64,000 bases of DNA, taken from NCBI GenBank assembly GCA_937996685.1, contig CALKUP010000015.1, positions 7,900 through 71,899 of the forward strand, in the 5' to 3' direction. Numbering within the stretch: position 1 is the stretch's first letter; the number at the start of each line of letters is the position of its first letter. The notes beneath the pieces are model-generated. The model did not search any database. It was not told the DNA's origin and worked only from the letters and a program-made list of their open reading frames with translations. The position numbers and the translations under genes were made by a program. Below are positions 1-64,000 of this stretch, piece by piece. Source of the stretch: an uncultured bacterium (lineage in GTDB: Bacteria; Patescibacteriota; Patescibacteriia; UBA9570; XYC2-FULL-38-9).

Positions 1-1165
1 GATCTTGTTCCACTTCATGCATCCGACGTTCCATCTCAAGCAGCTTGTATGGCTTTTCAATCTGACACCCACTCCCCATTCGATCACCAACACGCACTGC
101 CATTAAGTCATCAATGTGTTCTTTACCGATTCGTTTCACTAATCGACGCACACCCGCGTCACTGACTTCCCCGACACTATAAAAAAACATATGATTGCGG
201 ACCAAGTGTTCTGCGCGTTCTGTATCACGCTTGCTGAATTGTAACCGTTTGAAAATATCACGCGTCATATCAGCGCCAACGTGCTCATGGTTATGAAATG
301 TTGCGTTTGGGAACTCCCCTTCTTTGGTACGTGGTTTTCCGACATCATGTAAGAGCGCGGCGAAACGAACAATCGGATCATCCGACGGGCAATACTGCAT
401 CGCTTGCAAATTATGCATGAAGACAGAATAGATATGATGCTTGTTTTGCGCACACTGCACACCTTCTAATAATTCCGGTAAGGTGTGTTGCATGAGACCC
501 GTTTCAAACATCAACCACAATCCCCGGTAATTATTATCCGCGGCGATCGTTTTCAGCAACTCATCACGAATCCGCTCTTGAGACACTTGGGTCAGATTAT
601 TTTTTAAATCCGCAATCGCCGCTTGAGTGTCAGGCTCGAGCGCATAATCAAGCTGCGCGGCAAACCGGCAGGCGCGCATCATCCGAAGGGCATCTTCAGA
701 AAACCGTTCATGCGGGACACCAACAGTCCGAACAATTTTATTACTCAGGTCTTTTTGCCCGCCAAACAAATCCACAAGAGTCACCCCGTCAGTGGCCATC
801 GCGTTGATGGTGAAGTCACGACGCTTCAAGTCCTCTTCCAATGAATCACCAAACTCTACGACATCTGGATGCCGGCCATCAGAATAGCCTTGCTCGGTTC
901 GATATGGCGTCACTTCAATTGTTTGCGGCATATCCTCGTCATCTGTCACCCGCACCGCGACTGTTCCAAATGCATTGTTATAGAGCGTGTCTTCAAAGAC
1001 CTCTTGGATCTGCTCCGGCCGAGCATTCGTTGTCATGTCGTAATCATGCGGGACAACACCACGTAAGAGATCGCGGACACTCCCTCCAACAATGTATGCC
1101 TCAAATCCAGCGTCATTCAAACGCTTGATTGTCTGCTCTATATAATATGGAAGCTGTATGTTCAT
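1..1165 (-). CDS. cca: CCA-adding tRNA nucleotidyltransferase (poly(A) polymerase head domain plus HD domain); start codon at 1165, C-terminus runs off the window start
   Basis: Manual translation of the minus strand gives MNIQLPYYIEQTIKRLNDAGFEAYIVGGSVRDLLRG...DMTT...RDFTINAMA...LLHDVGKP, i.e. the GGSVRD nucleotidyltransferase motif and an HD motif. This ORF is absent from the supplied track because it is edge-truncated. Its ATG overlaps the stop of the upstream methyltransferase gene (ATGA). Confidence 0.8.
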   Translation of the reverse strand, partial: MNIQLPYYIEQTIKRLNDAGFEAYIVGGSVRDLLRGVVPHDYDMTTNARPEQIQEVFEDTLYNNAFGTVAVRVTDDEDMPQTIEVTPYRTEQGYSDGRHPDVVEFGDSLEEDLKRRDFTINAMATDGVTLVDLFGGQKDLSNKIVRTVGVPHERFSEDALRMMRACRFAAQLDYALEPDTQAAIADLKNNLTQVSQERIRDELLKTIAADNNYRGLWLMFETGLMQHTLPELLEGVQCAQNKHHIYSVFMHNLQAMQYCPSDDPIVRFAALLHDVGKPRTKEGEFPNATFHNHEHVGADMTRDIFKRLQFSKRDTERAEHLVRNHMFFYSVGEVSDAGVRRLVKRIGKEHIDDLMAVRVGDRMGSGCQIEKPYKLLEMERRMHEVEQD

Positions 1166-1863
1166 TTTCGTAGGATCATCCAATAATTTGTTGCTGTATA
1201 TGTTTGATTCATTTTTACTGCGGGCTTTGCACGCTTCTCTAAACACACGATCTCAAAATGTGCATACACTTCACGAAGCTCTTCTTCTGTGTAATCTTTT
1301 TGAAATTTTCCATTTGGCCAAAAGCAACTATTCAATTCTGATGCCGGACGCGCAGCAATTTGTTGCGCTTCATATTCATCATCAACTGAAACAACCTGAA
1401 CGAGCGCGTACCCTCCTGGTTTCAGGGTTCGATGCATTTCAGTTATTGCAATCATTCGACCAACTGCAGAGTCGACGTCAATTGTCGCAAATGAATCAAC
1501 GATCAAATCAAAAGAATTATCAGAGAATGACCACGTCTCATCCATTCGATGTTGCACCGCATGAATGTTTTTAGATACACCGCGCGCAATTGCTTGAGCC
1601 GCACAACCCTCAACTGCTTCGGCAACAAAATCCATTGCTGTCACAGAAAAGCCAATTGATGCTGCGTAGAGACTATTGCGCCCTTTGCCGCAACCAATAT
1701 CAAGGACGCTTCCGCTTACAACACCGCGCTCTTTGAGAAACGCAAAAAAATCCACCACACCACCGGATGGATCAAGTGGTGTATCGGCAGTTTCGGACGG
1801 CAAAAAATCACCTGCGACGTGCTCTTGCTGCCAAATAGAAAATTGGTTGTCTGATTGAGACAT
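1162..1863 (-). CDS. class I SAM-dependent methyltransferase
   Basis: 233-aa ORF with the glycine-rich SAM-binding motif VLDIGCGKGRN followed by an acidic residue (AMDF). It is translationally coupled to cca. Confidence 0.8.
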   Translation of the reverse strand: MSQSDNQFSIWQQEHVAGDFLPSETADTPLDPSGGVVDFFAFLKERGVVSGSVLDIGCGKGRNSLYAASIGFSVTAMDFVAEAVEGCAAQAIARGVSKNIHAVQHRMDETWSFSDNSFDLIVDSFATIDVDSAVGRMIAITEMHRTLKPGGYALVQVVSVDDEYEAQQIAARPASELNSCFWPNGKFQKDYTEEELREVYAHFEIVCLEKRAKPAVKMNQTYTATNYWMILRK

Positions 1864-1889
1864 ATATAAATGTCACTAATTATCTCTGT

Positions 1890-1962
1890 GTCCCGGACAC
1901 GATTCGAACGTGTGACCGCCAGCTTAGAAGGCTGATGCTCTATCCAACTGAGCTACCGGGAC
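1890..1962 (-). tRNA. tRNA-Arg (anticodon TCT)
   Basis: The reverse complement GTCCCGGTAGCTCAGTTGGATAGAGCATCAGCCTTCTAAGCTGG...GGTCACACGTTCGAATCGTGTCCGGGAC folds as a cloverleaf with a 7-bp acceptor stem, GTTCGAATC T-loop and anticodon loop CTTCTAA. CCA is not encoded. Confidence 0.85.
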
Positions 1963-2133
1963 AAAAAATTGAATGTACAAAAATGTATATGGATACTATG
2001 TTTTTTTTACCACTTGGTCAATGAATGGTGAGTGGTATATCAAACCGCATCTATACTTTTTCAACACCATCACGCGCGACCCTTCCATTGTTTTTAGAAA
2101 TGTGTATGATACCCTCATACACCCCGATAGCGT

Positions 2134-3627
2134 ATGCAGATTTTTATTCATGGATTTATTTACACAGGCAGCGAAACCGAATGGGCGGACGCTCTTGTCA
2201 TTGACGGTGCTGGCATGATCTTGGCAGTTGGGTCACAAGAAGATCTACAGCGACGCTTCCCGAACGCGATTACAGAAGACCTGAACGGACAATATCTCTT
2301 CCCTGGTTTTATCGACGCACATTCACATCCTGCAATATTTTGTCGGGAAATTCGTGATCCCAATTTTGGCAACGTGCGCAACTGGAACATCGCGCGTTCT
2401 CACATTCAAGAATATATTCAAGCACACCCGAATCGTCCGTGGTATGTCATTTTTGGTTGGAATGAAAAAAAATGGGGCGAGCTCACTCAAGATATCCTCG
2501 ACACGGTGACCACAGACCACCCTCTCTTTATTATTCACGAATCAAATCAAAAGGGTGTTATTAACTCAATCGGAATTGAGACAATTCATGACACAGAAAA
2601 ACGACTTCGTCATACGAACGGTGTGATTCACGAACAAGATTTTCGGCGCGTACAAAAATACACCTTTCCATCATACGATGAAATCCTCACGCTCTTGCCA
2701 CGCTACCTGCGACAGATGCGACTCAACGGAACAACGACAGTCCACGACATGTTAGTCATGAGCATTGATCAGCTGCATGCATACATCACCCTTGATCAAG
2801 CAGGCCTCCTCCCATTAGAAGTCATTGTCTACCTCCATGAATCACTGCTGCACCACCCGGACATTGAAACGTACTTAAAATATACCGGCAAACACCTCAC
2901 GGTCGCGGGAATCAAAGTGTTCATCGACGGGACTGTTCGTGAGCACACTGCCCTGTTCCATGAACCATACAGCGATGGGATTGGCGGCACAGGACTTGCC
3001 AACGTCAGTGAAGAGACGATGCAAGAAATGATTGAACATGCGCAAGAGCTTGGTTTGCGAGATATTGCATTCCACGCCATTGGTGATGCTGGAGTGACTC
3101 GAGCAATTGACATGATTGAGTCGTATAAAAAAAATCAGCCCGACAGTCCGTTGCAATTTCGGATCGAGCACGCTGAATTTGTCCGACCTGCTGATTACAG
3201 CCGATTACATGATTTGGGCATTCGCGTTGTCGTTGAACTGACCAACGTTCTTGATCGCTTTCGATATGCTGACCGACTCGGATCACGCACCAAAGAAATC
3301 AACCGCTTAAAAGACTTGCGCGAAGCTGGCGTCTTTATCGGCACCGGCACAGAAGACAAAGGCATCACCCCAATGGGCGCCATTGCAGAAGCCGCAAAAA
3401 ATGACCTCCTCTCTGCACAGCGAATCTCAATTCACGATGGCTTTGAATTATTCCTCTCAGCTGGCGCAACACTCTCTCTGATGGATCAATTTATTGGATC
3501 ACTCGCGCCAGGCAAACGCGCAGACATGATGCTTTTGAGCGGAAATCCGTTTGAACGAGGCATTCAGCTACAGAGCGTTACGATCACCCAAACATGGTTT
3601 TCTGGCATCCCACAAAACATCCAATAG
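2134..3627 (+). CDS. metal-dependent amidohydrolase family protein
   Basis: 497-aa ORF with N-terminal FPGFIDAHSHP (the HxH metal-binding motif of the amidohydrolase superfamily) and later FHAIGD and IEHAEF motifs. Confidence 0.75.
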   Translation: MQIFIHGFIYTGSETEWADALVIDGAGMILAVGSQEDLQRRFPNAITEDLNGQYLFPGFIDAHSHPAIFCREIRDPNFGNVRNWNIARSHIQEYIQAHPNRPWYVIFGWNEKKWGELTQDILDTVTTDHPLFIIHESNQKGVINSIGIETIHDTEKRLRHTNGVIHEQDFRRVQKYTFPSYDEILTLLPRYLRQMRLNGTTTVHDMLVMSIDQLHAYITLDQAGLLPLEVIVYLHESLLHHPDIETYLKYTGKHLTVAGIKVFIDGTVREHTALFHEPYSDGIGGTGLANVSEETMQEMIEHAQELGLRDIAFHAIGDAGVTRAIDMIESYKKNQPDSPLQFRIEHAEFVRPADYSRLHDLGIRVVVELTNVLDRFRYADRLGSRTKEINRLKDLREAGVFIGTGTEDKGITPMGAIAEAAKNDLLSAQRISIHDGFELFLSAGATLSLMDQFIGSLAPGKRADMMLLSGNPFERGIQLQSVTITQTWFSGIPQNIQ

Positions 3628-3679
3628 TGCGACTATTGCATTTTTTTTTATTTTTGATATAGTAAGTCACGCAATTTAT

Positions 3680-3754
3680 GGTGGCTATAGCTCAGTTGGT
3701 TAGAGCATCGGTTTGTGGTACCGGGGGTCGTGGGTTCAAGTCCCATTAGCCACC
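3680..3754 (+). tRNA. tRNA-His (anticodon GTG) with encoded G-1
   Basis: GGTGGCTATAGCTCAGTTGGTTAGAGCATCGGTTTGTGGTACCGGGGGTCGTGGGTTCAAGTCCCATTAGCCACC. The anticodon loop TTGTGGT gives GTG. The extra 5' G pairs with discriminator C73, as is typical of tRNA-His. Confidence 0.85.
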
Positions 3755-3768
3755 CATGAAAAGAAAGG

Positions 3769-3792
3769 ATGTCCCTCAGGGGGCATTTTTTC
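3769..3792 (+). terminator. intrinsic terminator after tRNA-His and the amidohydrolase gene
   Basis: Hairpin ATGTCCC-TCAG-GGGGCAT (7 bp with one G-U wobble) followed by TTTTTT. Confidence 0.6.
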
Positions 3793-4114
3793 TTTTCATT
3801 TGTTGAATAAATGGACTTGAAGGGTATCCGAGATGACTGCCAAATGGCAGTCGACGAGGAACCCAGGTTTTGAAGGAGATGTGAGCCATGCCGCAAAGCG
3901 GCGGAGCGAGCATCGGGTGAAAAAAAGTCCCACCTATACCTTTATAAAATATTAGCTATCAAGAATAGGACTTCGATCGTATATTTGATTTGTTTATCAA
4001 AACAAGGTTCAATAGCTATATAACATTGTCGGAAAACCTTTTGCATCACAACAAATTAATATAATTTATATACTATATTCATACTTAAAATAAACATAAT
4101 ACATACTATTAATT

Positions 4115-4375
4115 ATGCAATTTATTAAAAAAACACTCGCTCATTTTACCGATATAATGCTTGTCGCAATATTAATTGTACTTATTTTAATTCTTCAAAA
4201 AATACCGCCTGCACAACATTTCTTAACTGCAAATGAAGCGGCGAATGCAAAAATTAACCCACGAGATCTACCTGCGGTTTATATTAAAAATAGCTCACTG
4301 ACTATCGACGGAACTGTAGATGTAGAAAAAATACAAGATAGGGTTGATGTAAAAATTGACGATAGTTTATTTTAG
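4115..4375 (+). CDS. hypothetical small membrane-anchored protein
   Basis: 86-aa ORF with an N-terminal hydrophobic helix, in a ~30% GC stretch. No homology recognised. Confidence 0.4.
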   Translation: MQFIKKTLAHFTDIMLVAILIVLILILQKIPPAQHFLTANEAANAKINPRDLPAVYIKNSSLTIDGTVDVEKIQDRVDVKIDDSLF

Positions 4376-4414
4376 ATATCGATAATTATAATAAACATTC
4401 AATACAATATTTGT

Positions 4415-4669
4415 ATGCTAAAGAACATTTTAAAAAAAATCCCTTGGGTTAAATTAGTGCTTATTTTAATAATTGTTTTAAGTGTTGTGTTTATTTTTTA
4501 TTGGTATTCATGGCAACCAACTGAAGCGCGGAAATCGTGCGACAATGAAGCAAGAGAGGGAGTAAAATCAAACATAGAAAAAAAGAACATAGAAAATAGC
4601 AGCGACCTCTACAGTACTTATACTACTTATTATGAGCGATGTTTGCATCAAAAAGGTTTAGCTAAATAG
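4415..4669 (+). CDS. hypothetical small membrane-anchored protein
   Basis: 84-aa ORF with an N-terminal TM helix, AT-rich, in tandem with the previous ORF. Confidence 0.4.
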   Translation: MLKNILKKIPWVKLVLILIIVLSVVFIFYWYSWQPTEARKSCDNEAREGVKSNIEKKNIENSSDLYSTYTTYYERCLHQKGLAK

Positions 4670-4735
4670 TAGAAGTATCTTCTATAACATTGAAACAAGA
4701 ACCTAATATTATAATCGAGGCACTTGCATTGTTTT

Positions 4736-5377
4736 TTACCAACTCGTTGAAATAGCAAATACCACCAGAAAAATAATACCTAGTCTAAACGTAACATTAA
4801 TATAACTAGGAAGTGCCTGATTAATTTTTTCAGCTGATTTTCTTTTTTGACTTGCCAACTCTTTTTGTTTTTCAAAAAACTGTAGATTGTTTGTCGTACT
4901 TTTTTTGTCTTCCTCTAAAGTCCCATCCCGCATAACTAACATTCCCAGTTCATGTAATGCAAGTTTGTTTTTCTTATCGCGCGCTTCAAAATCAGCGTAA
5001 TCACTCATAGTGTCCCAATACATGGCATCGAGATGACGTTTCGAGAATAAGAGCACTAAAGCAATCGTAATCGCAAAAAATATCCACGCGAGCCAAAGTG
5101 TATGAATGTTTGTTAAAAAGCATAATATCACCACTCGATTTAAATCATCAATTTTATCAATATAAGAAACCGACAATGCAATCGCGCCACCAGAAACCGT
5201 GCCTATATACGCGTAAAATTTAGCATACTCATTCAAAGTACTGCGGTTAGCGGTTTCAATTTTCTCTTTGTGTAACGGCCGTTTTTTATCAAGCTCTCGA
5301 CGCTCTTCCGCCACATCTTGTATCTGCAATTCTTTGTCCATAGGAATAAATCTACCATATACATTTATATGTTCCAA
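4736..5377 (-). CDS. hypothetical membrane protein
   Basis: 213-aa ORF with two central hydrophobic helices. No recognisable domain. Confidence 0.5.
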   Translation of the reverse strand: MEHINVYGRFIPMDKELQIQDVAEERRELDKKRPLHKEKIETANRSTLNEYAKFYAYIGTVSGGAIALSVSYIDKIDDLNRVVILCFLTNIHTLWLAWIFFAITIALVLLFSKRHLDAMYWDTMSDYADFEARDKKNKLALHELGMLVMRDGTLEEDKKSTTNNLQFFEKQKELASQKRKSAEKINQALPSYINVTFRLGIIFLVVFAISTSW

Positions 5378-5714
5378 GGATATTTATTTATTTGGTTACG
5401 CAAGTGCTTTGTTGAGACTGAAAGATATGCCATGTTAGTTGATATAACTGCATGTCCCTTCACGCAGAATTTGAAACTTTCCGCTTCTACTAAACATATA
5501 ACAATTCAGTCCGAACCTCATCCAGCAACCGACCGATGATAAGAAATGAACTTGAAGGGCATTGGCCGCTCAAGTGTTGTCTAAGGAAAATATAACCAAA
5601 GTTCTATAGAAAAACTCCGCTTCAAATGTAGATTTTTTTGATATAAAAAAAGGGTGACGAGGAGACGGCATCGACGAGCGCACAATTGCACTTGAAGTTG
5701 CCGCCCCCCGAGGC

Positions 5715-5960
5715 TCACTGCGGGACGCCGGGATTGGCGAGGTGGAACGCAAGCTTCACAACGAGAAGGCAGAGGATCATCGTCCCCAGACCACTCACCA
5801 TCCCACCCGCGCTGATGCTACCGAGCCTGTAGGACTTCGAACGGATGACGACCAAGCGACCGGGCTGCAGTGCCCCGATCACGCCGAAGATGGTCCCTGT
5901 GCCAAGACCAAGAGCCGCGCCGATCAGGCAGATCGGTTGTACGAGACCAAGGAGCTCCAT
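5715..5960 (-). CDS. small glycine-rich two-TM membrane protein (cassette copy 1); ends ...LAFHLANPGVPQ, loosely reminiscent of ATP synthase c-subunit C-termini but lacks the carboxylate
   Basis: 81-aa ORF in a GC-rich (~62%) stretch with a strong SD (AAAGGAGGAAGCC-ATG), GxxxG-rich TM1 and a second TM. Paralogous to 9550..9765, sharing an SxxYxLGxIS motif. Confidence 0.6.
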   Translation of the reverse strand: MELLGLVQPICLIGAALGLGTGTIFGVIGALQPGRLVVIRSKSYRLGSISAGGMVSGLGTMILCLLVVKLAFHLANPGVPQ

Positions 5961-6048
5961 GGCTTCCTCCTTTTGTAAGATGTCGCCTTGTTAAGTAAGC
6001 GACTACCATGGGTATTGCCAGCCTACCCCTAACAGCTGTTTTGTCAAC
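5961..6048 (-). promoter_or_regulatory. promoter (TTGACA-17-TAGGCT) plus conserved ~53-nt structured 5' leader of cassette copy 1
   Basis: Minus-strand read: TTGACAAAACAGC...TAGGCT...CCAUGGUAGUCGCUUACUUAACAAGGCGACAUCUUACAAAAGGAGGAAGCCAUGG. It has a GUCGCU/GGCGAC hairpin and two self-complementary CCAUGG sites, one at the start codon. About 87% identical to the leader of the paralog at 9766..9852. Confidence 0.5.
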
Positions 6049-6100
6049 GACAACAAGAATGCCGTGGAACATTAATCCACGCTTCCTCAACAAGCCGAAC

Positions 6101-6478
6101 TCAATGATTGTGGTCTGGTGTAAAAAATGTTATTTCAAATCCTTCAGGGTCAGCTATACAAAACGATGTGTCCCCCCAATCATTTTTCCGTATTGGAAAA
6201 ATAACACTTTCATCATCCTTAAACTTTTCCCAGATTGCATGCACATTGGAAACCCGCAAAGAAATATCGTTGCTGTAGGCCGCTCCATCACTTTGATGCG
6301 CGTCAGATAAAAGCTCAATAATGCCACTCCCCGTATCAAACATTACACCGCGATGCGCAGGACCATCATTCCATTCTGTACGTACGGAAAATCCAAGTGT
6401 GTCAGCATAAAATGCCCGAACACGATCAAAATACTTTGGGTATAATTTTAAACGAAATTCTAAAACGTCAATTTTCAT
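6101..6478 (-). CDS. VOC family protein (glyoxalase/bleomycin-resistance fold)
   Basis: 125-aa ORF whose length and motif spacing (MKIDVLEFRLKLYPKYFDRVRAFYADTLGF...GIIELL) fit a single VOC fold. Confidence 0.7.
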   Translation of the reverse strand: MKIDVLEFRLKLYPKYFDRVRAFYADTLGFSVRTEWNDGPAHRGVMFDTGSGIIELLSDAHQSDGAAYSNDISLRVSNVHAIWEKFKDDESVIFPIRKNDWGDTSFCIADPEGFEITFFTPDHNH

Positions 6479-6491
6479 AAGGGAATTCTAC

Positions 6492-6558
6492 AGGTTCTTA
6501 CTTCGTCCAGCAACCAACCTCATGATAAAAAAGGATGTCCTTCAGAGGCATTTTTTTG
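6492..6558 (+). repeat. degenerate copy of the tRNA-His 3' end plus its terminator (att-like direct repeat)
   Basis: CAGGTTCTTACTTCGTCCAGCAACCAACCTCATGATAAAAAAGGATGTCCTTCAGAGGCATTTTTTT aligns with 3732..3792 (TGGGTTCAAGTCCCATTAGCCACCCATGAAAAGAAAGGATGTCCCTCAGGGGGCATTTTTT). The terminator hairpin is preserved. Confidence 0.55.
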
Positions 6559-6576
6559 GAGCGCACTGTGCCTCAC

Positions 6577-7587
6577 CTACATCACTGACGGCAATACATC
6601 TTTAAACTGCTTAAAATGTTGCAACGCCCGATCCTGCAGCATTCTCTCTACCTCATCATTTTCCGCTCCCTCCTGATTTACAAAACGAACCAATATTGCC
6701 TTGCTATTTCTTTTGAGCTCATCAATAACCTCCTGAATATCTTGAACATACTGAGTGATAATTTCTTTAGCTTCCTGGATAGAGCACTGTAATTCTGTCG
6801 CGATACTATTCACAGTATTTTCATCAATACTATCGATATTGATATCTTGAATAGATGTATTTTCAGTTAACATTGAAAAAAGATACCATTCCAATTTTGG
6901 TGAATCAAGATACGAACCAAACACACCGCCATATATCAAATCAATCTGCACCAACTCCGCGAGCAACCATTCCTTCTCAATGGGCTCGTTACTATAGATG
7001 CGCTCTATATCAAAATGCTCATTTTCAACAAGCAATGAAGTCTTCTCTTTTTCAGCGTAAATAGTGGGTGATATAAACGCATGTGCTTGTGGCATTGCCG
7101 CATACAAACGTTGTTCCGCTGTATGACACTCCTCCATCGCCTCTCTATACTCCACTTCTAAATCATATCCAATATTTCGTAGCAGGATTGGATTTTTCTT
7201 ACACGTCTCAATCTGCTCTGGCGTTGCATTCCGCGGATAGAGCACGCCAAAATTCAACACATATTCAAATTTATCCATAGCCGACATACGCATCGGTCGA
7301 CCGTCCTTTCCAACACCTTCATCGGAAGTCCATTCAAATCCTGGAATGACGTAATTATGTGCGTCAAGAAATGTAAAAATCTTTTTTCTTATGTGACTTA
7401 GTGCTGTTTTATATGGCTGCAGTTCTGTTTTCAGAGAGGCATCCCAATTCTCCATTGCACTTGCGTATTCCATATCATTGCTCACCTTCTGGTGTACGAC
7501 TGGATTATTCATTTCTTCCCGAAAAAAAGCCCATGTACTATCAGCTTTTTCAGAATCAAACGCAATATATTGTATATCTATACTCAT
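6577..7587 (-). CDS. hypothetical protein
   Basis: The track ORF runs to a GTG at 7695. I prefer the ATG at 7587 (MSIDIQYIAF...) because the GTG start would overlap the divergent promoter region of the 7734 gene. No known domain. Confidence 0.5.
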   Translation of the reverse strand: MSIDIQYIAFDSEKADSTWAFFREEMNNPVVHQKVSNDMEYASAMENWDASLKTELQPYKTALSHIRKKIFTFLDAHNYVIPGFEWTSDEGVGKDGRPMRMSAMDKFEYVLNFGVLYPRNATPEQIETCKKNPILLRNIGYDLEVEYREAMEECHTAEQRLYAAMPQAHAFISPTIYAEKEKTSLLVENEHFDIERIYSNEPIEKEWLLAELVQIDLIYGGVFGSYLDSPKLEWYLFSMLTENTSIQDINIDSIDENTVNSIATELQCSIQEAKEIITQYVQDIQEVIDELKRNSKAILVRFVNQEGAENDEVERMLQDRALQHFKQFKDVLPSVM

Positions 7588-7733
7588 AGATCGATTGTAG
7601 TTGAGCGGCAATGTACTGTAAAGGACGTCTTTAAGATAAAAAAATAATCTGAGAGCGATGCCTTGATTTTTTAGCTCCGTTATTGTACACCACACCTACC
7701 GCAGTTTTGATCTCAACAGACACGGAGGTTCAC

Positions 7734-8177
7734 ATGCCTATTGTCCGGACCCTGAAACCTCATTGCGGCTACACTCGCCTCATGCTCCACAACACGTGGC
7801 GCAAGGATTGTGGCTTGTACTGGTTCATCGTGTTGCAGCTCGAGGACGATCTCCTGATCATTCTCTCGAATACCGAAGGAGAGCTCGCTCCAACAATTCG
7901 TCAACTGGCTCACAAGGCCATTGAGATGGAAATGGAGCCAATGAAGACGGACTCGCTGTTCACCGACATAATGCGCATCAACCCCGAAGCGCTGCCTATC
8001 GTTGCGACCGGTGCCCTGCACGTGTACAAGAGCGTTCTAGAGTCATACGGCTCCGATCAAGAGCTTTGGGATCGACGCGTTCTCTGGGCGCCGCACTCCC
8101 TAAACACAATGCTTTTAGATGTGCAACTCAACGACGCTGTCCAGGCAGGGATCGAGGAATTCCTCTGCCAGGACTAG
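7734..8177 (+). CDS. hypothetical protein encoded in a GC-rich (~57%) insert
   Basis: ATG at 7734 preceded by a GGAGG SD at -7. The track start (TTG at 7683) is less likely. A GCGGA/TCCGC hairpin plus T-run terminator follows at about 8192-8225. Confidence 0.55.
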   Translation: MPIVRTLKPHCGYTRLMLHNTWRKDCGLYWFIVLQLEDDLLIILSNTEGELAPTIRQLAHKAIEMEMEPMKTDSLFTDIMRINPEALPIVATGALHVYKSVLESYGSDQELWDRRVLWAPHSLNTMLLDVQLNDAVQAGIEEFLCQD

Positions 8178-8309
8178 GCGCTACCGGTCATAAAAAATCA
8201 CAGCACAATTTACTGTCGTTTGCGGACCTGACCACTCCGCTTTTTTTCTTATTATGATTTTTTGCTTCTCAATTTTATCTAGACTATACTAAAAAAATCT
8301 ACATACACT

Positions 8310-8888
8310 ATGAAATATCAAACACCTCTCATTGCAACAACCACCTTTTTAGGAGTCATTGTTCTCATAGGAATCTATCAATATGCCTTTAACAGTGACG
8401 GTGATCTATTTGATGCGTTACAATCATCATCTGCCGTCGAAACAACGTTTCATGAAAATACAGACAGGATAAATCAAATTCATACAACTACCAAGGAAAC
8501 GAACCAGAGCTTTTATTTGCGACCATGGACAACAGGCTGCATCAACACCCTTGATACACAATGCGTAGAAAAATCAGCACTAGACAGCATTGGTTTGCTT
8601 GCCTTTAAAACCGATCCGAAATTCAAACAGGTAGAGCACCTGAAAGAGTTTGGTGAATCAACTTGGTTTACATTTGATGAGCGAAAACATTTTGATAAAC
8701 GTCGAGAAATTGGCATCGTTCTTGTAGACGACCCTGACTCTTTTATCAAAACATTGCACGACTCTCCTTTTTACGAAAACATCGATCAGCTCGACAAACA
8801 CATTACAGAACACCCAACCGCAACCAGTTACGCATTTGCCCGTATAGAAAATGGTGTATACGTTTTTTATCAATACACGCCATATTAG
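8310..8888 (+). CDS. hypothetical membrane-anchored exported protein
   Basis: 192-aa ORF with an N-terminal TM helix (TTTFLGVIVLIGIY). No recognised domain. Confidence 0.55.
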   Translation: MKYQTPLIATTTFLGVIVLIGIYQYAFNSDGDLFDALQSSSAVETTFHENTDRINQIHTTTKETNQSFYLRPWTTGCINTLDTQCVEKSALDSIGLLAFKTDPKFKQVEHLKEFGESTWFTFDERKHFDKRREIGIVLVDDPDSFIKTLHDSPFYENIDQLDKHITEHPTATSYAFARIENGVYVFYQYTPY

Positions 8889-9025
8889 TTCAGTGGATAT
8901 ACAGTTCTCTTTTTTTTATAACGAACCTACACTCTTCCCTGTCATTTCATATAGATTTATATGTCTCTGTATGCTTAAATACAGGTATTATTTAATATAC
9001 GTATTTATTCAATATTCTACACACT

Positions 9026-9397
9026 ATGGCGACAATAAATCCTTGGATCAATTTTAATGGCAATGCTGAAGAAGCATTTGATTTCTATCAATCAGTGTTC
9101 GGCGGCGAAGTAACAAAAGCAGAAAATGGAATGTTTATTTCTTTGCCGATTGGTAAAGAGAATCGCCTCATTGCCAATAATGTTCCACCAGAAATGGGCC
9201 GTGTGAATGAAAATGAAAATAGAAGCAAAATTGCAGTGAGCGCGGAAAGCAAAGAAGAAGCTGATAGAATTTTTAACGGCCTTTCAGCGGGCGGTGCTGT
9301 TGAAGTGCCAATGTCTGATGGCATGGGATTCTATATGGGGATGTTTCGAGATCAATATGGCATTGAATGGATTATTGAATACACACCAAATAACTAA
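9026..9397 (+). CDS. VOC family protein (PhnB-like glyoxalase fold)
   Basis: 123-aa ORF: MATINPWINFNGNAEEAFDFYQSVFGGEV...MFRDQYGIEWII matches the PhnB-like VOC architecture. Confidence 0.75.
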   Translation: MATINPWINFNGNAEEAFDFYQSVFGGEVTKAENGMFISLPIGKENRLIANNVPPEMGRVNENENRSKIAVSAESKEEADRIFNGLSAGGAVEVPMSDGMGFYMGMFRDQYGIEWIIEYTPNN

Positions 9398-9422
9398 CTC
9401 TTCAAAAGTAATAAAAGACTAC

Positions 9423-9452
9423 AAAAAATCCGCTGACTATGCGGATTTTTTT
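9423..9452. terminator. bidirectional intrinsic terminator
   Basis: AAAAAA-ATCCGC-TGACTAT-GCGGAT-TTTTTT. It serves the + VOC gene and the minus-strand small-protein gene. Confidence 0.7.
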
Positions 9453-9549
9453 ATACGATACAATAAGAAATAAGGACAGGAGACGACTATCTTCAAGCGC
9501 GTGTTGCACTGAAAGTTGTCGTCTCCGAAAGATCAGCTTTCTTGCAAAG

Positions 9550-9765
9550 CTAGAAGTACTGCAAGTAATTGAAGATGATCAGCCCGCACGAGATACTCAT
9601 CAACCCAGCTGTAAAGGCAACGGATATAATCTTGCCTAAAGGGTACGTTTGAGAGCCAATAGGCACCGGGACAGTACTCTGGATCATGACGTTGACGCTA
9701 AAAAGAGCAACATAAGACGTCATCAACCCGCCAATCACGCACAGGATCGCAGCAAGGATCGCCAT
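9550..9765 (-). CDS. small two-TM membrane protein (cassette copy 2, paralog of 5715..5960)
   Basis: 71-aa ORF with SD AAAGGGAGGAAACC-ATG. The N-terminus aligns to copy 1 with a 3-codon indel, and the SQTYPLGKIIS motif matches SKSYRLGSIS. Confidence 0.55.
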   Translation of the reverse strand: MAILAAILCVIGGLMTSYVALFSVNVMIQSTVPVPIGSQTYPLGKIISVAFTAGLMSISCGLIIFNYLQYF

Positions 9766-9852
9766 GGTTTCCTCCCTTTGTACGATGTCGCTCTGTTGAG
9801 TAAGCGACGACCATGGATACTATAAACCTACCTTTTGTGGCTGTTTTGTCAA
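9766..9852 (-). promoter_or_regulatory. promoter (TTGACA-16-TAGGTT) plus conserved 5' leader of cassette copy 2
   Basis: Minus-strand read: TTGACAAAACAGCC...TAGGTT...CCAUGGUCGUCGCUUACUCAACAGAGCGACAUCGUACAAAGGGAGGAAACCAUGG. Same hairpin and paired CCAUGG sites as copy 1. Confidence 0.5.
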
Positions 9853-9907
9853 TAAAAAAGGCTCCATACAAAAAACGTCACATACGGATTGACCAACCGT
9901 TTTTTTA

Positions 9908-10687
9908 TTATGACCGCACTTCAACCGAAGGGTTCGTAAAACGCTCTTGAAGATCTGGATTATTCTGACATTGCTGTACAAGCGTGAAAAACGCATCTTG
10001 CATTAATGCAACCTCTACTTCATTATGTTGATTTGTCCAAGGCGCACTTCTATCCACAACACCCAAAACACTGAGAGTTGGATCAGCAATAGATTTCAGT
10101 AAATTCGACTTCTTCCCAGATCGTAACAATAAAGAAACGAGTGCTTTCATTTTTTCTGCATACTCCGCAGAAATCAAACCGCGCTGCACTTTTGCATCCA
10201 GCGACAGTGGCCGTGTTTCCTCTCCTGCCTGTACAACACGCGCATCAACAAGAAGTGTCTGTATTCCAGAAGTGATAGACTGATATTCATCAAACATTTG
10301 ATCTGTGTTCAACTCCTGAGGCAATGCTGTAAGCATACGATTGATAAGCTCTCTAAAATAGATTGAAGTCGCCTGGTTCATAGGACTGCGATTACGCTCT
10401 CCTTTATCTATCTCGCGCTTAGTTAAACTGGTCATTTCATGAGGCGTCATGGGCACTGTTCGGTGTAATCGTTGTTTTATTTCAACAAACGACTCAGCTA
10501 ATGCATCTTCACCTTGAGCACTGATTAACGCAAAAATATCTCTTTCCATTTGAGCATCTTTCTGCTCGCGAGCTTCTTGATCTTCCCGAGCCTCTCTTTC
10601 TTTTCGGAGCTCATCATCTGCTTCTGTAAAAACAGGACGCTTAGGGCCTCGGTCAAATGAAGGCATAACAAATATATTTAGTATCAA
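9908..10687 (-). CDS. hypothetical protein (charged, Glu/Arg-rich N-terminal region)
   Basis: 259-aa ORF with no recognisable domain. An internal ATG 7 codons downstream is an alternative start. Confidence 0.5.
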   Translation of the reverse strand: MILNIFVMPSFDRGPKRPVFTEADDELRKEREAREDQEAREQKDAQMERDIFALISAQGEDALAESFVEIKQRLHRTVPMTPHEMTSLTKREIDKGERNRSPMNQATSIYFRELINRMLTALPQELNTDQMFDEYQSITSGIQTLLVDARVVQAGEETRPLSLDAKVQRGLISAEYAEKMKALVSLLLRSGKKSNLLKSIADPTLSVLGVVDRSAPWTNQHNEVEVALMQDAFFTLVQQCQNNPDLQERFTNPSVEVRS

Positions 10688-10764
10688 TACTCTTACAAGG
10701 GATATCCTAGCAAAAGGCTAAATCCTTCACAAGCAATCACCATAAACCAATTCTTCATGCAAGG

Positions 10765-12384
10765 CTACCGACGCACTAAATAGTCTTTCCCATATATATT
10801 CGCAAACTCAGTTGTATATAACTCAAGTGTGTTTTGATTTAAAAATGCGAGGAACGGCGTGTTGTTGCGACCAAGCGTTACTGACAGTTGGTGAGTGACG
10901 AAGAAATCTGTTGTTTCTAGATTCACAACATCATTGACCGCAAAATCAGACTGGCAATTCGCGTCATTACATTTCAAGAATCGGATATATCCGCGGGTTG
11001 TGTCCATATATGCAGCCATTGGAAATCCGTCAGGAGCTAGCGCCATCGTCACTCCTTGTCCCATATCACCAGTGAGATCCACAACGGAAAACTGTGCCGC
11101 ACCATTTGAACACACGGTGTCTCCACATTTTGCGATCTTTAAATTTGCATCGGTTTGATCATAATATCCAACCACCGGCAGTGCGTCTGGACCTACCACC
11201 AATGAATTATAGGAGCCGACCTCTGAAGCTCCTCCGTCATCTAGAACATTTAAAATACTGACCTCGCAATCAAACAATGGGCAAGTCGCGACCTTTAATG
11301 TACCTGCCCTTGAATAGGAAATATAGGTAAACCCTAATGGTGATGTCGCAATACTCACTGGATTCTGACTGACATTGTCTGCATCAAGGGTTCGTGTGAC
11401 ATTCCCAGACGCACAATCAAGACTGCCGCATGATGTTATTTTTAAGTCTGCCGTAGCCGAATCAACATACGCAATAATTGGAAAGCCGCGCTCATTCACC
11501 GTCACTGACAAAAATCCTGTTTGAATATTTTCAACCGATGTAATCACATTGCCGCTAGAGCACGTCGGATTCCCGCATTTCAATAACATGAGATGATGAT
11601 CACTCCAGCGATCATAGACAATGACAGGATTTCCGTCAGACCCAATAATCATCGCGGTGTACAGCGTTGCATCATCCGACAATACGGAAACAGTCGACGC
11701 GGTACATGCAACATTTTCGCAATGGACAAATTTTAAATCACGATCATTCACATTTGTATATGAAATAACCGGCAGCCCGTCTGTGCCAATTGTGGTTGAT
11801 GCACCGGCACCAATATATCCACCACCTGAACCATCAACCGAAGTTGTGATATTTCTTGCTGGAACAGATGGGATTGCTGGTAAAATAGGATCTGCTGCCG
11901 CAACACCAGTTTCATCAGTAGCGCATTCCCAACTACTTGCGCCCATTTTCGCAATTTGCCCTGCGGAACAACTTGGTAACGAGCGAATCGCCGCAACGGT
12001 TGCTTGCAGCGCTGTGAGACTTGAGCTGAGCGTTGCTGTTGTGGTCTCAGTCGTATTCACACGAGAACCCAATGTCTCCACTTGCCCGCTCAAAGTACTC
12101 GCCGCTGCACCCTGCCCTGTCACCGTCGCCTGCAACGCACTCACATCAACCCCGTCAACTGTCTTATTTTCTGGAACGGTAATATTTCCTGTCACTCGTA
12201 AATCATCTTTCACAGTCACCGGCTTTGCTCCTTTTTGCTGAAGATATCCTGTGCTTTTGAATACGACACTTGCAACATTTGTCAGCTTCACTGGTGTTGC
12301 TGCGCCTGCTGCCGCTGGAGCTACCGCACTCAAACAAATACTGAATGCCACAACAAGACGACGGATCGAGAAAAAAGTACGCAT
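10765..12384 (-). CDS. secreted protein with seven ~45-aa Cys-pair tandem repeats (beta-propeller-like) and a tail-fibre-like N-terminal region
   Basis: Signal peptide MRTFFSIRRLVVAFSICLSAVAPAAAGAA. Repeats of the form DG.PvI.Y.d....LK...C....C (e.g. DGLPVISYTNVNDRDLKFVHCENVAC, DGNPVIVYDRWSDHHLMLLKCGNPTC). The N-terminal Ala/Thr/Ser-rich segment is coiled-coil-like. Confidence 0.7.
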   Translation of the reverse strand: MRTFFSIRRLVVAFSICLSAVAPAAAGAATPVKLTNVASVVFKSTGYLQQKGAKPVTVKDDLRVTGNITVPENKTVDGVDVSALQATVTGQGAAASTLSGQVETLGSRVNTTETTTATLSSSLTALQATVAAIRSLPSCSAGQIAKMGASSWECATDETGVAAADPILPAIPSVPARNITTSVDGSGGGYIGAGASTTIGTDGLPVISYTNVNDRDLKFVHCENVACTASTVSVLSDDATLYTAMIIGSDGNPVIVYDRWSDHHLMLLKCGNPTCSSGNVITSVENIQTGFLSVTVNERGFPIIAYVDSATADLKITSCGSLDCASGNVTRTLDADNVSQNPVSIATSPLGFTYISYSRAGTLKVATCPLFDCEVSILNVLDDGGASEVGSYNSLVVGPDALPVVGYYDQTDANLKIAKCGDTVCSNGAAQFSVVDLTGDMGQGVTMALAPDGFPMAAYMDTTRGYIRFLKCNDANCQSDFAVNDVVNLETTDFFVTHQLSVTLGRNNTPFLAFLNQNTLELYTTEFANIYGKDYLVRR

Positions 12385-12521
12385 ATATATTTTGATGTTG
12401 TGTTTATACAGAAAGTATACCCAGACAACAACAGAGCGTCAAAGAAAGAGAGGCTTTTTTTCAATGCCGAACAATGCTATATTCTACACAGAAGATCAAC
12501 AAGATATTTTACGCAAAATCT

Positions 12522-12758
12522 ATGAAAACAATGACCTGCAAACAACTCGGCGGACCATGTGAGATGGCATTTCACACCAACACTGCTGATGAAGCAATTA
12601 AAGCCCAAGACAAACACTTGAAAGAAATGGTTGCTCAAGGCGACGTCGCACACGAACCAGCGAATACAGAAATGCGTGGTCGTTGGAAAAACCCAATTGG
12701 GGGCATAAAGTGGTATATGAAAGCGAAAAAAGATTTCGCTGCATTGTCTGAAGAATAA
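12522..12758 (+). CDS. DUF1059 family small protein
   Basis: Preferred start MKTMTCKQLGGPCEMAFHTNTADEAIKAQDKHLKEM... matches the conserved DUF1059 N-terminus (MxxMxCxxLGGxC). The track ORF begins upstream at 12474. Confidence 0.7.
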   Translation: MKTMTCKQLGGPCEMAFHTNTADEAIKAQDKHLKEMVAQGDVAHEPANTEMRGRWKNPIGGIKWYMKAKKDFAALSEE

Positions 12759-12772
12759 TTATTTTCATACCT

Positions 12773-13333
12773 ATGGCAAAAAAATCTCTTTCTGCAAAAC
12801 AACAAACTGAATTACTTAGTACATTGCAAACTCGTTTTGAAAAAAACATGAATCGCCACAAAGGCGTGAAATGGGACGCTGTTGCAAAACGACTTGAAGC
12901 AAAACCAGCAGCACTCTGGTCACTCTTTCAAATGGAAGAAACCGGCGGTGAACCTGATGTCGTTCGGATCAATAAAAAAACTAGTGAACTCTTGTTTATT
13001 GACTGCGCTCCAGAAAGTCCGAAAGGTCGCAGAAGTTTTTGCTTTGATCGCGCTTCCCTGAATTCTCGCAAAACCTTTAAACCAAAAAATAGCGCACTCG
13101 ATGCAGCAAAAGAAATGGGTATTGAAATTCTCACAGAGGAAGACTATCGTTTCCTGCAAACCCTTGGCGAATTCGATACCAAAACATCCAGCTGGATCGC
13201 AACCCCAACAGAAATTCGAAAACGCGGCGGCGCACTATTTTGTGACCGACGATATGACCATGTTTTCGTTTATCACAATGGCGCAGAATCATATTACGCA
13301 GCCCGTGGATTCCGAGGCTCACTGTTAGTGTAA
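12773..13333 (+). CDS. hypothetical protein (DUF4256-like, from memory)
   Basis: 186-aa soluble ORF. The family assignment needs an HMM check. Confidence 0.5.
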   Translation: MAKKSLSAKQQTELLSTLQTRFEKNMNRHKGVKWDAVAKRLEAKPAALWSLFQMEETGGEPDVVRINKKTSELLFIDCAPESPKGRRSFCFDRASLNSRKTFKPKNSALDAAKEMGIEILTEEDYRFLQTLGEFDTKTSSWIATPTEIRKRGGALFCDRRYDHVFVYHNGAESYYAARGFRGSLLV

Positions 13334-13405
13334 GTACTGATTAACTACTGTCCATTGAATGCAATCTATATTGCGTCTACTATTTTTTTACTTCTACATG
13401 TGACT

Positions 13406-14155
13406 ATGAAAAAAGGGAAAACTCTCACAACCATTCTTGAACAGATTGGACTCAGCGAACAAGAACAAACCCTCTACCTCGCTCTGCTGCATATGGGCAG
13501 CGGAACACTCGCTGACATTGTTCGTGAAACAAAAACGCATCGCCCGACAATGCAAAAATGGATTCCCCTACTTCTTGAAAAGGATCTGATTTCAGCAGTA
13601 ACCAAAGGGAAACGCACGGTATATTATCCTGCTTCCCCGACTCAATTACAAACACTTGTTCAAGAAACCGAACGCGCTTTAAGTGCTTTTTTGCCGAACC
13701 TACAAGATATTTACGATACAACGCACGAAAAACCGACGATTCGATATTTTGAAGGAAAAAATATTACAACTCTTATTTACACGGACGTGCTAGATACATG
13801 TCAAAAAGGTGACATCATCTATCGACATGAAGCGCCCGTCAATTACAAAACATTCACTGAATGGTTGCCGCCTGAATATTTTGAACGAATGCGTGAGCGC
13901 AAAGAAGTTCAGCAATTTGTTATTGTGAATGAAAAAACTGCCAAAGGAAAAAAGCACCTAGACGAAGATATTGAACGTGTTGTACCGACCGATATACACC
14001 TATTCAACACAAACGTTACCCAACTGATTTATAAACACAAAATTGCATTTATTGATTTTGAATCGAGCACTGCTTGGATTATCGAGAACACACGCTTTGC
14101 AGAATTTCAACGCGCGTTGTTTATTGCATTGTTTCAAACACTGGAAAACATCTAA
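13406..14155 (+). CDS. TrmB-family transcriptional regulator
   Basis: N-terminal winged HTH (LTTILEQIGLSEQEQTLYLALLHMGSGTLADIVRETK) and a TrmB-like C-terminal domain. Paralog of 46774..47499. Start moved from the track's 13355 to the ATG at 13406. Confidence 0.7.
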   Translation: MKKGKTLTTILEQIGLSEQEQTLYLALLHMGSGTLADIVRETKTHRPTMQKWIPLLLEKDLISAVTKGKRTVYYPASPTQLQTLVQETERALSAFLPNLQDIYDTTHEKPTIRYFEGKNITTLIYTDVLDTCQKGDIIYRHEAPVNYKTFTEWLPPEYFERMRERKEVQQFVIVNEKTAKGKKHLDEDIERVVPTDIHLFNTNVTQLIYKHKIAFIDFESSTAWIIENTRFAEFQRALFIALFQTLENI

Positions 14156-14156
14156 G

Positions 14157-17100
14157 CTATTTGCTTACAGCGAAAGTTCCGTTAGTCTTGAGCTTCCATG
14201 TGCGACTCACGCGTTTGCCTGATTTGCCATAGGTCACAGTCACTTGTTTCTTTTTTGTATTCACCGACAAGACTGGCTTTGATAAGTCGGTCACAGTAAG
14301 CGATTGTGATTGCTGTTTTGTGAGCGTATGCGCAGTTGTTAAACGCATTCCATAGACTCGCGCAGTCTTTCCTTTGACTGCTGCAATAAAGACTGAATCA
14401 TAACTATTGTATACCCGAGTCACAGCAATGCGATAATTTGCGCTTGTGTAGGCTGTTTTTCCAATTGTTTTTTTCGCTACTTGTACTCCATTTTTAAAGA
14501 CACGAACATCTTTACCGTTTGTTACAACAATACGCTTTTTATCTGTCGATAAGGCATATCGAAAATTTTTCGACGTTCCAAATGGTCTGAGTGTTGCAGT
14601 TGTTGTATCAGCATATGTCACTGTCAGCGCGGCACCACTTTGACGCACCGTCCGCACTGCTCCGTGATCTACCGGCGTTGTATCAACTGGCTCTGGAACA
14701 ACTTCAGGAGCGACAACCGTTACTGTGCGAGTCACTTCTGTTGCGGCATTTCCTGTACTATCTTGCACGTTATACCGCAATGTATATGTCCCAACAGTAT
14801 TCACATCAACGCTACCCGTTTGCACAATACTACTGGTGACCACACCCTGGACCGCATCTGTCGCTGTTGCTCCAGCGTCCGTATAACTATCACCTTGCGT
14901 GATTGTGACCGCGGAATTGCCAAGCAATGAAATCGTTGGTGCTGCCCGATCAAGTGTCACAGTAGACGCGACAGCTGATACTGTTGTATTTCCAAGTGCG
15001 TCTTGATACCGCAGTGTCACTGTGTACACACCGTCTGCCAAAGTTGATGCAGACGCAGAAGTAACATGGCTAGAAGTAAATAAATTTGAAAGTTGAAGCG
15101 TACTATTTACAGATTGCGTTGTATCCATCAACAACGTTGTTGAGCCGCTGGCATTATCAAATGACACTGAAATAGTGTTTGATTGTGGCCCTTCTGGAAG
15201 AGAATATTGCAATTGCAACGCGTTATTAAAACTACTGCTCGCAGGTGATGTGAGCGTCGGGGTTTGGGTTGTTGTATCAATAATAACACTCGTTGCAACA
15301 GCACTCGTTGCTGGATTATTACGACCATCACGATAACTAAGTGTCACAGTGTGTGTTCCGTCAGCAAGGACTGGCATCGCACTTGGCGTAATCGTATTGA
15401 TATTTGAAAGATTATCAAAATTTACTTGATTGCCACTATCTGCAGGATTAAACAAAAAATTCACTGACTGACTATTTTCCATTTGGAATACTACCGTGCC
15501 ACTGGTTGCTACATTCGTGAATGTGACACGCACGCTTCCGGCAAGTGGTGCTTCTGGAAGAGAATATTGCAGACGGACTCGATTCATCGATCCTGACCCT
15601 GGCGATGACAATGTTGGTGATTGCGTAACAGTGTCAACTGTAACCGTCGTTTGCGCTGCAACAGAAATATCCCCTTCATCATCCACGGAAAAAATACTGT
15701 AGTAATAAAGACGATCCAGCAAATCATTATCTGAACGTGTTGTTCCGGTCACACCACTCGCAACAGCTGAGCCATCCGTCACACTCGTCGGATACGCTGA
15801 TGTACTACGACGAATTGTCACTGACGAAAAATGCGGATCGGTTGAATTTGTCCACGCAAGGTTCACGTCATTCCCAACAGCTGTCGCAGTAAAAGCCGTC
15901 GGCGGAGTGGTATAGCCTAATTCGTACGCACCAATATCACAATTGGTATTTTGCGGGCGAGAAGTTTGCCGTGAATCTGTTATAAGAGCCGAACCAGCTG
16001 CATCTGTACATGACACAGGCGGGATAAGATTTAATGTATCACCAACTCCTGACAATGCGAGTGTTTGCACAAAACCTCCATTATTTGCCGGCACCGCTGT
16101 TGCCATGTAACTCGGTGGCACTGGATGATTGAATGAATCTCCTGTCACTGAGGTGATAAAACAATCTTCTCTTAATTCCCCAATATAATTATAGCCTTGT
16201 GATGTAAGGTTTCCTTGGCAATCCTCATAAAAAGGTGATGGCATTGGAGCAACAAAATTGGATGCAATAATGTTATTTTTCAGAATAACATTACTAAATC
16301 CCCCACTATAGACACCAGCTGCAATACCTGCATGATTATTTGTAAAGGTTGAAAACGCAATCACAATTTCTGGTGTATCACCTGTACTTGAATTGAATCC
16401 ACCCCCAGTATCAGATGCGGTATTATTATAAAACGTACCATTAGTAATCTGCATTGGCGTGCCAGCAAATACACCACCTCCAGCCACCGCTGTGTTCTCA
16501 ATAAAGGTGACACGATTCATAACAATTGGATTATTCCCTTCAGGCCCAGAACCAGAAAGACCTCCACCAGCATCTACCGCTGCTGTATTATTTGTAAACT
16601 CAACATCGGTGAGCGTATTGGTTGTTGTTGTGTTTGTATCAATAAACATACCACCGCCACTAGCAGCTGAGTTTCCAGAAATGATTGTACGACTGATATC
16701 AGATGTACAATCACCTGAAATTCCGATACCGCCACCAAACACTGTTTGCACCCCTGGATCAGCTGACATGTTGCCACTCACTGTCACATCCGTCAGTGTT
16801 ATATCCCCGGCTGCACAATAGATACCAGCGCCATACTGCGAAATAATCCCACTTGGGTTATCAAGGACACTATTTTGGATTGTCACATGTGAAAACACCA
16901 ATGAGCCCTCATTTAATACACCGCCACCATTTGCACTGGTCACTGAACTGTCATTCACAGTCACACCAGACATTGTCGCTCGCGCCCCGCTGGCAATATG
17001 AAAAGCACGGTCAAGATCATCTGAGTCAATAATGGTCGTTGCCATGTCAGCGCCAGTCACGGTTGTGAGGTCTGCATCAAGAAAGTCAAAATCACCCGTT

Positions 17101-17351
17101 ACATTCAAGTCTTCACCTGCTCCTGATCGTGTAATATGGTACGTATTTGCTGGCAACACAATCGTATCAACACCTCCACTATTTGCCGCAGTCACTGCTT
17201 CACGCAACGAACAATCGGAGTCACATGTACCGTCGGCTGTATCGGTATTTTTTGTGACTGTATACGTTGCGGCGTGTGCAACTGTTGGCGTCAATCCAAT
17301 AAGAACAAAGAAGAGAATTGATAACGCGCTACCATAAAATATTTTCAGCAT
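14157..17351 (-). CDS. giant secreted right-handed beta-helix protein with Ig/FN3-like domains and a conserved C-terminal module
   Basis: 1064 aa with a signal peptide. N-terminal CDSDCSLREAVTAANSGG then many PbH1-type repeats (NNTA..GGG). Thr/Ser-rich Ig-like segments follow. The C-terminal ~170 aa are homologous to the C-terminus of the 18990..25397 protein. Confidence 0.85.
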   Translation of the reverse strand: MLKIFYGSALSILFFVLIGLTPTVAHAATYTVTKNTDTADGTCDSDCSLREAVTAANSGGVDTIVLPANTYHITRSGAGEDLNVTGDFDFLDADLTTVTGADMATTIIDSDDLDRAFHIASGARATMSGVTVNDSSVTSANGGGVLNEGSLVFSHVTIQNSVLDNPSGIISQYGAGIYCAAGDITLTDVTVSGNMSADPGVQTVFGGGIGISGDCTSDISRTIISGNSAASGGGMFIDTNTTTTNTLTDVEFTNNTAAVDAGGGLSGSGPEGNNPIVMNRVTFIENTAVAGGGVFAGTPMQITNGTFYNNTASDTGGGFNSSTGDTPEIVIAFSTFTNNHAGIAAGVYSGGFSNVILKNNIIASNFVAPMPSPFYEDCQGNLTSQGYNYIGELREDCFITSVTGDSFNHPVPPSYMATAVPANNGGFVQTLALSGVGDTLNLIPPVSCTDAAGSALITDSRQTSRPQNTNCDIGAYELGYTTPPTAFTATAVGNDVNLAWTNSTDPHFSSVTIRRSTSAYPTSVTDGSAVASGVTGTTRSDNDLLDRLYYYSIFSVDDEGDISVAAQTTVTVDTVTQSPTLSSPGSGSMNRVRLQYSLPEAPLAGSVRVTFTNVATSGTVVFQMENSQSVNFLFNPADSGNQVNFDNLSNINTITPSAMPVLADGTHTVTLSYRDGRNNPATSAVATSVIIDTTTQTPTLTSPASSSFNNALQLQYSLPEGPQSNTISVSFDNASGSTTLLMDTTQSVNSTLQLSNLFTSSHVTSASASTLADGVYTVTLRYQDALGNTTVSAVASTVTLDRAAPTISLLGNSAVTITQGDSYTDAGATATDAVQGVVTSSIVQTGSVDVNTVGTYTLRYNVQDSTGNAATEVTRTVTVVAPEVVPEPVDTTPVDHGAVRTVRQSGAALTVTYADTTTATLRPFGTSKNFRYALSTDKKRIVVTNGKDVRVFKNGVQVAKKTIGKTAYTSANYRIAVTRVYNSYDSVFIAAVKGKTARVYGMRLTTAHTLTKQQSQSLTVTDLSKPVLSVNTKKKQVTVTYGKSGKRVSRTWKLKTNGTFAVSK

Positions 17352-17462
17352 AAAGATATAATTGATTTTGAAAGATTATCTTTATTCTATCATAGATTCA
17401 TTGCGTGTGACTACAAAAAAAGGCGGCTCATGTGCCACCTTTTTTAGAGAACTCTTATGTTC

Positions 17463-17798
17463 TTATTTTACTGCGAGCAACTCAACGTCGAAATGCAACG
17501 TTGCGCCACCAGGGATCACGCCCGGAATACCCATTGGTCCATATGCCAAGTCTGATGGGATGACCAATTTCCGTGTTCCGCCAACTTTCATCCCAGCAAC
17601 ACCTTCATCCCAACCAGCAATCACCATGCCGCCACCGAGCGCGAATTCAAACGGCCCACGCGCGCGTGAACTATCAAACTGCGTTCCGTCTTCCAATGTT
17701 CCAGTGTAATGCACTGAAACCATCATGCCTTTAACAGCTTCCGCTCCGTCACCCACTGTGACATCTTCATATTGTAAGCCTGTGTTTGTTGTAACCAT
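17463..17798 (-). CDS. FKBP-type peptidyl-prolyl cis-trans isomerase
   Basis: 111 aa: GLQYEDVTVGDGAEAVKGMMVSVHYTGTLEDGTQFDSS...GMKVGGTRKLVIPSDLAYG is a canonical FKBP domain. Confidence 0.9.
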   Translation of the reverse strand: MVTTNTGLQYEDVTVGDGAEAVKGMMVSVHYTGTLEDGTQFDSSRARGPFEFALGGGMVIAGWDEGVAGMKVGGTRKLVIPSDLAYGPMGIPGVIPGGATLHFDVELLAVK

Positions 17799-17885
17799 AC
17801 ATAATCAATCAATAATAGACTCATACTGTAACACAAAGTCCCTGACTCTATCTAGTTCTTGGTTCTTGTGGTAGGGTCTCTCTGA

Positions 17886-18956
17886 ATGAATACACCTATT
17901 ATACCGAGTCCAACACAACGCGATTTTCTTGTTATTTACAGCAATATCGATGCCCACAGCGCAGCTGACGGGGGTTATACTGGAGTTTCCCCATTTGCTG
18001 GACGAGGTGAAATGGCAAGCTGCAATCGCAGTTATGCCTATCTCTTGAAATATGCCAAACGCATTGGAATGTCTGGCGGATTTGCGACCGTTGCTGATAT
18101 TAGCGCAGCCGGCACCGTCTCTTCCTATTGGACATACACCACTCAATGGAATCGTGTCCACACCCCTGCCACAACAACAGTGGTGTTTGATAAATTCTCA
18201 AATGCTGAGCACACGAATGATGCAGCAATGAAACAATTGCTTGGTGACTCTGAATCGATTGCGCTGTATCACAATCACGACACACGGATGTTGTTTGATA
18301 ACAAACTCACCACCCACGCCGCCCTCTCCCAATACATGTTGCCGACTGTTGCGGTCAATCTTGGTTCACTCAAAACTATGAACGCAGCCAAACGCGCGCT
18401 CAAAAAACAAATCGACAATCATGCGCATATTGAAGACTTTACAAAAGAGTTGATTTTAAAAGATGTCTTCGGCGGTGGTGGCGATCATATTTATAAAATT
18501 CATACAGATGCAGCGTTTGCGAAAATCCCAACCGGTGTTGATGATGTGCAATTTTTATTACAACCATTTATTCATGCCAGCAATTTTGATACTGGGCGCA
18601 AAAATGGCAAGGCTGATTTACGCGTGATTATCGGTGATAAACAAATTTTGCAAAGTTTTATTCGCACAGCCAAAAGTGGTGATTTTCGCGCGAACACAAA
18701 ACAAGGCGGCGCGATTGATTACATCACGACAGATGACATTCCAGAACAAGTCGTGAAAATGATTGCAAAGATTCAAAAAACCGCACGTCTCAAAACCGGC
18801 ATGTACACCCTTGATTTTATGCGTAGCAAAAACGGCAACTTATATCTCGTTGAAGGAAACGCAAGCCCAGGACTTACCTGGTCAAACCCTGAAGATGAAC
18901 GCCGTGCAAAACAATTGATTCGCATTATCGTCAAACAACTACAGCTCATGAAGTAA
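17886..18956 (+). CDS. ATP-grasp domain protein (YheC/YheD- or RimK-like ligase), substrate unknown
   Basis: Gly-rich loop KDVFGGGGDHIYKI, then QPFIHA, DLRVIIG, and C-terminal LDFMRSKNGNLYLVEGNASPGL (the E-x-N metal-binding motif of ATP-grasp enzymes). Confidence 0.6.
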   Translation: MNTPIIPSPTQRDFLVIYSNIDAHSAADGGYTGVSPFAGRGEMASCNRSYAYLLKYAKRIGMSGGFATVADISAAGTVSSYWTYTTQWNRVHTPATTTVVFDKFSNAEHTNDAAMKQLLGDSESIALYHNHDTRMLFDNKLTTHAALSQYMLPTVAVNLGSLKTMNAAKRALKKQIDNHAHIEDFTKELILKDVFGGGGDHIYKIHTDAAFAKIPTGVDDVQFLLQPFIHASNFDTGRKNGKADLRVIIGDKQILQSFIRTAKSGDFRANTKQGGAIDYITTDDIPEQVVKMIAKIQKTARLKTGMYTLDFMRSKNGNLYLVEGNASPGLTWSNPEDERRAKQLIRIIVKQLQLMK

Positions 18957-18984
18957 AAAATACCCGGTGCGCCGGGTATTTTTC
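18957..18984. terminator. bidirectional intrinsic terminator
   Basis: AAAAAA-TACCCGG-TGCG-CCGGGTA-TTTTT between convergent genes. Confidence 0.65.
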
Positions 18985-18989
18985 TGCTC

Positions 18990-21900
18990 TTATTGTTTTT
19001 TCAATGCACCGCTTGATTGCACAAGCCATGTATATGATTGCTTTTTCTTGCCTGAACCAAAAGTGGTTGTGAGTTGTTTTTTCTTTACAGAGAACCCAAT
19101 ATTGAGTTTTGTATTACTTTGAATTTTGACTGTTTGAGCAGTTTTTTTCTTTAACCCATTCCCTGTTGTGAGCTGATGCGCAAAGACTGTTGCCGTCGTC
19201 TTTTTTGGAGCGATTGTGACAAAGACTGAGTCAAAATTCTTGTGCACTTTTCTGACAGAAAGTGTGTATTGTCCTTTTTGTACTGTTGCGTTTCCAAGTT
19301 TCGCTCGCGCAACCCGACGACTATTTGCAAACACGCGAATTTCTTTTCCGTTTGTCGCAACGATCCGTTTTTTATTACTTGATAACGTATAGAGAAAGTT
19401 TGCAGACGTTCCAAATGGTTGAATTGTCGCTGTTGTCGCATCACGATATGTCACAAGTAACTGGTTGTTGATTTTTTGTACAGTCGTAATGACTCCATCA
19501 TTTGTTGTTGTGACAGGTGGCGTTGTCGGAGTTTCTGTTGTCGTTCCTGGATCAGTAGCCGGCTCATCAACTGGACAACCCGTCGTCGTAAAGATCCCAG
19601 CATCTGATGTCGAGCGATTACCAGAAGTATCGGCGGATGACGCAGTATATTGATACGTTGTACATGCCGTGAGACCAGACAGCAATACAGCATGGCTGGT
19701 CACACGTGGCGCAAAGTCTACTTCTGCAGTTGTTGTCGTTGACCCGCCAACCGGACCATATGACACGCGACTTGATGACGCTTCATTCGTTGTCCATGTG
19801 ATAGTAGCTCCTGTTGTCGCTGGCGTTGCGCTCAACGCTGTAATAGCTGGGGGCGTACTATCATCCATGCCCCCAATAGACCACAGCTCTCGCCCATAGG
19901 CCTGGGATTGCGCAGTAAATACTGCTCCACCCCCAAAACCAAGTACCGTCGATGGATCGCTGCCCAATAGGCCTGGATTAATATCAGACAGCATGTATGT
20001 CCCGTTTGATGTTCCGTCTGAACGCCACAACTCTAGACCATGTGCTCCATCGTGTACTTGAAAATATAATATCCCATTGACTGCACTAAAATCACCCCAA
20101 CTCGAATTATTCGCACTTGTCACTTCTTTTACTTGAACTGTTCCTTCAGTTGTACCATCCGTTTTCCATAATTGGGGAAACCCAGATCCGTTATCGGCGG
20201 TAAAAAAGAGTGAACCGCCAACGATGGTTAAATTCCCTGGATAGCTATCACCTCCTGTGTTTTCATTGATATCTTTTACCAGCGCTGTTCCTTCTTCTGT
20301 TCCATTTGATTTCCAGAGCTCCGTGCCACCTTCATTACTATTGTATGCAGAAAAATACATCCAATCATTCAGCACAACCATACTGCTCGGCAAGGCACTG
20401 CAATCAGGACAGAGATCAACTGCGAGTACTGTTCCTTCAGTTGTGCCATCAGTCTTCCATAACTCATACTCATGAGAATCATCACTAGCAGTAAAATACA
20501 ACGTACCGTGATACTCAACAAATCCAAATGGACCACTGCCTGTACTGCCTGGGAATATATCTTTCACGAGCGTTGTTCCTTCTTCTGTTCCATTAGATTT
20601 CCACAATTCAAAACCATGAGCGCTGTCATATGCAGAAAAATATAACTCACTATTGTATGTAAATCCACCCTGGATATAGGACATTCCCTCTTCATTTACA
20701 TCTTTTACGAGCGCTGTTCCTTCGGTTGTACCGTCCGTCTTCCATAACTCGTAACTATGCGTTCCATCATCAGCGGTAAAATACAGAGCATTACCAACTA
20801 TCTTAAAATTATATGGATATGAATTATCAACTCCTGTAAAAATATCTTTTACCATTACTGTTCCTTCTTCAGTTCCATCAGTCTTCCATAGTTCGTAGCC
20901 ATGCGTTCCGTCATCAGCGGTGAAATATGTAACACCATCGAGGTAGATAAAACCGTATGGATAACTACTACCACTTGGACGAATATCTTTTAATAATTGC
21001 GTACCCTCTGCTGTGCCGTCTGATACATACACCTCTGCGCCAGTGGACGGATGTGACGCAACACCAATTAAGCGACTCCCTGCAACAATAAAATCTGCCA
21101 CACTTCCACCAGTTCCGCTGCTGTCATTTACTTCAGCGACCATGGAAAAATTATTTTCAGTGGTGCTAAATTTCCACAAACGTTGACCGCTGTCGCCATT
21201 GTCTCCGGCAAATAACAGATTCGTCCCATTTATCGTAAACCACTCTATGCCATCACCTGTTGGGTTCAGATCCTCAACCATCAATGTTCCTTCTTCAGTT
21301 CCATCAGTCTTCCATAGTTCATAGCCATGCGTTCCGTCATCAGCGGTGAAAAAGACCTGACCGTCTACAATAGTAAACATTCGTATATCCAGACTACGAT
21401 CACCTTCGTTAATATCTTTCACCAACGTTGTTCCTTCAGTTGTGCCGTCGGTCTTCCATAACTCGTAGCCATGCGTTCCGTCATTTGCAGCAAAAAATAA
21501 TGTTGAGCCAGTGCCAAAAAACATTCCCGGACTAGCATTTGCGCTGCCAGGATTAATATCTTTCACCACATAGGTTCCTTCATCAGTTCCATCAGTACGC
21601 CAGAGCTCAGAACCATTTGTACTATTTGTGAGCTGGTAATAACCAATGCCATTAAAACTATACACATCACCAATGGTAACTCCAGAGCCGATTGGTTCAA
21701 TGTTCTTAATCAAATATGTGCCACGAGCAGTTCCGTTTGTTCTCCATAACTCCCAACCATTTACACCATCATCAGCTGCAAACACCACTGTTCCATCCCC
21801 TATCTGAGTAAAGAAACAAGCATATGAACCATATGATCCCGCATTCACATCTTTCACCATACGTGTTCCGTTTGGCGTTCCATCAGTTTTCCATAACTCA

Positions 21901-24900
21901 CTGCCATTGATGCCGTCATCCGCCGTGAAATACATCACTGAATCAAACACCGTTTGCCTATCAATCCTTGCTTGGTCTTCAGGGTGAATATCTTTAATCA
22001 TTTCTGTTCCGTTTGGCGTTCCGTCAGATGCCCACATTTCTCGACCATGCACTCCGTCATCTGCTGAGAATACAATCCGACCATTCACAACATACAAAGA
22101 TTGAATTGACTCTGAATACGGACTGATTTGTTTTATAAATTCTGTCCCAGCATCTGTCCCGTCTGATTTCCATATTTCTGATGAGTCACTAAAGAACACA
22201 GAAAAATATGCGGTAGACCCAATAACCTCAATATCATTGATATACCCCTCTTCACCCGAAAATGAGCGCAAGAGAGTCGTTCCACCTGTTGTACCGTCTG
22301 TTTTCCAAAGCTCACTGTCGTCTTTTGCTTTAAAATAGGTCACGCCGTCACCAGTTGCAATGTCACCTATGTCTGCATCAGCAGGGCCATCATCAATGTC
22401 TTTTATCAACTCTGGCGTTTCTGAAGCACCTGCACTTGGACAACCATTCGTCAAAAAATATTTTGAATTACTTTGCGCTGAGTTCTCTGCAGTATCAACT
22501 GACTGCACGGTGTATCCATAATGCGTACACGGCAGCAATTCAGTCAGTACAACTGAATGACTTGTCACTCTCGGGTCTATGTCAATTTGACTTGTTGTTA
22601 TTGGCGCTTGATTTGTTGCGTGATACGACACCTCACTCGAGCTCGCCTCATTGGTATTCCATGTAATTGTTACACTTTCATCTGTAATACTTACCTCTTG
22701 CTGATAAATACTTGGGCCCGTTGTATCCGTAATACTCCCTAATACCCACGGCTCCCAATTATATTCTGGTGTATATGCTGAAAAAAATACACGGCCTTCA
22801 AAAGATGTGAAAAAAGCCGGATAACTAGAATCTACACCAGGATTCAAATCTGCAAGCTCTTGCGTTCCGCCTTCAGTCCCATCCGATACCCATGGTTCAG
22901 TTCCGTGATCGGTTGTATTCACACTAAAATACAACAAACCGTTTATTGCTGTAAGGTTTGAAAATGCATAACTCGAAACATCCGTAATGTCTTTTACTTT
23001 ATGTGTCCCACCCTCGGTTCCATCAGACGCATAGAGCTGTCGAGATCCTGTCCCGTCATCGGCAATGAAAAATAACGTATCACCAACGACTATCATCTGC
23101 TCAGGACTTGCATACGCGGTACCTGGCGCAATATCTTTCACCATGTACGTTCCACTTTCAGTCCCATCTGAACGCCAGAGCTCGACTCCAGTGTCGGTAT
23201 CTGGAGAATATATTTCAAAATATGCAATACCATTCATTGCCACAATATATGATGGCTGACCTGAACATCCACTAGAACACGCATCTTTTACCATGTATGT
23301 TCCGCCTTCAGTCCCATCTGAACGCCAGAGCTCCATGCCATGTACGCCATCATTTGTATTAAACAATACAGTTGAATCATCAATCGCCGTTAAATCATAT
23401 GGATCTCCATTGCCCGAAGGATTTGTATCTTTGACCATGTATGTTCCTTCCTCGGTTCCGTCAGAACTCCAGAGCTCTGTTCCGTTGGTGTCATCTGTTG
23501 CAACAAAAAATGCCGTATCACCAGCGTTAATGATATACGTTGGATCACTAGAGCCTGACAACCGAATATCCTTCACCAGCATTGTTCCGCTTTCAGTCCC
23601 ATCTGAACGCCAAAGTTCTTTTCCGTTTACCCCATCAGTTGCAGCAAAAAACAACATGCCATTGACGACAGTAAATGATTCAATGTCACTAGAGTCAACT
23701 CCAGTGTTAATGTCTTTTAACAAGAACGTCCCTTCAGGAGTTCCATTTGATTGCCAAAGCTCTGTTCCATGATCAGCGTCAGTGGCTGTAAAATATGTCA
23801 CACCATCGAGATAGGTAAAATGATCTGGAGCGCCGTCATTTCCAAGGTATATATCTTTCACCAGCGTTGTTCCGCTTGGCGTCCCATCAGAAATATAGAG
23901 TTCATTTCCAGTCACCGGTGACGTTGCTGAGCCAATCATAAAACTGCCCGCAGCAATAAATTGAGAACCACCATCCATTGTTGCAGTGCCACGATACAAA
24001 GACTTCACTTTCACTGTCCCTCCTTCTGTTCCGTCTGACTTCCAAAGACCTGTTCCATCGGGTCCTGTTGTACCTGCAAAAAACACGTTGGTTCCCGTTG
24101 AGCTAAATTGACCACCATATTGAAACACAACGCCGTTCGAGTACGGACTCACATCACGAATCAATGTCGTCCCTCCTTCTGTACCGTCGGTTTTCCATAG
24201 CTCATGTCCATATACCGGATCAATAGCACTAAAGACAACATCTGAACCGACCATTTGAAAATTCGATGGGTATGCATTTGAATTGCCTGGGAAAATATCT
24301 TTGACCAAAACAGTACCCCCTTCTGTTCCATTTGATTTCCAGAGCTCGCTACCATGAACGCCGTCGTCAGCAACAAAGAATACAGAATCATTATATATAA
24401 AGAAATCAAACATATTTGAACCTTCAGTACCTGGGAAAATATCTTTGACTAATACAGTACCTTCCTCAGTTCCGTCTGATTTCCATAATTCAGCACCATT
24501 TGTACCATCATTTAATGAAAAATACGCCACTCCATTATGGGCAATACTGTAATACACGGCAGAGCTTGCGCTCCCAGGGGCAATATCAGACACCAGCGTC
24601 GTCACGTCAGTATCCTTTACTGTTTTCCATATTTCAGATCCGTAATCCGGCGTGGTAGCGCTATAGAGAATCGAATCACCAATGTCAACTAAATAACCTG
24701 GATACGCCCCCCCGATGCCTGCGTATAGAGGAGCCACCATATACGTCCCTATTTCTGTTCCATCTGATTTCCAGAGCTCGCTACCATCAAATCCGTTACT
24801 TGCGGCAAAATACAACCCTGAACTCGTTGCAAGCATAGAGCTAATCCCAGAATCATCTGTTGAGAGATTAATCTCAGCAACCATCACCGTTCCACCTTCT

Positions 24901-25397
24901 GTTCCGTCTGATTTCCAGAGCTCTCGACCATGTGTATCATCTTCGGCTGTAAAAAACAGCGTCCCAGAAACATCGATCAAATCACGCGGATAACTTCCAC
25001 CACTTGTATTAATATCTTTTACTTTTACTGTCCCTTCCTCTGTTCCATCTGATTTCCAGAGCTCTTGCCCGTCACTTGAATCATTAGAAACAAAAAACAA
25101 CGTCCCGTTCGACGCTGTTAGATAATCAATATTCGCAGAACCTCCCACATTCGGATTCGCGACTAATACCGTTCCACCTTCTGTCCCATCTGATTTCCAT
25201 AACGCATTCCCATTCACACCATCATTTGTTGTGAAATAGGTTGTTGTTCCAATAGTCGTGAGATTCAAAATATCATCTGCCTCTGGAGCAGTATTCATAT
25301 CTTTAAACAGCTCGGGCGTATCATACGCAAACGCAGCTGCTGTATGAAAAACGAAGACGCTTGCAAGTACTATAGAAAATATCAGGCGCTGTATCAT
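18990..25397 (-). CDS. giant (2135 aa) secreted ELWxxDGT-repeat protein with FN3-like domains and the shared C-terminal module
   Basis: Signal peptide MIQRLIFSIVLASVFVFHTAAAFA. About 40 repeats of ~45 aa (GxELWKSDGTEGGTVLVKDIxPG...). Two FN3-like Thr/Ser-rich segments (ITWTTNEASSSRVSYGP). C-terminus VTYRDATTATIQPFGTSANF...KKRIVATNGK... is homologous to the end of 14157..17351. Confidence 0.9.
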   Translation of the reverse strand: MIQRLIFSIVLASVFVFHTAAAFAYDTPELFKDMNTAPEADDILNLTTIGTTTYFTTNDGVNGNALWKSDGTEGGTVLVANPNVGGSANIDYLTASNGTLFFVSNDSSDGQELWKSDGTEEGTVKVKDINTSGGSYPRDLIDVSGTLFFTAEDDTHGRELWKSDGTEGGTVMVAEINLSTDDSGISSMLATSSGLYFAASNGFDGSELWKSDGTEIGTYMVAPLYAGIGGAYPGYLVDIGDSILYSATTPDYGSEIWKTVKDTDVTTLVSDIAPGSASSAVYYSIAHNGVAYFSLNDGTNGAELWKSDGTEEGTVLVKDIFPGTEGSNMFDFFIYNDSVFFVADDGVHGSELWKSNGTEGGTVLVKDIFPGNSNAYPSNFQMVGSDVVFSAIDPVYGHELWKTDGTEGGTTLIRDVSPYSNGVVFQYGGQFSSTGTNVFFAGTTGPDGTGLWKSDGTEGGTVKVKSLYRGTATMDGGSQFIAAGSFMIGSATSPVTGNELYISDGTPSGTTLVKDIYLGNDGAPDHFTYLDGVTYFTATDADHGTELWQSNGTPEGTFLLKDINTGVDSSDIESFTVVNGMLFFAATDGVNGKELWRSDGTESGTMLVKDIRLSGSSDPTYIINAGDTAFFVATDDTNGTELWSSDGTEEGTYMVKDTNPSGNGDPYDLTAIDDSTVLFNTNDGVHGMELWRSDGTEGGTYMVKDACSSGCSGQPSYIVAMNGIAYFEIYSPDTDTGVELWRSDGTESGTYMVKDIAPGTAYASPEQMIVVGDTLFFIADDGTGSRQLYASDGTEGGTHKVKDITDVSSYAFSNLTAINGLLYFSVNTTDHGTEPWVSDGTEGGTQELADLNPGVDSSYPAFFTSFEGRVFFSAYTPEYNWEPWVLGSITDTTGPSIYQQEVSITDESVTITWNTNEASSSEVSYHATNQAPITTSQIDIDPRVTSHSVVLTELLPCTHYGYTVQSVDTAENSAQSNSKYFLTNGCPSAGASETPELIKDIDDGPADADIGDIATGDGVTYFKAKDDSELWKTDGTTGGTTLLRSFSGEEGYINDIEVIGSTAYFSVFFSDSSEIWKSDGTDAGTEFIKQISPYSESIQSLYVVNGRIVFSADDGVHGREMWASDGTPNGTEMIKDIHPEDQARIDRQTVFDSVMYFTADDGINGSELWKTDGTPNGTRMVKDVNAGSYGSYACFFTQIGDGTVVFAADDGVNGWELWRTNGTARGTYLIKNIEPIGSGVTIGDVYSFNGIGYYQLTNSTNGSELWRTDGTDEGTYVVKDINPGSANASPGMFFGTGSTLFFAANDGTHGYELWKTDGTTEGTTLVKDINEGDRSLDIRMFTIVDGQVFFTADDGTHGYELWKTDGTEEGTLMVEDLNPTGDGIEWFTINGTNLLFAGDNGDSGQRLWKFSTTENNFSMVAEVNDSSGTGGSVADFIVAGSRLIGVASHPSTGAEVYVSDGTAEGTQLLKDIRPSGSSYPYGFIYLDGVTYFTADDGTHGYELWKTDGTEEGTVMVKDIFTGVDNSYPYNFKIVGNALYFTADDGTHSYELWKTDGTTEGTALVKDVNEEGMSYIQGGFTYNSELYFSAYDSAHGFELWKSNGTEEGTTLVKDIFPGSTGSGPFGFVEYHGTLYFTASDDSHEYELWKTDGTTEGTVLAVDLCPDCSALPSSMVVLNDWMYFSAYNSNEGGTELWKSNGTEEGTALVKDINENTGGDSYPGNLTIVGGSLFFTADNGSGFPQLWKTDGTTEGTVQVKEVTSANNSSWGDFSAVNGILYFQVHDGAHGLELWRSDGTSNGTYMLSDINPGLLGSDPSTVLGFGGGAVFTAQSQAYGRELWSIGGMDDSTPPAITALSATPATTGATITWTTNEASSSRVSYGPVGGSTTTTAEVDFAPRVTSHAVLLSGLTACTTYQYTASSADTSGNRSTSDAGIFTTTGCPVDEPATDPGTTTETPTTPPVTTTNDGVITTVQKINNQLLVTYRDATTATIQPFGTSANFLYTLSSNKKRIVATNGKEIRVFANSRRVARAKLGNATVQKGQYTLSVRKVHKNFDSVFVTIAPKKTTATVFAHQLTTGNGLKKKTAQTVKIQSNTKLNIGFSVKKKQLTTTFGSGKKKQSYTWLVQSSGALKKQ

Positions 25398-25522
25398 AAA
25401 AGAGGCAAATCAATTTTTATATGGGATTGCCTATCAGTATATCATGGAAGATGCTGTTTTTGGAATAAAAAACAGCAGCGATTCACTCACTGCTGTTTTG
25501 GACTACGGCAACCCCTATCTTC

Positions 25523-26089
25523 TTATTGAGCGCTTTGTGTTGTCGTTGTAGTCGCTGCATCACTGGTTCCACCCGCTATACCGCGTGGTCCGTGGTCACC
25601 GTCCGGCCCCATGCCTTTCCCATGACCGAGCTGCAGATATTCCATTGGAACATTATTGTCAGTTGCCCATTTTTGCAACTCTTCCATCTTCGTCTTCATT
25701 TCTGCCTGATGTTCTTCACGTGTTTTTGTGTCAGCTGTTCCTGGCTGCGGCCGATTCGCTTCCAGCTCTTTTTGTTTTGCGACAATTTTATCCATCTGCT
25801 CTTGTGTCAGCTTGCCGTCTTTTACTGCTTGATTCAACTGATCTGTAACAGCCTGCTGTCGCTGTGCATCCATTTCTGTTTTTTGCTCATCAAAGACTTT
25901 CTGGACATCGTCTTTATTGAGATTGAACTTCGTTGAAATTTTTGTAACCAGCGAATCCATTGGATTTGTCTGCTGCGTTTCAGCGGCATGCGTTGCTCCA
26001 GCTGCAAAAGCGGAGAGCCCGCCGGCAAGCACAAGCGCTGTTAAGACTGATGGAACGACGTTCTTTTTTGAAAATGTGATATTTTTCAT
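25523..26089 (-). CDS. CpxP/Spy/ZraP-family periplasmic protein (LTxxQ motif, Gly/His-rich C-terminus)
   Basis: Start moved to MKNITFSKK... (signal peptide). Helical Gln/Lys/Glu-rich body with KLTQEQ, C-terminus GHGKGMGPDGDHGPRG. It lies directly downstream of the HK/RR pair. Confidence 0.6.
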   Translation of the reverse strand: MKNITFSKKNVVPSVLTALVLAGGLSAFAAGATHAAETQQTNPMDSLVTKISTKFNLNKDDVQKVFDEQKTEMDAQRQQAVTDQLNQAVKDGKLTQEQMDKIVAKQKELEANRPQPGTADTKTREEHQAEMKTKMEELQKWATDNNVPMEYLQLGHGKGMGPDGDHGPRGIAGGTSDAATTTTTQSAQ

Positions 26090-26275
26090 ATGTATTATAT
26101 TGATGAATAAAGCACTCGCACACAACAGCGTTGCACTCCAAGTTTCCGATCGAAAAACCCAGGGCACGCGTTGAACACAATGGACTGTCGTGTAGGGAGC
26201 GAAGCCGCGACACTGTCGTGACCTATCCACAGCATACCAATACCTCAATGAACTGAAGGTGAAGAAATAGAGTCG

Positions 26276-27445
26276 TTACACTGTCAGTGTAATTGTTGTT
26301 CCGCTTTGTTTGTTTTCTGATACAATTTGCGAATCAATCACAACAGTCCCGTGATGCTTTTCAATAATGGATTGTGTAATCGCGAGCCCAAGCCCCGTTC
26401 CGCCAGTATGCCGTGCGCGTGAATCATCAACCCGATAAAATCGCTCTGTTACATGTGACAGTGCTCCCACTGGAATACCTGCGCCATCATCGTGAATACG
26501 CACCACCGCATTATCGTTATCTGACGATACGGTTACAGAAATAGTATGCGCACCATATTTAATCGCATTTTCAATACAATTCATAAAGGCGCGTTGCAAT
26601 AATGTCGCGCTGCCCTCGCGCATCACAGCCTCACTTGCAATATCAAGATGAATCACTTTCCCGTCACGCTCTGCAATCGGAGTCAGCTGATCAACCGCAC
26701 GCTGCACAACTTCAACGATATTTACCATATCGCGCGTCATCTGATCTTGAGGCAATGACAATAATAATAAATCCTCAATCAATCGATTCATAAACTGCGT
26801 TGATTGCAATGACTGATCAATCGCCTCTGACACAACTGGAACAGCCGTTGCGTCATCGCGCACTGATTCTAAATTTGTTTGCACAATTGTCAGCGGTGTC
26901 TTGAGTTCATGTGAAGCATTTTCAACAAACCGTTTCTGCGCTGCAAACGCTTCATGCAAACGGCGTAGCATGGCATTAAAATTTCCAACCAACTCACCAA
27001 GCTCATCATTCGTGTTCACGCCCGCAACATGAATGTCCAAGTTATCACTATCAACAATATGTGTTGCTTCTGTAATCTTACGAATCGGTTTCAATAACCG
27101 ACCAGTAATAATGTATCCACCACCAAATGACAAAAACATCACGACAAACAATATAATGATTGTTGCTTGCTGAACCTGCGCTTGATCCTCCTCACGAACC
27201 TGTTCAATTAACTGACGCACTTCCGCCGGAGCCGGCCCTTCCCCTTTCGTATCTGGGGGACGATTTTGCGATCGCTGAAATAACGCACGCGCTTCTGGGT
27301 CTTTTACTTGTTCAAACACCTCTTGCGGCGTCTTGCGAAATTGATATTCAGAATAGACTCGCACAGACCCAGTAAATACCAAAATTGCGAGCAACAAAAT
27401 ACATGAATACCACAAGGTTAATTGAAAGCGAATGGATAATGTCAT
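26276..27445 (-). CDS. sensor histidine kinase (HAMP, HisKA, HATPase_c)
   Basis: Two N-terminal TM helices; H-box SHELKTPLT; N/G boxes DDGAGIP and GGTGLGLAI. Confidence 0.9.
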   Translation of the reverse strand: MTLSIRFQLTLWYSCILLLAILVFTGSVRVYSEYQFRKTPQEVFEQVKDPEARALFQRSQNRPPDTKGEGPAPAEVRQLIEQVREEDQAQVQQATIIILFVVMFLSFGGGYIITGRLLKPIRKITEATHIVDSDNLDIHVAGVNTNDELGELVGNFNAMLRRLHEAFAAQKRFVENASHELKTPLTIVQTNLESVRDDATAVPVVSEAIDQSLQSTQFMNRLIEDLLLLSLPQDQMTRDMVNIVEVVQRAVDQLTPIAERDGKVIHLDIASEAVMREGSATLLQRAFMNCIENAIKYGAHTISVTVSSDNDNAVVRIHDDGAGIPVGALSHVTERFYRVDDSRARHTGGTGLGLAITQSIIEKHHGTVVIDSQIVSENKQSGTTITLTV

Positions 27446-28107
27446 AATTGAATTGTATAGCCTTTTCCGCGAACGGTTGTAATCACACGTTTGTCTGGAT
27501 CAATTTTTTGTCGCAAGGTTTTCATATGGGTTTTAACAGTGTCTGTAAAAATATTTACTTCACGATCCCACACATGTTCCAATAATTCTTCCGTCGAGAC
27601 AATACGATTATTATTACGTAATAAATACTCTAAAATCGCCGTCTCTTTTGTTGTTAGCTCAACACTGTTCCCATTTTTGAGCATGACCTGATTTTTTTCT
27701 GGAAACAGCGTTGCTTCACCAAATTCTAATGCCTGCGATTGATTCGGACTGTGTCGCTTAATCAGCGAACGCACTCGCGCCACAAGCTCTTCAATATGAA
27801 ACGGCTTCACCATATAATCATCAGCGCCTGATTCAAATCCTTCCAACGTGTTTTCCAATTGCCCACGCGCTGTCAAAAACAGAATCGGTGTCGTGTTCCC
27901 ATCTGCTCGCAACATTCGTGCAATCTCTAAACCACTGATTTCCGGCAGGTTGATATCGAGAATCAAGCAATCATACGCATGAATCTGAGCAAGCGCGAGC
28001 CCGCTTTTCCCGTCCATTGCAACGTCCACAGCAAATTGCTCTTTTTCTAAAGAGCGCTTTAATGGGGTCACAATCCCTTGTTCATCTTCAACAAATAGTA
28101 ATCTCAT
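27442..28107 (-). CDS. OmpR-family response regulator
   Basis: MRLLFVEDEQ...DLILDINLPEISG receiver domain plus winged-helix C-terminus (VWD...RVITTVRGKGY). Its stop overlaps the HK start (ATGA). The track's upstream extension to 28173 was rejected. Confidence 0.9.
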   Translation of the reverse strand: MRLLFVEDEQGIVTPLKRSLEKEQFAVDVAMDGKSGLALAQIHAYDCLILDINLPEISGLEIARMLRADGNTTPILFLTARGQLENTLEGFESGADDYMVKPFHIEELVARVRSLIKRHSPNQSQALEFGEATLFPEKNQVMLKNGNSVELTTKETAILEYLLRNNNRIVSTEELLEHVWDREVNIFTDTVKTHMKTLRQKIDPDKRVITTVRGKGYTIQL

Positions 28108-28251
28108 ATACGCAGTATAATACATTCCTTGCGTGAAGTCTCGGTGAAGGATTATCAAGAGACCGCTCCCCACTTCACAATCATTTCACTTTTTGTGCTC
28201 TATACTAGCTCCAGATTACATAATCTTTAATACATTTTCATTACAGTACAT

Positions 28252-28671
28252 ATGAACAAACTATACCTATTTCTTTTCGGCGCGCTTGGCGTGATTGTGA
28301 TTGGCAGCGGCATTATTGCATTAACAGCGAATACAACTGCAGGCACTGCAACAAATACACAAGCCACATCTGCTACTACTGTTTCTACAACTACAGGAGC
28401 AGCAAACACAACAACCAACGGCGATAGTTACACCCTGGCTGACATTAGTACACACAGCACCAGCTCCGACTGCTGGATGGCAATTGAAGGAAACGTGTAT
28501 GACGTCACTTCCTATATCAGTCAACATCCTGGCCGAGACACAATTTTGGAAGGCTGCGGAATTGACGCGACAGATTTGTTTACTGGCAAAAGTCGCCTTG
28601 GCAAACTCCATTCCAGCGCCGCTCGAGCACTCTTAAAAAACATGCTTGTCGGCACACTACAAAGCTCATAA
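28252..28671 (+). CDS. membrane-anchored cytochrome b5-like heme-binding domain protein
   Basis: N-terminal TM, Thr-rich linker, then DCWMAIEGNVYDVTSYISQHPG (cyt-b5 signature). Confidence 0.7.
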   Translation: MNKLYLFLFGALGVIVIGSGIIALTANTTAGTATNTQATSATTVSTTTGAANTTTNGDSYTLADISTHSTSSDCWMAIEGNVYDVTSYISQHPGRDTILEGCGIDATDLFTGKSRLGKLHSSAARALLKNMLVGTLQSS

Positions 28672-28696
28672 CACAACAGACAATACGCTGCACATA

Positions 28697-28741
28697 CTGA
28701 CCCAGCACAGCCGCACCTGTCTGGGTCAGTATCTTTTTTTG
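28697..28741 (+). terminator. intrinsic terminator
   Basis: CTGACCCAG-(15 nt)-CTGGGTCAG, a 9-bp stem, then TATCTTTTTTT. Confidence 0.65.
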
Positions 28742-28765
28742 ACAGTTTTTTGTATACTGCCTGTC

Positions 28766-29302
28766 ATGAAACATACACGTAAACCCTCACACATTATCAT
28801 TGACCGCAAACGTAGCAGCAATGACGAACGCGTCATTCGCAGTTTCAAGGCAGACACCAATGCAAAACGCACGCTCTCTGAAAAAGTTGCTGACACACTG
28901 ACCAGTCGGTTTGGCAGCATGCTTTTCCTGAGTATTAATATCCTATGGTTCAGCGTCTGGATTGTAATCAATCTTGGCATCATCCCGGGAGTCCATGCTT
29001 TTGATCCATATCCATTCGGTTTTTTGACGATGGTCGTTTCACTCGAAGCAATTATTCTGGCAATTGTGGTGTTAGTTTCTCAAAACCGCGCCGCAACCAT
29101 TGCAGATGTTCGAGAAGAAGTCACATTGCAAATGGACATCATCATTGAACGTGAACTTACGAAGACGCTACAGCTCGTCACAAAAATTGCTGAAAAAAAC
29201 GGCATCGACTTATCACACGACCCAGAGCTCAAAACAATGCTCAAAGCAACTGACGTCTCAGAGATCGAAGAAATCCTCGAAGATGAAATCACTGTACAAT
29301 AA
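28766..29302 (+). CDS. DUF1003 family membrane protein
   Basis: Start moved to MKHTRKPSHII... Two TM helices (LFLSINILWFSVWIVINLGIIPG, FGFLTMVVSLEAIILAIVVL) followed by a C-terminal coiled coil, the typical DUF1003 layout. An extended -10 (TGTATACT) lies upstream. Confidence 0.7.
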   Translation: MKHTRKPSHIIIDRKRSSNDERVIRSFKADTNAKRTLSEKVADTLTSRFGSMLFLSINILWFSVWIVINLGIIPGVHAFDPYPFGFLTMVVSLEAIILAIVVLVSQNRAATIADVREEVTLQMDIIIERELTKTLQLVTKIAEKNGIDLSHDPELKTMLKATDVSEIEEILEDEITVQ

Positions 29303-29350
29303 CGCTCTTTTCTGCTATAATACACTTACTTAATTCGTCAATATACAAAT

Positions 29351-29779
29351 ATGGAAACAAAATCATATCTTATGCACCCCGTTGCAATCGCAAACTACGT
29401 TGGTAGTATTTTATTTATTGTCGCTGGACTTCTCACTTGGATCGTTGTCCCAGAAGGCAGTTTAGCAAGTTATGCCAAAACAACTATTGAAAGTGCTGTT
29501 CAACCAAAACAAACCTTTGTTATGGTGATCGGCGTTCTGTTATTACTCCTCTCTGCATTTGCAGCTTGGAAAACTAAAAAGGCAGTATCTATTGTCAGCC
29601 TCCTCTTATTGATTGTTGTGCTCGTTCCAATGGCAACAGCGAACGTTTCTAGTAGTGCGGCTGCTGAAACTCTTGGTATCACCAAAATGGAAATGGGGTA
29701 TTATGTTGCATGGCTTGCGTGGGTCGTCTCATTCATTGCCTCTGTCGCAACCTTCTTCACCTACAAAAAACAAGCGTAA
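29351..29779 (+). CDS. hypothetical 4-TM membrane protein
   Basis: 142-aa ORF, hydrophobic throughout; a terminator follows. Confidence 0.55.
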   Translation: METKSYLMHPVAIANYVGSILFIVAGLLTWIVVPEGSLASYAKTTIESAVQPKQTFVMVIGVLLLLLSAFAAWKTKKAVSIVSLLLLIVVLVPMATANVSSSAAAETLGITKMEMGYYVAWLAWVVSFIASVATFFTYKKQA

Positions 29780-29802
29780 TCATCTATTCTCTACGCTATG
29801 CA

Positions 29803-29832
29803 AAAACCCTCATCTACTGAGGGTTTTTTCTT
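29803..29832 (+). terminator. intrinsic terminator
   Basis: AAACCCTCA-TCTAC-TGAGGGTTT-TTTT. Confidence 0.65.
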
Positions 29833-30036
29833 TTCCACTAACATAAGACAAAAAACCTGGACAAATTCACTGATATGCGCTATAAACGGTTCATTTATTA
29901 CTGCTCTTTCTCGGATCTATACGAGATTCACATTCGGCAATTGCAGATTTATAGAAAGTCGATTTATATCGATCTGCAGTTGCTGAATCACTCAGCACTG
30001 GCGCGCCCATCCCGGGTTGCGCAAGGGAGGTAGACC

Positions 30037-30279
30037 ATGGAACGATGGCTCTTCTCCGGGGCTGCCGTGAGCGCACTCGCGCTCTGGCTGTCCCACTCCT
30101 GCCCTGGCGGCGTGACTGGCCTTCTGGTCACGCTTCTCGTCTCGGAGATCGGCGCTTTTGGCGTCAGCCTCCTTCCTTGGACCGACACGGAGCGTGAAGA
30201 CGCCGTGACCGGCCTCCGCAAGGTTGGGCGAATCTCCGCCCTGCCTTTCCTCCTCGCAAGAGGGTGGAGCCAGTCCTGA
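30037..30279 (+). CDS. small two-TM membrane protein in a ~63% GC insert
   Basis: 80-aa ORF with a canonical SD (AGGGAGGTAGACC-ATG). The GC-rich block at about 29990-30345 contrasts sharply with its ~40% GC flanks. Confidence 0.5.
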   Translation: MERWLFSGAAVSALALWLSHSCPGGVTGLLVTLLVSEIGAFGVSLLPWTDTEREDAVTGLRKVGRISALPFLLARGWSQS

Positions 30280-30357
30280 TCCGACTGGTGCGTTCTGTGA
30301 GGAAATCCTCGCCTGGCCACTGTGAAAACAGTGTGTTGGTCGAGGTTGTTTTTTTAT

Positions 30358-31845
30358 CTAAAACAATGTGCCACTTGTTATCCCTGGCGCCCACTGTGCA
30401 ATATACGCCTCAAGATCAAACTTTTTTTTGAGACCTGACTGCGCCATAAACCGAACCGTTCCAAACACCTCGCGATCAAACCACGGCCGATCATGCACCC
30501 CGCCAATGGACCATGCAATGCCAACATATCCATTCGGATCACGTCCATCGAGTGAATATCGATCATTGAGCACAATCGCCCATTTCTGCGCTTGCTCTGG
30601 ATCTTTCGTCCACTCAAGTATTTTTTTTGCCCAATACATTCGCATATAGCCGTGCATTTTCCCTGTCCGAACCATTTGCAGTTGCGCCGCATTCCACGCC
30701 GGATCATGCGTCTTGCCCTGTTCAAATTCTTTCAGTGTATATAGATATTCTCGCTGATCTGTTCGATGCGCATTCAAGGTCTGCTGCGCCCACTCTGGAA
30801 AACCAGCAAACGAATCGTAGTGCGGTTGATAGAAACAATAATTATCCGACAGCTCGCGGCGCACAATCAGCTCTTCCAAAAACGCTGCAGCAGAATCCGC
30901 AAGCGACATCTGCTTCGACTGCTTTTCTCGTGACGCAGCGTTTGCTCGCGCATCAAACAATCGATTGACTGACGCGCCAGATACTGCAATCACTGACAGC
31001 GCGACACGTTGCGGTGCAATCATTCCATAATGTAGATACGGCGACAGATCTGATTGCCCATCAATTGTCGGATCATTGCGGTCGATGCCATATTCTTTCA
31101 ACCTCTCGATAAACACCTCAAGTTGTTTGTGCGCAGCAGACTCTCCGGAAGCCACGGCAATCTCAGCATCAATCGCGTGTGGCTTCGGCCCTGCTTTTTC
31201 AAGTGTCTTCCATTTTGGTGCGTGCGGTTGCGGATGGACATCTGCAATCAAACGCTGCTGTTTTGGCGAGTGCACTTCTGGAAAATCGGTTAAAAAATCC
31301 GGCAATCGCTTGTGAATCTTTGGTCTGATGGTGCGCGCTGCCCATTCTTGTTTATCAGACGTCTCCCACACCGGGACGATATTGTGCGCATCCACTTCAA
31401 TCAGCGAAAGGTTCGGCAACGCTTTCATCAACGCCACATTCCACTGTCGTTGAATCTTCAATGGATTACAATCAACCACGACTGTTTGCACATCCCATTT
31501 CTTAAGCAGCGTAGCCATATCAGCTTCTGCGTCATCACCCGCTGTCACCATCAGCGGAATATGGTGTTTATGCAACGCCACTTCAACGCTCTGCAGTCCT
31601 TCAAGCTTGAAGCGATACTGTCGTGCCCCACCACCAAGATACTCCGACTTCAAATTATACATCACAACAAGGGGTAGTTGCTGCTCCTGCGCCACCTCAA
31701 TCGCCGTCAGCAAACTCCAATTATCCTGCACCCGCATCTCTCGAGTCATCCAATACACCACAACTTGTGGCTGTGCACTTGCGACAGCTGCGCCTGCTTG
31801 CAACACACGCTGGCGTCGTTTGTCAGTCTTTGTGATATTCGTCAT
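30358..31845 (-). CDS. phr: class II CPD deoxyribodipyrimidine photolyase
   Basis: C-terminal class II hallmarks (DPNGYVGIAWSIGGVHDRPWFDREVFGTVRFMAQSGLKKKFD) and an N-terminal alpha/beta domain. ATG at 31845 (MTNITK...) is preferred over the track's TTG at 31863. Confidence 0.9.
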   Translation of the reverse strand: MTNITKTDKRRQRVLQAGAAVASAQPQVVVYWMTREMRVQDNWSLLTAIEVAQEQQLPLVVMYNLKSEYLGGGARQYRFKLEGLQSVEVALHKHHIPLMVTAGDDAEADMATLLKKWDVQTVVVDCNPLKIQRQWNVALMKALPNLSLIEVDAHNIVPVWETSDKQEWAARTIRPKIHKRLPDFLTDFPEVHSPKQQRLIADVHPQPHAPKWKTLEKAGPKPHAIDAEIAVASGESAAHKQLEVFIERLKEYGIDRNDPTIDGQSDLSPYLHYGMIAPQRVALSVIAVSGASVNRLFDARANAASREKQSKQMSLADSAAAFLEELIVRRELSDNYCFYQPHYDSFAGFPEWAQQTLNAHRTDQREYLYTLKEFEQGKTHDPAWNAAQLQMVRTGKMHGYMRMYWAKKILEWTKDPEQAQKWAIVLNDRYSLDGRDPNGYVGIAWSIGGVHDRPWFDREVFGTVRFMAQSGLKKKFDLEAYIAQWAPGITSGTLF

Positions 31846-31879
31846 ACTGTGAGTATAAAACAATCATTCGCTTTTTCCT

Positions 31880-32458
31880 ATGCTTCTCACTCTCACCCAA
31901 TTCACCGTATTAGTCTGCTACGTCTTTATCGTTGGCGTTATCTTAGCAATTCTGGAAATTCAAATTGAAGGGCGTGACGGCTGGGCCGCAAAACTTCCTG
32001 CCTGGAAACCTAAAAAAAACAGCCGGACTGCGAAAATCACCTATGCCCTGACACGCAAAGATATGACCGGATATCACCTCTCACTCTTCACCCTGTTGTT
32101 ATTCTTTTTTCATTTACCGTTTGTCTGGAATTGGACATGGAACTGGCAGCAAGAAATTCAAGTTCTCGCATTCTTTTTTGTCTTTGCCGTCATTTGGGAC
32201 TTCCTCTGGTTTGTCTTAAACCCGCATTATGCACTGCGCGATTTTGGACCAGAAGCAGTCTGGTGGCATCGCACATGGCTGTTGAAACTGCCGCTTGATT
32301 ATTGGATGGGATATCTCTGCGCGGCAATCCTCTATCTCCCACTCATCTGGAAATTCGGCAACGTCGCACTAATGCAACTCACAATCTTACTCGGCCTCAA
32401 CCTTCTGCTGACGACAATCACAATTATGCTCTACCCACACCGCAATGGAAAACAATAA
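31880..32458 (+). CDS. hypothetical polytopic membrane protein (Trp-rich)
   Basis: 192-aa ORF with 5-6 predicted TM helices; no recognised domain. Confidence 0.55.
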   Translation: MLLTLTQFTVLVCYVFIVGVILAILEIQIEGRDGWAAKLPAWKPKKNSRTAKITYALTRKDMTGYHLSLFTLLLFFFHLPFVWNWTWNWQQEIQVLAFFFVFAVIWDFLWFVLNPHYALRDFGPEAVWWHRTWLLKLPLDYWMGYLCAAILYLPLIWKFGNVALMQLTILLGLNLLLTTITIMLYPHRNGKQ

Positions 32459-33074
32459 CGACATCATTCACAACATCACCGCCCGCGTCGAAACAGCAAT
32501 GACCGGCGAAGGAACCGGCCACGACTGGCGACATGTACAGCGCGTGGTGAAACTCGCTCAATGGATCGCTGCTCGTGAAAACGCTGACTTCTACATTGTC
32601 ACACTCGCTGCGCTGCTCCACGATATTGCCGACCACAAATTTCACAATGGCGACCGCGAGATTGGCCCACGCATTGCCCGAGACATTATTCTCAGCGAAG
32701 GTGGAGACGACACAACAGCGGATATCGTTTCTGACATTATTGCACGCGTGTCATTTAGTGGATCTGGCGGGCAGAAAAACATGCAATCTATCGAAGGAAT
32801 GTGCGTTCAAGACGCTGATCGACTCGATGCGATGGGCGCGATTGGGATTGCTCGTGCGTTTGCCTATGGCGGCGCAAAAGGGCGCTTGCTCTATGAAGAA
32901 CAAAGTCCTGACTCCAGCCTTGCCCACTTCGACGACAAGCTCCTCTTACTGAAAGACTTAATGAATACAGCAACCGGCCGCGCTATTGCTGAACAGCGCC
33001 ATGCTGTGCTACACAATTACAAACAACAATTCCTCGCTGAATGGAATGGAACAGATTATGAATCACTCACTTGA
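32445..33074 (+). CDS. HD-domain phosphohydrolase
   Basis: WRHVQRV...AALLHDIADHK...DADRLDAMGAIG gives the H..HD..D motif set. Confidence 0.8.
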   Translation: MENNNDIIHNITARVETAMTGEGTGHDWRHVQRVVKLAQWIAARENADFYIVTLAALLHDIADHKFHNGDREIGPRIARDIILSEGGDDTTADIVSDIIARVSFSGSGGQKNMQSIEGMCVQDADRLDAMGAIGIARAFAYGGAKGRLLYEEQSPDSSLAHFDDKLLLLKDLMNTATGRAIAEQRHAVLHNYKQQFLAEWNGTDYESLT

Positions 33075-33915
33075 ACAACTGTGCATGCGCAATGGCGAGC
33101 TCATTTCTGCCGCTGACGCAGTGCTCCCAGTCGCAAATACAGAACTTGAATATGGTTTCGGGGTGTATGAAACCATTCGGATTGAAAATGGCATTGCGTA
33201 TTTTACTGCGCAGCATATTGATCGACTCTTCTATTCTGCGAATCACATCGGACTTGCACATCAATTTTCACAACAGCAAATCACTGAGCAGCTGAATACA
33301 TTTATTACTCAGGCTATTGCAGTCGCTCAAACCTGCAATATCAAAATCTTGTTTCTCGGCGCGGCAGACCCTGCTGATACACAACTCTATTTCTTTGCAT
33401 CTGCTCCACTCTTTGTTGACCGTAAGCTCTATAAAACCGGCTGTCATACTATAACGCACGCCTATGAACGGCCGTTTCCACAAGCCAAAACTCTCGCAAT
33501 GCTCGGCAGTTATTTGGCCTATCGAGAAGCGAAAAAAGCGGGAGCGTATGACGCCTTACTGCTCAATCGCAACAACGAAATTACTGAAGGCACCCGCACC
33601 AATTTTTTTGCTGTCAAAGGAAAAACCCTCTATCACCCACCGCAAAAAGAGATCCTTGAAGGAGTGACAAAACTTGTTCTGCAAGATATTGCGATTCAAC
33701 ATGGTTGGTCTATTATTGAGCACGAAATTTTGCATTCAGATATCAGCTCATACGACGGTGCATTCTTGACCAGCACCAGCACAAAAGTCTTACCTATTCA
33801 ATCGATCAATAACTTTTCATTTGAAACTATTGCTCCGGGTGTGCTCGAGCTTTCAACACTGTATCGTGAATACTGGACACACAGTCAGGGAATCCACAGA
33901 CAATCCGCTCTATAG
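33058..33915 (+). CDS. class IV (fold type IV) PLP aminotransferase: branched-chain or D-amino-acid aminotransferase, or ADC lyase
   Basis: EGTRTNFF, LEGVTK and AFLTSTSTKVLPI motifs. The ATG at 33058 overlaps the HD gene end by 17 nt. The upstream part of the track ORF was rejected. Confidence 0.75.
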   Translation: MNHSLEQLCMRNGELISAADAVLPVANTELEYGFGVYETIRIENGIAYFTAQHIDRLFYSANHIGLAHQFSQQQITEQLNTFITQAIAVAQTCNIKILFLGAADPADTQLYFFASAPLFVDRKLYKTGCHTITHAYERPFPQAKTLAMLGSYLAYREAKKAGAYDALLLNRNNEITEGTRTNFFAVKGKTLYHPPQKEILEGVTKLVLQDIAIQHGWSIIEHEILHSDISSYDGAFLTSTSTKVLPIQSINNFSFETIAPGVLELSTLYREYWTHSQGIHRQSAL

Positions 33916-34249
33916 TGTTTATTCTCTGTGGATAACACTAGATGTAGTAATTAAAAAACTATGTTATAGTGCTTGTACTATCGTTCTTTGCTCGAAGTTT
34001 GTCACCTTCTTTGCAACGGAAGTCTAGGTGTGATCCCTAGCGCTGACCCGCAACTGTAATATCGCCTTCACCAGAAGCGCGAATAAGCCAGGTCCAGTTC
34101 AAAGATTTTTCTGACGTTTCTCGTGGAATAGAAACAGCGTATGTGAATATTTTTGATATTCCGGCTGTGCCCGGTTTTTTTGTTGCCAAAATTCGTTGAT
34201 GCCGCCACATTGACAAATCTTCGGAGCAAACAAACCAGGAGGTGCTCCT

Positions 34250-34753
34250 ATGAGGATGACGCGTAGAGAATTTTTGAGCGGACTGAGTTGCGCCGTGATT
34301 GCTGGCAGTATTGCGACCACCACTGGTTGCACTATCACCGGAAAGACGACTGAAGACCTTGTCATTCCAGGCGCACTGATCGCGAACGGAACGACCATCG
34401 AGAACGACACTCTTGCAGACCTCTTGGAGTGGTTGATTAAAACCGATGAGTTCACTCGCATTCGAGGACTCGTTGTCGCTGAATGTCCAGAACTCGAGAG
34501 CATTGAAAATCTGGGCGAACACACGCGACTGCCCGCAGGACTCGAAATCACCTTCCGGTACGTTCAGGCGATGAAGATTGTCCGAGGAGACAACCTCTCT
34601 GGCCAGACGGTCGGCGACATCCGCCGTGAACACAACGCAAACGTGATCATCGTCAACAACGGCAATGCCCTGGAACTCAATGATGCGGAGCCGGTCTACT
34701 CTGACGACTGGATCGTCATCAATCCTGGAGAATCAAGTCGCAATAGTACCTGA
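34250..34753 (+). CDS. Tat-signal (RREFL) exported hypothetical protein in a GC-rich (~56%) insert
   Basis: MRMTRREFLSGLSCAVIAGSIATTTGCT with an AGGAGG SD. The overlapping antisense ORF 34037..34633 has no start context and was rejected. Confidence 0.65.
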   Translation: MRMTRREFLSGLSCAVIAGSIATTTGCTITGKTTEDLVIPGALIANGTTIENDTLADLLEWLIKTDEFTRIRGLVVAECPELESIENLGEHTRLPAGLEITFRYVQAMKIVRGDNLSGQTVGDIRREHNANVIIVNNGNALELNDAEPVYSDDWIVINPGESSRNST

Positions 34754-34908
34754 CGCAAACAACACCACCAGCACAATGGTTCAACAATCTCGAGAATGAG
34801 AGCGTGAATTTGAGTGCTGGTTATTTTTTTGACAGCACAGTGTTTTCTTTTTTTATTATAAATATCCGATTCATTGACAATCAAGCGCTATTTACGTACA
34901 ACTGATAC

Positions 34909-35331
34909 ATGACATTGCCAGAAATCATGGACAATTTGCGCGGCGACGGATATCGCTTAACGGTTTCACGGAAAGCCTTGCTTGAAATTCTCTACTCTGC
35001 CGACACTCCACTGTCTGCACAAGAACTCCTTGCAGCACTCACAAAGAAAAAAATCACCGTGAACAAAACAACTGTCTATCGAGAGCTTGATTTTTTGCAT
35101 GACAAAGAATTGATTGAAGAAGTGCAGTTCGGAAAAGAATCAATGAAACGCTATGAATTCGCACTTGGCACACACCACCATCACATTCAATGCATGAACT
35201 GTGGAACCGTCGCTGATGTTGATATGCCTGATGAGCTCAAAAGTGCCAGCGCTCTGATTCGCAAACAGACTGGTTTTCGCGTTCTTGAACATTCATTAGA
35301 GTTTTCTGGACTCTGCGATAATTGTCAGTAA
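34909..35331 (+). CDS. zur: Fur-family metalloregulator, probably Zur
   Basis: 140 aa with a winged helix and HHHIQCMNCG...CDNCQ metal sites. Immediately upstream of znuA. Confidence 0.85.
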   Translation: MTLPEIMDNLRGDGYRLTVSRKALLEILYSADTPLSAQELLAALTKKKITVNKTTVYRELDFLHDKELIEEVQFGKESMKRYEFALGTHHHHIQCMNCGTVADVDMPDELKSASALIRKQTGFRVLEHSLEFSGLCDNCQ

Positions 35332-35393
35332 TAGAGACCACTGATTCTTTCTTCCGTGTGGTTATCCACATTTTTTTATAGGCCGTTCTTGCA

Positions 35394-35412
35394 AATGCAA
35401 CTGAGTTGCGTT
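35394..35412. promoter_or_regulatory. candidate Zur/Fur operator (near-perfect 19-bp palindrome) upstream of znuA
   Basis: AATGCAACTGAGTTGCGTT (GCAACT-G-AGTTGC core) lies 45 bp upstream of the znuA ATG. Confidence 0.35.
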
Positions 35413-35454
35413 AGTCTGTGAACATCTGAATCCTATCTTCCCTCTATTCATCAT

Positions 35455-36438
35455 ATGAAAAAACTACTCCTGTCTCTACTTCTCCTCGCCTTTGTCGGCA
35501 CTGCAATTTTTATTACCGTATCACGCAAGCCTGATCCTGTTATCCCATCAAACCCAAACACTGTAACGGTCGTGACAAGCAACATGACAATTGCAGCATT
35601 TGCAAAAGACGTTGCCGGCGACAGCGCCACTGTCACAAGCCTTGCAAAGCCCGGCATCGAAGTGCACGACTTTGAGCCAACACCGAAACAAATCGCAAGC
35701 CTGTCAGATGCCGACCTCTTCATTATCAACGGCGCTGGACTTGAGCCATGGGCTGAAAAAATCATCCCAGATCTTCAAAAAAATGGCGTGACTGTTGTGC
35801 GCTTATCTGATTCGGTTACATTACGCAAGGCAGATAAAACATCTGACGAACATGGTCATGATGAAACTGAGACATCTGATTCACACGGACATGACGAAGC
35901 TGAAATGTCTGACCCACATTTTTGGCTCAGTCCGGTTGTAATGCAAAAAGGCATTACCGCTATTGCTGAAGGATTACGCAGTGTAGAACCAACAAACGCT
36001 GACCAATACACCAAAAACGCAGCGACGGTGAATACAGAGCTCGCAAACCTTGATGCAGAATATCGCAAAAATCTCGCTCCAGAACGCTGCCAATTAGATA
36101 CTATTATTGCCGCGCATGATGCGTATGGATATCTTGCAGCGGAATACGGTTTCACTATTGAAGCAATTTCCGGCATCTCTCCTGAAGAAGAACCGTCCGC
36201 CGCTCGATTATCTGAACTTGCAGAATTGGTTAAAAAAACTGGCATCAAACACATTTTCTTTGAAAGCCTCACGAGTCCAAAACTCGCTGAAACAATTGCC
36301 AAAGAAACGGGAGCAACAACGCTCGAACTCAATCCATTGGAAGGTTTTTCAGAAGAGGATATCGCAAACAAAAAAACATACATTTCTATCGCCAAGGACA
36401 ATCTCGCAAACCTGAAAACTGCCATGCAGTGCCAATAG
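35455..36438 (+). CDS. znuA: zinc ABC transporter substrate-binding protein (ZnuA/TroA cluster A-I) with a His-rich loop
   Basis: N-terminal TM anchor, DEHGHDETETSDSHGHDEAEMSDPHFW His/Asp/Glu loop, and overall ZnuA architecture. Confidence 0.9.
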   Translation: MKKLLLSLLLLAFVGTAIFITVSRKPDPVIPSNPNTVTVVTSNMTIAAFAKDVAGDSATVTSLAKPGIEVHDFEPTPKQIASLSDADLFIINGAGLEPWAEKIIPDLQKNGVTVVRLSDSVTLRKADKTSDEHGHDETETSDSHGHDEAEMSDPHFWLSPVVMQKGITAIAEGLRSVEPTNADQYTKNAATVNTELANLDAEYRKNLAPERCQLDTIIAAHDAYGYLAAEYGFTIEAISGISPEEEPSAARLSELAELVKKTGIKHIFFESLTSPKLAETIAKETGATTLELNPLEGFSEEDIANKKTYISIAKDNLANLKTAMQCQ

Positions 36439-36491
36439 ATCGTCAAGGAAGCAAAAGCAGTATATACTACATTTCATTACTATTGCTTTGT

Positions 36492-37592
36492 ATGAAAAAT
36501 ATCATTCTCACATCTCTATTCTGCCTGTCACTCCTTCTCCCAACAGCGACACACGCCCAAATTGCCAGCGGTGATACCGTTGAATATTTCAAAGGCGTCA
36601 TTACAGACATCCGCAACACTACTTCCCCTGCCGGCGGCAGCGAACAAACCTTCACAGTAAAATACTGTTGCGACGCAAACAAGAATGAACAATTCGCCGA
36701 AGTTAAACAAGTCAAAAGCTCGGACGATGGAGAAGAACGAGACTTTTCAAAAAACGATCGCGTTGTCATTTTGCATTTACAAAATGAATCACAGAATGCG
36801 TTTTATATTACTGAGCATTATCGCTTAAATGGCTTACTGATATTACTCGCCATCTTTGTATTGATTGCATCTATCATTGGTAGAAAAAAATCACTTGCAG
36901 CATTTGCTGGTTTAGGCTTTTCGTTTCTTGTCTTGATGTATTTTATTGTCCCGCAAATTATTCAAGGCCACAGTCCGCTGATCGTCGGCACAATTGGATC
37001 ACTCGTGATCGCGCTCATCGCAATTTTCATGGCGCACGGCATTGAAAAAAAGACCGTTCTTGCAGTTCAAGGAACGATCATTACCATTGCGCTCGCCTTT
37101 CTGTTTTCTGCCGGATCCATCTGGCTCGTCAAACTATTTGGCAAAGGATCGGAAGACGCCTTTTATGTGCAATCAGCGTTTCAGGGCGCGATCAACATGA
37201 AAGGCTTGTTGCTGATCGGTATGATTATCGGCGTCCTTGGCGTGTTAGACGACGTGACAACCGCGCTCACCGCAACGATTGAGGAAATCCACACCGCAAA
37301 CCCCGCACTTTCAAGTAAGGATCTGTTTCAAAAAGGTATGCGAGTCGGGAGAGAGCACATTGCCTCACTGATTAACACCCTTGTTCTTGCCTACGCTGGA
37401 TCATCACTTCCCCTCCTGTTATTATTTCGTGTGCAAACCCAGCCGTGGTGGGTGTCACTGAACAGCCAATTCCTTGCCGAAGAAATCACCCGTGCAATCA
37501 TCGGTAGTACTGCCTTGATTCTCGCTGTCCCAATCACCACCTTTATTGCGGCTCGCGCATACGGCCCCGAAAAGCAGTCTCTGGACAAATAA
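36492..37592 (+). CDS. YibE/F-family polytopic membrane protein with an N-terminal extracytoplasmic domain
   Basis: Signal peptide MKNIILTSLFCLSLLLPTATHAQ, a ~110-aa extracellular domain containing a CC pair, then 7-8 TM helices typical of YibE/F. Confidence 0.7.
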   Translation: MKNIILTSLFCLSLLLPTATHAQIASGDTVEYFKGVITDIRNTTSPAGGSEQTFTVKYCCDANKNEQFAEVKQVKSSDDGEERDFSKNDRVVILHLQNESQNAFYITEHYRLNGLLILLAIFVLIASIIGRKKSLAAFAGLGFSFLVLMYFIVPQIIQGHSPLIVGTIGSLVIALIAIFMAHGIEKKTVLAVQGTIITIALAFLFSAGSIWLVKLFGKGSEDAFYVQSAFQGAINMKGLLLIGMIIGVLGVLDDVTTALTATIEEIHTANPALSSKDLFQKGMRVGREHIASLINTLVLAYAGSSLPLLLLFRVQTQPWWVSLNSQFLAEEITRAIIGSTALILAVPITTFIAARAYGPEKQSLDK

Positions 37593-37626
37593 TAAAAATC
37601 TGATTATAATAGCTTTCGCTAGACCT

Positions 37627-37703
37627 GTCAGGGTAGCTCAGTTGGTTAGAGCACGGGACTCATAAGCCCGGGGTCGAGAGTTCGAATCTCTCCTCTGACA
37701 CCA
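37627..37703 (+). tRNA. tRNA-Met (anticodon CAT; elongator versus Ile2/initiator not resolved), CCA encoded
   Basis: GTCAGGGTAGCTCAGTTGGTTAGAGCACGGGACTCATAAGCCCGGGGTCGAGAGTTCGAATCTCTCCTCTGACACCA. Anticodon loop CTCATAA. Confidence 0.85.
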
Positions 37704-37713
37704 TATCGAAAGA

Positions 37714-39513
37714 CTACTGCCAACCGGCCACACGTGCGCCGGTTTTGTCTTTTGTGCCGAAATACACCTCTGTCATGATGGCTTTCTGTTTTGGTTGAAT
37801 TTTAAATAATCGCACCATTGACTGACCAGCGCTTGCCTGACTTGTTAAAATTTCATCTTTCCCATCGCCATTCGAATCGTAACTCGCGACATCAATCGTG
37901 CCATAAAATGACCGTGAGAATGGTTCAATAACCGTTCGGCCCTTGGTTGGATTCGCAAACGGAATCGCAATGACTCTTCCTGGTCGCCCGCCGGTCGCTG
38001 TCACTCCGACAATCACTTCATCAATACCATCTCCGTTCACATCGCCGGCTGCTACATTCGCACCCTTTGTATATTTCTTTGTGAGTACAGTAATTTTTTT
38101 CAAACGCTCACCAGACAATCGATTCACGATTGCCACTGTCGTTGTTTTGCTCGCACGGGTTGTTGTAATGATTTCATCAATCCCATCCCCGTTCACATCG
38201 CCGGCTGCTACATCCAAGCCTTCTTTTTTTGTTTTTTCAAACGGCGCGAATTCACCAATCAGTGAACCATTCATTGAAAAGACACGAACATTTTTTTGCG
38301 ACCCTGGTCCGTATGCAACAATAATTTCATCGGTTCCATCGCCGTTCACGTCGCCGGCTGCAACGCGTGCTGAAGACTGCGACTGATATGGATACGCTTG
38401 AAAGCGTGAAACACGAATCCCTTCGCTATCAAACACCGACACCATTGCATTACTACCACCGCGCACTGTCACTGTTTCTTGTGAACCATCACCATTCAAA
38501 TCACCGGTCGCAACATCACCACTTTCTTTTGATGCACTTGATTGCGGCGCTAACGTGCGCTCAATGCCACCGGATTGATAGATCACATGCGCAAGCATTC
38601 CAGTTCCACGACGCTTCAATACAACACCACCCAGCGCTGTATTCATCCGCATGTTCCGGCTCAATTTTACAATCTTACGTGTTTGATTTCCAAGCCGGTC
38701 AGTTCCAGTGATTTTTACATAACTTTTTCCATTGTCCATATTCGGCAACGCGATTGTCACACGATATGGATATGATGCGCTTTTATTATATTCCGCAACT
38801 TTTTTCCAGGTTGCTTGTGAATCTTCTGACACTTCAACGACTGTCGTATTCATTAAACTCCCTAAATCCTGTGCATCAATCGTAAATCGCAATGTGTCCC
38901 CAACAATTGAACTACTTGAAAACACTGCGCTGATTGTTGGACGGAAACGATCTTTTGTTAAACGATCAGCAATAAATCGACCTGGATCATGCCAGTACAT
39001 TTCTGTTGCCTTAGAGCGTACATGACCATAATAAATCCAGACTGCGCTGTACGCATCTTTGTGAATCCCAAAATGTAAATGTGGTGTCCAGCCGCCATTT
39101 TCTGCACTTGTTCCAAGACTCCCAACACGATCGCCCATCCGCACTACTTCTCCAACAGCCACCGGTTGATCCGATGGTTTTAAATGACCATATAACGAGA
39201 CTACCTTTGTTCCGTCAGAGAGCGTGTGTTCAATTAATACAACAAGGCCAAAAGAAGTGCGCTCTTGCACTTCTTTCACGACCCCATCACCAACTGCATA
39301 CACTGGCGCGCCAGCTCCAAGCTCTCCTCCAAGATCAACACCCATGTGATACGCGCCTGAACTCAACAAATCACCTTGTTCTGTCACAAGGTTCCAGGTC
39401 CGCATCGGATAAATAAACGTTTTTGCAACCGGAGTTGCAGCTTGTGATTGCGTCGGGAAAAACACCGACAAGAATACAAACGATAACAGAACGCGAACAA
39501 TCAACTGTTTCAT
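37714..39513 (-). CDS. secreted M23 (LytM) peptidase fused to FG-GAP/VCBS repeats
   Basis: Signal peptide; HMGVDLGG...HLHFGIH M23 motifs; then five GDxNGDGxDEIxx FG-GAP-type repeats. Confidence 0.85.
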   Translation of the reverse strand: MKQLIVRVLLSFVFLSVFFPTQSQAATPVAKTFIYPMRTWNLVTEQGDLLSSGAYHMGVDLGGELGAGAPVYAVGDGVVKEVQERTSFGLVVLIEHTLSDGTKVVSLYGHLKPSDQPVAVGEVVRMGDRVGSLGTSAENGGWTPHLHFGIHKDAYSAVWIYYGHVRSKATEMYWHDPGRFIADRLTKDRFRPTISAVFSSSSIVGDTLRFTIDAQDLGSLMNTTVVEVSEDSQATWKKVAEYNKSASYPYRVTIALPNMDNGKSYVKITGTDRLGNQTRKIVKLSRNMRMNTALGGVVLKRRGTGMLAHVIYQSGGIERTLAPQSSASKESGDVATGDLNGDGSQETVTVRGGSNAMVSVFDSEGIRVSRFQAYPYQSQSSARVAAGDVNGDGTDEIIVAYGPGSQKNVRVFSMNGSLIGEFAPFEKTKKEGLDVAAGDVNGDGIDEIITTTRASKTTTVAIVNRLSGERLKKITVLTKKYTKGANVAAGDVNGDGIDEVIVGVTATGGRPGRVIAIPFANPTKGRTVIEPFSRSFYGTIDVASYDSNGDGKDEILTSQASAGQSMVRLFKIQPKQKAIMTEVYFGTKDKTGARVAGWQ

Positions 39514-39515
39514 TA

Positions 39516-40067
39516 TTATTCAATCAATGTTGCATTTCCAAGCAATACATCAACAACAATTAATCCTTTGCCAGATAATGATTGCACTAATTCGTGGTGC
39601 ACCTGACGTTCAATTTGTGAACGGTTGCTACTAAAAAAGTCATGCGCATTCCATTGTGCGCCAACTGTGCGGATTCGTGATCGAATAGTTGGACGAATAA
39701 TCTTTTCAATATAGTTGTCACCAATAAATTGCCACAATTGTGTTGCGTTATCTGGATCAACATGAAATAAAATAGTCATCTCCAATTCAACATTTTGTGC
39801 ATCATGACTTGCCACAATAATTGATTGATCACCAAGATCGCTCACTGCAATATCAAAGCCTCGACGAATTTGATATTCTTGCACTTGCGTGTTAAACAAT
39901 TTTGCTTTATGCCAAAACGGAAGCTTCAAATGAAGACCCGGACGCAATACTTTTAACAACACACCTTGTCCGTGTGAATAAATACAAGCGACATACCCCG
40001 GCGGCACAGAAACGAACATGCCGAATAAAATGTCTTCAACTGCGAGCGAAATAATTAGTTTGTCCAT
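39516..40067 (-). CDS. SPFH/band-7 domain protein
   Basis: 183 aa with an N-terminal hydrophobic stretch and PHB-like core (IVASHDAQNVELEMTILFHV). Confidence 0.7.
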   Translation of the reverse strand: MDKLIISLAVEDILFGMFVSVPPGYVACIYSHGQGVLLKVLRPGLHLKLPFWHKAKLFNTQVQEYQIRRGFDIAVSDLGDQSIIVASHDAQNVELEMTILFHVDPDNATQLWQFIGDNYIEKIIRPTIRSRIRTVGAQWNAHDFFSSNRSQIERQVHHELVQSLSGKGLIVVDVLLGNATLIE

Positions 40068-40795
40068 AAGTCATCAATCTTTTGTTTAAGTTTCTCATCT
40101 TTTACAATATATTTCAAGGCGATAATCTTCACAGCGAGGATAACCAAGCTAAATATCATTGTTGTTGAAAGAAAAAGGGCTTTTGCGGATGGAAGTACAA
40201 TACATGCCAAATAGATACCGAGCGGAAACACACCAATCATCAGCAGGTCTGTACGCGTCTTTGTTCCAGTTCGATTAAAGTAATGCACAATCTGACTAAC
40301 AAGCATCACACCCGCTGCAAACAATGAAGCGCTGTTATTGGTGACAATGAGATTCAAACGACCAAGAAAATACGGATTCACAATCCCCGGATCTTGGATA
40401 AAGCCATAAATTTCATTTCGGCCAAGCCCAGGCTGCAAGCCAGACGCAAAAATTTCATATAACACTAAAAAGAAAAAGACCTGGAACATCAAGGCAACAG
40501 TACTCGACAACACGCCGATATTGTTTTTCTTCAACAAGCGTCGAATCGCCTCTCGTTGTTTTTCAAGATTGTGTTTATATCGAACTTTAATCTCTTCAAT
40601 CAGCGGCTGTAATTGAGTCAGACGAATTTCCGCGCGCGTACCGCGAATCGACAATGGCAACAATATAATACGAATCGCAATCGTAAATAAAATCACCGCA
40701 ATACCCATATCTGGCCCGGGCGAGATATTATAAAAAAACATCAACGCGTTATACAGCGGGATATACAATAAATCGTGCCAGAAGAAGTCAAACAT
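40055..40795 (-). CDS. yidC: membrane protein insertase YidC (short form)
   Basis: MFDFFWHDLLYIPLYNALMFFYN...AIVLFTIAIRIILLPLS matches the conserved YidC/Oxa1 TM core. ATG at 40795 preferred. Confidence 0.8.
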   Translation of the reverse strand: MFDFFWHDLLYIPLYNALMFFYNISPGPDMGIAVILFTIAIRIILLPLSIRGTRAEIRLTQLQPLIEEIKVRYKHNLEKQREAIRRLLKKNNIGVLSSTVALMFQVFFFLVLYEIFASGLQPGLGRNEIYGFIQDPGIVNPYFLGRLNLIVTNNSASLFAAGVMLVSQIVHYFNRTGTKTRTDLLMIGVFPLGIYLACIVLPSAKALFLSTTMIFSLVILAVKIIALKYIVKDEKLKQKIDDLWTN

Positions 40796-40818
40796 ATTCC
40801 TTTGTAGTATACTACAAA

Positions 40819-42033
40819 ATGATGAAAAAATCAAACTCATTCTTCACGACCGAATGGCTCACAAGCATCGCAATGATTGTTGGTTTTTTGTTCTACGTGA
40901 AAGTATGCCTCTTTGTTGTCGGTGACCTTGCAAACAATATGCCATTTTTTTGCGGGGGATGTCACAGCTCAAATGTCTTGTGGTCGCAAAATGTTGTCCG
41001 CACCACACACTCCGTCTGGCAAACCTGGGACGCGCAAAATTACCTCTACCTCGCAGAAAATTGGTACACCCCGAATCACAAAAGCATTGCGTTCTATCCA
41101 CTACTCCCAGCAATCGTTCGCAGCGTCTGGATTGTCACCGGTGTCTCATTTTGGAGCGCCGAGCTCGTAGCAACACTGATTTCTATGGCAGCTGTCATCG
41201 CGCTGTATTCAGCGATCAAAGTCCTGACAAACAACACAATCGCACTCTGGAGCACGTTGCTCTACATCACATTCCCAACTGCATTTTTTCTCCACCTACT
41301 CTATACAGAATCGTTGTTCATTCTTTTAGTCTCGTGTGTAATTATCAGCGTCAGAAAACAGCATGCACTCGCGACGGCGCTTGCCAGCGGGTTACTTGTA
41401 CTCACGCGCTCACATGGAACCATTGCACTCATTGGGATCGTGTTCGCCAGTCTGTTCTGGGAATACACTAAAACGCAGAGGCCGCGATATAACAACGCGT
41501 GGCGGATCACGATATTCGGACTCGTCATCGGCAGCCTTGCTGGAGCGGTGCTCTATTTTTACAACATGCAATTCTTTACTGGATCACCAACTGCTGGGTT
41601 TGTTATTCAAAAAGAATTCGGCAGTCAATTCAGCTGGCTGTATGCGCTCCACCCTGTCCGCTGGGTGCAAGACGCCTTTTTGTCTCCAGGTCTATTCATG
41701 AGCATCAACAACAGTAGTATTAGTCGAGCCTTGTTCTTTCTCTCATTGATCGGCGCTGTGTTCGTGTGGAAATCACGTTCAATGAAACCATTCTTCCCAA
41801 TGGTCGTTGGACTCATTTTGTTTTCCGCACTTCCCGGAACCCTCGCGTCATACACCCGATATGCCCTCGCCTTGTTCCCAATATTTCCGGCAATTGTTGA
41901 ACGAGCCATCGACACCGAAAAGCGATCACAAAAAATCATCGGCTACACGGCACTGATTGTTTTTGGCCTTGTCAGTCTGACCCTCCAACTCTGTTTATTT
42001 TTCTATCACGCAAACAATCTCTGGATTGGGTAA
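40819..42033 (+). CDS. GT-C fold membrane glycosyltransferase (PIG-V/GT76- or PMT-like mannosyltransferase family)
   Basis: 404 aa, polytopic; WQTWDAQNYLYLAENWY resembles the PIG-V/GT-C loop motif. Confidence 0.6.
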   Translation: MMKKSNSFFTTEWLTSIAMIVGFLFYVKVCLFVVGDLANNMPFFCGGCHSSNVLWSQNVVRTTHSVWQTWDAQNYLYLAENWYTPNHKSIAFYPLLPAIVRSVWIVTGVSFWSAELVATLISMAAVIALYSAIKVLTNNTIALWSTLLYITFPTAFFLHLLYTESLFILLVSCVIISVRKQHALATALASGLLVLTRSHGTIALIGIVFASLFWEYTKTQRPRYNNAWRITIFGLVIGSLAGAVLYFYNMQFFTGSPTAGFVIQKEFGSQFSWLYALHPVRWVQDAFLSPGLFMSINNSSISRALFFLSLIGAVFVWKSRSMKPFFPMVVGLILFSALPGTLASYTRYALALFPIFPAIVERAIDTEKRSQKIIGYTALIVFGLVSLTLQLCLFFYHANNLWIG

Positions 42034-42057
42034 AAGTATGATATTATCATACTTTTT
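42032..42057 (+). terminator. intrinsic terminator (perfect 12-bp palindrome)
   Basis: AAAAGTATGATA-T-TATCATACTTTT straight after the stop codon. A TTGACA-17-TAGTAT promoter follows at about 42075-42110. Confidence 0.6.
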
Positions 42058-42152
42058 AGGCCATTTATCCCCTTGACAGGGGTTTGAAAAACCCATAGTA
42101 TCACTGGTCACTCAGCGCACAGACTCTGATACAGACGACTACATTACATACT

Positions 42153-43307
42153 ATGGCCAAAGATAAAAAAGAAGATCAAGTACTCTCACTCCTGGAAAAT
42201 TCCAGCGCGATTTTAATTGCACTTCCCCACAGCCCAACCACTGACGCAATCGCATCTGGACTTGCGATGTTAGCCGTGTGCGAAAAACTCAAAAAACGCG
42301 CGAAAATTGTTTCGTATAATTTTCAACTTCCGGCGAACAACGCCTTCCTCCCAAAGAGTGAGGAAATTTTTGCTGACATTTCCAGTCTCAAAAAATTCAT
42401 CATCTCCCTCAATCTTGAAAAAGCCGCTGTCGAAGAACTATCCTATGAAATTCAAGATGGTCGTTTAAATATTTTCATCACACCAAAATCCGGACACTTC
42501 AGCGCTGGCGATGTCGCAACATCTGACAGTGACTATGCATTTGATTGCGTTGTGACTGTTGACGCAAAAGACCTGGAATCACTCGGGCAGCTCTACGAAA
42601 AAAATGCTGAATTTTTTTACAGCACACCAATCATCAATATTGACCACACCGCTGCAAACGATCACTTCGGGCAAGTGAATTTGGTGAATGTGACTGCCAC
42701 TTCAACATCAGAAGTCATTTTTGAAATGTTGGAATATTGGCCGCATGAATTTCTCGATGAATATATTGCTACCAATTTACTCACGGGGATGATTAGTAAA
42801 ACAAAGAGCTTCCAATCAGGGTCAGTTACTCCTCGTTCACTCGCGATTGCTTCCCACCTCATTGATCAAGGTGCACGCCGTGATGAAATTGTGAAACATT
42901 TGTATCAAAGCAAGAGCGTCAACACACTGAAACTATGGGGCAAAGTACTTTCTGGATTGCAAGCAGACAGTGACAACGACCTTGTGTGGTCACGCATTCA
43001 CGCAGCAGACCTCGAAGAAACGGGCGCGAGCGTTGATGCAATTGGCGACGTCATCGATGAATTGATCATCAACACACCAGATGCACGAAATGTGGTTATT
43101 CTCTATGAAAACAACACACTAGACAGCGCTGAGATTTCTGCTGTGATTAGCACTGCTCCATTTATTAACGCGAAAACACTGTTTGAAGATTTTACGCCAG
43201 CTGGCTCAGATCATTTTGTGACAATTTCGAGCACACTCGGCATTGCAGAGTTTGAACGCGTGATCACCGACCGCATTCGCACACAAATGCAGCAAGCGAA
43301 AAAATAA
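42153..43307 (+). CDS. DHH/DHHA1 family phosphoesterase (NrnA-like)
   Basis: DHH-type motifs (IDHT.AND, DxD) and a C-terminal DHHA1 region. Confidence 0.8.
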   Translation: MAKDKKEDQVLSLLENSSAILIALPHSPTTDAIASGLAMLAVCEKLKKRAKIVSYNFQLPANNAFLPKSEEIFADISSLKKFIISLNLEKAAVEELSYEIQDGRLNIFITPKSGHFSAGDVATSDSDYAFDCVVTVDAKDLESLGQLYEKNAEFFYSTPIINIDHTAANDHFGQVNLVNVTATSTSEVIFEMLEYWPHEFLDEYIATNLLTGMISKTKSFQSGSVTPRSLAIASHLIDQGARRDEIVKHLYQSKSVNTLKLWGKVLSGLQADSDNDLVWSRIHAADLEETGASVDAIGDVIDELIINTPDARNVVILYENNTLDSAEISAVISTAPFINAKTLFEDFTPAGSDHFVTISSTLGIAEFERVITDRIRTQMQQAKK

Positions 43308-43360
43308 ACAGGCGGACACACTTCGCATTTCGGCATAAACTTTGATATACTATTGTCACT

Positions 43361-45217
43361 ATGAACAATGGTTTTTTATCTATTGAAGATTTGCTTCCAA
43401 AAAAATCAGATGCTACCACACCTGTTGTTCGACCTACTCGCGCGCCGCAGTATTCCGCACCAGCAAACACGCAACAATCCGCCGCAACTCCTGCGCAATC
43501 AAATGTAATCAACACCGAAGACTCTCCTGCTCCCACAACTGATACTACCGACAACACGGTTCATCTTGATGCAAACCTTGCGGACAAAATTCAAACATTT
43601 GATTTAGAAACTGCAGAACGTGAAGTGAAACAACATGCCAGCATGCTTGGTGTTCCATATATTCAACTCGACGGGTTTCCAATTGGCCCGGAAATTATCA
43701 GCATTTTACCAGAAGAAACTGCCCGAAAAAACAATGTTGTCGCATTCTTTCGTCTGGAAAACCAAATGCGTGTTGGAGCACTTGACCCAACAAGTCCGGG
43801 AACACTTACTGTTCTCACACAACTAGAACAAGAACACCCTGGCACAAACATTGTTGCCTACATGGTCTCTCCCCGCTCACTCGCGAAAGCCTTGGAGCTG
43901 TATAAAAATGTGACGAAAGTGCAGGAAGTTGAATACGGCGTTCATATTACTGCCGAGCAACTCAAGCAATATGAAAAAGAAATCACGTCATACGATATTT
44001 TAGAGCAACGACTCAAAACAACAAACATGACTGATGTGTTTGCAATGCTTGTTTCAATGGCACTGACAAGTGGATCATCGGATATTCATATTGAAGCGGA
44101 AAAAGAATCAGCGGTTGTGCGCTTTCGTATTGATGGCGTGTTAATTGTTGTTGCTCATTTGCCGCTCACAGAACTCCCACGATTAGTCTCACGCGTCAAA
44201 GCGATCGCAGAATTAAAATTAAATATCACAGAAATTCCGCAAGACGGACGCATCTCGATTGAATTTGAAGGTGGCGAAAATCTTGATATTCGTGTTTCCA
44301 CTCTCCCAAGTGCGTTTGGCGAAAGTATTGTTATGCGTTTATTGAAGTCGTCATCCGTTGGATTGTCATTTGAAGATCTCGGAATGCGACCGTTGCAATT
44401 CGCGCGTTTGAAAGCAGAAATTGAAAAGCCAAACGGCATGATTATCACAACCGGTCCAACTGGCTCTGGTAAAACCACGACGTTGTACGCCATTTTGAAT
44501 AAACTGAACACAGAAGACACTAAAATTATTACATTGGAAAATCCAGTGGAATACAAATTAAAAGGCATTGTTCAAAGCCAAGTCGATCCAAGTAAAAAAT
44601 ATACGTTTGCATTAGGCCTGCGCGCGATTCTCCGTCAAGATCCAGATGTTGTAATGGTTGGTGAAATCCGTGATTTAGAAACTGCGAAGACCGCTGTTGA
44701 AGCATCACTGACTGGACATATCATGCTTTCCACAATTCACACCAATGATGCCGCTGGGGCTGTTCCCCGCTTCCTTGGAATGGGCGTCGAAGGTATTTTC
44801 TTAGCTCCAGCATTGAACGCTGTCATTGGGCAACGCTTGGTGCGTCGCGTCTGTTCAAATTGTGTTGAAAGTTACACGCCAACTGCTGAAGAAATCACTC
44901 GCGCCACAGAATGGATTGCGGCAATTCCAGAAAAATCCGGTGAAGAAAAACCAGATATCACAACCGTTGATTGGAAACACGGCAAAGGCTGTGTGAAATG
45001 CGCAAACACAGGATATAAAGGTCGCGTCGGTATTTATGAAATCTTCACAATGAACGCAGAAATTGAACAAGAAATCTTGAGTTCCGCGATTTCCGAATAT
45101 CGGATGAAAGAATTACTCCATGAAACCGGCATGGTGACAATGGGACAAGACGGCATCTTGAAAGCCGTTGAAGGCATCACAACCCTCGACGAAATTTTCC
45201 GTGTTGCGAAGGGGTAA
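43361..45217 (+). CDS. pilB: type IV pilus / type II secretion assembly ATPase (PilB/GspE family)
   Basis: Walker A GPTGSGKTTTLYA, VMVGEIRD, the His box, and the tetracysteine CSNC...CVKC motif. The N-terminal extension is low-complexity. Confidence 0.9.
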   Translation: MNNGFLSIEDLLPKKSDATTPVVRPTRAPQYSAPANTQQSAATPAQSNVINTEDSPAPTTDTTDNTVHLDANLADKIQTFDLETAEREVKQHASMLGVPYIQLDGFPIGPEIISILPEETARKNNVVAFFRLENQMRVGALDPTSPGTLTVLTQLEQEHPGTNIVAYMVSPRSLAKALELYKNVTKVQEVEYGVHITAEQLKQYEKEITSYDILEQRLKTTNMTDVFAMLVSMALTSGSSDIHIEAEKESAVVRFRIDGVLIVVAHLPLTELPRLVSRVKAIAELKLNITEIPQDGRISIEFEGGENLDIRVSTLPSAFGESIVMRLLKSSSVGLSFEDLGMRPLQFARLKAEIEKPNGMIITTGPTGSGKTTTLYAILNKLNTEDTKIITLENPVEYKLKGIVQSQVDPSKKYTFALGLRAILRQDPDVVMVGEIRDLETAKTAVEASLTGHIMLSTIHTNDAAGAVPRFLGMGVEGIFLAPALNAVIGQRLVRRVCSNCVESYTPTAEEITRATEWIAAIPEKSGEEKPDITTVDWKHGKGCVKCANTGYKGRVGIYEIFTMNAEIEQEILSSAISEYRMKELLHETGMVTMGQDGILKAVEGITTLDEIFRVAKG

Positions 45218-45327
45218 ATGTAAATAAGAAAAAAAGCAGGTGGTCAGTCTGCTTTGTGTGCCGAGCTCCCCGTCGTGGGAACTCGAACGTTTTTATTTAT
45301 TGACCGTTGTCGTCTTGAATCGCTGTT

Positions 45328-46011
45328 TCAGCGAGACAAAATGACGCGACCCAGGCCTATGAAGAGGACTTCACACGCATGAACAGCGAGTTGCTGGCCA
45401 GCGTAGATCTCTTCGTGAGCCCGTGGATCAGTCCTCCGCCGCTCAAGCACATCTTGCAGCGCGAGCCGTGCTGCAGTTGCATGATCGATCTCCGCTCCGA
45501 CGTGGAGGTCGAAGTAGCGACGCGGCTCGTCAGGCACGTTGCTTCGAATCAAGGCCGCGGCCAGGATCCCGTGCGTCATGCCGGCGATGTACTCGAGAGT
45601 GACGTGAAATCCAATTGCCTTCCACGGACTCGCAACGTCGCTCCACACCTTGAGCGCGAACTCTGAGAACGCCTTGACCTCAGGCGTGGCATCACTGTTT
45701 GCGAGATCAGCGCCAATCCAGTCGACGAATGTCTTGAGAAGAATGTCGTGCGACTGCGCAACATCCCCACCACCGAACTCTTCCGCGATCTCGTGCGTGA
45801 CGCGTGACAGATAGCCCGCATCGAAGTCGAACAGAGTCATCGGCAGATGCAGGAGCGCGAGCTTGTGTCCGCGCACCGTGTGCCACCACTGGCCGGCGAA
45901 CAACCGGAGCTGCTCAACGGTCAGAGGCCCTCCGGCTTCCAAATGCCGCAGAAACTGAACATGTCTCACCTTCTCCGCTGCAATCAACGGATCGAATACG
46001 AAGATCTGCAT
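45328..46011 (-). CDS. heme-oxygenase-like fold / iron-containing redox enzyme family protein (tentative)
   Basis: GC-rich (~60%) gene with SD AAGGGAGG. E/H-rich helical motifs (EIAEEFGGGD..H, HVGAEIDHA). Confidence 0.5.
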   Translation of the reverse strand: MQIFVFDPLIAAEKVRHVQFLRHLEAGGPLTVEQLRLFAGQWWHTVRGHKLALLHLPMTLFDFDAGYLSRVTHEIAEEFGGGDVAQSHDILLKTFVDWIGADLANSDATPEVKAFSEFALKVWSDVASPWKAIGFHVTLEYIAGMTHGILAAALIRSNVPDEPRRYFDLHVGAEIDHATAARLALQDVLERRRTDPRAHEEIYAGQQLAVHACEVLFIGLGRVILSR

Positions 46012-46022
46012 TGCGCCCTCCC

Positions 46023-46595
46023 TTAATCCATGTCTCGTTGTAATTCACTTTCGGTCTTTTTGACGACCAGAAAGCAGCACGCTTCTCTCCATTTATTGAG
46101 ATAATCAGAAACGTGAAGAATGCTTTCACCGAACGGCCTATGGATATGTCCGCAGTACGCACGACCGTACGTATCTCGGCAGACCGAGCCCAAGGCAACG
46201 ACAGGAAAGCGCCGCACCACATTGGGGTGCTGCTCTGCGAGACAGAGCATTTCTGCCATGGTCCCAGGCCTATAGCCTTGTGCCCCAATGTTGGCCAAAG
46301 CCATCGGAGTTTCCGTCTCCTGCTCAAACTTCATGAGTTCAACAGTGACAACAACCTCCCCCTCACAACGATGAGGGAAGGTAGCCTCATTTATGTCTGA
46401 GGAATACACCCTAGCTGCAGCTGCCATTTGCGCGATAGTCAACCTGTAGTCGATGGACAGTAAAAAAGCATTTCCGAACTCAGGCTCAGGAGTGGCAACT
46501 CCATTCAGAAACACCTGCAACTTCGCACGAGTGACGAAGCCAGAATGAATCTGCGCGAACAGCTCCTCCATCTGCTCAAAGGTAGGCTTGCTCAT
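46023..46595 (-). CDS. hypothetical protein (GC-rich, co-oriented with 45328..46011)
   Basis: 190 aa with SD GAGGGAG. No recognised domain. Confidence 0.5.
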   Translation of the reverse strand: MSKPTFEQMEELFAQIHSGFVTRAKLQVFLNGVATPEPEFGNAFLLSIDYRLTIAQMAAAARVYSSDINEATFPHRCEGEVVVTVELMKFEQETETPMALANIGAQGYRPGTMAEMLCLAEQHPNVVRRFPVVALGSVCRDTYGRAYCGHIHRPFGESILHVSDYLNKWREACCFLVVKKTESELQRDMD

Positions 46596-46727
46596 ATTCT
46601 ATCTCCCTCATTTCATTTTCAATGAACGTCTCACAGATGGATTTCCGTGAGAACAGAGTAATATATATTGAAAAAGGAATTTTTATACATTTTTATTGAA
46701 AACACTACTATAAAATATCATATAGTA

Positions 46728-46755
46728 TTGACAATATTGATTATTTCATTATAAT
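46728..46755 (+). promoter_or_regulatory. near-consensus sigma70 promoter for the TrmB-like gene
   Basis: TTGACA-16 nt-TATAAT in a very AT-rich divergent intergenic region. Confidence 0.5.
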
Positions 46756-46773
46756 AGATTTTGAAAATACTCT

Positions 46774-47499
46774 ATGATTACCCAACTCCAACAACTTGGA
46801 CTCACGCAACAAGAAGCGCTTGTGTATTTGTTTTTACTCGAAAATGGCCAATCAACCGTTAAACAACTCAGTAAAACCTTGAATATTTCTGCAACTAATT
46901 GCTATCACCTCCTTGATTCTCTGGTCGCCCAAAAACTGATTACTGAAGTCACGGGTGTAAAAATCAAAACCTATGTCGCGCGAGATCCAGAATCTCTGAT
47001 TCAACGCACGACAGACCTTCAAACCATTGCACAGCAACTCGCCCCGGATTTACGTGCGCTCTACACCATTCAAAAAAATAAACCAACTGTCCGATTCTTT
47101 GATGGACAAGATGGTATTCAAGAAATCTATTTACAGACGCTGCACGCGCAGACGAAAAAAATCATCGCCGTAGGCTCAACCAACCAACTGAATAAGTCGA
47201 TGCAACGCTTTTTTGATCGCTATCGCAAACAAGTGCACGATCGTGAAATTGTGGTCTATGATATTTTAACTCCCAATTCGGCAGCCGTTGCAAATGCGAC
47301 AAAACAAGTGATGCGTGGATATTATGACGCCAAACTCCTCCCAAAAAATGTTGCTGATATTCCAACAGACATTTTGATTTGGGATGATTCGGTTGCCCTG
47401 ATTACCTTACAAGAGCCCTATTTTGGGACAATTATCACACAGCCACTCATCGCTCAAACCATGAGCGCGGTGCTTGAAACATTGTGGGCGAAATTATAA
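46774..47499 (+). CDS. TrmB-family transcriptional regulator
   Basis: N-terminal wHTH (LTQQEALVYLFLLENGQSTVKQLSKTL) and a TrmB C-terminal domain. Paralog of 13406..14155. Confidence 0.7.
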   Translation: MITQLQQLGLTQQEALVYLFLLENGQSTVKQLSKTLNISATNCYHLLDSLVAQKLITEVTGVKIKTYVARDPESLIQRTTDLQTIAQQLAPDLRALYTIQKNKPTVRFFDGQDGIQEIYLQTLHAQTKKIIAVGSTNQLNKSMQRFFDRYRKQVHDREIVVYDILTPNSAAVANATKQVMRGYYDAKLLPKNVADIPTDILIWDDSVALITLQEPYFGTIITQPLIAQTMSAVLETLWAKL

Positions 47500-49974
47500 T
47501 TCATTCAGCAGCCGCTTTTTCTCTTCAAGTTCATCACGCGTTTGTTGCACTAAATGCGCTGGTGCTTTTTCAGAATATGACGGATTTGCAAGACGGCCTT
47601 CAAGAACTGTAATTGCCTGCGCAAGCTCTTCTTTCTTTCGAGCAGCAATTTCCGCTTCCACTTTTGGATCTTTTTTCTCTTCCAATTTTTTCAATTCACG
47701 TTCTTTCAATAACTGTGCAATATGCTCATGTGCATTCGTAATTTCATCTGTAAATGTATAGGCATCATTTGCTACTGGCCATTGCGCAATCAATAACAAT
47801 GAATCAAATAGCTCTAACTCTTTCGCAATAACCTCAGTTACAAATGGTGCGACTGGGTGTAATAATTTCAATACTTCTGTGAGCACATATCGCTGCATCA
47901 CACATTCAACATCATCACGCTTTGCTTCTTCTAAATACCATGCCGCAAAATCATTCCACACAAAGTCATACAACTTTGCCGGAACCAAACCAAAGCGATC
48001 ATGTTCAAAATCCGCTGTCACTTCACGGATAACATCTTGCAATGAAGCGAGGATAAGTTGATCTGGCTGCGATAAATTTTCAAACACAATGCCATCTGGC
48101 GCCGCTGGTGCTTTTTCATTCACAAACCGTGCAACGTTCCACAACTTCGTCACAAAATTCCGTGACTTCACGACCTTGTCTTCATAAAATCGCGCGTCAT
48201 TGCCGGGGGTGATATTTTCAATCAACGACATCCGCAACGCATCTGTTCCATATTCCGCAATCACATCAAGCGGATTAATGCCGTTCCCTGATGACTTACT
48301 GAATTTCTTCCCTTCTTTATCACGCAAAATTCCGTGGATGTAGACACGCTTAAACGGAATATCATCGAGCGCGTAGGTCGTCATCAAAATCATCCGCGCC
48401 ATCCAGAAAAACAAAATCTCATGGCCCATCTGCATCCAACTGGTTCCACCTTGGTGATACGTTTTCATGTCAGCTGTATCCTCTGGCCAGCCGAGCGTCG
48501 AAAATGTCCATGAGCCTGAACTAAACCAGGTGTCGAGCGTATCCTCATCTTGCGCCCAACCTTCACCCGGAGACTCAACCTGCACTTTCACCTCACCATC
48601 TTTATGCCACGCTGGAATCCGATGTCCCCACCAAATTTGCCGAGAAATATTCCAATCACGCAACCCTTCAATCCAATGGTCATACACCTTTTGAAAGCGC
48701 CCTGGAATAATCTCGATCTTTTTCGCAGCATCACCGCCGTGTCCTGTGGTCACCGCTTCACGCATAAAATCCTTCAACGTTTTTCCGCGTCCAGGAACTT
48801 CTTTGTTTACGTTAATAAACCACTGCTCCATTGGAACGGCTTCAACAATATCTCCAAAGCGATCTGACGTTGCAACATTTTGTTCAATGTCTTCTTCTGA
48901 AATCATCAAACCAGAATCACGCAGCCAATCAACGATTTTTTCACGGCACTCCGGAACAGACAATCCTGCATACGCACTTCCTGAAACAGGCAACATCTTG
49001 CCGTCTTTTCCAATCACTGGCAACACACCAATCTCTGGGTTCTTCACATACATTTCATAATCAATTTGCGCATGCGCTGTTGTCACACCCAAGGCTCCTG
49101 TTCCAAAATCTGGATCGATACCATCATCCGCAATAACTCGAATCGTTAAGTCTGCGCCCGCTCCATTTGCACCACCAAAAGCTGCAATCTCAAACGTCTG
49201 TCCAATGTATTCCTTCCACTGTCCGTCTGGATGCACCGCTACTGCCGTGTCTCCCAATTTTGTTTCTGGACGCGTTGTCGCAATCGGAATCGGAAAATCA
49301 GCGCTATATCGAAATGTATACAGCTTTGATGGTCGCGTCACATACACTAACTCATCATCCGAACACGTCGATTGCCCTTTGACAGACCAGTTCACCACGC
49401 GATAGCCGCGATAAATCAACCCGTCGTTATACATCCGAACAAACAGTTCATTGACCGCGCGATTGCGCTGTTCATCAAACGTATACGCGAGCCGATCCCA
49501 ATCAGCACTCGTTCCCATTTTCTCAATCTGATTCAAAATCGTCGCCTTGGATTGTTCAGCAAACCCACGAATCCGTTCAAGCAAACCGTCGCGCCCAAAC
49601 TCCTTGCGTGGATTATCTGACTGTTCAAACTTGCCACTTCCAATTGGCCATTCAAATTCGCCCTTCTTCAACAAGCCTTCCACTTTCGCCTGCGTTGCCA
49701 CTGCTGCGTGATCTGTTCCTGGAAGCAACAACGCTCGTTTGCCGCGCATCCGTTCAAACCGAATTTTCGCATCCAGCAATGTGTTTTCAAGCGCATGTCC
49801 CAAATGCAGCACTCCTGTCACATTCGGCGGTGGCATCATCACAGCGAACGGCTCTCGCCCTTCAGCGTCCAGCAAATTTTCTGGGTGAAAAAAACCGCTG
49901 TTTTTCCAAGCAGCGTAGATCTCATTTTCATACTGTTGTGGGTTGTACTGTTTTTCCATACGCTTAACAATCAA
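47494..49974 (-). CDS. valS: valyl-tRNA synthetase
   Basis: PPPNVTGVLHLGHA (HIGH region), KFSKSSGN (KMSKS), editing domain, and a C-terminal coiled coil, as is usual for ValRS. Confidence 0.9.
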   Translation of the reverse strand: MIVKRMEKQYNPQQYENEIYAAWKNSGFFHPENLLDAEGREPFAVMMPPPNVTGVLHLGHALENTLLDAKIRFERMRGKRALLLPGTDHAAVATQAKVEGLLKKGEFEWPIGSGKFEQSDNPRKEFGRDGLLERIRGFAEQSKATILNQIEKMGTSADWDRLAYTFDEQRNRAVNELFVRMYNDGLIYRGYRVVNWSVKGQSTCSDDELVYVTRPSKLYTFRYSADFPIPIATTRPETKLGDTAVAVHPDGQWKEYIGQTFEIAAFGGANGAGADLTIRVIADDGIDPDFGTGALGVTTAHAQIDYEMYVKNPEIGVLPVIGKDGKMLPVSGSAYAGLSVPECREKIVDWLRDSGLMISEEDIEQNVATSDRFGDIVEAVPMEQWFINVNKEVPGRGKTLKDFMREAVTTGHGGDAAKKIEIIPGRFQKVYDHWIEGLRDWNISRQIWWGHRIPAWHKDGEVKVQVESPGEGWAQDEDTLDTWFSSGSWTFSTLGWPEDTADMKTYHQGGTSWMQMGHEILFFWMARMILMTTYALDDIPFKRVYIHGILRDKEGKKFSKSSGNGINPLDVIAEYGTDALRMSLIENITPGNDARFYEDKVVKSRNFVTKLWNVARFVNEKAPAAPDGIVFENLSQPDQLILASLQDVIREVTADFEHDRFGLVPAKLYDFVWNDFAAWYLEEAKRDDVECVMQRYVLTEVLKLLHPVAPFVTEVIAKELELFDSLLLIAQWPVANDAYTFTDEITNAHEHIAQLLKERELKKLEEKKDPKVEAEIAARKKEELAQAITVLEGRLANPSYSEKAPAHLVQQTRDELEEKKRLLNEL

Positions 49975-49985
49975 AATATACCGAT

Positions 49986-50981
49986 TTATTCTTGCACTAC
50001 TTTAATATAGTGACCTTTCGCCTGCTGTGCAAGAAACACTTCATTTGATGCTTCAAGACTTGGGTCAAGCTCCGAAATACGTTGCAATGATTTTGCGCCG
50101 CCGCTCTCGACCATCACAAACGGATCAACCAGTCGAATCTTCGGGCGAATGTGATAATCATAGTCTGTTGCATTCTCCTCAACAGCAACATGTTCCATAT
50201 CATGCAAATATTTTCGAATTTGCGGATTTTCACTGTGTCGCATTTTTTGATACACCTCTTCATCAGTCGTGAACAAATCTTCAAATGTAATCTCCCCTGT
50301 TTCTAAACCTTCTTTTAAGGCATTACTCAATAAATAATAGAGCGCTGCTTGCAACGGATGTGCCCACAACTTTTCATTCGCGCCGCGATACACCAATGCA
50401 AATTGCCGCGCCAAGTCGACTGTTTGAAATGCGATCTCACCTTGATAGACCGTCATATCTTCGACCATCTTCCGCGCGTCTCGCAAATCAAGCTGCTTGT
50501 CTGTCACGCAATCGCGAAAAAAATAATCGATTCTGTCAGCGCACAAATTCGGCAAACTACTTTCTGCTAAATGAAACGATTTTTTATCCAGCAACTTCCA
50601 AACAGATAATCCATGTCGCTTCAAAATTTGTGGGATATCTGAACTAAATAAAATCTTTTCATGAAATCGATCATGAAAAGTTTGTGACGCATCTTCGAAG
50701 ACAACGTCAGAGACATGTGAAAAGGCGGTGTGTGGCGTGTCATGCAATAACCCAGCAATTTGCTCGAGTAACGGTGCGCCCAGTTTCCGCAAAATGAAGT
50801 AGACACCAACACTGTGCTCAAATCGAGTGGTTGTAAGATGTGGGAAACGATAAAACGCTGCTCCGTATTGATTAATCTTCTTCAAGCGTTGCAGCGGCGC
50901 ACTTTCAAGCAACTCAATAATTACTGGTTCATCAATGGTGAAGCTTCCGTAAATCCGATCTGTATATTCCATAAAAACCAT
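49986..50981 (-). CDS. HD-domain phosphohydrolase (COG1078 / dNTP triphosphohydrolase-like)
   Basis: RFEHSVGV...LLHDTPHTAFSH...DRIDY motifs. Confidence 0.75.
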   Translation of the reverse strand: MVFMEYTDRIYGSFTIDEPVIIELLESAPLQRLKKINQYGAAFYRFPHLTTTRFEHSVGVYFILRKLGAPLLEQIAGLLHDTPHTAFSHVSDVVFEDASQTFHDRFHEKILFSSDIPQILKRHGLSVWKLLDKKSFHLAESSLPNLCADRIDYFFRDCVTDKQLDLRDARKMVEDMTVYQGEIAFQTVDLARQFALVYRGANEKLWAHPLQAALYYLLSNALKEGLETGEITFEDLFTTDEEVYQKMRHSENPQIRKYLHDMEHVAVEENATDYDYHIRPKIRLVDPFVMVESGGAKSLQRISELDPSLEASNEVFLAQQAKGHYIKVVQE

Positions 50982-51118
50982 TCAATAATACCTCTATTTT
51001 ACTATAAAAATGGCCCTTCGTCAATAAAAAAAGGCCCCGAAACAGCAACGCGACGTTGTCTGCTATTCCGAGACCGTGGACGTGAGCCCTCCGCTGCACC
51101 CTCTTCGACGAAGCGCGG

Positions 51119-51496
51119 CTAGGCCGCTTCTGGCAGCTCCGGCGGATCTTCGTCTTCATCTGAGAAGTCCTCGCCGATCGTCCAGCCAAGTGACCCCAGG
51201 AACGCCTGGCACCACTTTCGAGCGGCGGCGCAGGTCAATGCGGCGGCGCCGGTTTTATCTCCTTCTGCCGGAAGGCGAAACACAACCTGGATGGAAATCC
51301 GTTCTCCTTCAGGTGAAATGATCCACAGTCCTGGCCCACCCGGTGACGACGGAGTAATAACAGCGTACGAAATGCCGTCAAGAACTCCTTCTGCGACCCG
51401 ATAGTGACGCAGGTGAACCAACTTCTCTCCATCATGCCAAGTGATCACCTGCGAAGAACGCGCACCCTGATATACATCGATTCGATTGGTCCCCAT
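51119..51496 (-). CDS. hypothetical protein in a GC-rich insert
   Basis: ATG (MGTNRIDVYQ...) with a GGAGA SD is preferred over the track's TTG at 51559. ~60% GC. Confidence 0.45.
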   Translation of the reverse strand: MGTNRIDVYQGARSSQVITWHDGEKLVHLRHYRVAEGVLDGISYAVITPSSPGGPGLWIISPEGERISIQVVFRLPAEGDKTGAAALTCAAARKWCQAFLGSLGWTIGEDFSDEDEDPPELPEAA

Positions 51497-51602
51497 GACT
51501 CGTTTCTCCGTGCGTGAATGTGCATACTCTAACCTATCAAACGATGCGTCATTTGACAATCACCTATTGCACATAGTTTTCAGAGGTGTATACTAGCGCT
51601 AT

Positions 51603-52163
51603 ATGTCACTCGGGAAACTCGAACAACTGATCATGAACCACATTTGGGAGCACTACGCTGACACGCCTTTTACTGTCCGTGACGTGACAGCAACACTCAC
51701 CCGAGAATGCGGCACTGAATACGCCTACAACACGATTCTCACCGTTGTCACCCATTTATTTCAAAAGGAATTACTCCTTCGCCGCAAGATCGGCAAAACC
51801 TGCGTCTACCGAATAGCGGTTTCAAAAAACGACTACGTTGAATTGCTGAGCAAAAAAGTATTCACTGACATGAAAAAGCAATACGGTAAAATCGCTGTTG
51901 CCCATTTTGCCAATCTCGTTGATAGCCTTGATTCAAAAACACTGAAATCCGCACGCGACTATATCAAACAACATCAACTCGCTTTTTTTCTTGGACTTGC
52001 CAGCGCTCTCCTCTTTTTACAAACCCCTGTCCTGGCTGATGTTCGTGATTTCTTTTTTGTCGACTCCCAAGAAACCTGCACCGCCACTGCCGGACAATCC
52101 CACGAGGTTCAATCTCGTAATCTGAAACTACAAAGCCACGAAACTCCTGGGCGTTGTAGTTAA
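51603..52163 (+). CDS. BlaI/MecI/CopY-family transcriptional repressor-like protein with a hydrophobic C-terminal extension
   Basis: LEQLIMNHIW...TVRDV...YNTILTVVTHLFQKELLLRRKIGKTCVYR winged helix. Confidence 0.6.
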   Translation: MSLGKLEQLIMNHIWEHYADTPFTVRDVTATLTRECGTEYAYNTILTVVTHLFQKELLLRRKIGKTCVYRIAVSKNDYVELLSKKVFTDMKKQYGKIAVAHFANLVDSLDSKTLKSARDYIKQHQLAFFLGLASALLFLQTPVLADVRDFFFVDSQETCTATAGQSHEVQSRNLKLQSHETPGRCS

Positions 52164-52244
52164 CAAGACGCACGATTGTCTTGCACATATTTTCAAAATC
52201 AACTATCCTATATAGGTGATTAATTAAACAATATTTTATTTCGT

Positions 52245-53027
52245 ATGGAAGAACAAAAACCATCAATGCCGACACCACAAAAAGGTGAGAGCGTCTTCAG
52301 TGCGATGCCTCCAAAATTTGCATTCTGGGCTGGTATCGTTGCAGCAACTGCTGTGATCTCTTTAGTTGGATTCGGTATCATGCTCTACATCTTGTTGAGC
52401 GGAACTGAAATCGGCAGTAAAACAACAACGACTACAACGACAACAAACGCTGCTGCTGCAAACACAAATGCAGCCGCTGCCGCAGACCCAACACCGTCTG
52501 GTACAATCGATTCAAAAGATGTGCGCAACGTGACTGGAAAAGGTGATTTCACATTGTTGGAATTCTCTGATCTTGATTGCCCATTCTGTAAACAATTTCA
52601 CCCAACAGTGGAACAAGTCTTAAAAGACTATGACGGCAAAGTCAAAGTCGCTTTCATGCACTTCCCTCTCAGTATTCATCCAGGCGCGCAAGGAGCTGCT
52701 GAAGCTGCTGAATGCGCTGCGGAACAAGGAAAATTCTGGGAATTCATCAACGATCATTTCACTACACAGTCAACAAACATGACAGCAGATCAACATGCTG
52801 ATGCTGCAGAAAAACTTGGCATGAACAAAGACAAATTCAAAAAATGTCTTGCTGATGGAACTGGAAAAAGTCGAATCACTTCTGACGCTGCAATGGCGCA
52901 AAAGTTCGGCGCGCAAGGAACTCCATATTCTTTGATTCTTGATAAAAAAGGCAACATCGTTGGCAGTATCAACGGTGCACTCCCAATTGCTCAAGTAAAA
53001 GCAACATTGGACGGCTTAGTAAAATAA
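52245..53027 (+). CDS. DsbA-family thiol:disulfide oxidoreductase (membrane-anchored)
   Basis: N-terminal TM, Thr/Ala-rich linker, and CPFC active site (DLDCPFCKQFHP). Confidence 0.8.
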   Translation: MEEQKPSMPTPQKGESVFSAMPPKFAFWAGIVAATAVISLVGFGIMLYILLSGTEIGSKTTTTTTTTNAAAANTNAAAAADPTPSGTIDSKDVRNVTGKGDFTLLEFSDLDCPFCKQFHPTVEQVLKDYDGKVKVAFMHFPLSIHPGAQGAAEAAECAAEQGKFWEFINDHFTTQSTNMTADQHADAAEKLGMNKDKFKKCLADGTGKSRITSDAAMAQKFGAQGTPYSLILDKKGNIVGSINGALPIAQVKATLDGLVK

Positions 53028-53046
53028 GCAACCCTCGTTCAATACA

Positions 53047-53075
53047 GAAAAGCCCGGATCTTCCGGGTTTTTTGT
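53047..53075 (+). terminator. intrinsic terminator
   Basis: AAAAGCCCGGA-TCTT-CCGGGTTTTTTG. Confidence 0.65.
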
Positions 53076-53130
53076 TTGACAGTTTTGCGCCAGTCTGAAA
53101 AGATGCGCGCACAACCACAAGGGGTGTCCT

Positions 53131-53814
53131 TTGAACAATCCTGAAATCTCGTCCTCCCAGCCCAACACTCGCTTCCAGCGGTTCGCCGCCTGGTACAGCA
53201 ATGCGATCAACAAGCTGGTTCCGGCACACTGGTCACCGAACATGTTGACGTTGCCGCGTGTGCCGCTGGCCTATATCGCGATTGGATTCTTCTCGTTCGA
53301 CTACTTCATCGCGGCGTTCATCGCGGCCTGTCTGGTGGACGTCACGGACTTCGTCGATGGCATCATCGCCCGGTCGCGCAATCAAGTGACGACCTTCGGC
53401 AAGTTCTTCGACCCGATCGCTGATGCGCACGGTCGCTGGATCTTGTTTTTCGGTCTCTGGCATTACGCCGGAGTCGGACACGTCAGCATGATCCTCGGAA
53501 TCTTGTTCCGTGACATGGCGATCGCGTTTCTGCGCCAATACGCAGCGAGCACCAACACAGTTCTCGCAGCCCGAGACAGCGGTAAACTGAAGGCTGTTGT
53601 CCAGTGGATCTGCACAGATACCATGTTCGGCCTCATTGCGATCTACGGTACAGAGAACCCCATTGTCTGGCGCATTGTCACAACCTTGATGGGGATTTCA
53701 GCAGCCATTTCGCTGTGGTCGCTCGTTGAGTACACGACCGCTTACCGGTCACTGCTCTCAGACGGCTTCTGGGACCGGAAACCGCAAGACACCAACGAGA
53801 ACGGTCAGGTATAA
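53131..53814 (+). CDS. CDP-alcohol phosphatidyltransferase family protein (PgsA-like)
   Basis: DFVDGIIAR...G...D...D signature. GC-rich (~58%) with SD AAGGGG and a TTG start. Confidence 0.8.
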   Translation: MNNPEISSSQPNTRFQRFAAWYSNAINKLVPAHWSPNMLTLPRVPLAYIAIGFFSFDYFIAAFIAACLVDVTDFVDGIIARSRNQVTTFGKFFDPIADAHGRWILFFGLWHYAGVGHVSMILGILFRDMAIAFLRQYAASTNTVLAARDSGKLKAVVQWICTDTMFGLIAIYGTENPIVWRIVTTLMGISAAISLWSLVEYTTAYRSLLSDGFWDRKPQDTNENGQV

Positions 53815-53916
53815 ATCGGCAACAAGCAGGGTGTGCCACAACAGCTGCCCGCCCGCCTATCGCCGATTTCCTTTTTCTATTACAACACACAATCTTCAAG
53901 TACCATTTCACCGCAA

Positions 53917-53947
53917 ACAAAAAACCCGGAACATGTCCGGGCTTTTG
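53917..53947. terminator. bidirectional intrinsic terminator
   Basis: AAAAAACCCGGA-ACATG-TCCGGGCTTTTG between convergent genes. Confidence 0.65.
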
Positions 53948-53967
53948 TATCTATGTGATTGAAGCTA

Positions 53968-54798
53968 TTAGTCAACAGTTTCAACGTATTCGATCAGTGT
54001 ACCTGAACCCATGCCGAGTGCGTATGCTGCACTTTTACCTTGTTGCATGATTTCGAGGAATCGTTTTTCACCCATACCAGATGATCCGATTGTGAATGCC
54101 ACAGTGTTATCTGGGATATCCTTCAAACGGTTGTAGCATGGCAAACGAAGTTGTTTGTTTGGTCCAACACGGACAATTACATTCTTCCCAACTTCAAAGT
54201 TTACTTCTTCTGGCAAGATGTTTGTCTTCAAGTTACCGAATGAATCAACCCAACATACTGCATTTGGGATGAGTGGCACTTGTGTGAATGTATCTGTTTT
54301 TGGCAGTTGTTCACCAGCCATGATATGAGCCGCAAGTCGTGGCAAATAGTCAAAACTACGGAACTGCGTGTTAATAATGTGCTCTTGCTTTTCTGGACTC
54401 AATCCTTGCATGTGTGGCACAACAGATGGAATGTCATAAATATCAACAGTGATATCATGATCAAGCAACTTTTGCACAAGACTTAAGATATATCCATCAA
54501 TGGTTGTAAAAATATCCAATTCACCGATTCGGAAATGACCGAATGGAGTACCGTTTGGCCATTTTTTCGCATGACCTTCGCGACGAGCAACGTTTGCAAG
54601 GATAACGCCAGGAGCGCCATCATACGCATCAATCATATCAACTAAGTTGATTGCCGCTTCAATATCATCGCGGACACCAACAAACGTGATGTTGCTATCT
54701 TTAAAGAGAGTTGCAACACGTGATTTTAAACGACCTTGTGTATTATCATCTCGGCAATCCGAAATGTATACAACGGGGTGGGAGTAGTTTTCAACCAT
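53968..54798 (-). CDS. possible SAM hydroxide adenosyltransferase (DUF62) family protein (tentative)
   Basis: 276 aa; architecture loosely resembles DUF62/SalL-like proteins (N-terminal ISDCRDDNTQG...). Not verified. Confidence 0.4.
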   Translation of the reverse strand: MVENYSHPVVYISDCRDDNTQGRLKSRVATLFKDSNITFVGVRDDIEAAINLVDMIDAYDGAPGVILANVARREGHAKKWPNGTPFGHFRIGELDIFTTIDGYILSLVQKLLDHDITVDIYDIPSVVPHMQGLSPEKQEHIINTQFRSFDYLPRLAAHIMAGEQLPKTDTFTQVPLIPNAVCWVDSFGNLKTNILPEEVNFEVGKNVIVRVGPNKQLRLPCYNRLKDIPDNTVAFTIGSSGMGEKRFLEIMQQGKSAAYALGMGSGTLIEYVETVD

Positions 54799-55109
54799 AG
54801 GATGAAAAAATGTTAAGTGTTAAGTTCTTTTAGGCACTAATGATAGCACAAAACAACTCTTTTTTCAAGTCCTGCCCCCAAAGCACTATAAAATCACAGG
54901 ATTTAATAAGAAAAGGGTCGAAACGCTTGAGGAGATCCGAAGATCAATCTTCAAGCTGCTCAACCAACGCGGTCAACGCGGCGATTGCCGCCAGAACGAG
55001 CACAACCACTGCGGTCCGTACCAGATCCATGACTCACCTCCAATGTCACCCTACAGAACAATTGACGGAAAAGCAAGGATTATGTATAGTATTCGAGCTA
55101 GATTGATTT

Positions 55110-55184
55110 GCTCGCATCGTCTAATGGTTAGGACACCAGGTTTTCATCCTGGCAATCGGGGTTCGATTCCCCGTGCGAGTACCA
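55110..55184 (+). tRNA. tRNA-Glu (anticodon TTC), CCA encoded
   Basis: GCTCGCATCGTCTAATGGTTAGGACACCAGGTTTTCATCCTGGCAATCGGGGTTCGATTCCCCGTGCGAGTACCA. Anticodon loop TTTTCAT. Confidence 0.85.
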
Positions 55185-55320
55185 AAGAGAAAAGTCGTCC
55201 TCCTGGGCGGCTTTTTCTTTTGCTTTCTTGCAAAGGGGAATCGACGATTCACCAGCTTGTGCCCCGGAGGGGTATGCGAGTACCAAAGAGAAAAGTCGTC
55301 CTGCTGGGCGGCTTTTTTGT
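55175..55320 (+). repeat. tandem ~47-bp direct repeat: tRNA-Glu 3' end plus terminator duplicated 99 bp downstream
   Basis: GCGAGTACCAAAGAGAAAAGTCGTCCT[C/G]CTGGGCGGCTTTTT at 55175-55221 and again at 55274-55320. The second copy is preceded by a degenerate T-arm-like CCCCGGAGGGG. Confidence 0.6.
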
Positions 55321-55374
55321 TGCGCACATTTCAAAAAATCAGTATAATTGAGCGGATAGAAAAAATACAAACCT

Positions 55375-55956
55375 ATGTCCGCAGTTGAAGAATTCGCCCG
55401 TAAAATGGAAGAGCTTGATGCTCAAGAAGTCCAATATACAGAAGACTTTTTTCGACGTGAGTTCGGCGGTCTCGACACACCGTTTCATCCAAATGCTGAA
55501 TCTGACACCGCAGACCTCATTCGTGACACCGGCGCTCACCTCCCAAAGACCAATATGGCGCCAAGTTACTCTGGAAAAGACATTGATGAAACCTGGCTCA
55601 CAGAAGACGCTGTTTCCTATGAAGGAGAGCTCGCAGTCGACGTTTTTCACACAGAAACAGAACTGATTATTACCTCAACAGTTGCTGGCGTCCGCAAAGA
55701 AGACCTTGATATTGATATGAATGGCGACATGATCACGATCCGCGGCATCCGACGTCCACAATTTGCTCATATCCCAGAAGATGACTTTTTTGTCCGCGAA
55801 TGCTATTGGGGCGGCTTTTCTCGCAGTATTATCTTGCCGATTGATATTCAGTATGATAAGGTCCGCGCAACACTAGAAAACGGCATTTTAACGATTGCGC
55901 TGCCGAAGGCAACACACTCAAAAAACGGGAAAATCGCCATTGAAGAAGTGTCTTAA
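55375..55956 (+). CDS. Hsp20/alpha-crystallin small heat-shock protein
   Basis: ACD motifs: ELAVDVFHTETELIITSTVAGV...GILTIALPK. Confidence 0.85.
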   Translation: MSAVEEFARKMEELDAQEVQYTEDFFRREFGGLDTPFHPNAESDTADLIRDTGAHLPKTNMAPSYSGKDIDETWLTEDAVSYEGELAVDVFHTETELIITSTVAGVRKEDLDIDMNGDMITIRGIRRPQFAHIPEDDFFVRECYWGGFSRSIILPIDIQYDKVRATLENGILTIALPKATHSKNGKIAIEEVS

Positions 55957-55984
55957 ATTACACAAGCATATATCTCCATTATAT

Positions 55985-56188
55985 ATGATGGGAACCTCAC
56001 AACGCGTTCGCGTTACTGCCATAGATGAAAACAACATCACTGTAGAAACACCTGATGGCGCTGTGTTTTCATGGCCACGAAAAAATGCCGCCAGTGAATT
56101 ACTGCCTGTTGCTGTAAATGACGAACTTGTCCTCACTCTTACCTCTTCTGACAACCTCTTAAACGATTTACTGACCAAACATGAATAA
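55985..56188 (+). CDS. DUF3006-like small protein
   Basis: MMGTSQRVRVTAIDENNITVETPDGAVFSWPRK... is my preferred start; the track ORF begins at 55895. Confidence 0.45.
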   Translation: MMGTSQRVRVTAIDENNITVETPDGAVFSWPRKNAASELLPVAVNDELVLTLTSSDNLLNDLLTKHE

Positions 56189-58220
56189 CGAAAAACCGCA
56201 TGCGCACCATGGCGCGGCACAGCATACACACGAGCATCATGAAACCGCTCATGCGCAACATGATACACCGGAAGTAACGACACATCATCACACGTCAACA
56301 CAAAAAAAACATCATACACTCAAACGAATTACCATTGTTTTCGCTGTTGTTCTTTTTGCACTACTCCTTGCAGCTGGAGCACTCGCAGCAACCATTCTTG
56401 GCGTCTACAAAGACACTGTTCTCCCCCGCACAGCCCTTGGCTCAATTGATCTTTCTGGAAAAACACTCGACGGCGCAACAGAAACCTTTACCGCTTCAGC
56501 TGATCTTATTGAACAACAAGGACTCAGCTTGCGCGTCAACGACGATCAAATCACAATCCCCGGCACCATTACCGCGGAAGATGCCGGCGGCACAGACTTG
56601 GTATTATTTGATATTGATGCCCAAAAATCAGTAGAAGAACTATTCGCTATTGGACACACCGGCTCTCCATGGGAAAGACTACAATCCGGCGTTTTACATA
56701 TTCTCTTCCCACAACATACACCAATTCATATCACCGTTGATCGAGAACAAATCACGGCTTTTCTTGATTCAGCGCTCGCAAAATATGAAGTTGCCCCAGA
56801 AAATGCAACGATTGCTATTGAGGACGGAAAAAACCTCAACATTACTCCGGAGAAAAACGGCAAAACAATCAACCGCACAACCATTATTGATCAAATCACT
56901 GATCGCCTGTACGAACTGAACCAAGACCAAATTGATGTCACCATTGAAACCGCCGTTCCTGCGCTCACTGCAAAAGATATTCAAACTCATGAAGCTGACA
57001 TTCTTGGACTCTTGCAACACACTCCGCTGCAATTGACCTATGAAGACAAAACATGGGACTTCGATGCGTCGAGTGTTGGCAGCTGGCTTATGTACACAAA
57101 AGACGGCGCATCAATAAACACTGACGCACTACGCAAAAGTCTTGATGACAAAAAACTGGATATTGAAGTTGCGCCAAAAGAAGGTAAATGGAAAGTTGAA
57201 GCCACTGACAACAAGGTCACTGCCATCACTCCGTTATCAGATGCTGTGGTTGGAAAAAAGATCGACACTGACGCGCTTGCAACAAAAATTATTCCTGCGC
57301 TAGAAAATGCAACAGACGACACTCCACGCATTGCACTCTCCCTCATTGAAGAACAACCAAAATTTGGGAACACTGACGCAAAGGAATTGCCTGTGAAAGA
57401 ATTACTCGGGACCGGACATTCAAATATGACTGGCAGCCCATATAATCGCCAACTGAATATTCGTCGCGGTGCTGATTTATTAAATGGTCTTGTCATCGCT
57501 CAAGGTGAAGAATTTTCACTCCTTGAAGCACTGAAACCGTTTAGCGAAGGCAATGGGTATCACGCTGAACTCGTCATTAAAGGGAATGAAACATTGCCGG
57601 AAATTGGCGGCGGGCTGTGCCAAGTCGGGACAACGACTTTCCGTGCTGCAATGAACGCCGGGCTTGATATCACACGACGTCAAAACCATAGCTATGCTGT
57701 CTCCTATTATTCAGATGACCGCAACGGCTTGCCTGGAACAGACGCAACGATTTATGACCCAGCTCCCGACTTTCGGTTTATCAATGACACATCGGGACCC
57801 ATTATTATTCAAACACGCATTGAAGGCACACACTTATACTTTGATTTCTGGGGCAATTCGGATGGTCGCAAAGGCGAATTTTCTGCACCGACAATTTCCG
57901 GCTGGATTCAACCACCGCCAGTCAAAGAAGTAGAAACTGACACGCTCCCAGAAGGCGGTCGGAAATGTACAGAAACTGCACATCCTGGAACAACAGCCTC
58001 TTTCAAATACACTGTCACAAAAGCTGACGGAACAACCCACGAAGAAACATTCACCTCTGTCTATAAACCATGGCAAGCTGTCTGTCTCGTCGGCAAGAAA
58101 AAAGCAGCACCAGCGCCAGCTGCTCCTGCCAAAACTGAAACAAAGAAAGACACGAAAAAGGATACGAAGAAGACTGACAAAAAAACCAATTCAAATTCAA
58201 GCACGAGTACAAAACAATAA
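56181..58220 (+). CDS. VanW-family protein (His-rich N-terminus, TM anchor, VanW domain, Lys-rich tail)
   Basis: LPEIGGGLCQVGTTTFRAAMNAGL is the VanW core motif. Confidence 0.75.
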   Translation: MNNEKPHAHHGAAQHTHEHHETAHAQHDTPEVTTHHHTSTQKKHHTLKRITIVFAVVLFALLLAAGALAATILGVYKDTVLPRTALGSIDLSGKTLDGATETFTASADLIEQQGLSLRVNDDQITIPGTITAEDAGGTDLVLFDIDAQKSVEELFAIGHTGSPWERLQSGVLHILFPQHTPIHITVDREQITAFLDSALAKYEVAPENATIAIEDGKNLNITPEKNGKTINRTTIIDQITDRLYELNQDQIDVTIETAVPALTAKDIQTHEADILGLLQHTPLQLTYEDKTWDFDASSVGSWLMYTKDGASINTDALRKSLDDKKLDIEVAPKEGKWKVEATDNKVTAITPLSDAVVGKKIDTDALATKIIPALENATDDTPRIALSLIEEQPKFGNTDAKELPVKELLGTGHSNMTGSPYNRQLNIRRGADLLNGLVIAQGEEFSLLEALKPFSEGNGYHAELVIKGNETLPEIGGGLCQVGTTTFRAAMNAGLDITRRQNHSYAVSYYSDDRNGLPGTDATIYDPAPDFRFINDTSGPIIIQTRIEGTHLYFDFWGNSDGRKGEFSAPTISGWIQPPPVKEVETDTLPEGGRKCTETAHPGTTASFKYTVTKADGTTHEETFTSVYKPWQAVCLVGKKKAAPAPAAPAKTETKKDTKKDTKKTDKKTNSNSSTSTKQ

Positions 58221-58283
58221 TAAAAAAGCTCCGATATATTCGGAGCTTTTTCTTGTGCGAGTCTCTTGTCTGTCAAACAAACG

Positions 58284-58985
58284 CTAATCAATAGCGAGTG
58301 ATCGCAATACTTTTGCTGACATGCCGTTACTCACGGCGTTCAACTGTGTGTTGAATTTTTTGTCCACTCGAACTGGATTTTCACCGTCTTCAATATTTGT
58401 TGGAACATAGTACATTTTTCCATGATCATCGCTCACGAGAACAAAATATCCTTTATAGGCTTGCTGAATTGCTTTTGCTACTGCCACTTCTTGCTTAGAT
58501 CCACCGCGACCAAACAACTGCACAAATTGTGCTTTCGTAATCATCCTCACTCCAGAGTTGCGTCCACGTGCCATTGCAAGCGCTGTTGCATCAGGACGTT
58601 TCGTTGATACTTTTTTCGCGAACCCTTCGTTCACGTAATAATAAGATTTCCCTACTTTGTACATGCCTTGTGTATACGTTTTACGCAATAGCCCAAACCC
58701 ATCACCAGTATTGACCGCATATAATTCACCACGTGAGTGCACTCGCATGACAATACTATTTTCATAGCGAGCAATAATTGGATCGCAGAACGCACCATTT
58801 GACACCTTCACCGCATTTTTTGGCGCATGATCATGATAACAATGCGCGGATTTCAATTCCGTGTATGTTTTTTCTGAAATCGCCACAGTGTTTACTGGTG
58901 GTGTAATTGTTGACGCAGACGCTGTAACAGGAAGAATCATTCCAACTGTCAGCCCTGTAAAAAGGATCGTTTTTGTAAAACGCAT
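58284..58985 (-). CDS. secreted hypothetical protein
   Basis: Signal peptide MRFTKTILFTGLTVGMILPVTASA. No recognised domain. Confidence 0.55.
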   Translation of the reverse strand: MRFTKTILFTGLTVGMILPVTASASTITPPVNTVAISEKTYTELKSAHCYHDHAPKNAVKVSNGAFCDPIIARYENSIVMRVHSRGELYAVNTGDGFGLLRKTYTQGMYKVGKSYYYVNEGFAKKVSTKRPDATALAMARGRNSGVRMITKAQFVQLFGRGGSKQEVAVAKAIQQAYKGYFVLVSDDHGKMYYVPTNIEDGENPVRVDKKFNTQLNAVSNGMSAKVLRSLAID

Positions 58986-59065
58986 ACTATACTGTTTTGA
59001 TGAATAAAATATGTACAGCTCTTGTACATCAGTGTAAACGACAAAACAGGGAAAATGTTACACCG

Positions 59066-60430
59066 TTATTGAACAGCCGGTGGATAGGCATCATACATCA
59101 ATAATTGACCGGTTTTTGTACCATCGATGAGCATATCAAATCCAATTGATTTTCCAGCAATTTCGCCAATCATGCGATAAACTGGCTTCAAATACACTCC
59201 TTCGCTTGATTGTGTTTTTTCGGTCAGCATTTCATATTCCAAGTGAAAACCAGTTGGCGCAAACGTTGCCGGTTGTCCAAAGCCTACTGCTCCGCCTGTA
59301 AATGGCTCTGCAAACAAGAATCGTTTTGGATACACACCTAATCCAGAATTTTCTCCAAACGCACCTTTTTTCCATTCAGCTAAAAACTGATTGTATGCAT
59401 CGTTTGCTGAGAGCATCTCAACATCTTTCACCGCATCTCCTTTTTGAATCATTGTTCCAACTAATACTCGCAACCGACCATCAATCACAACCGCAGACCA
59501 ACTACGCTGTTTGCTGACAATACCATCAATTGTATAGTCTGGTGGGTACAGCAGATATTGCGCGCCTCCAACAACACCCGCAGGCGGCGCTGCAACAGCA
59601 CTCTGAATTTGTTCCGCTGTTGTTGCGTATAATTTCGCGAGCAACTCTTTCGCCTCTTGTTCTCCGTTTGCTGCTGCAACATCCGCTGTTTGCGAAAACC
59701 GAACAAAACCACTTGGTGATAACACGATACATTTTTGTGTCGGGGAATTTTCTGAGAACGCACACGCCAATGGATCTGCGCCAGTTTTTTGAATCGGGGC
59801 GTTGACGAATACCTCATTTGAAAATGGATCAACTACTACTCCAAATAACTGCTCTGTAATTCTAAACATTGCCGCACGATCTTTCAGCTCAGCGTCTGTT
59901 GCCGTGCGTACAGTAAACACTGTAGCAGCACGCGCATCTTGCGCATCTTGCGCTTCTGGCGTGAAGGCCGCAAACGCCCATTTCGCTGTATTCATTTCCA
60001 GCGCACCGCCGCGTGCAATTGTTGCATCTTGATACGCACTGTAATCATATTCCCGTTTTCGTGGCAATGCAGATTGCGCAATCACTGGAGCTGTCACCGT
60101 CTCATTTACTGGGATATTTGCATTGTTTGTATTCACAGCATCATTTGATGGGGTATTCACTTGTTGTGCGATTTCAGATGTCGGCGTCGCACGAGACAAG
60201 ATAACACCGAATCCAATAACAACAATTGCCGCGGCTCCAAGCGGGATAAAAACCATGCGCTGTTGAAACAATGATACAAACTTCTCCCATTGAGACGAGA
60301 CTTTCGACTCTTGCGGCTTCTCCACCTGCGTTGCCAAAATGGATTCCAACATCGCCGCCTTCTTCTGTGGGGTTAAACGCTCTGATCGACGAGCACTACT
60401 CTTTAATTGTTCTTCAATATTATATTTCAT
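59066..60430 (-). CDS. putative membrane-anchored anti-sigma factor with a large extracytoplasmic domain
   Basis: Starts just before the end of the ECF sigma gene (MKYNIEEQL...). Short cytoplasmic N-terminus, one TM (MVFIPLGAAAIVVIGFGVIL), ~380-aa external domain. The track start 60484 was rejected. Confidence 0.5.
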   Translation of the reverse strand: MKYNIEEQLKSSARRSERLTPQKKAAMLESILATQVEKPQESKVSSQWEKFVSLFQQRMVFIPLGAAAIVVIGFGVILSRATPTSEIAQQVNTPSNDAVNTNNANIPVNETVTAPVIAQSALPRKREYDYSAYQDATIARGGALEMNTAKWAFAAFTPEAQDAQDARAATVFTVRTATDAELKDRAAMFRITEQLFGVVVDPFSNEVFVNAPIQKTGADPLACAFSENSPTQKCIVLSPSGFVRFSQTADVAAANGEQEAKELLAKLYATTAEQIQSAVAAPPAGVVGGAQYLLYPPDYTIDGIVSKQRSWSAVVIDGRLRVLVGTMIQKGDAVKDVEMLSANDAYNQFLAEWKKGAFGENSGLGVYPKRFLFAEPFTGGAVGFGQPATFAPTGFHLEYEMLTEKTQSSEGVYLKPVYRMIGEIAGKSIGFDMLIDGTKTGQLLMYDAYPPAVQ

Positions 60431-60947
60431 ACTCTTTTTGTAATCGATCAATTGCACGAGACACTGCAGTTCGAATCGCGCCACTCTTCTTTCCTAGAAT
60501 ATGACCAATTTCTTCGAACGACAAATCTTCAATATACCGCAGCTCGAGCATTTCTTGCACTGACTTTGGCAAGACTCCAATTTTCTTCCAAAGCAATTGA
60601 ATATCCATCTGCGTCATAACCGTATCACTGCGGTCATCTTGTAATTCAAGTGCGTCAACATCAACGACGATTGCGTGCTTACGATAATAATCAACACACA
60701 ATGAACGAGCAACTTGATACAAGTACGCCGAATATGGATACCCTTGCCACGAGAAACGCGACAATTGAGTAAATGCTCGCGTGAATAATTCGGCCGTCAT
60801 ATCTTCTGCCGTTTCAGGATTTTGACCTGTCCGAAAATACAAAAATTGATACATTCTATCAATGTATTTTTCATACAACACAGCAAAGGCCTGCGGGTCT
60901 TGCTGGGCCGCGAGAATCAATTGTTGATCTTCGTGAGCTTCATTCAT
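60420..60947 (-). CDS. ECF-subfamily RNA polymerase sigma-70 factor
   Basis: Sigma-2 region (FAVLYEKYIDRMYQFLYFRTG) and sigma-4 (ELRYIEDLSFEEIGHILGKKSGAIRTAVSRAIDRL). Confidence 0.85.
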   Translation of the reverse strand: MNEAHEDQQLILAAQQDPQAFAVLYEKYIDRMYQFLYFRTGQNPETAEDMTAELFTRAFTQLSRFSWQGYPYSAYLYQVARSLCVDYYRKHAIVVDVDALELQDDRSDTVMTQMDIQLLWKKIGVLPKSVQEMLELRYIEDLSFEEIGHILGKKSGAIRTAVSRAIDRLQKEYEI

Positions 60948-61011
60948 ACGATGGCTTGCACTATCCTAAACGCAGTATACAAGAAAATGTTACAGCCACC
61001 TATCAGCCAAA

Positions 61012-61224
61012 ACAAAAACACTCCCGAAAAGGAGTGCTTTTTTTGATCAACACAATTCAGTAGGCAAGAGAATATCAAATTGGACGATTCGAGCCGTAGC
61101 CTGAGTTCTCCAACAGTGAGGTTCCCATGCTTGTCGTGCCTACTGGATTGTAGTGACCAAGCGTGTGTACATTCTGTGAAATGAGCTGTCTCAATCGCTG
61201 TCTGACTGGTGTGTCATACTGCGA
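61012..61224 (-). ncRNA. candidate ~200-nt non-coding RNA (6S-like or novel sRNA) with its own promoter and terminator
   Basis: Minus-strand TTGACA (61254-61259) -17 nt- TATAGT (61231-61236). No ORF over 17 codons. The transcript ends at the GGAGTG/CACTCC hairpin plus U-run (61019-61045). Internal 13-bp long-range stem CAATCCAGTAGGCA / TGCCTACTGAATTG. Confidence 0.4.
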
Positions 61225-61359
61225 CCCAGAACTATATGCCAAACAACGAGATTTGTCAAGGAGTGCTTTACGGCATTCTGTGTATAATCCTAATTTTTGG
61301 CTATTTTTAGCAAAATATTAGACAGCTTGTTATCCCCATGCTATACTATTCCCATATTT

Positions 61360-62406
61360 ATGGCTATTGACCTCATACCTCTACCGATCACTGAACCTGT
61401 AGAGCAACCAGAAGATACTTCCATTGAACAGACCTTGCGCCCTCAAGAGTTAGACTCTTATATTGGCCAAGAAACCGTCAAACAGAACCTCCAGATCATG
61501 ATGAGCGCCGCAAAAAAACGCGGACAACCACTTGATCACATTTTGCTTCATGGCAGTCCTGGGCTCGGGAAAACAACCCTGGCGCATATTATTGCACACG
61601 AGATGGGCGTTGGGATTCGCGTCACTTCCGGCCCTGCCATTGAACGCGCTGGCGATGTCGCGGCTATTTTAAGCGCACTACAACCAAATGATATCTTGTT
61701 TATTGATGAAATTCATCGCCTGCACAAAGTTGCGGAAGAAATCTTATATCCAGCAATGGAAGATTACGCACTTGATGTTGTGACCGGTAAAGGCCTGGCA
61801 GCTCGGACACTGCGCATTGATTTACCACGCTTTACAATTATCGGCGCGACCACTCGCATGTCGTTAATTTCCGCTCCCTTGCGTGATCGATTTGGCGTCC
61901 ATTATAAATTGGAGTTTTATTCAACCGCGGAAATGGAGACGATTATTCGTCGCACCAGCGATATCCTCGGCATCACCATTGATACAGAAACGGCACATGT
62001 CATTGCAACCCGTAGCCGAAAAACGCCACGCATTGCCAATCGGTTAATGAAACGCGTCCGGGATTACGCGGAAGTGCATAATAATGGCGTGATTACACCT
62101 GAAACAGCTGTTGCAGCCTTAGAGCTACTCCATATCGACGCGCTTGGACTGGATGACGTTGATCGCAAAATCCTTGAAACGATTATCACGCATTATCAAG
62201 GCGGCCCTGTTGGCCTTGGCACACTCGCCTCTGCCACCGCAGAAGAACAAGAAACCATCGAAGAGGTCCACGAACCATATCTCTTGCAAATCGGCATGCT
62301 CTCTCGCACACCGCGCGGTCGCATGGCAACAGCGCAGGCATGGAAACACCTTGGACTCACGCCTCCCGCAGATAACGCGCAACAAGGAAGCTTGCTCGCC
62401 GAATAA
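61360..62406 (+). CDS. ruvB: Holliday junction branch-migration ATPase RuvB
   Basis: [11 protein letters not shown]...[19 protein letters not shown]...[11 protein letters not shown] and a C-terminal winged helix. Start moved to the ATG at 61360 (track 61297). Confidence 0.9.
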
Positions 62407-62445
62407 ACCGTTGAGTCAGGCGCAGTGTAGTGGTATACTATTTTT

Positions 62446-62727
62446 ATGCAAGTCCCATTTTGGATATTATTAATCCCCTATATTTTTGGGATTATCGCCT
62501 TCACATTTTGGATGATTATCAATGTGTATCATCTCATTAAATTTGGTTTTTTTGATTTCACCGGGAAAATCACACTCCTTATTTTCGGCGCTCTCGCATT
62601 GATTGTCGTTGGTTTTTCCATCCTCTTTTTATGGAACACGCCATGGACCAGTACATTTAATATCTGGGATATCCCGAGCGCGCTGATTCCATTGCCGCAA
62701 AAATACAACCCAACATTGATTCAATAG
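62446..62727 (+). CDS. small 2-3 TM membrane protein, hypothetical
   Basis: 93-aa hydrophobic ORF. Confidence 0.5.
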   Translation: MQVPFWILLIPYIFGIIAFTFWMIINVYHLIKFGFFDFTGKITLLIFGALALIVVGFSILFLWNTPWTSTFNIWDIPSALIPLPQKYNPTLIQ

Positions 62728-62730
62728 CAT

Positions 62731-63474
62731 ATGCCTGGACTTGTACAACACACACCATCCCGCTTCAGTGAACACGAAGAACTCCGCTTTCCAACCCAGC
62801 GTCCGAATGAACACGTCGTTTTGTTATTGCGCCGTCATTGGACGATTATCGCAAAAGACGTCATTCAACTCGTTCTCGCTCTCTGTTTTTTACCGATTTT
62901 ACTTGCTGTCTTATTACTCTACTCAGACTTCACACTCTTTCCTGGAACTCTCAGCTTCGTGATTACAATTGAAGTCTTGAGTTTATATATTATCTTTGCG
63001 TTTTTATTTTATTTTGATTCATTTGTTGATTATCATTTAGATATTTGGGTTGTGACTGACGGCCGGATTGTCAGCATTGAACAAAACGGAGTATTTCGTC
63101 GCATTGTTTCAGAGCTCAATATTTTGCAAATGCAAGATGTGACATCTGAAGTAAACGGTTGGTTGCAAACCTTTCTGGATTTTGGACAAGTCTACATTCA
63201 AACTGCTGGTGAAAAACAACGCTTTGTTTTTGAAGAAGTCGCTCATCCATCCGAAGTTGCGAAAGTCATTCTACAAGTCCATGATCGAGCGGTAAAAATG
63301 CGTGACATCGCACAAGCGCGTGATCAATTGGCCTATGAGCAGGTTTACGAACAAGCTCAAACACAAACGCAAGTCCCAACGGCCGTTCCCCCGATGAACG
63401 TTGCGGAACACCAAAAAACAGTTGAACACCGCTCACGTTTACACATGCTGATGCACGATAACGATGCTGAATAA
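62731..63474 (+). CDS. bacterial PH-domain (YdbS/YdbT-like, DUF304) membrane protein
   Basis: Two TM helices followed by a bPH_2-like domain (IWVVTDGRIVSIEQNG...GQVYIQTAG). Confidence 0.55.
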   Translation: MPGLVQHTPSRFSEHEELRFPTQRPNEHVVLLLRRHWTIIAKDVIQLVLALCFLPILLAVLLLYSDFTLFPGTLSFVITIEVLSLYIIFAFLFYFDSFVDYHLDIWVVTDGRIVSIEQNGVFRRIVSELNILQMQDVTSEVNGWLQTFLDFGQVYIQTAGEKQRFVFEEVAHPSEVAKVILQVHDRAVKMRDIAQARDQLAYEQVYEQAQTQTQVPTAVPPMNVAEHQKTVEHRSRLHMLMHDNDAE

Positions 63475-64000
63475 CGATACCTTCCCCATTCAATTTACAC
63501 TCCCTGACGAGTTGATTGCACAGGCACCCGTTTCTGGAACACGGGACCAATCTCGCCTACTGGTTGTTGAGCGCAATACGAAACGACTTGAGCACACACA
63601 GTTTTTTGATATCACACGTCACCTCAAAGCCGGTGATTTGTTGGTTGTGAATAATTCAAAAGTTATTCCAGCTCGGCTATTTGGCCAAAAAACAACCGGC
63701 GGGCATGTGGAAGTGTTTTTACTCAGACCACTAGCTGGAGCAACCCAATCTGACACCCAGGAAACCTGGGAAGCAATGATTCGTTTTCGGGGTGCTAAAG
63801 CTGGAATGTCTTGCTCAATTTTGGACGCGACAAACAACCCAGTTGATGGCGCAGGCGTCACACTGCTTGAAAAAATATCAGAAAAAACCTGGTCTGTTGA
63901 AATTCACAGCAGCGCAGGCAGCAGCGTTCGCGACCTCATTGAACAGTGTGGGCACATGCCAATTCCGCCGTATATTGATCGCTCGGGCATGTCAGAACAA
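63464..64000 (+). CDS. queA: S-adenosylmethionine:tRNA ribosyltransferase-isomerase QueA (N-terminal part; continues beyond the window)
   Basis: Manual translation gives MLNNDTFPIQFTLPDELIAQAPVSGTRDQSRLLVVER...GDLLVVNNSKVIPARLFG...GHVEVFLL. Absent from the track because it is edge-truncated. Overlaps the previous gene by 11 nt. Confidence 0.8.
   Translation, partial: MLNNDTFPIQFTLPDELIAQAPVSGTRDQSRLLVVERNTKRLEHTQFFDITRHLKAGDLLVVNNSKVIPARLFGQKTTGGHVEVFLLRPLAGATQSDTQETWEAMIRFRGAKAGMSCSILDATNNPVDGAGVTLLEKISEKTWSVEIHSSAGSSVRDLIEQCGHMPIPPYIDRSGMSEQ

Follow-up and report, generated by a model that had tools for sequence, protein, structure and literature searches.

Comparison of the locus with known metal uptake systems

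Bacterial zinc importers of the ZnuABC, AdcABC and YcdHI-YceA type possess a substrate-binding protein (SBP) with a Zn-type His3-Glu site and a His/acid-rich loop, together with an ABC-3 permease and an ATPase. A Fur-family regulator gene adjoins them and a palindromic operator overlaps the promoter. The locus described here, from a small bacterium of the Patescibacteria (candidate phyla radiation, CPR), shares the SBP family, the ligand site, the loop, the adjoining Fur-family regulator and, judging from a predicted promoter, the overlapping operator. In many related loci, a full znuA-znuC-znuB set surrounds the gene of a YibE/F-family membrane protein. In contrast, the window (the whole stretch of DNA that was analyzed, 64 kb) contains no ABC-3 permease or ATPase gene. 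Instead, znuA is followed by, and probably co-transcribed with, the gene of an unrelated seven-TM YibE/F protein. In the related genomes, YibE/F would be a fourth, previously undescribed member of the operon.

Streptococci possess orphan zinc SBPs, AdcAII and Lmb, which are co-transcribed with histidine-triad Pht proteins and use the AdcBC encoded elsewhere. As in this system, the zinc SBP gene of the window lies away from permease and ATPase genes and beside the gene of a non-ABC surface or membrane protein, and it would be under a zinc repressor. His-rich secreted proteins are also found in the Patescibacterial regulon (loci L004 and L022). However, the partner in the window is a polytopic membrane protein and not a secreted His-triad protein, the regulator belongs to the Fur family and not to the MarR family like AdcR, and an ABC partner encoded elsewhere is presumed.

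With the TRAP and TTT transporters, the locus shares a possible way of working, since an SBP gene lies directly 5' of the gene of a non-ABC polytopic membrane protein. There is, however, no homology. In the Pfam analysis, the membrane protein matched YibE_F only and the SBP belonged to cluster A-I (PF01297), and neither a DctQM/TctAB-type subunit nor a DctP/TctC-type SBP was found. We know of no TRAP/TTT-type transporter for metal cations.

ZIP/ZupT proteins resemble YibE/F in Zur regulation (predicted for YibE/F), in conserved intramembrane His/Asp/Glu residues and in His-rich cytoplasmic segments, and YibE/F genes often have a ZIP gene right beside them. However, YibE/F has a different topology, with an external OB-like domain and seven TM helices. 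The possibility that YibE/F is itself a ZIP protein (PF02535) was rejected, because hhalign against 10 CPR ZIP proteins gave a probability of 1% and there was no Pfam Zip match. Since ZIP and YibE/F occur together in the same operons, they are not simple substitutes for each other.

Almost none of the Patescibacteria has been cultured; their genomes are tiny, and they have to get metals at or from host cell surfaces. Human blood is a metal-restricted setting. In Staphylococcus aureus, the two YibE/F members rank with the strongest determinants of fitness in human blood (PMC13227979). The YibE/F family is widespread, is classified as TCDB 9.B.141 and has no known function (PMC3924187). In targeted literature searches, no link of YibE/F to zinc or Zur was found.

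The regulator gene and the zinc-binding protein gene

The candidate zur gene (34909-35331, plus strand) encodes a 140-aa Fur-family repressor, as the sequence-only reading had claimed (Pfam FUR, E 3e-27). The product has an HHHH stretch at residues 89-92 and CxxC motifs at 95/98 and 136/139, that is, the Fur-family fold with the structural Cys4 zinc site. When it was compared with the NCBIfam equivalogs for Fur, PerR and Zur, all matches were far under the cut-offs, the best being the Fur and PerR models. Therefore, the assignment as Zur is based on the content of the regulon. A hairpin with a T-run resembling an intrinsic terminator was detected by the terminator scan 3' of zur on the plus strand (35356-35381; GTGTGGTTATCCACAT then TTTTTTATAG). 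This terminator would split zur from the regulated operon. A 167-aa ORF located 5' of zur was considered as a conserved member of the cluster and rejected, as it has neither a Pfam or NCBIfam match nor homology to the similarly placed 188-aa protein of locus L166.

The znuA gene (35455-36438, plus strand) encodes a 327-aa cluster A-I SBP of the Zn-specific type (Pfam ZnuA, PF01297, E 7e-82). The N-terminus is a hydrophobic anchor or signal without a lipobox Cys. Residues H71, H155, H221 and E270 align with the ligand columns of AdcA and form a Zn-type His/His/His/Glu site. An acidic, His-rich loop of 29 aa (residues 124-152, nt 35824-35910) contains four His and ten Asp/Glu residues. Thus, the ZnuA-type protein with a His-rich loop that had been proposed earlier is present. 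The best solved relatives, AdcA, YcdH and Lmb, are all zinc proteins. The His/His/His/Glu ligands were found in all 19 of the SBPs linked to YibE/F, and most of these also have the His/acid-rich loop.

To examine the surroundings, 34.9 kb upstream and 26.4 kb downstream of the cluster were covered. Genes for an ABC ATPase, an ABC-3 permease, ZIP or CobW were not found anywhere in the 64-kb window by tblastn. For ZnuC, the window contained no ORF with Walker A and LSGGQ motifs, in agreement with the tblastn result; for ZnuB (PF00950), tblastn with 14 CPR ABC-3 proteins gave no permease to accompany the SBP within the 64 kb. The initial observation that no ABC gene lies within 5 kb is therefore extended by the motif and tblastn scans to the whole window.

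A conserved palindrome upstream of znuA

Between the terminator and znuA lies a 21-bp palindrome, AAATGCAACTGAGTTGCGTTA (35393-35413, no strand assigned), of 9-1-9 structure, which belongs to a family with the consensus wAAyGCAACTnAGTTGCrTTw. In its inner part, AATGCAACTgAGTTGCGTT (35394-35412), 8 of the 9 arm positions are paired. This part had been proposed as an operator from the sequence alone, and it proved to be far above chance. The palindrome of the window, GCAACTnAGTTGC, was recovered by a de novo palindrome search of other loci. Furthermore, with the PWM of the motif found de novo in other genomes, the box of the window was the top-scoring match (31.7 bits), and no other site in the 64 kb reached 14 bits. 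Neither zur nor any other position in the window was preceded by a second box at this threshold; one match with three mismatches, at 16106, was at chance level.

The pattern GCAAC-N3-GTTGC was the most enriched palindrome, with 8 loci in 10.8 kb of target upstream sequence versus 3 loci in 100 kb of background. Matches to the core numbered 27 in 1.32 Mb, whereas about 3 are expected by chance, and most of them are located directly 5' of fur, znuA, ZIP or yibEF. Boxes of 25-32 bits were also present in metagenome loci that had been left out of PWM building. In at least five loci (L016, L022, L031, L118 and L152), a box lies directly 5' of yibEF, and boxes were also found 5' of His-rich secreted proteins. 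The conservation has the form of a footprint: a 28-nt block around the box of the window is 100% conserved with L004 and L005, and the flanks diverge. Enrichment, site lists, metagenome loci and this footprint together describe a palindromic operator that is conserved 5' of zinc-uptake genes in several genomes. Because it precedes fur, znuA, ZIP, His-rich secreted proteins and yibEF, the palindrome is very probably the Patescibacterial Zur box.

The conserved block includes a predicted promoter (35389-35417, plus strand), the elements of which were read off the sequence: a -35-like TTGCAA at 35389-35394, a 17-nt spacer filled by the box and a -10-like TAGTCT at 35412-35417. The sigma-70 scan made no call at this position because the -10 element is weak. 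If the promoter is used, the box would overlap it. In this arrangement, the box is similar to the Zur boxes of other phyla, which are AT-flanked inverted repeats of about 19-21 bp overlapping the -35/-10 region and occur, like boxes of the present type, 5' of znuA, zur, ZIP and COG0523 neighbourhoods. To our knowledge, the core GCAACTnAGTTGC is unlike the Zur-box consensus of Bacillota, Actinomycetota or Proteobacteria. Our literature searches, which were aimed at YibE/F and Zur regulons and not at the motif, found no description of it.

Structure and conserved residues of the YibE/F protein

The gene yibEF (36492-37592, plus strand) encodes a 366-aa membrane protein of the YibE/F family (PF07907, E 6e-69). 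The Pfam YibE_F match is essentially full-length (232.6 bits against a cut-off of 27.2; profile positions 1-240 of 241). The sequence-only reading had correctly named YibE/F as the gene following znuA; however, the GTG start that it had given, at 36429, is probably too early. A database protein (P0001) is 100% identical over the 366 aa and starts at the ATG at 36492. With this start, yibEF begins 53 nt 3' of znuA, and the terminator scan found no terminator between the two genes.

The AF2 model of the protein (mean pLDDT 87, pTM 0.78) consists of a signal or anchor (residues 1-23), an OB-like five-stranded beta barrel (residues 29-109, nt 36576-36818) and a seven-TM core (residues 112-357, nt 36825-37562). 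The positive-inside pattern places the modelled OB-like domain outside the membrane, which agrees with the extracytoplasmic N-terminal domain expected from the sequence. The domain contains no conserved metal ligands. A Cys pair had also been pointed out in it. The pair (C59 and C60) is present, but the two residues are adjacent and lie in a four-residue insertion that is exclusive to the window's own clade (P0001-P0004). Therefore, it is not a feature of the family, and we rejected it as a conserved metal or disulfide site.

The invariant residues of YibE/F are R111, H182, D253, D254, E288, H289, N295, E330, E331 and R334. The invariant His, Asp, Glu and other charged residues of the seven-TM core are predicted on both faces of the membrane, and E330, E331 and R334 with a GSEE loop on the outer face. 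C-terminal His-rich tails were found in 25 of 120 homologues (21% of the close homologues); the protein of the window has none.

When the TM core was compared with the PDB by Foldseek, no match at E<=1e-3 was obtained. A sequence profile of YibE/F also gave nothing significant against the PDB, the only match being HmuU (E 0.16). Since the core matches no solved transporter, the term permease is derived from architecture and context. Relationship to ZnuB as a divergent ABC-3 protein was rejected with an hhalign probability of 2%.

Linkage of YibE/F genes to zinc genes in other genomes

We analyzed the neighbourhoods of YibE/F genes in other genomes by tblastn. Of 80 genome loci, 37 encoded at least one of Fur, ZnuA, ABC-3, ZIP and CobW no more than 3 kb away from YibE/F, as did 31 of 80 independent metagenome loci. 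The linked loci are mostly from Patescibacteria, where they cover many CPR lineages, and some are from Actinomycetota and Chloroflexota. Close to YibE/F (0-1 kb), the markers had a density of 5-8 per 100 kb; at 5-10 kb, this had dropped about 20-fold, to 0-0.4 per 100 kb. An unbiased clustering of the neighbours in 72 species-level loci gave Fur (20), ABC-3 (14), ABC ATPase (14), ZnuA (13), ZIP (9) and CobW/COG0523 (3) as the top families, where the labels come from greedy ORF calls and BLAST to cluster members, with Pfam run on the cluster representatives only.

The gene orders vary (A-C-YibEF-B, A-C-B-YibEF, divergent, Fur-ZIP-YibEF and Fur-YibEF-ZIP), and the genes often overlap or abut. 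Thus, the genes have stayed close to each other despite many rearrangements. Most of the linked loci have YibE/F either next to a ZIP importer or inside or next to a complete znuA-znuC-znuB set, where it often separates znuC from znuB; in six loci it is within 9 nt of the ABC-3 gene. Since YibE/F usually accompanies a complete ZnuABC or a ZIP, it adds to known permeases and is not their general replacement. Accordingly, the earlier idea that YibE/F stands in for ZnuB/ZnuC finds no support as a general statement.

The zur-znuA-yibEF order of the window recurs in the relatives L004 and L005. Clusters of ZnuA and YibE/F without ABC genes were found in at least four lineages, namely the window with L004/L005, L022 (over 10 kb on either side), L052 and L166 (by Pfam labels); L008 is a possible fifth, limited by its contig. 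The SBPs of these four or more lineages are only 24-48% identical. Conversely, four loci (L014, L020, L031 and L110) have ZnuCB and YibE/F without an SBP. By inspection, no likeness to a ZnuA-type SBP was seen among the neighbours of 300-425 aa in L014, L020 and L031, with L039 for comparison. In L024, L037, L059 and L118, the only companion of YibE/F is Fur, or there is just a Zur box. Zinc genes are missing from the vicinity of about half of the YibE/F loci, some of which have DUF134/DUF5320 neighbours instead. Therefore, the family may not be dedicated to zinc everywhere.

Role of YibE/F

These results tie the YibE/F family to bacterial zinc acquisition, apparently the first functional lead for the family. 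The sequence-only reading would have been contradicted by a znuBC pair elsewhere together with a lack of recurrent linkage between YibE/F and ZnuA; the linkage does recur in many genomes, with a steep decay over distance and with recurrent boxes. Together with the conserved operator, this supports the proposal of a Zur-regulated zinc-acquisition unit. On comparative grounds, the predicted Patescibacterial Zur regulon has YibE/F as a true and conserved member. YibE/F is most likely a zinc (divalent-metal) uptake permease or a membrane component coupled to uptake. We consider it probable that the locus is a zinc-starvation unit in which YibE/F is a Zur-repressed component of zinc uptake working alongside ZnuBC or ZIP. 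As YibE/F does so across genomes, the ZnuBC that would serve the window's ZnuA most likely has its genes at another site in the genome. The SBP-less and the ABC-less loci show that scattering of znu genes is common, which makes this the simpler option.

Two more specific roles of YibE/F have to be weighed against this. ZnuA and YibE/F might form an ATP-independent, binding-protein-dependent zinc importer similar in principle to TRAP/TTT, znuBC having been lost in the lineage. ZnuA would capture zinc outside, dock on the OB-like domain or on the outer acidic cluster, and pass the ion on. The position of yibEF directly after znuA in a window without ABC or ZIP genes, the recurrence of the ABC-less pairing in L004/L005, L022, L052, L008 and L166 (at least four lineages), and the invariant E330, E331 and R334 with the GSEE loop on the predicted outer face point in this direction. 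In addition, the intact zinc ligands of the window's SBP indicate that it is under selection. However, ZnuB and ZnuC are also present in most linked loci, and YibE/F occurs with ZIP or Fur alone, so that the SBP is not needed in general. Moreover, it is clear from the ZnuCB and YibE/F loci without SBP that znu genes are often spread over more than one site, and the flanks of the ABC-less loci cover only 5-35 kb of genomes of roughly 1 Mb. We therefore regard such an importer as unlikely. The wider proposal, that the PF07907 proteins constitute a new zinc-uptake permease family and receive zinc directly from ZnuA-type SBPs in lineages whose loci lack ZnuBC, is likewise unlikely. On the other hand, YibE/F might be an accessory factor of zinc importers and not a transporter, for example a scaffold or metallochaperone-like partner that concentrates zinc for ZnuB or ZIP, passes it to them or stabilises them under zinc limitation. 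It co-occurs with complete ZnuABC or ZIP without excluding them, its gene often separates znuC from znuB, the reading frames overlapping or abutting (the six loci within 9 nt of ABC-3), and the modelled external domain would suit such a role. Nevertheless, YibE/F also occurs in loci with Fur alone or with only a Zur box (L024, L037, L059 and L118), the OB-like domain lacks conserved metal ligands, and invariant charged residues on both faces with common His-rich tails are more in keeping with an ion pathway than with a scaffold. An accessory role is thus rather unlikely.

The metal itself and the linkage can also be questioned. The cluster could handle manganese or iron, with a Fur or Mur as regulator and an SBP of the Mn/Fe type, considering that the best NCBIfam matches of the regulator, all below cut-off, were Fur and PerR and that PF01297 also includes Mn/Fe binders. 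In contrast, the SBP resembles AdcA and ZnuA in having His, rather than Glu, as its third ligand and Glu as its fourth, it carries a His/acid-rich loop, and the best solved relatives are all zinc proteins. The regulon also holds ZIP, COG0523/CobW and His-rich secreted proteins. The zinc specificity of the unit is supported by these ligands, loops and regulon members, and the use of another metal is very improbable. Finally, the location of yibEF next to zur-znuA could be a neutral accident of a compact genome and carry no functional meaning. The roughly one half of YibE/F loci with no zinc gene nearby, and two 45%-identical homologues in unrelated contexts, would agree with this. However, it is contradicted by the comparative data: at least 68 of the 160 loci show the linkage, in many CPR lineages and also in some Actinomycetota and Chloroflexota, the linkage decays steeply with distance, the gene orders vary, and boxes lie directly 5' of yibEF. 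We consider an accident extremely improbable.

The comparative data assign YibE/F a concrete role in the response to zinc starvation that can be tested, and they supply a candidate Zur operator for Patescibacteria, from which the Zur regulons of CPR genomes could be predicted. If the ABC-less pairs of ZnuA and YibE/F were self-sufficient, they would represent a new transport principle for metal cations, and YibE/F fed by ZnuA would be the first binding-protein-dependent secondary (ATP-independent) metal-cation transporter. Even under the conservative reading, several thousand membrane proteins that are now called uncharacterised could be annotated better, as the family has 4,710 representatives at the level of 50%-identity clusters (E<=1e-3).

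For the zinc-starvation unit that we prefer, the following order of events can be proposed. The zur gene would be transcribed alone, with transcription ending at the terminator, and znuA and yibEF would form an operon of two genes, with the 21-bp palindrome overlapping its promoter. At sufficient zinc, Zur loaded with the metal would bind the box and switch the operon off. When zinc is scarce, a surface-exposed, Zn-specific ZnuA would be made together with YibE/F. The latter would present its OB-like domain to the outside and a seven-helix core lined with invariant His, Asp and Glu residues, through which zinc may be taken up; in many homologues, a His-rich tail would extend into the cytoplasm.

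Gene organization and metal specificity of the unit

The three reading frames named in the sequence-only reading are all present on the plus strand of the window and were identified by Pfam: the Fur-family gene (zur) at 34909-35331 (E 3e-27), znuA at 35455-36438 (PF01297, E 7e-82) and the YibE/F gene (yibEF) ending at 37592, with which the entire PF07907 profile was matched (E 6e-69). For yibEF, the ORF finder gave a GTG start at 36429, whereas P0001, a public protein of 366 aa identical to the window YibE/F ORF, starts at ATG 36492. The gap between znuA and yibEF is therefore 53 nt, and a terminator scan detected none between the two genes. A terminator-like hairpin with a T-run is located 3′ of zur (35356-35381). 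Downstream, the unit is bounded by the tRNA-Met gene at 37627-37703 and by an M23-peptidase/FG-GAP gene in convergent orientation. The other neighbours are unrelated housekeeping genes (two-component system, cytochrome b5-like, photolyase, HD protein, class IV aminotransferase, YidC, Band 7 protein, DHH protein and PilB-type ATPase).

The earlier statement that ABC genes are absent within 5 kb holds over 34.9 kb on the upstream side and 26.4 kb on the downstream side. In a six-frame motif scan of the 64-kb window, no ORF carried a Walker A motif and an LSGGQ-type signature together. When the window was searched by tblastn with CPR ABC-3, ZnuC-like, ZIP and CobW proteins, no match was obtained; only Fur, ZnuA and YibE/F were found. 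Thus, although the unit would work like a Zur-regulated ZnuABC locus, two defining features of the latter, the ABC-3 permease and the ATPase, are missing at this locus. The unit has no homology to TRAP, TTT or ZIP systems.

Among proteins of solved structure, AdcA, YcdH and Lmb, all zinc proteins, are the best relatives of the window substrate-binding protein (SBP). Four ligand columns align with these relatives and correspond to H71, H155, H221 and E270. In cluster A-I SBPs, Zn binding is marked by His as the third ligand, whereas Mn/Fe binders such as PsaA possess Glu. The same His/His/His/Glu set was observed in 19/19 SBPs adjoining YibE/F genes of other genomes. The loop of the window ZnuA (residues 124-152, 29 aa) contains 4 His and 10 Asp/Glu. 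As for the regulator, every match to NCBIfam equivalogs was far under its cut-off. Since the HMMs give no assignment, the name Zur is based on the genes that the regulator appears to control.

Recurrence of YibE/F beside zinc genes

YibE/F homologues occur overwhelmingly in Patescibacteria/CPR MAGs, so that an organism of this group is the very probable source of the window. In L004 and L005 (L numbers denote YibE/F loci of other genomes and metagenomes), YibE/F is 69-70% identical, the zur-znuA-yibEF order is kept and the rest of the region is syntenic. By itself, this match is only synteny among close relatives. Therefore, the YibE/F alignment was searched against one genome per GTDB species, giving 80 loci (L006-L085). 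They belong mostly to distinct CPR lineages (among them Gracilibacteria, Peregrinibacteria/Peribacteria, Uhrbacteria, Magasanikbacteria, Andersenbacteria, Dojkabacteria and Paceibacterota), with a few from Actinomycetota and Chloroflexota; several MAGs titled "uncultured Gammaproteobacteria" are evident mislabels of CPR bins.

YibE/F neighbours at most four genes and 5 kb away were clustered without labels in 72 loci. The genes were our own greedy ORF calls with table 11, from which the genetic code of Gracilibacteria differs. The largest family was Fur (20/72 loci), followed by ABC-3 (ZnuB, a membrane protein of ~270 aa) and ABC ATPase (ABC_tran) in 14 loci each, ZnuA in 13 and Zip (a membrane protein of ~260 aa) in 9. 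The small-protein families DUF5320 and DUF134 were found in 8 loci each, and CobW/COG0523, a His-rich GTPase, in 3. Neighbour labels were transferred by BLAST and Pfam was confined to cluster representatives, from which the names ABC-3, ABC_tran, Zip, DUF5320, DUF134 and CobW/COG0523 are taken.

In tblastn maps, at least one of Fur, ZnuA, ABC-3, ZIP and CobW lies within 3 kb of YibE/F in 37/80 genome loci, and the same was observed for 31/80 independent metagenome contigs, many of them short. Thus, the linkage to ZnuA and Zur sought in other genomes is recurrent. As an internal control, the density of zinc markers per 100 kb was 5-8 in the first kb beside YibE/F, compared with 0-0.4 at distances of 5-10 kb. 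About half of the YibE/F loci have no zinc neighbour. Linked loci beyond CPR are L042 (Dehalococcoidia), L077 and L084 (Actinomycetota) and L073 (Nocardioides).

Gene orders are diverse: Fur-ZnuA-ZnuC-YibEF-ZnuB, with the leading fur present or absent (L011, L015, L018, L039, L060, L086, L109, L112); clusters with ZnuC-ZnuB-YibEF (L036, L056, L089, L095, L110); divergent arrangements (L016, L020, L031, L090, L092); Fur, ZIP and YibEF in various orders (L009, L035, L062, L074, L079, L100, L103, L104); and Fur-YibEF alone (L013, L024). The reading frames of linked loci frequently overlap or abut. Thus, YibE/F has stayed close to zinc genes despite many independent rearrangements, which points to co-regulation and a common function.

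Small genes for DUF134 (predicted DNA-binding) and DUF5320 form pairs directly beside YibE/F in 8/72 genome loci (L026, L028, L038, L040, L054, L070, L079, L085), and at times the reading frames overlap by 4 nt. In loci lacking Fur, these proteins may serve as an alternative regulator or partner.

Conserved palindrome upstream of zinc genes

Every perfect palindrome with 5-nt arms and 0-11-nt spacers was collected upstream of zinc-labelled genes, with all remaining upstream regions of the same loci as background. The top three, GCAAC-N3-GTTGC, TGCAA-N5-TTGCA and CAACT-N1-AGTTG, are registers of one motif, which 8 loci carried in the target (10.8 kb) and 3 loci in the background (100 kb). This motif, recovered de novo by enrichment, is the palindrome that had been proposed as the operator upstream of the window znuA. 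With at most one mismatch, the core GCAACTnAGTTGC occurred 27 times in 1.32 Mb (~3 expected by chance), mostly immediately 5′ of fur, znuA, ZIP or yibEF. A PWM was built from 17 sites (consensus TAATGCAACTnAGTTGCATTA). The window site (35393-35413) scored 31.7 bits, the highest observed, and is the sole match of 14 bits or more in the 64 kb. Sites of 25-32 bits adjoining fur, znuA or yibEF were also detected in metagenome loci outside the training set (L086, L095, L098, L100, L103, L112, L118, L152). In L016, L022, L031, L118 and L152, the box stands directly 5′ of yibEF itself.

A 28-nt block (CTTGCAAATGCAACTGAGTTGCGTTAGT) is 100% conserved across the window, L004 and L005, whereas the flanking intergenic DNA diverges. 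Read by eye, the block includes a -35-like element (TTGCAA) and a weak -10-like element (TAGTCT) at 17-nt spacing, bracketing the palindrome; this promoter was not called in a sigma-70 scan.

Boxes also precede genes of secreted His-rich proteins in L004 (2362-3204) and L022 (8479-9099 and 9204-9782), which fits a zinc-scavenging regulon. These genes stand directly 3′ of high-scoring boxes and their products possess long His/Asp/Glu-rich stretches, so that they probably scavenge zinc at the cell surface as part of this regulon. The otherwise syntenic window lacks both the L004 gene and an adjoining TrmB-family regulator gene. L011 has two tandem box-like sites between genes 1626-2315 (minus strand) and 2405-3355 (plus strand), which by eye encode peroxiredoxin-like and MinD/ParA-like P-loop ATPase proteins and may also belong to the regulon. 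In the ABC-less cluster of L166, the palindrome 5′ of the Fur gene (9284-9301) has a spacer longer by one base (GCAACTATTGTTGC), and this may be a variant operator.

Features of the YibE/F protein

Clustered at 50% identity, the YibE/F family comprises 4,710 representatives. The searchable literature mentions it only as the uncharacterised TCDB family 9.B.141 (PMC3924187) and through two S. aureus genes with strong fitness effects in blood (PMC13227979); in none of the papers is YibE/F tied to zinc or Zur.

An AlphaFold2 model based on 38 homologues was confident (mean pLDDT 87, pTM 0.78). In the model, a hydrophobic helix at the N-terminus is followed by a five-stranded beta barrel (residues 29-109), and further helices extend over residues 112-357. 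From hydrophobicity and the Lys/Arg distribution, we predict an extracytoplasmic barrel, seven TM helices and a cytoplasmic C-terminus. In Foldseek against the PDB, the barrel alone was matched, to OB folds (SSB, PriB; E ~6e-3), and the membrane part had no match at E<=1e-3. The sequence profile gave no significant match to any PDB chain, and profile-profile probabilities were 2% against the CPR ABC-3 family and 1% against the CPR ZIP family. Therefore, YibE/F is a separate family with no solved relative.

The invariant residues, among them R111, H182-G183, the GxGSEE loop, D253-D254, E265, E288-H289, N295 and E330-E331 with R334, group close to both membrane faces. Among the 120 closest homologues, 25 carry a His-rich tail (HSHSHSHGH, HHHHH and HKHHHGHGHHH are examples), which in every case forms the very C-terminus, predicted to be cytoplasmic (P0016, P0022, P0038, P0045, P0057, P0060 and P0075, for example). 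Tails of this kind are a typical feature of proteins that handle metals. The window YibE/F has no His-rich tail at its C-terminus, and its adjacent C59 and C60 lie within a 4-residue insertion confined to its clade. Directly upstream of YibE/F in L038, a 99-aa membrane protein is encoded (9380-9679) whose C-terminus is His-rich (HKNHGGHDSDGSQDDHNSHRHL).

Proposed working of the unit

These results show that a Zn-specific SBP and YibE/F stand behind a conserved operator beside a Fur-family gene, and that the association is widespread. In the simplest model, Zn-Zur would repress the znuA-yibEF promoter in the classical mode, with zur transcribed separately in the window; in many other lineages, the box stands 5′ of fur itself. 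Under zinc limitation, the operon would be derepressed, and both ZnuA and YibE/F would act in zinc acquisition. Across the loci, the partners of YibE/F are complete ZnuABC, ZIP importers, SBP only, ZnuCB only or Fur only. Therefore, YibE/F appears to be an independent module of the zinc-starvation response. Its place in a zinc-acquisition unit, as the sequence-only reading suggested, is supported by the recurrent linkage and the boxes, whereas a general replacement of ZnuB/ZnuC is not supported, given its co-occurrence with complete ZnuABC and ZIP.

Because the polytopic core has many invariant carboxylates and His, the His-rich tails are predicted to be cytoplasmic and the gene is probably co-repressed with uptake genes, we prefer a metal-ion uptake pathway, in which YibE/F would be a secondary carrier or channel. 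Efflux is unlikely, since a pump is not expected in one transcript with a high-affinity uptake SBP. A serious alternative is that YibE/F is an accessory to ZnuB or ZIP, for which the tight packing of yibEF between znuC and znuB speaks.

If YibE/F is an uptake pathway, the window ZnuA could feed it as a binding-protein-dependent importer. At least four lineages have ABC-less clusters of SBP and YibE/F (the window lineage, including L004 and L005; L022, with flanks of 10 kb per side; L052; L166, with Pfam labels from the database), which leaves room for this idea; L008 may have such a cluster in a contig-limited flank. However, mirror-image ZnuC-ZnuB-YibE/F loci also exist (L014, L020 in the closed genome CP129475.1, L031 and L110), and no ZnuA-type SBP was found in their available flanks. 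Thus, znu genes are commonly split among sites in these genomes, and orphan zinc SBPs are already known from streptococci (AdcAII/Lmb). For these reasons, znuBC encoded elsewhere in the genome seems more likely than ZnuA feeding YibE/F.

The predicted membership of the uncharacterised YibE/F family in a zinc-starvation regulon with several architecture variants, the candidate Zur box for Patescibacteria and the recurring ABC-less form, of which the window is one example, appear to be new.

Other observations in the window

Directly 5′ of zur, a 167-aa ORF (34250-34753, plus strand) with a Tat-like signal (RREFL) and a lipobox-like TTGC is likewise conserved in L004 and L005. It has no match in Pfam or NCBIfam, and no Zur box precedes it. 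The GC content reaches 0.51 at 30001-32000, against ~0.44 elsewhere, and this stretch covers a 501-aa DNA-photolyase gene (30358-31863, minus strand). Two very large ORFs, of 1064 aa (14157-17351) and 2135 aa (18990-25397), are located on the minus strand.

Follow-up and report, generated by a model that had tools for sequence, protein, structure and literature searches.

6S RNA (RF00013, with the short Flavobacteria form 6S-Flavo, RF01685) is an abundant and free-standing rod in which a central unpaired region lies between long imperfect helices. This region is a two-sided bubble whose sequence varies between phyla, and paralogue pairs occur in some lineages, the Firmicutes carrying 6S-1 and 6S-2. 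SRP RNA (4.5S, RF00169), transcribed from its own promoter to its own terminator, is a hairpin of about 110 nt whose asymmetric loop is long on the 5' side and 1 nt on the 3' side. Y RNAs (Ro-associated; Yrl in bacteria) are about 100 nt long and possess an end-to-end stem, a conserved bulged protein-binding site and a U-tail, while the nadA (NAD+-I) motif comprises two similar bulged stem domains in tandem. The RNA described here resembles 6S RNA in its rod shape, central unpaired region and, in some lineages, paralogue pairs, SRP RNA in the traits listed, the Y RNAs by description, and the nadA motif in some of its lineages.

The Patescibacteria, ultra-small bacteria with genomes of about 1 Mb, account for much of bacterial diversity, and most of them have not been cultured. 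To our knowledge, apart from rRNA, tRNA, RNase P, tmRNA and SRP RNA, their non-coding RNAs are essentially unexplored. The DNA analysed here (64,000 nt in all, hereafter the window) encodes a RuvB that is at most 64% identical to those of Uhrbacteria, Buchananbacteria and other Patescibacteria MAGs and, judging from its sequence, the source organism is a member of the CPR/Patescibacteria. An initial annotation had pointed to an orphan transcription unit between an ECF sigma gene and ruvB as a candidate 6S-like or novel sRNA. We find that positions 61005-61259 of the minus strand are a free-standing gene for a structured small RNA of about 215 nt, the transcript and its ends being predicted.

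The transcription unit

The features of the locus are collected in Table 1. In a promoter scan of the minus strand from 59000 to 64000, the top site was TTGACA-17-TATAGT with 11 of 12 consensus matches, which recovers the promoter that had been read at 61231-61259. The strong terminator described downstream of it was also found, about 190 nt past the promoter: its hairpin (61041-61014, minus strand) has 12 pairs and a loop of 4 and is followed by a U-run. It scores on the plus strand too and is hence bidirectional in the window. The predicted transcript of about 215 nt has an MFE of -74 kcal/mol (z = -4.9), a value equalled by none of 200 dinucleotide shuffles. On the near-consensus promoter architecture, the best reading is that the RNA would be highly transcribed and abundant.

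The initial annotation had stated that the unit holds no ORF longer than 17 codons. This is correct for ATG starts within the transcript, but a 55-codon ORF with a TTG start spans 61075-61242. This ORF, the sole one above 17 codons, starts ahead of the predicted transcription start; Pfam gave no match to it, and relatives do not keep it.

A motif had further been reported at both ends of the unit. We confirmed that GGAGTGCTTT occurs exactly twice in the 64 kb, at 61031 and 61260 (0.15 occurrences expected; 0 of 100 shuffles reach two), and the full repeat was found to be 12 nt long (AAGGAGTGCTTT), its two copies being spaced 229 nt apart. Among the examined members of the family with an identified promoter, these flanking repeats are peculiar to the window.

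Table 1. Features of the RNA locus and its flanks (positions in the window)
Feature	Position	Strand	Basis
ECF sigma gene (Sigma70_r2/r4), ATG at 60947	60420-60947	minus	Pfam
Candidate ECF-type promoter TGTAAC-N16-CGT, between terminator and sigma start	60970-60994	minus	read from sequence, tentative
Intrinsic terminator, hairpin and U-run, separate from the rod	61005-61041	minus	terminator prediction
Predicted 3' end of the RNA	near 61008	minus	
Direct repeat AAGGAGTGCTTT, 12 nt, downstream copy, forming one terminator arm	61029-61040		
Conserved rod-shaped RNA domain, family-defining	61038-61165	minus	covariance model R1
3' core: unpaired U (61067), UGCC clamp (61066-61063), P1 3' strand	61043-61067	minus	
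Apical domain P2-P5: GGGAA (61126-61122) with UUCUC (61072-61068), then variable covarying stem	61068-61126	minus	
Apical stem-loop GGC-UACG-GCU; near-invariant G·U (61101·61092) and G-C (61100-61093)	61092-61101	minus	
Invariant one-sided bulge CGACAAGCAU, opposite a single U (61067)	61127-61136	minus	
P1 5' strand, ending in GGCA clamp (61140-61137); pairs with 61043-61066	61137-61160	minus	MFE fold, inverted repeat
5' leader, about 60 nt, weakly conserved, length differs across the family	61166-61224	minus	
Predicted transcription start	near 61224	minus	inferred, about 7 nt past the -10
-10 hexamer TATAGT	61231-61236	minus	promoter scan
-35 hexamer TTGACA	61254-61259	minus	promoter scan
Direct repeat AAGGAGTGCTTT, 12 nt, upstream copy, its end overlapping the -35 hexamer	61258-61269		
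ruvB, divergent from the RNA gene	61360-62406		

Structure of the rod

One long imperfect hairpin, running from 61160 to 61043, dominates the MFE fold. A 13-bp long-range helix had been proposed for the unit; this helix (CAATCCAGTAGGCA / TGCCTACTGAATTG) is present in the MFE fold as 13 pairs with one C·A mismatch, and it sits within a longer inverted repeat of 30 nt (61043-61072 / 61131-61160). The rod as a whole is a hairpin of about 48 bp made up of P1, a GGCA/UGCC clamp, a 10-nt one-sided bulge, an A/U-rich stem and an apical stem. The stem past the bulge is rich in A/U and G·U pairs. Two helices of the kind seen in 6S RNA are thus present, while the two-sided central bubble, which the initial annotation had suggested looking for, is absent.

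The mean predicted unpaired probability of the bulge CGACAAGCAU is about 0.8-0.99, compared with about 0-0.4 for the facing 3' strand. Its sequence is identical in all copies of L008 (two), L012, L081, L082, L085 and L087, loci which were found without the gapped DNA pattern and are described below, and also in 20 tandem paralogues detected by a covariance model alone. The stretch CACGACAAGCAU is unchanged in every pattern-independent copy, including 19 of the 20 paralogues; in the remaining paralogue, a clamp base just ahead of it is altered. At the apical end, the G·U pair is kept in 59/60 and 44/45 sequences and the adjacent G-C pair in 54/60 and 45/45. The closing pair of the apical loop covaries between C-G and U-A, and the loops themselves are variable (UACG, UCCG, UUCG, or 5-7 nt).

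Covariation and strand

A rod of 39 pairs was fitted to 60 non-redundant copies of less than 88% identity (alignment A1). In A1, the same alignment from which the structure was derived, 89.3% of the cells were paired, as against 75.0% in column shuffles (none of 500 reached the observed value) and 40-60% when partners were displaced by 1-3 columns. Cells with changes on both sides numbered 306 where 105 were expected. Compensatory changes were observed at 26 of the 39 pairs, and within P1 both sides had changed at 13 of 18 pairs. The folding z-score averaged -7.8 over the 60 sequences, and none lay above -3.9.

A covariance model built from A1, termed R1, recovered 20 further tandem paralogues that were beyond the reach of the DNA pattern, as they carry CAUAGG for CAUGGG and UUUGUC for UUGCC. 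These paralogues were included in a model-aligned set (A2), which is fitted to R1 and hence biased toward it; here 90.7% of the cells were paired (shuffles, 72.7%; slid partners, 35-58%), and 28 of 39 pairs showed compensatory changes. The inner P1 helix was paired in 99.2% and the outer P1 helix in 78.4%. Since the slid-partner control and the independently obtained paralogues both agree with the rod, we regard its structure as secure in spite of the model-fitted alignment.

In A2 the first pair past the bulge is most often G-C (28 sequences), followed by A-U (10) and G·U (3), and this variation fixes the register of the bulge. RNAalifold, run on the raw MAFFT alignment, recovered P1 only and suggested an alternative pairing of the bulge with UUUUC. 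That pairing was rejected because the first pair past the bulge covaries from G-C to A-U in the paralogues.

When applied to the window, R1 gave 89.8 bits (E = 2.6e-24) on the minus strand and 14.5 bits on the plus strand, and this was its sole match within the 64 kb. The difference in score, together with several conserved G·U pairs, indicates that the conserved feature is strand-specific and resides at the level of RNA. We are highly confident of both the gene and its structure.

Distribution of the family

Orthologues of the ECF sigma factor were found at 46-58% identity, and the rod RNA lies upstream of four of them (L081, L082, L085 and L087; 49-58% protein identity). The window and these four loci share a core of AGGCACGACAAGCAUGGGAA, about 52 nt and AUUCUCUUGCC. 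Among the sigma-linked copies the closing stem changes from CAGUAGGCA/UGCCUACUG to CAGCAGGCA/UGCCUGCUG, which is compensatory, and the apical loops read UACG, UCCG and UUUUUU. L084 and L088 preserve the 3' end of the RNA alone, which lies in front of the sigma gene at the edge of the contig. The core, with a single mismatch over 19 nt, is also found beside ruvB in L008, as two tandem copies, and in L012. Both are distant Patescibacteria MAGs; no sigma gene is nearby in them and the next gene is convergent. A gapped exact pattern of the core gave one match in each of at least 120 metagenome contigs, some of them 0.33-0.98 Mb long. The invariance of the core in these matches is partly imposed by the pattern, and the independent evidence for it is provided by about 28 copies found by other routes. 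The core was thus reached by three independent routes, namely sigma orthologues, ruvB loci and metagenome contigs. In 2.9 million viral contigs there were zero copies.

Tandem paralogues occur in some lineages, with two copies at most, and in some lineages two rods are found inside a larger RNA of about 450 nt. A REP/MITE-like repeat or mobile element was also considered, and was ruled out by the copy number (one in the 64 kb of the window, one exact match per contig).

The family can be defined by the arrangement P1 - GGCA - CGACAAGCAU bulge - GGRRA ... UUYUC-U-UGCC - P1', an apical G·U/G-C box, and its own promoter and terminator, and every one of these features is seen in the window at 61038-61165. 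The rod RNA is an uncatalogued family that is widespread in CPR/Patescibacteria. Both the RNA and its structure are kept in relatives, whereas the initial annotation had named a lack of structural conservation as evidence against its own proposal.

Independence from neighbouring genes

In the window, the ECF sigma gene starts about 65 nt past the RNA terminator. The initial annotation was silent on the fact that this gene lies downstream on the RNA's own strand. Such an arrangement means that a leader role has to be excluded: the rod could be a riboswitch-like cis leader or attenuator of an ECF sigma/anti-sigma operon, acting through terminator read-through. The RNA is upstream of and co-oriented with the sigma gene in the window and in L081, L082, L085 and L087 (and so is its 3' end in L084 and L088), and in L085 the distance from the U-run to the sigma start codon is about 35 nt, which would suit this reading. 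The wider set of loci speaks against it. Two sigma orthologues, L083 and L086, are without the rod RNA, a different gene abutting sigma there, while in L192, whose RNA is of the same subtype as that of the window, the RNA directly faces a convergent gene of the VanW cluster and no sigma gene follows. Among the 120 matches listed, the nearest downstream ORF is convergent in 99 and on the same strand in 11, and 10 have none before the contig end; since most members thus precede a convergent gene, the RNA is not a sigma leader.

The window also carries a full terminator and a candidate ECF promoter ahead of the sigma gene. The latter, TGTAAC-N16-CGT, is weakly conserved in L081 and L082, presumably resembles the sigma-X/W-type promoters of B. 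subtilis, and tentatively marks the sigma gene as a separate unit. Synteny points in the same direction. At 35 of the 60 non-redundant loci the gene downstream of the RNA belongs to a VanW / PG_binding_4 cluster, and a 72-aa gene and Hsp20 often come next. In the window, one flank is made up of Hsp20, a 97-aa gene and VanW (56181-58217, plus strand), the other of ruvB, a 93-aa gene, a bPH_2 gene and queA; three genes, for sigma, a 472-aa protein and a 233-aa protein, stand between the RNA and VanW. L192 and the VanW synteny without sigma indicate that the sigma module is an insertion beside the RNA gene. The leader reading is already contradicted by these comparative data, and we give it hardly any credence.

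The members of the family have promoters of their own. Of the 35 examinable members, 32 carry TTGACA-16/18-TATAxT, with at most 2 mismatches, upstream of the core, and in 30 of these 32 the promoter ends 36-113 nt ahead of the core GCACG; of the other three members, one has a weaker match and two have none. The spacing from the -10 to the core differs widely, and when the window was compared with L081, L082 and L087, the sequence TTCTGGGTCG that follows the -10 was common to the window and L082 only. In the largest group, the terminator of a preceding RNase J gene sits upstream of the RNA promoter. At the 3' end, P1 runs straight into a U-run in L081, L082 and most other members, so that the rod doubles as the terminator, whereas the window has an extra hairpin.

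Upstream partners vary: Pfam identified RNase J and TsaD, the sequence itself pointed to UvrB, RuvB and a YchF-like GTPase, and another partner was a Metallophos_2 gene with an ORF of about 75 aa after it. Clustering of the neighbouring ORFs at 60 loci showed conserved synteny (VanW, Hsp20, RuvB) and no RNA-binding candidate. The rod RNA is independent of its neighbouring genes.

Comparison with known RNAs and with a coding gene

Searches against Rfam 15 were performed at the gathering threshold for the window and 16 family loci, and at E <= 10 for two members, covering 60900-61400 of the window and 1000-1260 of L102. At the gathering threshold, no family was detected at the RNA locus in the window or in the 16 loci, and the matches elsewhere were to tRNA and rRNA only. 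The matches at E <= 10 were noise aligned to the terminator: rnk_pseudo with 24 bits (cutoff 55), rimP and rliA. The Rfam scan that had been proposed for this locus, with 6S, SRP, tmRNA and other models, thus gave no match to any, and of the two alternatives in the initial annotation the novel sRNA is the one that stands, as a structured, conserved transcription unit with covariation that none of 4227 Rfam families matches. Full-text literature searches, which included the core sequence and covered papers on bacterial ncRNA discovery and SRP, returned no description of the rod RNA. A likeness of CGAC/AAGCAUG to conserved tmRNA motifs had prompted us to consider tmRNA, but ARAGORN found neither tmRNA nor tRNA at the RNA locus in the window, nor in the 16 family loci.

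It would not be unreasonable to ask whether the rod is the functional 6S RNA of Patescibacteria, in which case it would mimic an open promoter and bind the sigma-70 holoenzyme, and its bulge would template a product RNA. The shape of a rod with two long helices around a central unpaired region, the very strong housekeeping-type promoter, the predicted length of about 215 nt in the window, the two paralogues in some lineages and the weak stem 3' of the bulge, with its G·U and A-U pairs, would all be in keeping with such a role, as would the absence of a canonical 6S RNA from about 200 kb of Patescibacteria DNA scanned against Rfam. Yet the 6S models gave no match in the window at threshold, nor even at E <= 10 in 60900-61400 and in L102 1000-1260, and the loop is one-sided, with 10 nt facing 1 nt on a strand that is predicted to be paired. 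The conserved unit, moreover, is only about 110-128 nt, and the bulge is invariant across the phylum, unlike the bubbles of 6S RNAs. Unlike 6S RNA, too, the rod RNA has a composite two-rod form in some lineages. The suggestion of a 6S-like RNA, taken as membership of the 6S family, therefore does not hold, and we consider a functional 6S role unlikely.

A highly divergent SRP RNA was considered next: the rod shares with SRP RNA the single-hairpin shape, a length of about 110 nt and a conserved internal loop that is strongly asymmetric, and the presence of one copy per contig, with a housekeeping look, would fit it. Regular-expression searches for the SRP helix-8 motif found no canonical example in 1.5 Mb of sequence, a sample too small to be informative on this point. 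Against this, the SRP models RF00169 and RF01854 had no match at E <= 10 in the same two regions; the apical loop of the rod is variable and not a GNRA tetraloop; there is neither a symmetric loop nor the GGAA/AGCA motif of the helix-8 consensus, and the 3' strand has no AGCA. The conserved loop of the rod lies about 26 bp from the apex, where that of SRP RNA adjoins it, and tandem paralogues and the two-rod composite exist. A tblastn search with E. coli Ffh found no ffh in the collected DNA. An SRP identity is very improbable. By the structural features tested, the rod is neither 6S nor SRP RNA, since its bulge is one-sided and it has no GNRA loop and no helix-8 motif.

In contrast to the Y RNAs, which were compared by description, the rod RNA has no tRNA-like domain and no sequence similarity to them, and no rsr (Ro) gene is present in any of its neighbourhoods that were examined. 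The nadA motif differs in being a cis-regulatory 5' leader, whereas the rod RNA usually faces a convergent gene and has no Rfam match.

A coding function was weighed as well. The bulge contains a conserved AUG (MGTSLLENSGYGSNRPI in the window) at which a small protein might begin, and in many members AAGCAUGG holds this AUG and is followed by ORFs of 5-30 codons. In many of the tandem paralogues, though, AUG has become AUA. Neither frame nor length is kept: one copy of L008 has 5 codons, and a difference of 2 nt in apical-loop length shifts the frame in L082. The substitutions are compensatory for pairing, not synonymous, and no Pfam match was obtained. The small-protein reading is already contradicted by these comparisons and may be regarded as practically untenable.

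Possible mode of action

The account that we favour, and hold to be on balance probable, is that of a new Patescibacteria RNA gene whose rod-shaped product would act in trans by docking through its bulge. The RNA would be transcribed from its own sigma-70-type promoter and would end at an intrinsic terminator, formed by P1 and the U-run in most members and by the extra hairpin in the window. The rod would serve as a rigid scaffold displaying the invariant bulge CGACAAGCAU, and probably the apical G·U box too, as a sequence-specific docking site. Once a conserved cellular partner had docked, the RNA would act as a protein decoy or as part of a housekeeping ribonucleoprotein, much as 6S, SRP and Y RNAs do. 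Taken by itself, the docking mechanism is tentative, and falls a little short of an even call. The two-rod RNAs of about 450 nt suggest that a simple docking rod may be too simple a picture.

As an alternative, the rod might be a base-pairing regulatory sRNA in which the bulge, as CGACAAGCAU(GG), is the seed for an mRNA or a stable RNA whose translation or decay it controls. The most conserved stretch is indeed predicted to be single-stranded, and a promoter, a structured body and a terminator with a U-tail are typical of trans-acting sRNAs. However, RuvB diverges to about 60% identity over the range in which the bulge is unchanged, and a seed this constant would require a target that is equally so. 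Complementarity to the 16S, 23S and 5S rRNAs of E. coli reached -13.1 kcal/mol, no better than that of shuffled bulges (mean -14.3), and the best site, nt 53-63 of E. coli 16S rRNA, has a 2-nt central mismatch. The conservation of the apical G·U/G-C box and of the rod geometry would also be left unexplained by a seed. We find antisense action improbable.

For a trans-acting rod that docks through its bulge, a protein partner gives the best fit, because sequence and geometry are both conserved, because the bulge never varies while the helices covary freely, and because no target as invariant as an antisense seed would require was found. RNA polymerase, through a 6S-like action, is a candidate for this partner and would be the most specific one, although the rod anatomy lends it no direct support. 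Action in trans, docking of a protein and a housekeeping role are what we infer for the family.

Significance for the Patescibacteria

The family extends well beyond the window: this novel sRNA is widespread in Patescibacteria and is not a member of the 6S family. A covariance model and a defined structure are now available for it, with candidate contact sites in the bulge and the apical G·U box. With R1, the family can be annotated in thousands of metagenome-assembled genomes, and the candidate contact sites allow pull-down, RNA-polymerase binding and mutational experiments to be designed directly.

It is likely that the RNA has a central role, since it is a single-copy or tandem gene with a consensus promoter, retained in streamlined genomes, with a dozen nucleotides that stay invariant while RuvB falls to about 60% identity. 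It is possible, though we put this forward with some reserve, that the rod is a phylum-wide, uncatalogued housekeeping RNA of the CPR with a core cellular machine as its partner, and that it may represent either a long-missing equivalent of 6S RNA, its bubble radically reduced and one-sided, or a subunit of an as yet unknown ribonucleoprotein, taking the form of a two-rod RNA of about 450 nt in some lineages.

Genomic context of the RNA gene

The order Hsp20, small ORF and VanW/PG_binding_4, followed by the RNA and ruvB, was observed to be conserved between the window (55375-60947) and three other contigs: L081 and L082, in which the RNA lies upstream of a sigma orthologue, and L192, which carries the same RNA subtype with no sigma gene after it. 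The lineage of the window has three genes inserted between VanW and the RNA: the ECF sigma gene, one of 472 aa and one of 233 aa. The 472-aa gene, for which no Pfam match was obtained, is likely to encode an anti-sigma factor. In L082, ruvB and the RNA are further separated by a NAGPA-domain gene. The window also contains one very large ORF, 2135 aa in length; the rest of it is compact, with small genes.

A candidate promoter of the sigma gene was located, which we take to be similar to autoregulated ECF promoters of the sigma-X/W type. Its GTAAC is found in L081 and L082 as well; the -10 part is not conserved. The longest ruvB ORF, with TTG 61297 as its start codon, would overlap the divergent promoter region. 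ATG 61360, which is preceded by a promoter with TG, is more likely to be the true start. Four records titled 'uncultured Gammaproteobacteria' (L008, CAYGFD010000026.1; L001; L019; L050) have RuvB proteins that are closest to Patescibacteria, and two copies of the Patescibacteria RNA are present in L008; these TPA MAGs probably bear incorrect taxon labels.

Features located in the window and in contig L118
Feature	Contig	Position	Strand	Remark
TGTAAC-N16-CGT, candidate promoter	window	60970-60994	minus	between RNA terminator and sigma gene start
TAGACA-17-TATACT, ruvB promoter	window	61319-61347		precedes ATG 61360
DnaA box TTATACACA	window	61279-61287	minus	opposite orientation
12-nt direct repeat AAGGAGTGCTTT	window	61029-61040 and 61258-61269		229-nt spacing
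2135-aa ORF	window	18993-25397	minus
Tandem-rod locus	L118	2147-2574

Repeats and tandem copies

The promoter and RNA unit is flanked on both sides by AAGGAGTGCTTT, one copy forming a terminator arm and the other adjoining the -35 hexamer. Since deletion of one copy and the intervening 229 nt would keep the terminator hairpin intact, the pair has the appearance of a scar left by an insertion or duplication. No such flanking repeats were observed in the other examined family members with an identified promoter.

In one lineage (L118, L106, L130, L145 and ~16 further loci), two paralogous rods, the hairpin cores of the family, lie in tandem 220-400 nt apart. Their linker is conserved and consists of GUCACCUUCCA and UUUGAGAAAAUUUUUAUCUC, the distance between which varies. 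Together with this linker, the second rod lies inside a long-range inverted repeat of 23-25 nt whose sequence differs among L118, L106 and L130. This arrangement suggests that the tandem rods form one composite RNA of ~450 nt.

DnaA boxes upstream of the RNA promoter

Of 37 non-redundant members, 7 have the DnaA-box consensus (TTATNCACA / TGTGGATAA) in the 60 nt that precede the -35 hexamer, compared with an expectation of ~0.14; these 7 include five close relatives. The box lies just upstream of the -35 in the window, L102, L094, L098, L099, L121 and others; the window, L099 and L196 look like separate lineages among these members. Over the whole window DnaA boxes are not enriched (5 observed vs 3.2 expected). 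The boxes upstream of the -35 may point to DnaA-dependent control of the RNA.
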